From Bilabrum cf. latius (Eukaryota): 64,000 bases of DNA. The translations under genes and the position numbers were made by a program. The notes under the pieces are model-generated. The model saw only the letters and a list, made by a program, of their open reading frames with translations. It was not told where the DNA came from and searched no databases. The stretch spans positions 372,001 through 436,000 of the forward strand of contig OZ237740.1 in assembly GCA_965178125.1 (NCBI GenBank), written 5' to 3'. Positions 1 through 64,000 of the stretch are shown here, piece after piece. The first letter of the stretch is position 1; each line of letters opens with the position of its first letter.

Positions 1-273
1 AAATGGAACAACTGTTGCTGCGTTCGTGTTGCTGAAGTCAAGAGTTAGTTCAAAGGTTGCGGACATATACCCACGGCGACTGACACCGACCCCTGAGGGA
101 ATGGAAAGCGACCAATTCACGCCCGAGGAATAGTCACCGGCAGACCCTGAAGGTGCGTAGGAACGGAAGGTTCGGTTGGCATATCCAGTATCCACGGCGT
201 AGGGTTTGGCGGTGATGTCAAGGGAGGCGGGTTCAATCTTGACTGGCTCTAAAGCGTGAATATTGAGGCTCAT
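1..273 (-). CDS. Virophage major capsid protein, N-terminal 91 aa (runs off window)
   Basis: ATG at 273: MSLNIHALEPVKIEPASLDITAKPYAVDTGYANRTFRSYAPSGS...VNWSLSIPSGVGVSRRGYMSATFELTL. Resembles Sputnik-type MCP N-termini as I recall them, and lies directly downstream of the penton gene. Confidence 0.8.
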   Translation of the reverse strand, partial: MSLNIHALEPVKIEPASLDITAKPYAVDTGYANRTFRSYAPSGSAGDYSSGVNWSLSIPSGVGVSRRGYMSATFELTLDFSNTNAATVVPF

Positions 274-335
274 TGTCTGTTATACTATACACTCCGTTTT
301 AATTTCTGATATTCCTTTCACGAAATATCAAACAA

Positions 336-404
336 ATGTTTTCCAATGTTTTCCAATGTTTTCCAATGTTTTCCAATGTTTTCCAATGTTTTCCAATGCT
401 TTCC
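336..404 (+). repeat. 10-bp tandem repeat (TTTTCCAATG)n, about 6 copies
   Basis: Directly visible between the penton stop and the MCP start. Confidence 0.95.
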
Positions 405-411
405 TAAAGGA

Positions 412-1521
412 TTACCCGTGTCGGGAAAACTTAAATTTCACCGATGCGGAACCATGCCGAAGATATAGGGGGTGCGTCTCTCCATAGGAATCTTTCCAAT
501 ACAAATTAAACTGTAGCGTGTCAATACTAGAAGCGTTGAGAAGATCTATGGTGTGTTCTATCTTGGGCTGATACTGGAGAACGGCCTGGTTAATCATCTG
601 GGAATCATCTAGGACACAATCCATATCCACCAAAACACTTTCCGTGCCTCCTGTAGAACTAATGGACTAATTCGTGGAAAATCCAAAGGGAGTTTTGGCC
701 GATACCCCCTCGCTTCTCACTGGAAGACTGCTCGTTGTGAAAACGACTCCGCGGAACACCTGGAAATGTGCTAGACTGCCCCTATCCTGGGTCATTTTGA
801 GTCTGTAAGGGGACTAGGGTATAGTTTCCGTGTATGGGATTGGTGCGAATCCATCATCATCGTTTTCCACCAAATAGTTTGTGCCTAGGGATTTGAATAG
901 AACGGAGGAAAACACGTCTGGGTTCGTGTCTTGGATTCGCTGGACTGGGAAACCGCTTAAAAGTTCTCCCAATGGTTCATTCAATACCAATCTGTATTTC
1001 TGGGAAGGTTGTCCTTCGTGATAGTTGGAATCCGCGAACAGGGAAAACTTTCCATCGTCATAGGTAAGCGTTGGCGTGGTTGCTACTGCTGACTAGGGAA
1101 ACTTCTCCATGGTCTCATTAAAGAGACTGACAAAGTGTTCTATCGTGTATAAATAATAGTATCTTGTAAATGCCTGGGGGGACTACCAGCTCGGCTACGG
1201 TTCTGCGATTAACTAGGGTTTCCAAATGATGGGTTGCGTTCCAATCATGCTCCCGTCCTCCACGTCTTGGATGCTGATTCTGTAGATGGTTTGGTCTGGA
1301 TTCTTGCTGGAATTTGTGGAAAGGTCTATATCTATGTGGGGAATCCATACGGGAATTGTATTGGTGGATATGGTGAATCGTTGGACGCTCAATTTGTAAT
1401 CCTCCACATTTCCGCTTAAGATTGGCTTTTTCCTCACCTCGTTGTATTGGGCGGGCTGATAGGAGTCTTCATTATTGCGTATATTTGCGTTGATGTAGAA
1501 GTAGTCAGGTTGTCTAGACAT
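412..1521 (-). CDS. Virophage minor capsid (penton) protein, 369 aa with TAG=Gln
   Basis: Single frame with 6 in-frame TAG, ending TAA. Motifs RKKPIL..EDYKLSVQRF..TIPVWIP, YYYLYTIEHFVSLFN, VVFTTSSLPV, LYWKDSYGETHPLYL..ASVKFKF. Confidence 0.88.
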
Positions 1522-1728
1522 TTACTATACTATAACTTTTTAAGAAAAGAATAAGCAAAAGAGCGGAGCGCGCTTAAGCGCGAGCATCTTGACTAAAAAC
1601 AGTGAACGGGAGGGGTTTTCAACCCTTTGGGAAATGGTCGGAAGTCTTGGGAAATGGATAGGAAACACTTGGGAATTGCTAAAAAACATTCTAAAGATAT
1701 ACTAAGTGGTTTTTCTGAAAAAGTAACT

Positions 1729-2259
1729 ATGGACTACGCCCTAAGTGATACAGATGTAAGGAATTTGTGCGGGAATCCGCCCAGAGTGAAGGGGTTCAAG
1801 GCGTGTGCCGTCTCCATTATACCATATGAGAACTTGGAAAGGGTGGAAAGCATAGATAGAATCGTTTCACCGTCCAAGCCTTGTATTTTGTTGTATTAGG
1901 AAAGTCCTAATTCAGGTCATTGGGTTGCCTTGTTTCGTCGTGGGAAAACCCTGTGTTTCTTTGACCCCTACGGCGTGAAGCCCGATATGTAGCAGACTCT
2001 AATGAGTTCTAAAGTGCGGAAACGATTCTATGAAAACCCACACCTCGCTAGGCTCATGTATGAATGTCCTTACTCTATAGATTACAATTAGTATCCTTTC
2101 CAAGCCGATGGAGACGACATAGCAACATGTGGGAGACACTGCGTGGTCCGCCTTTGGAATCGTGGGAAAAGCACGGAAATGTATGGGAAATATGTGGAAA
2201 AGGTGTGTAAATCATAGGAAATAAATCCGGATGAATTAGTGTTCTTATTGACGACTTAA
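1729..2259 (+). CDS. Virophage maturation cysteine protease (adenain/Ulp1-like), 176 aa
   Basis: 4 TAG read through. Catalytic motifs GHWVAL, FFDPYG, FQ...TCGRHC; ends TAA. Confidence 0.93.
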
Positions 2260-2333
2260 AGCGTTTTCCATTTTCGTCAAAACTATATGCGTCCAGTGAA
2301 ACACTATTATCGTTATCTATACTATAGAAGGAA

Positions 2334-3245
2334 ATGCCCTCATTCACTTGGACTCACACTGTAGACACCATACCAATTGCGAAAGACACAGAATAGAACA
2401 GAATATTGTTTCTAGATAAAAGGGACGATCACGAGACGAAGTTTGGCGACAACGACGACATGACAGCGGAAGATTTAGAGCTCACGGAAGTTCTTAAGAA
2501 TAAAGTTTCAATGAAGCGTTTGGATTTACTCCGCAAACATTTAATCCAGTCTGTAGAACCTTTGGATAGCGATATGAAGCGGTTCTATGACTTGGCGTAG
2601 GAAAAGAAGCGAAAGGAAGTCAGTCTGCGGAAAGGACAATTTGACCCAATGCCGAGTGGGAAAGGGCGAGAAGTCATATATATTACCGCTCCAAGCGGTG
2701 CGGGTAAGTCTACATGGGTTTCCAAGTATTCCAGGAACTATTCCAGACTTTTCCCAGACCGAAAAATTGTCTTGTTCTCACGCTTGGAAGACGATGAGGT
2801 GTTAGACGCGATCCCGTCTCTCGTGAGAATCCAATTAGATGAAGAATTAGTAGAGAATCCCATTGACATTCACACCGAATTAAAGGACTGTCTGGTGATT
2901 CTAGACGATATTGACACGGTGAATGACAAGAAAATCCGTTTGGCATTGGAATAGTTGTAGGACGACTGTCTGTAGACCGGAAGGCACTCAAACACTTCTT
3001 GTTTGATTACTAGTCATTTAAGCACCAATTATAAGAGCACCAGGATAGTGTTAGCGGAATCCCACAAAGTGGTTATTTTTCCAAGGGCTTCCAGCGCTCA
3101 CTCTTTGCGTTATTTGTTGAATAAATATGTTGGACTTGAGAAACAAGACATTTCTAAAGTGATGAAATTACCGAGCCGTTGGGTGTGTATCCATAGGAAT
3201 TATCCTAGATATGTTTTAGGCGAGAGGTAGGCATACATAGTGTAA
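2334..3245 (+). CDS. FtsK-HerA family genome-packaging ATPase, 303 aa
   Basis: Walker A APSGAGKS, Walker B LVILDD, L(Q)TGRH..ITSH, C-terminal SRWVCIHRNYP. 6 TAG read through; ends TAA. Confidence 0.93.
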
Positions 3246-3252
3246 AAGCTTT

Positions 3253-3720
3253 TTAAAATAAATTTTGCTCCTTGACATATTTACTTGCTTGTGGAAGAGA
3301 CATGCCAGTCTGCTCCATCACCGCCTTTACTACTTTATTCCTTTGCTTCATTTTCTCACTTATTTTCCTCTTACGCCCTTCCGTGGGCTTTTGGGAAAAG
3401 CTTTTACGTTTTCCAGAACCGCCCAGAGATAATCCACCGATATTGGATAAATCCTCTACTGGGGTTCGGAGATTGTCAAAACTGCCGACATGAAAAGGGG
3501 TTTTCTCTTGCTTTCCAGCCAGTTTCTTCCAGATCTGTTTGCCCTTGGCGACTACACCTTGTCCCAAGGTTTTGAATATGAACTTCATCGCCTTGGCATC
3601 ATCCCTCCATTTTCCGCCTTGGAGATTGGGGGACACTTGGGCGATTCTCTCGTTGGCGTCCTTCTGTTTCTGCTACACTAACTATGCCGTCCGCTTCCTA
3701 ATGTATTCGTCAATATCCAT
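3253..3720 (-). CDS. Basic virophage protein (possible core protein), 155 aa
   Basis: MDIDEYIRKRTA(Q)LV(Q)...; several GG pairs; C-terminal RNKVVKAVMEQTGMSLPQASKYVKEQNLF helix motif that I recall from virophage proteins. Confidence 0.7.
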
Positions 3721-3930
3721 TATAGTATAGAATGAGCTTTTTTTAAAAGAAGTATGCTCTTTTATTGTTTTCCATTGCTTTCCATAGTTTTCCAAACATT
3801 TCCCTCTGTTTCCCACCCATTTCCAATCCACTTGGAAAACGCTTGGAAAACAAGATGCTCGGCCTTTGGCCTCCGCTCTTTCCATTCTTTTCAAAAGGAT
3901 CTTTATTAAAACGTAATCTTATAGTAAAGC

Positions 3931-5274
3931 ATGTCATTCCAATCACCAAACGTCCAAGCACTCATACAACAAGCCCTTGGAAAACAGCTAGACTGGGCGA
4001 AATTGTAGGATTTAGAAGCAAAAGACACCGCCGACCTGGAAAGCGAATACGCTTCCTATATTAGGTAGAAAAGTAAAGTAGAACGATTGAAAGAGAGTGG
4101 AAAATATGGAACGCCTTCTATGAGGAAGAAAGCGGACCAAACCAACTAGGAAATCGTGGGGAAATCCATCGCTGGGATCATGAAGGGAGTGGTTGAGGGA
4201 GAGCTGGGAAAAGCGCGGAAAGCGACGGAAGCTTTAAAACAGTTCTTGGGAAGCATCAACGTGAGTGGGGAAATGAAGGAATACTTGGGGAGACAAATTG
4301 TAAACATAGCGACCCTTGCGAGGAAGGGATACGCAGGCTTGCGTAAAGTCCCATCAGAAGATATGAAAATCTTGAATAACCTTAGAGAAATTGTTTAGAG
4401 TTCAGCAGGATAGCCGCATACTATACCACGAGGACTTCGTGAAACACCAGAACGGACTGTTGAGAGAACACCGCAGTTGCGAGAAGAAGAGGCAGAAAGG
4501 GACGACGAAGACAACGACGAAAGACCTGAGCCGACAAGAACGAACAGGCAATTGCGAACCATCCTAAAAGATATGGGAAAAGCAAATATTGATACAAGCC
4601 ATTTACTTCGTTTAAGAGACGCAAAAGACCAGCGACTAGCAGCCCGCATTTGGGACGCAAACAGAGACCAAGGGATAGAGTATGCTTTACAATTCGCCAG
4701 CGGCTCCACGGTATCACCAGCCAAAACACGAGCAAGACGACAAAAGGAAGCAGACATTCCACTGGAAGACCCGCCAGCGCAGCCTCAACCACAAAGAAAG
4801 TCCCGACCACAGAAAGAGATAGAGAAAGATATGGATAACGCATATCAGGCAGGATTCATTACAGAGGATGAAGTTAGACTATTCCAGCGAATTAAAGATT
4901 CCAGCGACAGGAAGGTGGTGCGAGCGTTTTGGGATAGGCATAAAAATTTACCGCTTAAACGAGCCATTCAAATTGTAGACCCGCAGTTGTGGACTGAAGA
5001 AGAGGCGGAAGTGAGACGAATGTAGCGGGAGGGACGGGCTCCAAGTTTCGCATCACCTATACAGAAAGGAGCCAAGAAAGGAGCCAAGAAGGGAGCCAGG
5101 AAAGGAGCCGTGCGAGGGCGCGGACGATTAAATCCATAGGAATCACACATTTTCCAGACCGCTAAGAATGTTTCCAAGAAGGTAAAGGGAGCGACCAAAG
5201 ACATTCAAGACTAGGTTGCGGACGAAGTGATTTCTCTACTTAAATCTACTGCTATACTATATAGCACAGAATGA
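3931..5274 (+). CDS. Hypothetical virophage protein, 447 aa, KGA(K/R) repeats near C-terminus
   Basis: Continuous frame with 8 TAG. Its TGA overlaps the next ATG (ATGA). Confidence 0.75.
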
Positions 5275-5483
5275 CGGAAGAATGGAGTTACAATAAATAC
5301 TATTACGAGAAAAATAAGGAACGCTTAAAGAAAAAGGTGGAGTGCGGGTGCGGTTCCAAAGTAGCTCGCTACAATTTGTAGCACCACAGGAAAACCAAGA
5401 AACACATGGCGTGGGAAACCGATGAAACCAAGCAGGAAATCCAACGACTCAAGGACGAGTTAAAATGCTTGAAGCATGAATAA
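5271..5483 (+). CDS. Small Zn-ribbon protein, 70 aa
   Basis: YYEKNKERLKKKVECGCGSKVARYNL(Q)HHRKTKKH: CxCG...H..TKKH motif common in virophages and giant viruses. Confidence 0.8.
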
Positions 5484-5509
5484 ATCTCCCAATATATATA
5501 TATTAACGG

Positions 5510-6685
5510 ATGTCCGTCTCTAATTTATTAGTGCCGAACACATATAGGTTGTATTGTCAGAGTATAACACCCGTTGAAGGTGGTGGAGGTGGCGGAACAC
5601 CGAGTCTATCAAGTGTTCTACAGGTGGGAAATGATGCTGGAAATACTACAATCACAAATGTTGCCCTTCCAGTCAATAACCAAGATGTTGCTACGAAGCA
5701 ATATGTGGATTCCACGAGTGGCGGAGGAGGTGGTGGAGGAGTAACACCAAACCTAACTGCTGTGCTGACACAAAGTGGAGACGCGGGAAACCTTACCATA
5801 TCAAATGTAAGGTCTCTGCGAATGGCAACAGGAGGCAACGGGGAAATCCAAACACCTTTTTCGGGGAACGCCTCTTTGGGATACACCCGTTAGACAGATG
5901 AAAGTGCTTTGTTTGAATACTATGCGAACTATGGAATGGGAAGTAAGAACCCTATGACACGACTTTATACAGGAAACGGGAACGAAGACGGAACAAACGC
6001 CGAATTCATGGTGTATGGGACAATTGAGTCTAACAAAGGGGTGATGGGGGGTATGACGCTCACAGGTGCGCTTGACGGAGATAAACAAAGAGAACAACCC
6101 ACCATCACATTTCAAACCACACCCAGTCCTCTCAAGAACCAAATAGAGGGAAGGAATACGAATGGAACTCCAGCAAACAACTTCATTCAATTCTGGATTG
6201 ATGATGGGAGTGGGAATCCGGTAGGCACGGCACAGATACGTGGAGATGGAACTATGTTCGTGTAGAATGGAGTTGTTCCTTTCACGGGAGCACACGTGGG
6301 AACGCTGGGAAGCGGTCCGAAACCAAAGATTGGGTAGGTTATGTCAGTAAGAACTGCGACGGTAAACGATGTGTCTAATTGCGAGTTTTCATTCAGGGTT
6401 TGCGATCACACAAGCGTTCCATTTGGAGTCTTTAGCGGAGAGGGAAAGGATGGGGAAATACGGGTTAATTCCGTGGGAGAAGGTGCTGTCCTTTGTCTGC
6501 GAGATGACAGCGTTCCTATTTTGGCAGGGGACTATCTGTCTATTTCCAGAACGAAAAAAGGATATGTGGAAAAGTCCAGGAGTTCTCAATTTTCTAAATG
6601 GGTCGTTGGGAAAGCAATCGTAGATGTTGAGTGGGACGACGAGGAGGAGGAAAAGTTAATTCCAGTGGTATATTATTGCGGATAA
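5510..6685 (+). CDS. Fibre/spike-like protein with C-terminal autocleaving chaperone-like domain, 391 aa
   Basis: Gly runs, repeated L..VL..G.DAGN units, DVATKQYVD, then FTGAH...VNSVGEG...AGDYL...VYYCG*. 3 TAG read through. Confidence 0.75.
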
Positions 6686-6719
6686 ACGAAAAAAGCGGAG
6701 ATTATAGTATATACACAAT

Positions 6720-7499
6720 ATGAGTCTTTCCAACATCCTTCAAGACAACAATTTTGCCCTCAAGTGTGCGTCTCTTACCGCCAGTCAGTCTCTGGAAACC
6801 CCCCAGAAAGTGTATGCGAGAGCATTAGAATAGACTAACAACGTTGGTGCCAATTGGATTTTTGATAGAAACAGTCCAGATGATAATGAAGCTATCATTT
6901 TCCAGAATCAACCTGAAGGACTTCACAAGTCCGTGAGTGTTTACGTGGGGTAGAACAGCGCTGCTGCGCCCATCAAAATGACATCTGCGTATTTCACAAA
7001 CGGGAACCCGCACACAGGAACGATTAGTGTGAATGGGTAGGTCATTTCTGATTCTATGGGAAATTTCACAGGGGCGCACAGAGGAACTCTCCGGAAAGAG
7101 GACGAAGCATATGTTAAGAAGGGAATGGTTGTGGGGATTTCCAAAGCTTCCGTGGACGAGGAACGCCTGGAACGTTGTGAGTTTGAGTTTAAGATTGCCG
7201 ACGCTGGAGATGTGCCGTTTGGAGTCTTTTCCAAGATAGATGAGACCGATGGGAAAGCAGTGGTATTTGGTCTGGGAGAGGGTGGGATTCGTGTCGCGCA
7301 GGAGGGATCAAGTCCGCCTAAAGCAGGAGATTATCTAGAAGTGTCGGGAAAACACTCTGGGTATGCCGTAACGGCTAAGGAGCAAATCCTAGGGAAATCC
7401 ACCGTCGCCAAAGTTCTCGCAGGTGTTTCCTTCTCCAAGTCCAAGAGTGACGGGGACATCACATACACCATCGCACCCGTGTAGTATCTGTGTGGATAA
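6720..7499 (+). CDS. Fibre/spike-like protein paralog, 259 aa
   Basis: MSLSNILQDNNFALKCASLT...FTGAH...GLGEGG...AGDYL...V(Q)YLCG*. 4 TAG read through. Confidence 0.75.
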
Positions 7500-7533
7500 A
7501 CGAAAAAAGAAGACACTATAGTATACAGGCAAT

Positions 7534-8058
7534 ATGAGTCTTTCCAACATCCTTCATGACAACAGTTTCGCCCTCAAGTGTGCTTCTCTCACGACTGAAG
7601 CAATCTATGGACTACAAGGAAAGGATTTGACGATTCAAACCACAAGGGCGGATTCTGGCGACGATGGATATGCTGTGGTGCTGAAAGCGTCAAATTCTAC
7701 CACTACTGAAACGTGTGATATTCGGTTTGGAAATGGCGAGCTTGGAACAGCCTCGGCTCGTATTTACGCAAGGCAAGGCGGACAAACTCAACAAGATGAC
7801 ATAGATGGGTCGTATTTCCTTGGTGGGTATTGTGTTCTTTCCAAAGGGGGGGCGGGTCTTGGTCTTCCAGTAAGGACTGCGACCTAGATTGGAGACTCCA
7901 CGGATACTTGTAATAAAACAGGTCGTCCAGAAGACACAAAACGAGCGGGTGTGCTTCTGTTTAATTCTACAGATTCTATTGTGATGGTTTCCGTAGGTGA
8001 TGACTCTACGAGTGCTTGGAAGGAAGTGGGTGGAACAACCACCATAACACCATCATGA
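7534..8058 (+). CDS. Short fibre-like protein, 174 aa
   Basis: Shares the N-terminus MSLSNILHDNSFALKCASLT with the preceding gene; different C-terminus. 1 TAG; ends TGA. Confidence 0.7.
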
Positions 8059-8152
8059 TGTATCTCCAAAGAACCCTAAGGGCTTTTTGTAGAATACCTA
8101 TCCGGTAGTTCAATACAATCACTATTGTAAGGAAATCATTCTATTGACTCCT

Positions 8153-9997
8153 TCACTATAGGAACACCTTTTTCTTCGCGTGAGTAATCTCACAAGCCCC
8201 TTGAGCCTCTAATTTCCACTCTCCAAGGTTTTCCGAGAGCTTCAAGGGGATTTCCACATCGCTCACAAATCCGTCCGTATTCACATAGTGGATTCTATCT
8301 AGGTGCGGTTCTATCACCTTGGAAAGTTTCCGCCGACCAAAAGCTGTGAGGAACGGGCCCAGACGAGCATAGCAAGTTTTATACGTGTATGTTTGTGTCG
8401 TTAGAATGCCTTTTACCCTTCTTCCACCGTCCTGAATGAAGGCGTCTTTAAGCGTTCTGAAGTCCACAACTTCGTCGTCGCTGGAAATTGTCTAAACTAC
8501 CTAGTTTTTCTAGCACAACGCACCCCACACGGAGTTAAGTAGTTGTTTTGCTGTTTTAAATCCTTTCTTTTTATATCCAAAGAGTCGCTCCACCAAACCC
8601 TTGAAGAGACTAACTGCCTTAATACGCTTGTCCTTTTCGTAGATGAGGGCGTTCGCCTGACCGTCCTGAATGATGGAAAAGGTCGCCCCTGTTTCCTACG
8701 CCCTTACTATATCGTGGTGAGTCCAATAATTGTTTTTGCGTGGCTGGATAAGCTTGGGATTTAGGTGTTCCACCTTTACCCTGTAAATCCCGAATTTCCA
8801 ACCGAAGTCCTCTGGGGTCTGGGAAAGAGTCTGGAAATCTCCGGAAAGGATTGGAAACTACATCTATGACTTCAACATGCTTGGATAGAAGCTGTTAATG
8901 TCATATTGATATGCTTTCTCCAGTTTCGTGTCGTTGTTCGCCCAGTTCAGTCCGCCCCCTGATGCCTTGGAAATCCACTCCGCCTCTTTGCGCCCCAAAG
9001 GCTCGGCTGGGAAAAGCTTGGAAAACTTGGAAAAGTAATGCTTTACGTAGTAGGAAGGTCTATATCCATATTTAGATAGATCCATATACCCTCCAGTCTC
9101 TTGAGAGAGTGTCTCGGCGTCCTCGTGGATTCGCCTCCAGGTCGGTTCTAGGTCTTCCTCTACAGAGACTTTCCAAAGACTCTTTGTTTGTATATCTGTT
9201 CTTAATCGTGATTCAATATGTCTAGTTGCTCCGTCATACATGATATATTCGCTTTCCGCCTTTTTCCAGTAGGTGATTAGGCGAACTGACTCCTTCGTGG
9301 GAATACACATTAAATCTTTCTGGGATCCTGGGGAAATGAACTCGTAATGTCCGTTTGTAAGGGAGATGTTCGCCAAGGGGTCGTAAGACTTTCCAGATGT
9401 GTAGGAAAAGTCTCCAGTCAGATGAATACGGATCTTCAGATAATCCTCTACCTCGGGAATTCTCTTGTAGTGGATTGGTTCGCTCCGTCCTAGGTTCAGT
9501 TGGGACTTTAGCTGGGCGGGAGAAATCCTATGGAAACCACTTTTATACTTGCCATTTACCTTCTTGTTTCCTCTAAATCCTACTTGGAAGGGAAAAGCCT
9601 TCTTTAAGGCGTTATACAGACAGTCGTTATTCTCGTCCTTTCCGCCCCTCGGATTGTCCTTGGGAAGCAAAAGAAGTTCAAATGTGTTTAGTCTGCGGTG
9701 TTCCTATTCATCTACATCCTCGTCTTCATATCCCTTCCACAGAGAGGTAGTTTCCTTCAAGTCTTCCGTGGTGATCCAAGCACTCCTTGTCCGCCACCCT
9801 TCTTCCACAAAATTGAGGTTTATCTTGAACTTGTATCCGTCAAAGGGATTCTCTCCGTCCTCGTCGTAGTCCTTGATAAAATCCATCACATCCTTTACAG
9901 TGATTAGCTCGTCCGCATGGAACCTAACGCTCCAAATTGGAACGCCGTTGAGTCTCAAGTTGGTCCTCTCGGGTTCGCCGAAATCAATCTCAACCAT
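8153..9997 (-). CDS. polB: Protein-primed family B DNA polymerase (compact), 614 aa
   Basis: Motifs SGGG, YDINSFYP, KQLLNSVWG, YARLGPFLTAFGR, YVNTDG. 8 TAG read through; ends TGA. Confidence 0.88.
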
Positions 9998-10050
9998 TCT
10001 AGAGTATATAATATACTATAGACTACCAAATTATACTTAATGTATGAGCC

Positions 10051-11733
10051 TCACGCCTCGTCAATTTTACACAGAGACAGTTTCAGAGATTTCCCTCGCT
10101 TTCCATGTGGTTTTCCTTTGGGTTTTGGTGGGTTTTCCATCATCCATGCGGTGATTGCTACACATGACTCGGCCGAGAGTTTCCTCTATGTTTTCCTGTG
10201 GAAAAGCTAATTGTCGTCCATTTCCCTCTCCAGTTCCAACTCTTCTATGCGTTCCGTTTGCTCCTGTAGTTTCTTCTACATTTCCTATAGTTGTTCTCGT
10301 AGCAGTTCCACCTCGGTCTTGGCTTTCTCTACCTCTGCTTCTTGGCGGAGAGCTTTGAACTTCTTCCGAAACCCTTCCAATAGGTCTTCGTGCTTAACAT
10401 TGAACTCTTGTTTTCTCTGTGAGTTCATCGTGGAATACACACCTACTTCCGCCAACTGTTCCTTAATCTTAGGCGTGGAGAGGTTCTTGATTTGTCCCTT
10501 CAGTTCGTCCTTTAGGTAGTTGCGGAAGGCCATCACGGAAATGTGGAAATCTTTTCTCTCGTCCAACCACTCTTCCTTTAGCGTCCGCAGGATAGGGTGT
10601 GCCCCTTGTAAAATCCCCTTATGGAAATTCTAGGATTTCGGAGCGTATAGTCCCTTGAACTCGGGTGAGTCGTCGTAAACTTTCGCGAGGTATAGGAAGA
10701 ACGCCCTCGCCACCTCTTTGCTCTCCGTTGCTTCCTTGAGTTTCTTAAAGTATTCCTTGTCGCCTTTCCTGGATGTGTTTACATCCAACACGCAATATCT
10801 GCGGATTTCCTCTGTAATTTTGATGGGTGCGTCGTTCGTGTCAATGATGAGGTTGAAGGTGTTGGGACGGCTCTCGGTCTTGACGAATTTCTCATTACAG
10901 GAAAAGGTCTTCTCGGTGATTAGATTGCGTAGGGTCGCCTACATAGCGTTCCATCTAGTATTGGAAGCTTTTGGAATCTCGTTGAAGTTCACAAGTAGTT
11001 TTCCATCTAGGATAGAGTTGAAGGCATCGGGCTGAAGCATGGCGTTCGTGAGCGTCTGGAGCGTCAGGGTGTATCCAAGGAGTTTTCTCATAAGGAACGT
11101 AATGATGATAGATTTACCAGTTCCCTACGGAGACTTTAGATACAGGGCGGTCTGAAGTTTTTCCCCGCCTACAATCACGTGTGCCAGCCACTTCATCACG
11201 AAGTCAAACTGGGTGTCGTCCTCGCTCGTCCAGACCTTGTGGATATGTTCGGAAATACGAATCACGCCTTCCCGTGCGTCTTCAGGCACGTCTTCTAGGT
11301 TTCCGCAGTTTTCCCGAGTCATCAGGGGTTTTCCCATGAGGTTAATCGTTTGCTTCTCGTAGTCCACAGTGGGTGCGTTGAATCGTCTCACCACCCGAAA
11401 AACATCTGTGTTCTCGTTAAAGAACCAATCACGAGCAGACCAATCCTTCACCTTCCTATTGTTTACCATTCGGTAGATACAGTGTCCGCCAATTAGGTAG
11501 TTCTCGCTGATGTTTCGGTTCGCCAAGAACTACCAAACTGGTTTCTAGGGATTCTCGTCGGAAATGTTCTAGCGGTTCAGTTCATCCCCCTAGAGGAAAT
11601 ACACGCCTCCACCTTGGTCGTGGGTGCGGTAGAAATATTGCTGAATGTATTTGATACAATCCTCCTGATTTCCAGTATCACAGAGTTGCTTGAGGGTTCT
11701 GGCGGAAAAGGCAACGGTTGGCATCTGACACAT
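10051..11733 (-). CDS. Superfamily 3 (D5-like) helicase, 560 aa
   Basis: WLAHVI...ALYLKSP(TAG)GTGKS Walker A, LLVNFNE, NLIIDTN, RRYCVLD; coiled-coil tail. 11 TAG read through. Confidence 0.9.
10061..10068 (-). promoter_or_regulatory. AAAATTGA giant-virus early promoter motif upstream of polB
   Basis: Exact octamer about 64 bp upstream of the polB ATG; same flanking architecture as the helicase promoter. Confidence 0.7.
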
Positions 11734-11785
11734 TTTTCTGTTGGTTATACTATATACTACCAAAATATACTTAAGTGCTGACGCG

Positions 11786-11793
11786 TCAATTTT
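11786..11793 (-). promoter_or_regulatory. AAAATTGA giant-virus early promoter motif upstream of helicase
   Basis: Exact octamer about 53 bp upstream of the ATG at 11733. Confidence 0.7.
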
Positions 11794-11946
11794 CCAGAGA
11801 GTCATCGGAGACATTTCCAGAGATTTCCAAGAGGTTTCCAGAGATTTCCAAGAGATTTCCATAGCTTTCCAACGATTGGAAAAATATAGGTAGTGCGTTA
11901 GTCTTAAGGTATGGAATTTTCCCCACTCATCTTCATTGTTCGCCAC

Positions 11947-13026
11947 TTATGTCAGGTCTATTGGGGCTATCCCAAACTCCGCTGGAAGTTGCTTTTTGGC
12001 GTCTTCTAGGGTTTCCCACGTCCAATCCTTTTCGTTTGGAAGACCGTCCCATTCCACTTGGACTCTCGTTGGTTCTCGGGTATGGACTTTCTTCATATCC
12101 TTTCTGCGGATTGCCTTGGTGTTGTGGAGCTCATCGTCGTCAATTATCTATAGTTCTTCCTTTGTGTAGGCTACTTTGTGTTTCTAATCCACGACATACA
12201 AAGGGGGTTGCCCTGGTCGCAGAAGCACCTTGGTAATTTGTCGCTCCGTCGGGTCGTAGCGTAAATCACTGGCTCTAAATGAACCCATGAGTTTCTTGGA
12301 GAGTTTGTAGGCCTCTCTAGGTTCTTCCAATGGAATCCTAACAATTGTTCCCTTTTCCAAGATATCGCAAGCCTTTCCCCTACAGTGGGTCGCTCCAAAG
12401 TCAGTCGTGGGAATTGGTGGGTTTTCTTTGAGTTTCTCTTTCTGGAATTCGTTGTAATCCTCAACAATCGTAGGGACTAAATCCAACCATCGTCGCTCCA
12501 CTTTTCCCTTGGCTATTTCCTCTACATTCTGGACGGAATTGATGACGATTCCAAACAGCTTGTTAAGGTTTTCCACCACGGCCTGTTGTTTGTGTCGCCC
12601 TGGCTTGTTTCGGCGCACGTAAATAGGCCTTTCCTATTCTTGTAGGTGTCTTGCCAATTCGTTAAATTCATTTCCGTTGTCTATTTCTAGCCTCACGGTG
12701 GGTTGCTAGACATTTCCCCGCATGAATATCTAGAGAGCTTTTTCATAGGTTTCTTTCTGGGTTTTCTTCTATAGCGGTTCTGCGTCTATTAATTTGGTGT
12801 GTAAATCCACAGCAGTTAAAAGGTATTTATATCCTTGGTCGTTCGGCAATTGGAGTAAATCCATCTGAACGACTGCGTTTGGCTGCGGGACGTTCACCTT
12901 GGGTCTGTTCTTGCCCTTGGGTTTCTTTGGGCGTTTCATTAAATTGCGGATTCTAGAGTCCTGAGGTATGTGAACCCCTTGGAGAACATATTGGAGAACA
13001 TTTGGGTATTCCTTAATGATTTCCAT
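11947..13026 (-). CDS. Retroviral-type (rve, DDE) integrase with C-terminal chromodomain-like region, 359 aa
   Basis: QMDLL..GYKYLLTAVD, IDNGNEF, QAVVENLN; tail VQVEWDGLPNEKDWTWE. 6 TAG read through; ends TAA. Confidence 0.92.
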
Positions 13027-13039
13027 TTACTATAAGGGT

Positions 13040-13654
13040 CGGTAGGGAAACCGTGGGAAAGTCTTGGGAAAAGGTGGGATACCTTGGGGAACACCTGGGA
13101 TTTCTTTGAGAAAGGTGGGATACCTTGGGGAACACCTGGGATTTCTTTGGAAAAGGTGGGATGCTGTAGGAAATTAATTGGAAACCGAGGGGAAACCTTG
13201 GGAAAGTCTTGGGAACCTTCGCTTCGGAGAAAGACCAGACGTTCCCTCGGCTCCCGTCATGACTCTAGATGGAGACCGATGTAGAAACTCTTCAGTAAGT
13301 CTAAAATTGAGTTTTGCCCTGCGAAGTAGGGACAAATTCGTTCCTTCGGCTCCCGTATCCCTCTAACAGCAAACACAGGGATGTTTTTGGGAGGCCGTTG
13401 GATTCTTCAAATTTCTTCTGACACTTTTATAAAAACATCTCTGTCATTGCTGTAGGAGAAATATAGGAGTAGTAATAAAAGATAAACTTTAAATTCCCCT
13501 ACTTTGTAGGAGATAAAAAGTAGTCTGTTTTATGAGACATGGACTATGAGACACGCTACGGAATTCTACTAGGAGACTTAAGAGGAGTAGAGAGGCGCGG
13601 AGCGTCTCCTCTATATTGCTGTGGAGCCCCGCTCATCACACTTGACCCCCCCCC
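13040..13654. repeat. Non-coding, repeat-rich terminal region (candidate TIR) including a 39-bp direct duplication
   Basis: AAAGGTGGGATACCTTGGGGAACACCTGGGATTTCTTTG occurs twice at about 13070-13150; the region ends in a C9 run. Confidence 0.5.
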
Positions 13655-13919
13655 AATTCATATTCTTAACATTAGAAACATCCCAAGTATTTAAAGGTTC
13701 ATTAAAATACACCCTATGTTTGAATACATAATTCATATTTTTAATGAATGTAGTTATTATCCTTTCGGGCTTATATTTAGTAAGTAAATCTTTTAGTTGC
13801 TTTCTGGTTTTGACTATGTAGTAGGTTTGACCTTCAAATGTATAACCTTTTCTAGCTCTATAATAATTAATTGGTTGTGTAGCTTTCAAGGTTCCATTTT
13901 CCCATTTGAATTCTTCCAT
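13655..13919 (-). pseudogene. DUF285/BspA-like repeat protein, interrupted
   Basis: FNEPLNTWDVSNVKNMN repeat breaks off into GGGGGGGGG at 13654. Confidence 0.7.
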
Positions 13920-14639
13920 TCTGTATATACATATAATAAATATATTTTTTAAGTCAATTTAAACGCTCACTATAATATTAAATATATTAATATTATTATA
14001 TTAAAATTCAATTAATTAAAATTATCCTCTATCTCGTCTCTCTCCTCGTTATCCAATACCCATTTTAATCTTGAAGGGTGCCACGCTCTAGAAATTAATT
14101 CTTCTTTATATTTTTTTGTTGTCTCAATTATCTTATCTTTTCTATTTTTCCAATACCTGTTATCAGTTAGCGTATATATTATGTTCTCTGATATAGTCTC
14201 AAAACGTTTTACTTTCTGTTTATGGTTCTGGATTATTGCTTTAATCTCGGGAGAACGTGAAACCCGCTCATTTATTAAACTCTGAATACTCCTCCTATTT
14301 CCATAATATCTTAAATGTTCTATTTCACTATTAGTTAATCGGTTTTCTTTTACTTTTCTCATTTTAGATATAGTATCCTATTTGATAATCCGTAATTTTA
14401 TTTTCTAATACTTTTTTAATACAAGGTATAAAATCTACTCTATAGCTTCATCCTCATTATCATATAAATCACATAGATAATTATATCGTTCCCAATGGAC
14501 TCGCTCAGCTTTTCTAAGAAATGTTTTAGACGGTCTAAGCTCCTTTCTCAAACTCATAGATTTTTTGGTTAATAGTTCTAAGAAATCCATTCTGTATATA
14601 CCTATAATAAATATATTTTTTAAGTCAATTTAAACGCTC
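13917..14639 (-). promoter_or_regulatory. 52-bp promoter duplicated upstream of both AT-rich ORFs (13917-13968, 14588-14639)
   Basis: GAGCGTTTAAATTGACTTAAAAAATATATTTATTATA(T/G)GTATATACAGAATG, near-identical in both copies. Confidence 0.85.
14012..14590 (-). CDS. Hypothetical viral protein, 192 aa with TAG=Gln
   Basis: ATG at 14590 is in frame through 3 TAG. C-terminal KEELISRAWHPSRL motif of a kind frequent in giant-virus proteins. Confidence 0.7.
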
Positions 14640-15085
14640 TATAACAATTTAAAAATAAAAGCGCGTTTGTTCCATTTGTGAAGGTATAAGCGAGGATAAG
14701 GGGGTATAATGAAGGTAGTTTAGAAGGTTGAATAATGGAGTCCCATAAAGTGATGGAACTTTTGGCTAGAAAATGGCTAGAGTCCCATAACACCTTCACA
14801 AGAGGGCTACATCCACGTTTTGCTAAATAATACATATACTAATACGCAATTTGTGGATATGGTCATCGTATAGAGTTTTATATATAATTGATTTTATATA
14901 ATTAGAAGGATAAAGCAGTTATATGAAGTAGCAGTATGAAGAGGTTCACCTTGACTTTTGGAGCGACTAGCTCCAAAAGGAGTGGAACGGACTGAAGAGC
15001 TTTAGCTCTGATGGACTGGAACTATTGATGATGTTAATCATCCTTAACCGAAGGGAATAAATTTATTTATTACCGTAGCGGGGGG

Positions 15086-16215
15086 CGTCCGGCAAGGTGG
15101 TCGCCACGATCAAGCTTGAACATAAAGGCGACTCGTACTACGATCGGTTCTATATTCCCCGATCTGGCATATTTACCTTCATCGACGTGCGGGTATACCA
15201 CGTGAACCTGCACAAACTCGAAGCAACCGAGCTGCCTGGCTCGAAAGGCCACTGCTACAAGCCTGGGCTACTCGACCGCGCAACTGGTAACCAGCTGCGC
15301 CCATGGGCCAAGTTCGAGATGTACTCCTACTCGGCTACTACTGGCGAGTGGACCACCATCGAGGCGGCAGAGGTACAGGCCACCGTTCCGATCGAATCGG
15401 AGCTTCTGGAAGGCAAGTCGCTCCTCACCCGAGTCCACAAGACGCTGACGGGGCCCATCAGGGGCATGTCCGTCCACAAGGAGCGTCTCGTTGGATGCGG
15501 AGCACCAGGACACTACATCAGGCTGCAGGACGGCCGAATCGCAGCATGGACCGATCACGGGGAAGGGTTCGGTGGTCTGACCATGTGGGACATGGCGACC
15601 AAGAAGGCCCGCTTCGCCGCTGACTGCTTCCTGCTGGAAGGCAATCCAAAATGCGAGGACTGGGAAGAGATCATGGAGGACAATGGATATGCTGAAGGCA
15701 CCCTTGTGCAGGTGGGTCCCTCCATGGCGGCCCTGCTGCTGCAGCAGTACAAGTACGGCATCGTGCTCATCGACGTTGATCGCATGGAGCAGGTGGGGCT
15801 GGCCGCGGAGGGCGAGCACATCCACCTGGCCGAGGCCGTGCATGTGGAGGGCATGGACCATGCCATGCTGGTGGCTGGGACCGTGAGTCCTGGTAAAGTG
15901 CAGGTCTGGTGTCCTGTAGATGGTGACGCAGGTTGGTACAAGAAGCAGCAGGAGGTTGAGCTCGGCGAGAAGGTGACGGGAGTGACGGCTCTGAAGGCAA
16001 TTCCGGGGGGCAACCTGCTCGTGTCTGCGCGGCAAGGCAGGTTCAACAACCGATTTAGTGATGACCACCCCTTCAAGTGCTTCGAGCTGAAGGGTGTCAA
16101 GGTAGAGCTGTCGGCTTCGACTGAGACCATCGATGATGAGACTGCTACCGCCGGTGTAAGCGGGAGTGTGATGCTCCAGGCGATGGAGGCGCATGCCGAA
16201 TCTGGTTCTAGCTGA
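15086..16215 (+). pseudogene. Beta-propeller-like gene A, copy 1 (5' part displaced by viral insertion)
   Basis: Resumes at CGTCCGGCAAGGTGG; nearly identical to copy 4, 17098 bp downstream. Confidence 0.85.
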
Positions 16216-16319
16216 TCCTGGATCAGTGCATTCGGACCACGAAATTGTGGATGGATTCTGCAGACTCTGTGACTACACTACAATCCGATCAAACCACAAA
16301 TAGACTCTGCACTGGACCA

Positions 16320-16820
16320 CGCACTCACAGCATCCTGCCCCCAGCCCAATCCAGGATTCAAAAGCGACCTCCCATCATGGATGCTGCAGTGCACCACGCA
16401 CTCACAGCACCCTGCCCCCAGCCCATCTCAAAAGCGACCTCCCATCATGGATGCTGCAGTGCACCACGCACTCGCAGCACCCTGCCCCCAGCCCAATTCA
16501 AAAGCGACCTCCCATCACGGATGCTGCAGTGCACCACGCACTCACAGCACCCTGCCCCCAGCCCATCTCAAAAGCGACCTCCCATCATGGATGCTGCAGT
16601 GCACAACGCACTCGCAGCACCCTGCCCCCAGCCCAATTCAAAAGCGACCTCCCAGCGAGGATGCTGCAGTGCACCACGCACTCACAGCACCCTGCCCCCA
16701 GCCCATCTCAAAAGCGACCTCCCAGCGAGGATGCTGCAGTGCACAACGCACTCGCAGCACCCTGCCCCCAGCCCAATTCAAAAGCGACCTCCCATCACGG
16801 ATGCTGCAGTGCACCACACA
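16320..16820 (+). repeat. 70-bp minisatellite, about 7 units
   Basis: Unit CAGCACCCTGCCCCCAGCCCA(T/A)(C/T)TCAAAAGCGACCTCCCATCA(T/C)GGATGCTGCAGTGCACCACGCACTC(A/G). Confidence 0.95.
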
Positions 16821-16863
16821 ATCATAGTGTCCAACCCGGCCCATCCAGTATTGATGTGACCTC

Positions 16864-19539
16864 TCACTTGCACGTGGCATACACAGTGGACACACCACGT
16901 CCCTGAATGTCCAGCTCATAGTCTTGTTCCGGTACTCCGACGGCCAGGGCGCGCCTGGATGCATCGTAGCGAGCTTGCTCTTTCCCTCCCAGCCTCGAGT
17001 CGTACGATGAGAACATACCCGAGTCGAGGCTTCTGTGCTCCCTCTCTGCTTTAGCATACTCTGCACGAGCCGCCTCCAGCCCGCGCCTGGCATCATCAGC
17101 CTCACTGGCCTTCGTTGGAAGGTAATGGTCCAGCCACTTCATACCAGTGCCACTCGTCGCCATCACCTGCAGGCACATGTGAGTGCTGGTGTGACGGTGC
17201 TTCTGGGCGGTAGGGAATGGCTTCAGGTCCGACTCGACGTGGAATGGGTGTCCGAAGTTCACACCGAGGACGGCGCGCATCGCATTCATGCCGAAGCTTC
17301 TGGTCTCGGCCACAGACTCCAGCCGAGGATACAGACTGCTGCCGCGACTCCCGCTGTTGCAAGCTGATGGCAATTGCATCAACACTGGGACTGGCTGGAA
17401 GTCGTCAGGCTCGGCATACAGAGTCCAAGTGCCTGCCACAGGGAGCCTCTCGCCGATTGTAGTAGCGTCCTGCCCTGGCTCAGATCCCAATGCCGATGTG
17501 CCAGCGTCTGCAAACATCTTCAGTGGGGCCACACGATCCACCGACACTTCCAGAAGCATTGGTGGTTTCGCATCAGTCATCGCGCTCTTGTGCTTGTCAC
17601 CCCAGCTCAGCTGAATGCCGCGCGGATACTGCATCGGTGCATCATCCAGCTGACAAGACGTCAAGCCTCGCCGGAGCCCGCTCAGCCCATACGACTGCAG
17701 CTTGAACGTGCTAGCCACATCGGCCGGATCCACCTTGCGGTAGATCACGTTGACTCCCCCGATGCTGTCTTCTCGCTACTTCGCACTCGCACTCGGACTC
17801 AGCGATGCATCAGGCGACCCCTCCTTGTCGTGCTGCAGCTTGCCAGCCGTGTACACGCCGGCCTCAGACCGAAGCAAGCTGCCCTCCACCGCGCGGAAGA
17901 GCGGCTTCGTCTTGCACTTGTCGCTCCCGATGCTGTGCAGGCCACTCCACACCAGCTTCGCACCTGTTGCCTCCGGCAGCATGATCTCCACAGGACGAAC
18001 GTATCCCACTTCCAGCGGCGAGCAGAACGAGGACGCCAGACACACGTGCCTGGCCTGACACAGACCGTCCGGCTCTGAGTCGCCTTCGACACCGCACCTA
18101 GGCAGCGGGTGCCTGCACGACCCTCCCTCCTGCTCCGCCTGTTTGCGGTACTTGTCCGGGCAGTAGTCGCCAGTGCCCAGGATCGCATGCAGGGCGCGCT
18201 TCCGGATCGATTCGAGCTTAGTGAGCCGGCACGTCTCGCCCAGCAGCGCCTCTTTCCCCTCGGGCAGCGGCCTGCCGTACTTGTGCTCGAATGACGTGCA
18301 CTCCAGGCTAGACGGCGGCTGGTATCGAGTGCTTCCGCGCTTGCCGCACGCCAGGTGGATGCCGCTGCCATCGCCCCCAGCGGACCCATCAGCCCCTGAC
18401 TCGCCAGAGACGTACGACATGTAGTGCGACACGGAGCTGAGGCACGCCCTGCACGCGTCTGTCGCCTGCTGGTGGTACTCGTTGACGATCTTGGTGGTGG
18501 TGCTGCCGTCCGCATGCCTGTGCTCGTGCTCTGACTCGAACTTGTTCACGAGAGCAAACTCAGAGTCGTTCAGGTGGCAGGACTTGCGGAAGGCCTCGTG
18601 CTTCCTGGCCATCTCGTCGCAGTCCTGCAGCGGGTACGGCTTGGCCTCTGGGAATCCATTCGCGCTGCGCTCGTTGTGGATCTTGATCAGGTAGTTGAGC
18701 ACCTCCTCGCAGTCTGCCTTGGGCAGGCCCGTCTCGGCCGACAGCCGCAGCAGCGTGCTTGCACCGTGCGACGCAAACACGTTGTGCGAGGCCTGCCGAA
18801 TGCGCTCCTGCATGGCGGCTTCGATGAGGAACTTCCTGGCCTTGGCGGCTTGCAGCACCTGGGATAGTGGGATGTCCTTGAGCTCGTTGCCGTCGGCGTC
18901 CAGCATCTAGGTATCTCCGGACATGAAGCACATCCTCCCGACCGCTTCCATGCTCTCCACCCTGCCGCGGCTCGACCGCTTGCCTGCCTCCATCGCTATG
19001 CGAGTGCACGCCTCCCAGTCGCCGAAGAGAGCCAGGCCGTGCAGGGCCCAGAACTTCATGTCCACCACGGCCGGCATCGTGTCCACCGTGGTGGCCCAGC
19101 GCTTGAGCCCAGCCATCATCGTCTCGCGGTCCTGCGTGGCGCTGACGAGGCTGGGCTCGCCTCCCCTGACGCTCACCGTGACGTCTGTGGCGAGCTGAGC
19201 AGTGCGCCGAGACTTGCCGGACGACCACGCCGCGCTGAGATCCAGTCCTGCCTTACCCGCACTGGAGGCCAGCTCTGCCAGCTGCAGGGCCCGTTGGATG
19301 GTGGGCCCGTCCTCGCGGATGGAGCTGGTCTTGTACGAGGTGTCCACGACTTCCTCCCGCCCGTCCACGATGCGGGTGTACTTGGTGTTGGCGGTGGTGG
19401 TGTGGTTGGAGCGAGACGCCGTGAGGATGTCACCGACTGAGATGGACTCTGCCGGGTCGAAGCTGGCCTGCAGGGAGAGGGCGGTGTCGGTGTGCTCGTC
19501 CGTGGAGAGCTTCTCGGAGCTGAACTTGCGGGTGACGGG
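16864..19539 (-). pseudogene. MACPF-like gene B, copy 1 (5'-truncated)
   Basis: Open with TAG=Gln. Homology to copy 4 stops at about 19537, before the MACPF signature. Confidence 0.8.
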
Positions 19540-19899
19540 GTAGGTTTCTTCTCATCGCGTAGTAGCTGATCGGTCCTGGCATGGTTGTCATATAGAACTT
19601 TGTTTGGTTTGGCTGCAGTTCCACGCCTACCTGCGAGTGCTCAGGTGCCGGACCTTTCGGTGAGTGCTCGAATGTTAATCCATCCGCCTGAAGTGCCACG
19701 CGCCGTAAATCCATTCTCGGACTTTGGATGCCCTGATCCGGAATCCGGAATCCGGATCAGCTTCGCGACCGGTTGCAACCACTTCATTTGTAGCGTGTTA
19801 GAACAGAAAAACCACTTTATTGACCAATTATAAAGTTGAAGACATGAACTTGCGACTTTCGGAAAGGGATCTTCATTCTACCAGCCTTCTTCTCATACA

Positions 19900-21330
19900 A
19901 TGGCTGCAGTCGCAGGAGCAACTGAAGCTGATAAGATTAAACCTTCTGGAGACGGTAGGAAGGTGAGCGCCACTACTCATGCGGCTGATTGGGTCGATGA
20001 ATCGATGCGTGCGGACGATGGATGCGAAGCCGTCTCAATCGGTGATGTGAAGTGGGAAATGATGAAAACCCGCATGATTGGATTCAGCACTTTAGATCAT
20101 GTGACTGGTATGCCGGAAGGGTACGCCCTGACCAAGGTGTGCACCTTCGATGGGGAGGAGCTCGAGGTTTTCGATACTTCGTCCGGCAAGGTGGTCGCCA
20201 CGATCAAGCTTGAGCATGAAGGTGACACAAACTACGACATGTTCTACATTCCCCGATCTGGCATCTTCACATTAATCGACGCGGGGGTAGACCACGTGAA
20301 CCTGCACAAACTCGAAGCAACCGAGCTGCCTGGCTCAAAAGGCTACTGCTTCAGGCCCGGAGTACTTGATCGTGCATCCGGCGACCAGCTGCGCCCATGG
20401 GCAAATTTCGAGATGTACTGCTACTCAGCTACTACTGGCAAGGAGACCACGATCGAGGCAGCAGAGGTGCAGGCCACCGTTCCGCTCGAATCTGAGCTTC
20501 TGGAACGCAAGCCACTCGTAACCCGAGTCCACAGGACGCTGACGGAGCCCATCAGGGGCATGTCTGTCCACAAGGAGCGTCTCGTTGGATGCACCGTTCC
20601 TGCACACTACATCAGGCTGCAGGACGGCCGGATCGCTGCGTGGACCGATCAAGGGGAGCCGTACGGCGGTCTGACCGTGTGGGACATGGCGACCAAGTAG
20701 GTCCGCTTCGCCGCTGACTGCTTCCTGCTGGAAGACAACCCGAAATGCGAGGACTGGGAAGAGATCATGGAGGACAATGGAGAGACAGAAGGCACACTTG
20801 TGCAGGTGGGGCCCTCCATGGTGGCCCTGCTGCTGCAGAAGTATAAGTACGGCATCGTGCTCATCGACGTTGATCGCATGGAGCAAGTGGGGCTTGCAGC
20901 GGAGGGCGAGCACATCCACCTGGCCGAGGCCGTGCATGTGGAGGGCATGGACCATGCCATGCTTGTGGCTGGGACCGTGAGTCCTGGTAAAGTGCAGGTT
21001 TGGTGTCCTGTGGATGGTGATGCAGGTTGGTACAAGAAGCAGCAGGAAGTTGAGCTCGGCGAGAAGGTGACGGGAGTGACGGCTCTGAAGGCAATTCCGG
21101 GGGGCAAGCTGCTCGTGTCTGCCCGGCAAGGCAGCTTCAACAACCGATTTGGTGATGACCACCCCTTCAAGTGCTTCGAGCTGAATGGAGTCAACGTGAA
21201 GCTTGCGGCTACGACTGAGACCATCGATGATGAGACTGCTACCATCGATGATGAGACTGCTACCGCCGGTGTAGGCGGTAGCATGCTGCTTCAGGCGGTG
21301 GAGGCGCATGGCGAATCTGGTTCTTGCTGA
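19900..21330 (+). CDS. Beta-propeller (WD40-like) gene A, copy 2, 476 aa, apparently intact
   Basis: One in-frame TAG (20698). Blade-like motifs LEVFDTSSGKVV, LTVWDMAT, KVQVWCP, VTALKAIPGGKLLVSA. Confidence 0.75.
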
Positions 21331-21544
21331 TCAATGGATCCGGATTCGGACAACGAAAGTGTGGATGGATTCCGGAATCCGGAGTCCGGACCATATTAAA
21401 CCCAAGTTAACCTTAATATCATCCAAGGTTCAATGGGTATTCGGGATGGAGACAGGTTCTCAGCTGCTTCGGACATCCCCGGATCGATATAGCACCACAC
21501 TGCAACCAACCACAAATAGACTATGCGGTGCGCCAAGTACAAAC

Positions 21545-21895
21545 ACAGCACCCTGCACCCAGCCCATCTCAAAAGCGACCTCCCATCTCGGATCCTGCAG
21601 TGCACCACACACTCACACAGCACCCTTGCCCCCAGCCCATCTCAAAAGCGACCTCCCATCACGGATGCTGCAGTGCGCCACGCACTCACAGCCCCCTGCC
21701 CCCAGCCCATATCAAAAGCGACCTCCCAGCGAGGATGCTGCAGTACACCACGCACTCGCAGCCCCCTGCCCCCAGCCCATCTCAAAAGCGACCTCCCAGC
21801 GAGGATGCTGCAGTGCACAACGCACTCGCAGCACCCTGCCCCCAGCCCAATTCAAAAGCGACCTCCCATCACGGATGCTGCAGTGCACCACACAA
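21545..21895 (+). repeat. 70-bp minisatellite, about 5 units
   Basis: Same unit as 16320-16820. Confidence 0.93.
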
Positions 21896-21937
21896 TCATA
21901 GTGTCCAACCCGGCCCATCCAGTATTGATGTGACCTC

Positions 21938-44944: not shown

Positions 44945-47241
44945 ATCGTTTGCCAAGTTGGAGCGTTTGTCCCAAGTGATCGGCGACTACGCTTCCAATT
45001 TCAACTCGACAATGCTCGAGAAACTGGACGATTAGCTCAGAATCGCCATTGCCAAGCAGGCAAGAAATTCGTCTCAGGCGCAAGGTGGCCTGGACATAGG
45101 TCTGGTACCCCCACTGCTGATCAGACTCGCGATGTTTTCAGGAATGTGCCTGGACGTCGTGGCGGGTCTGTTCAGCATGGGGAAGAAGTATGACCTACCA
45201 TACCTGAACTCTCTCGACTCCCTGGTCGAGCCGGCGAGAGACGGAGAGGTTGAGCAGCGGGCTCCCTCCTTTGGCCTACACAGTGCCCCCCTGCTGGAGG
45301 TGGCAGACTGGGCCCTCAGGTACACCTTGGACAAGATGAAGAGGCTGATTTGGGGCAAGAAGGAACTGCCCAACGAGCTCGAGCGGAACGTATAGCCATT
45401 CCAGCCTCTCGCCACCGATTTGTTTCCCACTTTCCTACAGACAGTATGGAACTCACAGAAGTTCCAAGCAGCTGCTCGAGACCCGCAGACAGGACCCAAG
45501 TTGGCAAACGTGATTATGCCCCCGCCTGGCAAATCACTCGAGATCCCCGGAGATCCGACTCCACCCCCACCCGCAGAACGGGGACCGTCCACCGGGACGG
45601 ATCGTCTCGCTCGAGCAAAGAAGGCGATACCAAAACCCCCAGCATGGCTCATGGAGAGTAAGAACCTGTCAGACTGGGTGCATCTGAAGCTGTAGTAGGC
45701 AGGACCAGAGCGCGTCATCATGGGAGGCAACCATCAGAGCCTGCTCAGGGCTGCAGCAGCGTACGCCTAGTGCGAACGTTTTATGTTGGAGCACGAAGCA
45801 GGCAAACTGTTGGGCGAGACCCCCCTCGACTACACGTGGCAACAACGGCAACAGGTGCAGGACGTGAGGATCGCAATTCGCTCACGCAGGAGTGCACACA
45901 CAGCTGAACCCATCAGGCAGTGCCACGGAGGCATCACTGAGGCAGTCTTCCAACAGGAGGTATGCGCCAGGCTGTACGTGCCCTACGTCAAAGCGCGCCC
46001 CATCGCTCAGCTGCGGACCAAGCTGACGACAGAGGGGCAGCACGACCTCGAGAAGGAGAAGAACCACACGTGCCCGATGCCCAGGTGTGGCAAGGAGGGA
46101 TATTTGCACGACCCACTGCATTGGGCACGGTGCGGATCAGGAAAACAGCACACATTCCAGAAGGGCTTCGCCACGCGAGGCAGTGGGGAAATCGAAGGGA
46201 TCCTCGGCAACATCATCAACACCGCCGTAGGATTTCGTAGAACGATGAAACCACGTGGGCTGTTCAAGGAGAGAGGTAGGTACGCGGACGCGATCTACAC
46301 AAGGAAGGATGGCACCAACGTAGTCGTCGACGTGCTCGTGGCACAAGCACACACGGGCAAGTATGCACGCCACATTTTCGACGAAACGAGGGGACCAGGC
46401 AAGCGGTCGGGGTCAGACTGGCAGAACGAGAGCGCACTATACGCAGGGGCGTAGGTGAAGCTGCAGATGTACTACCAACCCAAGGACTAGACGAGGCTGA
46501 TCGCAGGACAGGTGCCGGTGGGAGGCAACGCGCCCAGCGAGAAGGTCTGCAAACACCTGAAATACCCGGGGAGGTACATTTTCCGGGACTTCGTCGTTCT
46601 ACACACCGGGAAACTAGGAACCGGCGCATGGAAGGTCTTAGAGGAGCTGGCGAGGATCAGGCGAGAGCGAGTTGGGCCAGAGCAGAGCAAGAGCGTGGAC
46701 GCACAGGTCAGGACGTGGGCCAGGCGCATCACGATGAGTTTGGCAACGACACGGGCGAAGTACATGAACGATTATTACAAACATGTTCAGCTGGTTACTA
46801 CGCGCCGTGCCATTGCCGAGGAGGAGAAGAGGAGGGAGGACGCAGAGAGAGCGGAACAGCAACAGGAAGCAGCAGCAGTGGCAGCGGCAGGTGAGGCGGC
46901 AGAGGCCGCAGCACTCGCAGCAGTCGTTGAACAGACCGAAGCTGAAGCCGACCAGCAGCAGGAAGAATTGCCGGTCGCACTCAACCTGCAGGGCGGAATC
47001 CGGGGAGGAGCAGTCGCAGCTGCTGACCCTGGCGAAGCACCTCCTCAAGAGATCGAGCCCGAGGATCCAGGAGCTCCAGCTGCAGCACAACCCCACCACG
47101 GCGGGGTATAGGTGCTTCTGGATCATCCTGAGTGAACTCGGGAGTCTCGATGAGTACCACAGAGATTAAGTGTTGGACGAGGGTCCGATGCGAGATCTCG
47201 AAGGTGACGATGATGATTGAATGTAACGATACGACTTTTCA
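44945..47241 (+). mobile_element. 5'-truncated RLE-type non-LTR retrotransposon (CRE/R2-like), copy 1; ORF to TGA 47133-47135
   Basis: GGLDI thumb motif, CPMPRC...H..RC knuckle, RYAD...VVVDV...K..Y restriction-like endonuclease motifs; flanked by CACGAATG. Confidence 0.8.
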
Positions 47242-47249
47242 CACGAATG

Positions 47250-48936
47250 GACGCACAGGTCAGGACGTGGGCCAGGCGCATCACGATGAGTTTGGCAACG
47301 ACACGGGCGAAGTACATGAACGATTATTACAAACATGTTCAGCTGGTTACTACGCGCCGTGCCATTGCCGAGGAAGAGAAGAGGAGGGAGGACGCAGAGA
47401 GAGCGGAACAGCAACAGGAAGCAGCAGCAGTGGCAGCGGCAGGTGAGGCGGCAGAGGCCGCAGCACTCGCAGCAGTCGTTGAACAGACCGAAGCTGAAGC
47501 CGACCAGCAGCAGGAAGAATTGCCGGTCGCACTCAACCTGCAGGGCGGAATCCGGGGAGGAGCAGTCGCAGCTGCTGACCCTGGCGAAGCACCTCCTCAA
47601 GAGATCGAGCCCGAGGATCCAGGAGCTCCAGCTGCAGCACAACCCCACCACGGCGGGGTATAGGTGCTTCTGGATCATCCTGAGTGAACTCGGGAGTCTC
47701 GATGAGTGCCACAGAGATTAAGTGTTGGACGAGGGTCCGATGCGAGATCTCGAAGGTGACGATGATGCAGACCTGTCCACGGACCCCCGGACTGTCCGGG
47801 GGTCGAAATCCAGTTTCTGGCCCCCGGACAGGACCCCTCGTCCCCTGTCCGGGGGTCGAAAAGTGAAACTCTGAGGGATAAGGTGTACTTTCAAACAGAA
47901 GGCTACAATCGACGTAGAGACATATTCCGGCACTTTCCTCCGGACTCCGAGAGTTATATTGCAAATTTATGGTTGTATCATCATTTGTAGTATCATATAG
48001 ATTGATATTTCTGGTTGTACGCAGTTATAATGCGGTCAATGTTCCTTTGAAAGGCTGAGCAGGTGCCGGGCCCCTGCTCCAGGCCAGTTCTAAGGACCAG
48101 TCACCCCAGCGTGCACACTACCAGCAATTAATAGGGTAAGGTGTGTAAATCAAACATAATTGATGTCCTAGGCTCTGGAATTTCTGTACACAGCAGCCAG
48201 TATGGCGGCTCTCAATTGGCCAGATTGGCCGCCCACAAAGGGTACCACGATATTGACATGCATCAGCATTCACATCATACGAATGGTATATTTGCTACAT
48301 AAAATCCCAATCCAGGGTATCAATAAGTACACAAACCTCACTTATCGTTGAGAACACCAACGCTACTTTCTCAGTGTCCCAAGGGGGTTTACGCCAATGT
48401 ATCTCCATACAGCGACCACCAACGACGAAACATGATTTATTAAACCTATTTAATGATAACCAGTGCATAATTTTGCTAGTTGATCCAGAATTGGTGGATG
48501 CATCTCAGGAGTTGCACCTGGTCTCCACAGGTAGTTGCCGGATTCTGGGCTCAGAAATACTTATTCAACATTACTCAGTACCAACATTATATAATACACT
48601 AATTATATGCGACTGTACGTCTAGTATTGTTTGTTGGATGATATTGGTTGCCTGGGAATGGGAAACGTGTATATCAGAATCGAAGGTTGCGTACTGTTTT
48701 GCGAATTTTTCCGCGGCGCAACTGAGAGTTGAGCGACCGAGTTGATCGACCTTAAATCGCCGCGAGAAGGCCAAATCTGGTCTTATTTTTTGCATAGGAC
48801 AATTATTAGACGAGTTAAGAATTTGACCCCCGGACACGATGTCCAGAAATGGCTGTCCGGGGGTGTCCGGGGGCTGTCCGGGGGTGCCGCTGTGGACAGG
48901 TCTGCGATGATGATTGAATGTAACGATACGACTTTT
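47250..48936 (+). mobile_element. Same RLE element, shorter copy 2, interrupted by hAT element
   Basis: Near-identical to 46698-47241; flanked by CACGAATG. Confidence 0.85.
47768..48904. mobile_element. Non-autonomous hAT-like DNA transposon, 1137 bp
   Basis: 13-bp TIR CAGACCTGTCCAC/GTGGACAGGTCTG, 8-bp TSD CGATGATG, subterminal TGTCCGGGGG repeats. Confidence 0.92.
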
Positions 48937-51900
48937 CACGAATGGCTGTCACACCCCCAAGGTGGGGCCATCAAAGATGACCTCAGAGAACAACGCGATC
49001 AAAAGACCCGCAGCCCCCCCCTAGAGCAAAGGCCAAAGCCTCAAAAGAAAGCAAAAGAAAGAAGAACCCCTCGTCCCAAAGAGGATTTCCGAAACATCAT
49101 GGTGCTACACATACCGAGACGATCACCCTGAGACTCAGCCACTCATCCACCAAAGGACCAGAGGGAAGGAGAGTGAGCCCGAGCCATCCTCGTAAGGACA
49201 GCCGGACCGTCGACACATGCCATCCGCCACCAGCGGGACGTCCATGTACGACGTAGCTACTCCCTTTCACGCAAGACACAGCGAAGCGAAGTCGCCATCT
49301 CACGCGCCCAGATCCTCTCAAGAGTGTGCATGAGCCCTCTAGGGCGAGCCACACGATGTCCCCTGCGATCCTGAGCTCGCATTGCAGCATACAGGTCATC
49401 CGATGAGCTCGCAGTCCAGCCTCGCACCGAGGCCCCAGTCCACCACCTGCAGGCAGTCCAGGACGGAAACGTTCTGATCTTTACACTCAGCTCATCAACC
49501 ACCAGTGTCGCAAGCCGTACCAATCCAACAGAGGCGCTAGAGCGGGCAATTGCTCGGCGCATCTTGGGAATGGTTCGCTCAGCAGCAGCGACTCCACGCC
49601 TGTCCTGCTCCAGAGGTTGTGGGTGAGGTTCAAGACGTAGGCCATGGTCCGCCCATGCCTTCCTTATCTTGCCCTTCTCCTCTGAAGTTCGACTGGCCCA
49701 GTCACCGGAGACCCACTCTGCCTGAAGACCACGTGACTGCAGCGATGACTCTCGGCGAGTCATCTCCACAGCCACCTTGTCAGTCAGCTCTGGAGTAGGG
49801 GAACAGGAACGAGGGTAAATACCCGCACGAACACGAAGGATCAATCGCCCGTCGGAGCCACGCAGTTGCAGTGCTGCAGTGGTAGGCAGTGAACCAGGGC
49901 CGAACACCCCATCAACCTGACCATGGTACTGGTCCAGTGACACTGTCTGTTCTGCATTCTGCTGCCTGATTGCGCTCGCCAGGACGTAACCGGAGTGGCA
50001 TCCAGGGCTCAAGTTCCTGAAAGACCTGATGCTAGAAGCAGACTTCGACGAGTGCCAACGGCGCACCGCTCGATTCAGCTCCTTCTCACCCAGCCAAGTC
50101 ACTCCGTTGTCAACAGATACTCCATTGTCATGAAGGTGAAGCCTGAGAGACGCCGCAGCACTAAGAGGTCCCTGCTGCGACATCTACTGGCACATGTATG
50201 CAGTCCGGATGTAGTGAGATACCACTGGTAGACCCCTCCTATCTGGGGCTCGCATGAGCTCAAAGAGGTCCCGTGCGGTCCTTCCGGCAGCACTCGCAAG
50301 CCATACCTCAGAATCCAACGCCACTTTCGGCAAGCGACGTCCTTCGACGGCAAATGGCATACGGTCAGCCATTCCAGTGGCCAGCATCCACCTCATGCGT
50401 GCCAGGAAACGGTCCACTACACTCAGCACAGCTGCATTCATGATCACGCCGTAGTTCACAGAGATCCGCTGTTCCAGACCTCGGAAGCGTTCCCAGCCAG
50501 TGGCGCATCCAGCAGCACCAATGCCATAGAGCGCGCTTGTGAGCGCTCCAGAATAGAGAATCTGGGAGTGTAGACGAACCGACCAATCACAGTCAACTGC
50601 AGCGCGGGTTATGATGGACGCTTGTTGCATCGCCATTGCCACCCTTCGCCGAACGTGGGGGACCATGTCAATGGCTATCACGTCCCTCTCTTCGTAGCCG
50701 GGCCCAAGCTCTGCTGCTGTGGCATGGATCCTCGTCGTCGATATCAGCAACCCTAGATACACATACGACTTCGCGCGGGGAACGGTCCATGTCTGTTCTA
50801 CCCATGATGGGTTCACTTCCGTGGCTGTACACGCGATATCGTCGTCCCACCCACGGGGAAAGGAGTCGGCTGCAAGTCCAAACGGCATCATGGCAGTCTT
50901 CTTCGCGAGCCCTGATGGACTCACTGGTCGAAATCCAAGCTCAAGTCCGGCCAGTTCGAACAGCTCAGTGACGACCGCGACCACCTGACAGGCCTCCGTC
51001 CATGTCGTTGCTGCCGCTACATAGTCATCTGCATAGCCGCACTGTCCCCAAGGAGTACCTCTACATCCTGGTGACGGTTGTAGTACATGAGAGTGTCCCA
51101 AATCTGAGCGCTCTCTCGCAATGGCCTCGAGGAGGACCCCCATGAAGACGAGGAAGAGCGCCGGTGAGAGTACTTCTCCTTGCGGGGTCCCAGCCTCCTT
51201 CTGGATTGGCCTGGATGTCTTACCAGTTGCTGGGTCCCTGATCCGGACCGAGACCTTCAGTCGTGACAGAAGGAAACCAGTTGCCTGATCTCCCCAGCCC
51301 TGAGCCTTCATGATCGCTTCCATGATATTCCACTGACAGCTGTCAAAAGCACCCTTCAGATCAAAGAAGATAAGGACCCCGCCGTCTAGTCCACGCTGTC
51401 GGACCCACTCAAGCACGGTGCAGTAAGCTTGCTAGCAGTTCTTGCCAACCCGAAACCCAGCTTGGTCGAGGCCGAAGAGTCCATGCTGTTCACAGTACTC
51501 AACGACCTTAGCGTTTGCTACAAGACTGATTGTCTTCGAGAGCACCGAAGCGTAGCAGATAGGTCTGAACTCGTCCACCTTGGGGCTCTAGCCAGGTCGT
51601 GGGTTCTTTGCAACTGGGCGCATAAATGCTGCCTGGAAAACCTCTGGCTAGACCCCGGTCCGCAACATGACGTTGTAGATCCCACGCAGCAAGTGGAGTA
51701 CAACTGCCGGCCGTTTGGATCCTGAGGATTCATGCGGAGCTGCCCTACATCTCTTCAGCAGGGACGGATTGATGTTGTCCGGGCCTGTGGCTTTGTTCTC
51801 GCCAACCACATCGATGGCAGCATCGATCTCACGTACACTGCGGCACCACAGGTTCAGTTCTCGTGATGCTCTAGGCATGCTGCGTTGCACTCTGAGAATG

Positions 51901-54900
51901 AACTCTGTCGGGTCGATCTCCCTCCGGCGTGAGCTGTTCTCGAACTAGTCTGCATGCGCCTCAAGAATGCCGTCAAGGGTGGTGACTGGAGTTCCGTTCC
52001 GTAACACAATCGCCTCTAATCCACTGATGGCCTTGCAGGTCACCTGACGGGCTCTGTCAAGCTGCTCGCGGATGACACGGTACGCCCATCCAATAGGGCA
52101 TGTGTCTAGCTGTTGCCGGAGGACTTCGCCATTGACTCGTGCTCCTTGGGCACCAACATCCGAAGTAGCCTGCAGGTCTGACAGAACATCACGACGGAGG
52201 GTTTCTCTTGATTCAGGGTGCTGAAGGGTCTGCGGGTGGATGTCTCCATCACTCCAGGCCGTACTACGGAAGATCCGACCAAGAGCTTCTTTCAGCTTAG
52301 CCAATTTCAGTCCGCGACGTCGTAGTGAGGCAGCGGCTTTACTTAGGCTTCGCACATCCGGTCGGGACGCAGCACACATGTCCAGAAAATGGTTGGCCGC
52401 TGCAATCCATCCAGCCAAGAGGGTCTTGTTCTTACTCCGACTCTTCTTGTTTCGTAGCTTGCCAGGCCTGCCTCGTCTGCGTCGACTACTCGAGCCAGAA
52501 GCAGGGCTGGTTGTAACTGATTCCACGAATGCAGAGTGGAAGATCTCTCGGAGTGAGCAGACGGACTGCTGAAGCAGGTCGTGGACATGATCGTTCTGAT
52601 GCGGGTCATACTCTCCAAGGTTCCGGATCGTCATGTTGATTTCATCAGATAGGCGCCAGAGCTAGGCAGATGACATCCTCACCAATTCAGAGTATCTAGC
52701 CCAGATTGTATCTTGCACCGACCGACTGGTTGTCCGAAGTCGCTGCATGGCGGTCTGGACTGGCACAGGGTCCTGCACTGGGTGAGGCCGGTCCAGTTGT
52801 GTGTTGTACCCGAATCCAACTGTTGCGTGCACGACAGCATGGTCCCGGAGTTGATCGCTCGATCGGTCAGGGTTGACAACCCCGCTCTCAGCAATGCACC
52901 AGTGTTCCGGGACAATGATCGCATCCAGTATTCCTCCCTTTGCATGGGTGGTGCCCATCGACTGAGACACGCTGGAGGCCAGACATACGGATTTTGGAGA
53001 AGTAGCTGTCAATTCGGTCAGCACCACTGAACTCCCAACTCTGGTCAGGGTTGACATCTCCCATGAAGATACACCGAGAGGGATCAAAGTGCTCTGTCCG
53101 AGTTCGGGTCCCGTTGACAAGGAGGCCCTCATGGGTTACCTGAAGAAGCTAGGTCCAGTTGTCTCGCCACTGTTCTCCAACAACTGCCTTCTGAGGCGGA
53201 TTGTAAACAACCACAGCAGTCAATACATACTGATTGCCCTTGTGGACGTCCGCGATGATGCAGTCTTTGCAGGCATGGTCATCATCAGACAGATTTTCCC
53301 ATCGTCGGAGGCTCAGTCCAGATTCCTTAGAGACGTAAATGCCGACCCCATGAGGGGCACCATCACCCCCACGAGTGATCCCATGATATGCACCGTTTGG
53401 GAGCTGGCAAGATGCCTGATGTCCAAGACCTCTGCCCATATTCTCCACGGTGCCAATGATGTCGGGCCATTTGGCTGCAACCACAGCCCGATGGAGCGCA
53501 CGGGAACTAGGGTTTCGACCAAGGTTGGCGGTCCCGATTGACATCGTGATCTGTTGCTCAGTTCGACGGATTCGGTTGAGGACCAGGTTGCTTTCCGAGG
53601 CCTCTGAACCATCAAGTACCGGAGCACCCGAGGCATGTGACAGGTCCAACGAGTCTGGTTGGGCGATGCGACCGCTTGGATACAGGCCCGAGAGCAGCGT
53701 CGGGATCCAGGTCCTGGTTTTTGGGGCGGCTGAAGGCAGCATTGACTCTAGCACCGTCCTGGTATCCGAGATAGATAGCTCAGGTCCGCTCCAGTCACCT
53801 GTTTTAATGGATACAACCATGGAAGGACTGAATCCAAGCTAGCCTCTGGCAGTGATCGAGGTCTCCACTTTCGATGCCCCGATTTTGCAGGAACCAGCTG
53901 TGTCAAAGACTAGGGCGGCACCCTCACCACAGTTAGTACTGTGCTAGGACGGGACCTCATGCGCAAGCGGAATAAGCACTGAGCAGTGGTCGCGTGCAAT
54001 CACCACATTTAGCGTATCAACAATGTTGCTGTCGCTGTGGGAGTTCCAAGTTCTCTTGATGCGTTGAAGCACCCTCTGTACGGGCCTGTCCTCATCCGTG
54101 AGCGGGGCAAGTCGAATCTACCATGACCTCGTCTTGGCAATCGCCATGAGAAGGAGCAAAAGACCGCGTTGAGAAATACCTTCGCCAATGTCCTGCTCGC
54201 CCACCAGTGCCTTGAAGTCAGCCAGGGGCTGGGTGGTCCCGGTGAGCATGCTCAACGGTACACTTGCACAGCTGTTGACTTCAACAGGAGGTAGCACTTA
54301 AGGCTGCCAATGCTGATTTCGGTGTTTGGCTATGGCAGGCCTGTAAGGAGGACTCGATCGGCACGCCAGATACACCGGCTCAGGTTTCCAGTCGGGCAAC
54401 GCAAGACTTCTCCCAGGTCAGTACCAGCAGATGCCATCACAGTCTTGTATGGGGACAGGAAAATCTGCTCGGCAACTTGGCAGGGGACCGATATAGCTGT
54501 GACCGCTGAGAAGTGGTTGTCCCTCCATCGTATCAGTGCTCTTGGCCCGAGGTCTGAGACCCAGCAGGATGAGTGTGGTCCCCAGTACACAAACTGAGTG
54601 GACTCCGGGCCTTGAACCACCCCTGGGATATGCGACTGGGTCGCCTCAGACACAAGAGACATGAACTACAAGACTGGCCATTCCTGACTCGAGGAGTACA
54701 TGCCGCGAGTTTCGTCGATCATGCCTTTGAGAATCTCCAGAACTCTGACATGGTGAGTTCGCAATCTCTGGCTCTCTTCCTTGCCACGTTCAACCCTAGC
54801 AACCGCATTCTCGGCGAATGTGAGGAGTGTCTGGAAGACTGCATTGTGTTCAGAGTCTCCGTCGCATTCCAGCATAGCTGTAGTTGCCCTGGATTCCAGA

Positions 54901-55394
54901 AGTTGGTACCTGCTTCCCAATAGCAAGATGGGAAGCATGGAGGCTATGGGGAGAGTCAGAAGAAGCTGGGTCGCAGTGTCCAGGTTGCCAAGGTTCAGAC
55001 GGAGTCTGCTGATGTATTCAGCAGACTATCCAGTCTCGCTGTCTCTAGGCCAGATCCAGTCCCGGGCAGATGTGCCCCTTCTCGAACGAAACTGTGTCCG
55101 AAGTAGCTCTGTGACTGTCGATGGGAACGCGATGACCGTGTAGATGTTGGCAAGAGCTGAAGAGATCTAATTCCACCTCAGTTGACCTCGATCCATGTCA
55201 CCGCCAGTCTGGAACTTGACAGCTAGTGCCTGACAGCGGGCTACATTCTGAAAGAACTGGGTGTCGATGGTGAAGCCAGCCAGACGAAGTGCATCAAGAG
55301 CACAGTAACCCCGTCCTTGTTGTCGGCCTGGGACGTCTTGGAAGCCCACACGGTGGGTCGGTGTGGCAAGGACGTCACAAGGCCAAAAAGAACT

Positions 55395-58300
55395 ACAGAA
55401 ATACAGAAATACATTGTTGGGTAAAGATTCCACAAGCACCCAGATGCACCGTTGCCCCCGAAGGAGTTCGAGTGATCACCTGAATCCAGAGGAGTCCTCA
55501 AACAAGGACTACAAGACCCCCGACCCTTTCAGGCCAAAGGCCCCCCAATCTCAGCCTACACCGCCGAGTCCCCTTTATTCGCCATCAATGTGGTCCCCCA
55601 CAAGCCCTCAGCCTGATGCCTTCACAGGGAGAAAGCATACAGGTGCGGAGCATGTGCCCGGCACAAAGCGCGGTCCAGTCCCACATCAGGGTCCCCTGCC
55701 GGGACCCACCATTTCCTCCTCCATGACCGTCTCTGCGTCTCACGGTCCTTCAGAGAGGCTAGCATGCACGCGCTCATGCCTTTGGCCCATTGCCTCTCTA
55801 TGTCCCTTAGCAAGCCGTGGGGCTTAAACATCCGTCGCTGTAGCCGAGCGTTCGCATTGGTTGCCGCTATCAGCTCTTGCGTGGCCGTGGCGGCAAGAGC
55901 AGCCGCCGCATCGCCTCGCATCCACTGCCTGCACGTCAGCTACTCCTGCTAGCGCAGCTGGTTCCTGATCACCTGCACCACTCGGTTGGCCAGCTCCTTG
56001 ATAGCTGTCCGTTCCGATGACCGCGCAATCGTACGCTCTATCCGAGTGAGTGCGTCTTCGACGATTGGCTTGGCCCTGCTGGTGCGCTCCAGCTTCTCGT
56101 CCCAAGGGTCCTGAGCGAGAGCTGTCTTCGCCCATGCTTTCCGGAGAGAGGCAGGGGACCTCCCTCTATTCTGATCCGCATCATCGGGTTGCCACGGTCT
56201 CGTTCCGGCATGATGGTCATGCTCGGCCCGCTCCATCTGCTCTACCGCGGTGCCCATCACTTGAAGGTTGGGCGTGCCCTGTTGCGGGTATTGTCCAGCT
56301 CGGATGCGCAGAATTCGTCTTCCTTGGTGGCCGTACTCCTGCACCACCGCTGCTGTTGGCATGGCTCCTGGTCCGAAGGCATACCGTCCCTTCGTTGCGT
56401 ACCGGTTAAGCATGACCACTCCGAGCGCGGCTCTCTCCCGGTCCCAATCCGACAGTGCCGGATCGTGCGAGCATCCCAGGCTCAGGCTTGTGAACGATCG
56501 GTCAGCAGCTCCGGATTTGGATTTCCTCCACTTTGTGACTTTTTTTGCAGTCTCCTGGCATCCCAGCCAGTCCTTCGCGTCATCGATCCGTTGGGTCCAC
56601 CCTGCCATCTTGATCCTGAATCCCAGTGCCAGCGCGGCCCCGAGTGGGCCTGTCTGTACTGGTGGTCCCTGCAGGAATCGGCCCTGGTGGATGAACCTGG
56701 CCGCAACATCAAGGCCCTTCTTCGAGGGACACTCGATCAGGTCCAGCAGGCCCATAGCAACACGCCCTGCTGCCGATGCCGTCAGCAGCTCAGTGTCCAT
56801 CGCAAGGTTTGGCACGTATCGACCGCCTATGGTGAAGGGCCTTACCTGTGTCGATCCGCTGACAATCATCCAGCGCATATCCAGCAGGAATTTGTCCAGC
56901 ATCTTGAGGACTTCCAGGTTCAGTTCCATCCCGTAGAAAACTTGGGAACCATATCCTAATCCTGACAAGGTGTCCCACCCTGTTGCACATGCCGCTGCCT
57001 CTGCTCCGTAGAATGCACTCGTGATTGCTCCTGCATGGAGCAGCTGGGCGTGCAGGGAGACCGCCCAGTTGCCGTTCACCGCCGCTCGTGTGATGTCCCT
57101 GGCCGCCCGGTACGCCATCGCAATCCTCCTGCGTACGTGGGGTGCCATATCAATTACCCAGATGTCTCTCGCCTGCGTCAGCCCAGCTACTTCATCTGGG
57201 CTGATCCGTACCGGTTGGGTCGAAATGAGTAGACCGAGGTACAGGTAGGATGAGGCAAGTGGGATGGTCCACTCCCCGTCCGCCTCTCCCGCGTCCGCTG
57301 CTCTGCATGCGACGCCCTCTGGCATGTCCCCAGGAATTGAGTCCCGAGCGTAGCCAAAGGCCATGATCGCTGTCTTGGTTCCCTGGCCCGATGCTGTCAG
57401 GGGCTTGATTCCCAGCTACATGCCCGCAAGTGCAAACAGGCTCTTGACTAGCTTCATGACCGCCACTGCTTCGTTCCAGTTCGACGTCAGTGCCACGTAG
57501 TCGTCTGCGTACCCGACTTGTCCACATTCAACGTATCGTCCGGTGTCGGTCACGATCCTTTGATGGTGCCCGTGCTGGAGCCTCTCTTTCCGCAGCGTTT
57601 CCAGGAGAACCCCCATCAGTACCAGGAAGATGGTGGGAGACAGAATCTCGCCCTAGGGGGTGCCCGCCGTCTTCTGCACTCTGGTAGAGACCCTCCTGGT
57701 GAGTGGGTCTCGAACGCGGATGGCCACCTGCATGCGGGCCATGAGAAAGCGGACCGTCTGGCGTCCCCATCCTTGCTCCGTCATGATGGCCTCGATGATG
57801 TTCCACTTGCAACTATCAAATGCTCCTTTGATGTCAAAGAATACCAGAAAACCTCCAGCACCCCTTCGTTGGGTAATCCATTCCATCACCGCTGAGTAGG
57901 CCTGCTGGCAGTTCTTGCCGATGCGAAATCCGGCCTAATCCTGGCCGAAGAGTCCGTGGTTTTCGCAGTACCACATGACCTTCTGGTTTGCGATGGTGCT
58001 CACGACCTTCGAGAGAGACGAGGTCCAGCATATTGGCCTGAATTCGTCGACTCCTGTGACTCCTGTGCCCTGCTTGCGCTTGGAGACCGGCCGCATGAAC
58101 CCCTCCTGAAAGGCCTCAGGCTGAATCCCCGAGAAGAGTGTGAGATTATAAATGGCCCTGAGGAGGTCCAACAGAGCGTCACTTCGCCGCAGACACCCGT
58201 CCTCCTCAGAGCATGGCTAGCATTTGGTCAGCAATTCCGCCCTGATCCCATCAGGTCCCACAGCTTTGTTGTGCTTGAGCTTGTCCAGTGCTTGATCCAC

Positions 58301-64000: not shown

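Follow-up and report, generated by a model that had tools for sequence, protein, structure and literature searches.

Among the described systems closest to the locus analyzed in this study, mavirus and its endogenous look-alikes in Cafeteria burkhardae encode a protein-primed family B DNA polymerase (pPolB), an rve integrase, an FtsK/HerA ATPase, a protease, a penton, and a major capsid protein (MCP), and reactivation by a giant virus has been shown for mavirus. The crAss-like and Lak phages read TAG as glutamine (code 15); their recoding is concentrated in late genes, and they bring a suppressor tRNA into hosts that use the standard code. Code 15 (TAG=Gln) recoded phages are also mentioned in PMC11502894. 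Endogenous Polinton-like elements with a reassigned code have been described before in Streblomastix strix, where they use the TAA/TAG=Gln code of the host, which was interpreted as indicating a long association (Bellas et al. 2023, PMC10120064). The GVMAGs V2 catalogue holds giant-virus MAGs that need alternative codes, e.g., an Imitervirales IM_12 MAG with code 6, and the terms “virophage” and “code 15” are absent from that paper (PMC13524828).

The window, i.e., the whole stretch of 64,000 nucleotides analyzed here, begins with an element that shares a homologous MCP, penton, packaging ATPase, and cysteine protease as well as a similar genome size (~15-19 kb) with Sputnik-type virophages (PDB 3J26; Pfam PF21915, PF22031, and PF21507). 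However, TAG is a stop in Sputnik and in all 80 catalogued relatives examined and glutamine in the clade of the window element, and the pPolB and rve integrase of this clade were found in none of these 80 loci (E<=1e-8). The gene set and the integration in a protist nuclear genome are shared with mavirus and the C. burkhardae elements, as is a short conserved promoter-like motif preceding the genes. In contrast, the capsid proteins are much nearer to Sputnik, the code is non-standard, and reactivation by a giant virus, demonstrated for mavirus, is only hypothetical for the window element. The crAss-like and Lak phages use the same codon and amino acid and their genes are likewise shredded by standard gene callers, but in the window element all complete genes are recoded, a tRNA is absent, and the code is common to the host. 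Like the window element, the Streblomastix elements are small dsDNA viruses from the Polinton/virophage realm that have integrated into a host and use its variant code. They differ in their code 6, which reassigns both TAA and TAG, and in their PLV-type MCPs from the Metamonada group (PMC10120064), whereas in the window TAG alone is reassigned, the capsid is of Sputnik type, and the metagenome kin include a genome with terminal repeats. While the recoded giant viruses of GVMAGs V2 are without a known host, the window virophage is physically joined to host DNA that uses the same code.

The evidence supports an endogenous virophage in the DNA of a single-celled, GC-rich eukaryote. It is very probable that the window holds the right-hand ~15 kb of a virophage integrated in nuclear DNA, with a host in which UAG encodes glutamine while UAA and UGA terminate translation, and with a code that is clade-wide. 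The element extends from position 1 to ~15083 at a GC content of 42-47%, compared to 52-63% in the flank, and its right junction (15083-15086) falls within a repeated host gene of 496 aa, of which this copy is truncated. Starting at 15086, the sequence shares 99.8% identity with host unit 4 (from 32184) and 88% with unit 2. Host units 2-4 extend leftwards into the 5' part of the 496-aa gene, which is absent at the junction. Integration in host DNA was concluded from the GC step and the sharp junction with a repeated host gene at the right end, and the rve integrase of the element may have inserted it. The boundary placed at 13654 by the first-pass annotation was ~1.4 kb too short, as host repeat homology restarts at ~15083-15086. 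Its MCP start was retained, but in place of 12 complete genes 13 were found (among them 7534-8058, 13578-13919, and 14012-14590) after two ORFs were added and starts were refined with the upstream motif and relatives, giving 14 frames and 4203 codons in all.

The morphogenesis module (MCP, penton, cysteine protease, FtsK/HerA ATPase, and three fibre-like proteins) is of Sputnik type and is combined with a mavirus/Polinton-type replication and integration module (pPolB, S3H helicase, and rve integrase). The first 91 codons of the MCP gene (1-273, minus strand), the remainder of which lies left of the window, share 75% identity across 80-83 aa with the N-terminal MCP regions of the metagenome contigs L001-L003. 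As the window holds just 91 aa of this protein, the Pfam test was run on the orthologue of L003 (587 aa), which scored 91.7 bits with Sputnik_MCP_1st and 91.3 bits with MCP_V20_C; it matched Sputnik V20 (PDB 3J26_A) at E 2.8e-34 and, more weakly, the mavirus capsid (6G43) at E 6.1e-07. The penton (412-1521, minus strand, 369 aa, 6 TAG) scored 48.3 bits with PF21507 (Sputnik V18/19; cut-off 27), matched PDB 3J26_N at E 4.3e-11, and was 45-64% identical to its counterparts in L001-L005. The packaging ATPase (2334-3245, plus strand, 303 aa, 6 TAG) gave a model with a pLDDT of 74 and Sputnik V3 as top fold match (E 5.4e-25), followed by the packaging ATPase of Yellowstone Lake virophage 5 (5e-24) and the mavirus FtsK-HerA ATPase (2.4e-14). 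It was 35-47% identical to ATPases in 81 of 81 virophage loci.

The virophage cysteine protease (1729-2259, plus strand, 176 aa, 4 TAG) starts at M26 of a longer frame (1654-2259) and had homologues in 42 of the 81 catalogued loci (27-40% identity, best E 8.5e-29). The motifs GHW, FDxYG, Q, and TCGR are kept across these homologues, and every recoded relative retains H89, D104, Q150, and C159 (long-frame numbering); the protein had no match in Pfam, and its fold model was poor (pLDDT 49.7). Virophage identity was assigned from the Pfam penton match, the MCP via L003, the ATPase fold, and the conserved protease, and the endogenous virophage proposed from the first reading was upheld, since both penton and MCP pass virophage Pfam models, the latter through L003. 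Three paralogous genes on the plus strand (5510-6685, 6720-7499, and 7534-8058, with 3, 4, and 1 TAG) share the N-terminal anchor MSxSNxL...L.C.S.T and may act as fibre or spike. They matched no Pfam family, and their 22-aa N-terminus also starts two genes of a standard-code virophage (L087).

The pPolB (8153-9997, minus strand, 614 aa, 8 TAG) scored 35.0 bits with PF03175 (DNA_pol_B_2; cut-off 25.8) and gave a single alignment to L003 over residues 4-613 at 55% identity; its relatives include proteins of a fungal genome. The superfamily-3 (D5/VapE-like) helicase (10051-11733, minus strand, 560 aa, 11 TAG, one in Walker A) was assigned with Pfam DUF5906 (58.8 bits) and VapE-like (27.6 bits) and had 7780 sequence matches at E<=0.001. 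Its start was set at M44 of a longer frame, with homologue alignments beginning at around residue 45-50 and the motif 21 nt upstream of M44. The rve-type (retroviral-like) integrase (11947-13026, minus strand, 359 aa, 6 TAG) scored 41.3 bits with PF00665 (cut-off 32.6) and was 49% identical to L003 over 346 aa. A small basic protein (3253-3720, minus strand, 155 aa, 2 TAG) starts at M56 of frame 3253-3885 with the motif 7 nt upstream of the ATG and was 36-38% identical to syntenic ORFs of L001, L003, L004, and L005, while a 447-aa protein (3931-5274, plus strand, 8 TAG) was 55% identical to its L001/L003 orthologue over the N-terminal 164 aa; neither matched a Pfam family. Two tail genes on the minus strand, 13578-13919 (113 aa, DUF285, 1 TAG) and 14012-14590 (192 aa, 3 TAG), were assigned to the element based on low GC, in-frame TAG, and a TATAG-type motif. 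They are preceded by near-identical ~55-nt blocks and had no counterpart among L001-L005.

In the 14 frames, 63 TAG, 85 CAA, and 63 CAG codons were counted, with no internal TAA or TGA. Each of the 13 complete genes carries at least one TAG, and they terminate in TAA (nine) or TGA (four), never in TAG. The 12 frames first listed held 61 in-frame TAG per 4050 codons and terminated in TAA (eight) and TGA (three) alone, which agrees with the earlier estimate of about 60. All three stops abound in the remaining two frames of these genes. Under the standard code the longest ORF in 1-15000 does not exceed 268 aa, and the genes are open solely when TAG is sense. Nearly full-length alignments to L003, each in one piece, were obtained for penton, ATPase, pPolB, helicase, integrase, and the first fibre-like gene, bearing out the absence of frameshifts as well. 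The two sites singled out by the first-pass annotation are real: LKSP-TAG-GTGKS in the helicase Walker A (residue 246 of the long frame) and IWKP-TAG-LIAE in the penton (residue 103).

The recoding is not confined to the window. Five metagenome contigs (L001-L005) carry 10-32 in-frame TAG each and no TAA or TGA, so that the recoded clade comprises at least six genomes including the window element, in contrast to 80 IMG/VR virophage loci (L007-L086) with no TAG in 56,871 aligned codons. The recoded genomes were monophyletic in the ATPase tree (support 0.988). L003, ~15 kb long, has terminal inverted repeats and looks like a near-complete linear genome, with 53 TAG in 4454 codons and six TGA and six TAA as terminators. 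Just 11 window TAG positions have TAG in at least one relative. Since it is common to the whole clade with differing TAG positions, the recoding is old and lineage-wide rather than a trait of this insert, and long evolution under the host code would have brought ~30% of glutamine codons to TAG. The clade-wide recoding, the contrast with 80 standard-code virophages, and the right end at ~15083 go beyond the first reading.

The flank (15086-62020; Pfam MACPF and RVT_1) consists of tandem 5-6 kb units with a MACPF gene and the 496-aa gene, two non-LTR reverse-transcriptase ORFs, and two long ORFs; these are repeated genes and retrotransposons, with no conserved housekeeping gene among them. All 11 flank ORFs listed (304-1457 codons) carry in-frame TAG, with 49 TAG and no TAA or TGA in 10,225 in-frame codons, compared to 104, 66, and 474 off-frame. 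The UAG code was attributed to the host on these counts, in line with the earlier claim that the flanking DNA also reads TAG as sense. Codons opposite TAG in host paralogues were TAG (12), CAG (11), CAA (2), and others (20). Because the flank genes are repeated or retrotransposon genes and CAG-to-TAG is the commonest nonsense mutation, TAG=Gln in the host rests mainly on the absence of TAA and TGA from long frames.

When the window genes were aligned codon by codon with close relatives and a substitution table was derived from those alignments, glutamine was the maximum-likelihood identity of TAG (log-likelihood -307.1, followed by Glu with -367.8 and Lys with -389.9; a Gln-Glu gap of ~60 units), although against L005 alone the lead over Glu was just 6.4 log units. 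The possibility raised earlier, that TAG faces random residues or mostly Trp, was not borne out. TAG or CAA/CAG stood opposite 23 of 53 window TAGs in L003, the most frequent class (also in L005); L003 had 14 Gln (CAA 8, CAG 6) and 3 Glu codons at these positions overall. Glutamine was found opposite 20 of the 65 window TAGs, compared to a conservation of 51 in 153 for ordinary CAA/CAG codons. It also stood opposite TAG in 2 of 2 at penton residue 103 and in 8 of 10 homologues at pPolB residue 496. Glutamine in the database proteins P0164 and P0003 was left uncounted, as their gene caller may have applied code 15. Read from these alignments, TAG is glutamine in the element, with UAA and UGA kept as stops. 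That TAG is a sense codon with a different meaning (Lys, Tyr, Leu, Trp, or Glu, the last known from peritrich ciliates) is highly improbable. In its favor, Glu scores as well as Gln against distant standard-code virophages, where the two are inseparable (summed BLOSUM62 at TAG sites E 0.4, Q -0.4; mean Gln fraction 0.10 at 21 TAG sites, 0.17 at true Gln sites, and 0.04 elsewhere), and E stands opposite TAG in 24 of 42 at PRO site 57 and in 25 of the 58 helicase homologues at Walker A (Q 29, K 3, G 1). Against it stand the likelihoods and L003 codons above, and Leu, Tyr, and Trp sites are unlike TAG sites (40-45% self-conservation). Suppression of TAG in a standard-code host by a tRNA from the virophage or its helper, in the manner practised by the recoded crAss-like and Lak phages, is scarcely credible. 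A virophage-borne ochre suppressor tRNA has been reported (PMC6905037), but tRNA genes were found neither in the window nor in L001-L006, each of the 13 complete genes contains TAG, whether of early or late type and whether for replication or capsid, and 11 high-GC flank ORFs, including retrotransposon RT and MACPF, need TAG as sense. Under the host code, the element would be translated by host machinery without a tRNA of its own. The chance that it is instead a decaying, dead insert of standard code, with TAGs as nonsense mutations (e.g., C-to-T at CAG), is next to negligible. CAG-to-TAG is one transition, TAG frequently faces CAG in relatives and paralogues, and premature stops are frequent in endogenous viral elements of protist assemblies (PMC10120064). 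However, the same transition turns CAA into TAA, which is thus expected with CAA and CAG at similar numbers and is nowhere in frame, frameshifts are absent, TAG terminates none of the genes, CAA stands opposite window TAGs in L003 as often as CAG does, and five relatives, one with terminal repeats, are likewise recoded at mostly different positions. In-frame stops inside the genes of these relatives were all TAG; the single in-frame TAA of L001-L004 aligns with codon 15 of the long protease frame, ahead of where the protein actually starts.

A Polinton/Maverick-like self-synthesizing element or free-standing polinton-like virus, independent of a giant virus, is unlikely. Its hallmark pair of pPolB and rve integrase is present, the homologues of both are absent from the 80 IMG/VR loci at E<=1e-8, pPolB relatives include the fungal-genome proteins, and a helper virus was not found. 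Yet mavirus, a proven virophage, has this pair too, the MCP and penton pass Sputnik-specific models and resemble Sputnik more closely than mavirus, the ATPase and protease fall among those of virophages, and the short conserved motif directly upstream of nearly every gene resembles those of virophages that use helper promoters. As a virophage, the element would require a helper giant virus, perhaps of the Imitervirales type proposed by the first-pass annotation, that must itself tolerate UAG=Gln, and it may be active at the present day. An assembly chimera of a free virophage contig misjoined to host DNA is very unlikely. The region is hard to assemble because a second host unit, 17 kb away, matches the adjoining one at 99.8% identity. 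In contrast, no repeat is common to both sides that could produce a false join, TAG is sense on both sides, an integrase is encoded by the element, and 0.60-0.80 of the sampled words of the junction-spanning stretch were recovered in five runs of two studies, which does not in itself prove the join.

Between the MCP and penton genes, seven tandem copies of the 10-nt unit AATGTTTTCC occur (335-404), and related units (GGAAAAC/TTGGAAAA) lie upstream of other genes (3764-3851 and 9006-9035). A 41-nt tandem repeat of 2.5 copies is located upstream of the integrase gene (13062-13162). The sequence TTATAGTA occurred six times, compared to 0.40 expected, with five of the six within the element. A TATAGTA-type motif was found no more than 40 nt upstream of 11 of the 14 starts, including 16 nt upstream of the MCP ATG, and directly upstream of L003 genes as well. 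Transcription may begin from this motif, possibly by the polymerase of a helper giant virus.

The left ~15 kb of the window has a GC content of 42-47%, against 52-63% at 16-62 kb. The longest standard-code ORF within 1-15000 reaches at most 268 aa, and a compact array of long frames emerges in these ~15 kb once TAG is read through. The 12 frames first listed comprise 4050 codons with 61 in-frame TAG and contain in-frame TAA and TGA as terminators only, while the two remaining frames of the same genes hold all three stops in comparable numbers. Gene starts were reset by an upstream motif and by the alignment onset of relatives, and the ORFs at 7534-8058 and 13578-13919 were added, resulting in a refined set of 13 complete genes and 91 N-terminal codons of the gene for the major capsid protein (MCP). 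Within the 4203 codons of this set, TAG, CAA, and CAG occurred 63, 85, and 63 times, respectively, and internal TAA and TGA zero times. Nine of the complete genes end in TAA, four in TGA, and none in TAG, at least one in-frame TAG is present in all 13, and the coding share of the element is 84%. The first-pass annotation had listed 12 complete genes, the start of the MCP gene, and about 60 in-frame TAG; the MCP start and, closely, the TAG count stand, while the number of complete genes is 13, and the TAG sites named in the helicase Walker A motif and in the penton are both real.

The penton, ATPase, polymerase, helicase, integrase, and first fibre-like genes each align in one piece and over nearly their full length to the orthologue in L003, a recoded metagenome relative, so that no frameshifts are indicated, and the TAA or TGA ends of all 13 genes coincide with the ends of their orthologues. 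With no TAA or TGA inside 4203 codons, this bears out the earlier statement that the genes are free of frameshifts and internal TAA/TGA. L003 is one of five colinear relatives (L001-L005, 45-75% protein identity) recovered by a profile scan of metagenome contigs, whose genes contain many in-frame stops, all of them TAG: each contig carries 10-32 in-frame TAG and neither TAA nor TGA in the aligned genes. The one exception, a TAA in L001-L004, aligns with codon 15 of the long protease frame and precedes the true start. The 53 window TAGs that align to L003 face TAG, CAA, and CAG in 9, 8, and 6 cases, respectively, and the other 30 are spread over 12 other residues. Ordinary codons in these alignments served to estimate a substitution table, with which TAG partners were scored in both directions. 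For L003 and L005 combined, the log-likelihood of TAG was -307.1 as Gln, -367.8 as Glu, and -389.9 as Lys, placing Gln ahead of Glu by about 60 units, while L005 by itself favours Gln over Glu by 6.4 log units only. A pattern of TAGs facing random residues or mostly Trp, which the first reading had taken as the mark of mutational decay, was not borne out, Gln being the maximum-likelihood reading. Of 65 window TAGs, 20 have Gln opposite them, and ordinary CAA and CAG codons are conserved at the same rate (51 of 153). At conserved columns, Gln was opposite TAG in 2 of 2 sequences at penton position 103 and in 8 of 10 at polymerase position 496. In-frame TAG in the conserved genes is Gln, with TAA and TGA as stops, which is the pattern of NCBI table 15.

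The closest competitor for the meaning of TAG is Glu. The TAG in the helicase Walker A motif faces Q in 29 and E in 25 of 58 homologues, the alignment having used 58 of 147 non-fragment helicase matches. At 21 usable TAG sites compared with distant standard-code virophages (21-47% identity), the mean Gln fraction was 0.10, against 0.17 at true Gln sites, 0.087 at Glu sites, and 0.04 at all others in the same set, and the summed BLOSUM scores of 0.4 for Glu and -0.4 for Gln amount to a tie. These distant virophages exclude Leu, Tyr, and Trp and leave Glu beside Gln; it is the closer relatives that separate the two. Database proteins 85-98% identical to L003 genes (P0164 and P0003) show Q at 12 of 13 TAGs, and these were dropped as evidence because the gene caller of the collection may have used code 15 and translated TAG as Q. 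Both proteins, which belong to the same clade, are full length with Q at the TAG sites, as if called under that code. If the TAGs were nonsense mutations in a decaying element, the C-to-T change that turns CAG into TAG would also have turned some of the 85 CAA codons into TAA; none was found, and decay is ruled out.

A further alternative is that the element recodes TAG autonomously, in the manner of phages. ARAGORN detected no tRNA gene in the 64-kb window or in L001-L006 (L006 being a further contig), so none is borne by the element, and TAG occurs in 13 of 13 complete genes, which does not match the phage-style pattern. The high-GC flank contains frames of 304-1457 codons that are open only with TAG as sense, namely four genes with a MACPF domain, copies of a 496-aa gene in tandem units of 5-6 kb, two non-LTR reverse transcriptase ORFs, and two long unknown ORFs. 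Across 11 flank ORFs with 10,225 in-frame codons, TAG, TAA, and TGA occurred 49, 0, and 0 times, respectively, compared with 104, 66, and 474 times in the off-frames. Among host paralogues, TAG was paired with TAG, CAG, and CAA 12, 11, and 2 times, and with other codons 20 times. As no tRNA gene was detected in the window or L001-L006 and the flank ORFs need TAG as sense, the code is that of the cell, and the element conforms to it. The earlier proposal that the element matches a non-standard nuclear code of its host therefore agrees with the flank, where TAG is sense and TAA and TGA are absent from the frames. The share of TAG among Gln codons is 30% for the element (63/211) and 11% for the flank ORFs (49/457). 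The two non-LTR retrotransposon ORFs (RVT_1; 49143-53135 and 55622-59773, both on the minus strand) contain 7 and 10 in-frame TAG, respectively, without TAA or TGA, so host mobile elements follow the TAG-sense code too. These ORFs are mutually diverged (38% aa identity), and a fragment at 59920-61254 is 99% identical to the second. The host array spans 15086-37300 and consists of four units of 5-6 kb, each with a MACPF-domain gene of 895-1105 codons and a 496-aa gene. Every unit contains 70-nt tandem repeats (e.g., 16270-16919 and 33368-34017), and units 1 and 4 share 99.8% identity across 1415 nt. Within high-GC host DNA, a 67-nt unit is repeated in tandem ~13-16 times at 38687-39790, most copies being 99% identical.

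The capsid genes place the element among the virophages. The 91-aa MCP N-terminus in the window is 75% identical to the MCP N-termini of the metagenome relatives, L003 included, and this piece alone had no Pfam match. The L003 MCP (587 aa) passes the Sputnik MCP models PF21915 and PF22031 with 91.7 and 91.3 bits, respectively, and matches Sputnik V20 (3J26_A) with an E-value of 2.8e-34 and the mavirus MCP far more weakly (6.1e-07). Judged through this orthologue, the capsid gene encodes a double jelly-roll MCP of the V20 family. The penton matched the Sputnik V18/19 model directly (PF21507, 48.3 bits, cut-off 27) as well as the Sputnik penton chain 3J26_N (E 4.3e-11), which identifies it as a penton of the V18/19 family. 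The first-pass suggestion to run virophage models on both proteins was thus passed by the penton directly and by the MCP through L003. With the capsid models, the TAG partners, and the host flank in agreement, the element is confirmed as an observation, and its central reading as an endogenous virophage in a UAG=Gln code is supported. Virophages with a Sputnik-type capsid are members of the class Maveriviricetes.

While Pfam gave only AAA matches below threshold for the ATPase, its predicted structure (pLDDT 74) had as top folds Sputnik V3 (5.4e-25) and the packaging ATPase of Yellowstone Lake virophage 5 (YSLV5; 5e-24), followed by an adintovirus FtsK-like protein and the mavirus FtsK-HerA ATPase (2.4e-14), and by fold it is a packaging ATPase of the FtsK/HerA type. 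Among 81 catalogued virophage loci, 42 have a homologue of the protease, at 27-40% identity and with a best E-value of 8.5e-29, and the motifs GHW, FDxYG, Q, and TCGR, with residues H, D, Q, and C, are kept in them. This motif pattern suggests an Adenain/Ulp1-like cysteine protease, which we take to belong to clan CE by its motif order. Pfam yielded WD40-like noise only for the protease, even at E<=10, and PDB profile matches to WD40 proteins were spurious, with no significant stretch; its AlphaFold model (pLDDT 49.7) was too poor for a fold search. No protease homologue was present in the 12-kb piece of L006.

The replication genes comprise a protein-primed family B DNA polymerase (pPolB; PF03175, 35.0 bits, cut-off 25.8), a retroviral-type (rve) integrase (PF00665, 41.3 bits, cut-off 32.6), and an S3H helicase with DUF5906 and VapE-like Pfam matches. 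A pPolB, an S3H helicase, and an rve integrase form a module known from mavirus and Polintons, and the Pfam matches of the polymerase and integrase indicate a replication-integration module of this type. The module was not found at E<=1e-8 in any of 80 IMG/VR virophage loci (L007-L086). The integrase and helicase share one reading frame, with the integrase TAA at 11947-11949 as the sole separator, and the helicase frame stays open as far as this codon. Three paralogous fibre-like genes (5510-8058) have a common N-terminus of ~20 aa (MSxSNxL...), which also opens, at 7108-7173 and 8243-8308, two genes of L087, a standard-code virophage with 33% GC. This N-terminus may serve virophages as a conserved anchor to which different fibre or spike proteins can be attached in exchange. 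A scan for helper viruses with the fibre gene matched L087 alone, and a profile scan of viral contigs matched L006 alone. No match was obtained in the single-protein scan of viral contigs with the penton or for MCP and pPolB in the GenBank 'phages' collection, which seemingly holds no virophages.

The 80 IMG/VR loci, collected with an ATPase profile, contained no TAG over 56,871 aligned codons and a single TAA in one locus only. An ATPase tree of 86 sequences (203-aa region, FastTree with LG+gamma, midpoint root; L002, having no ATPase, was omitted) joined the window with L001, L003, L004, and L005 in a single clade with a support of 0.988, the sister of which was a standard-code locus (L007) with a weak support of 0.335. 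The L003 contig is 15,030 bp long, with inverted repeats pairing 1-39 with 14816-14854 and 1-24 with 14890-14913, and holds 12 genes with 53 TAG that end in TGA and TAA six times each. Its GC content is uniform at 39-49% without a host-like flank, and with the terminal repeats L003 has the look of a linear genome that is nearly complete. A TAG in one or more relatives stands opposite just 11 of the window TAG positions, which indicates that TAG codons turn over and that evolution under a TAG-sense code has been long. The first-pass annotation had described a provirophage adapted to the code of its host; TAG as Gln and the shared host code hold, and the recoding itself belongs to the whole clade.

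The sequence that begins at 15086 and runs to the right shares 99.8% identity with host unit 4 (from 32184 on) and 88% with unit 2. Units 2-4 carry the 5' part of the 496-aa gene further left, and as this part is missing at 15086 where the unit homology resumes, the element ends at ~15083 within a copy of that gene. The right boundary first placed at 13654 was accordingly moved 1.4 kb to the right. The added stretch holds two small tail genes with in-frame TAG, encoding a DUF285-like protein of 113 aa and a protein of 192 aa, neither with a counterpart in L001-L005. Near-identical blocks of ~55 nt precede them (13920-14011 and 14591-14650) and look, from their sequence, as if a promoter had been duplicated. 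Parts of 9500-19000 occurred in 12 listed sequencing runs, none of them RNA, and in five of these, from two studies, 0.60-0.80 of the sampled words were present, in line with the junction but no proof of it. No inverted repeats of at least 40 nt were found in the window, where only the right end of the element lies, and the L003 terminal repeat ACTGACTT is absent from it. The last ~55 nt of the element (15030-15085, reverse complement) align without gaps, at a weak ~2/3 identity by hand count, to L003 ~40-95, just inside the left terminal repeat of that contig, and may be a homologous terminus. A second low-GC insert (41%, 62021-64000) interrupts a further copy of the 496-aa gene, at a different position from the element that corresponds to ~20591 in unit 2. 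It contains no ORF above ~90 aa and was rejected as a second copy, since blastn and tblastx comparisons with the element and L001-L006 gave no match.

A near-palindromic motif, TATAGTA(T/A)A, precedes 11 of 14 start codons at a distance of 7-23 nt. The window contains 6 copies of TTATAGTA where 0.40 would be expected, five of them in the element and one at 63214, inside the 62021-64000 insert. In L003, the motif directly precedes the starts of the integrase, helicase, polymerase, fibre, ATPase, and penton genes and of the counterparts of the genes at 3931-5274 (plus strand) and 3253-3720 (minus strand). Genes of Sputnik and mavirus carry the promoter of their helper. By analogy, the motif would drive transcription, possibly by the polymerase of a helper giant virus; host ribosomes with a host tRNA would read UAG as Gln, the polymerase and helicase of the element would replicate its genome, and the integrase would insert it. 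The helper would need to tolerate UAG=Gln. AAATTGA, which we take to be the core of the Imitervirales early promoter, was not enriched (9 occurrences where 6.5 would be expected; 19 of 100 shuffled sequences had at least 9). Tandem repeats at 335-404 (10 nt x7), 11809-11872 (21 nt x3), and 13062-13162 (41 nt x2.5) sit upstream of the MCP/penton, helicase, and integrase genes, and GGAAAAC-like units occur elsewhere in the element.

In the searchable full texts (main articles outside subscription journals), no virophage with reassigned stop codons is described, and the virophages described there use the standard code throughout. While endogenous virophages are a known kind, no description was found of a UAG=Gln-only code common to a host and an environmental virophage clade. 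One study reports that endogenous PLV-type elements in Streblomastix strix follow the TAA/TAG=Gln code of their host (PMC10120064), and another describes a virophage clade with an ochre-suppressor tRNA, read as a hint of host reassignment (PMC6905037). According to a 2026 giant-virus catalogue, every isolate derives from a standard-code host, yet other codes are required by some metagenomic giant viruses; the alternative-code MAGs include one of the Imitervirales under code 6, and code 15 is not mentioned (PMC13524828).

The recoded clade, with a member inside a host of the same code, indicates that the world of virophages and giant viruses reaches variant-code eukaryotes, and the integrated copy offers a route to the hosts and helpers of recoded giant viruses. 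Virophage, giant virus, and protist are linked in a tripartite system, and an integrated virophage can serve there as an inherited defence. We tentatively entertain, while leaning slightly against it, that the insert is the cell-side anchor of such a system running wholly on UAG=Gln: the recoded clade would circulate as free particles, as the terminal repeats of L003 suggest, its helpers would be TAG=Gln giant viruses, and the differing code would limit host range and have isolated this virus community from standard-code hosts. In that case, the integrated copy would for the first time tie such recoded viruses physically to the genome of a host. The recoded clade also provides a natural experiment on whether hosts become cut off from viruses when their code changes. 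Such elements escape standard pipelines, as none of the 80 catalogued relatives examined is recoded and helicase fragments occur in the 50%-identity protein library. Three such entries (P0015, P0030, and P0031; 71-114 aa) are 98-100% identical to pieces of the helicase and look like cuts made by a standard-code gene caller.
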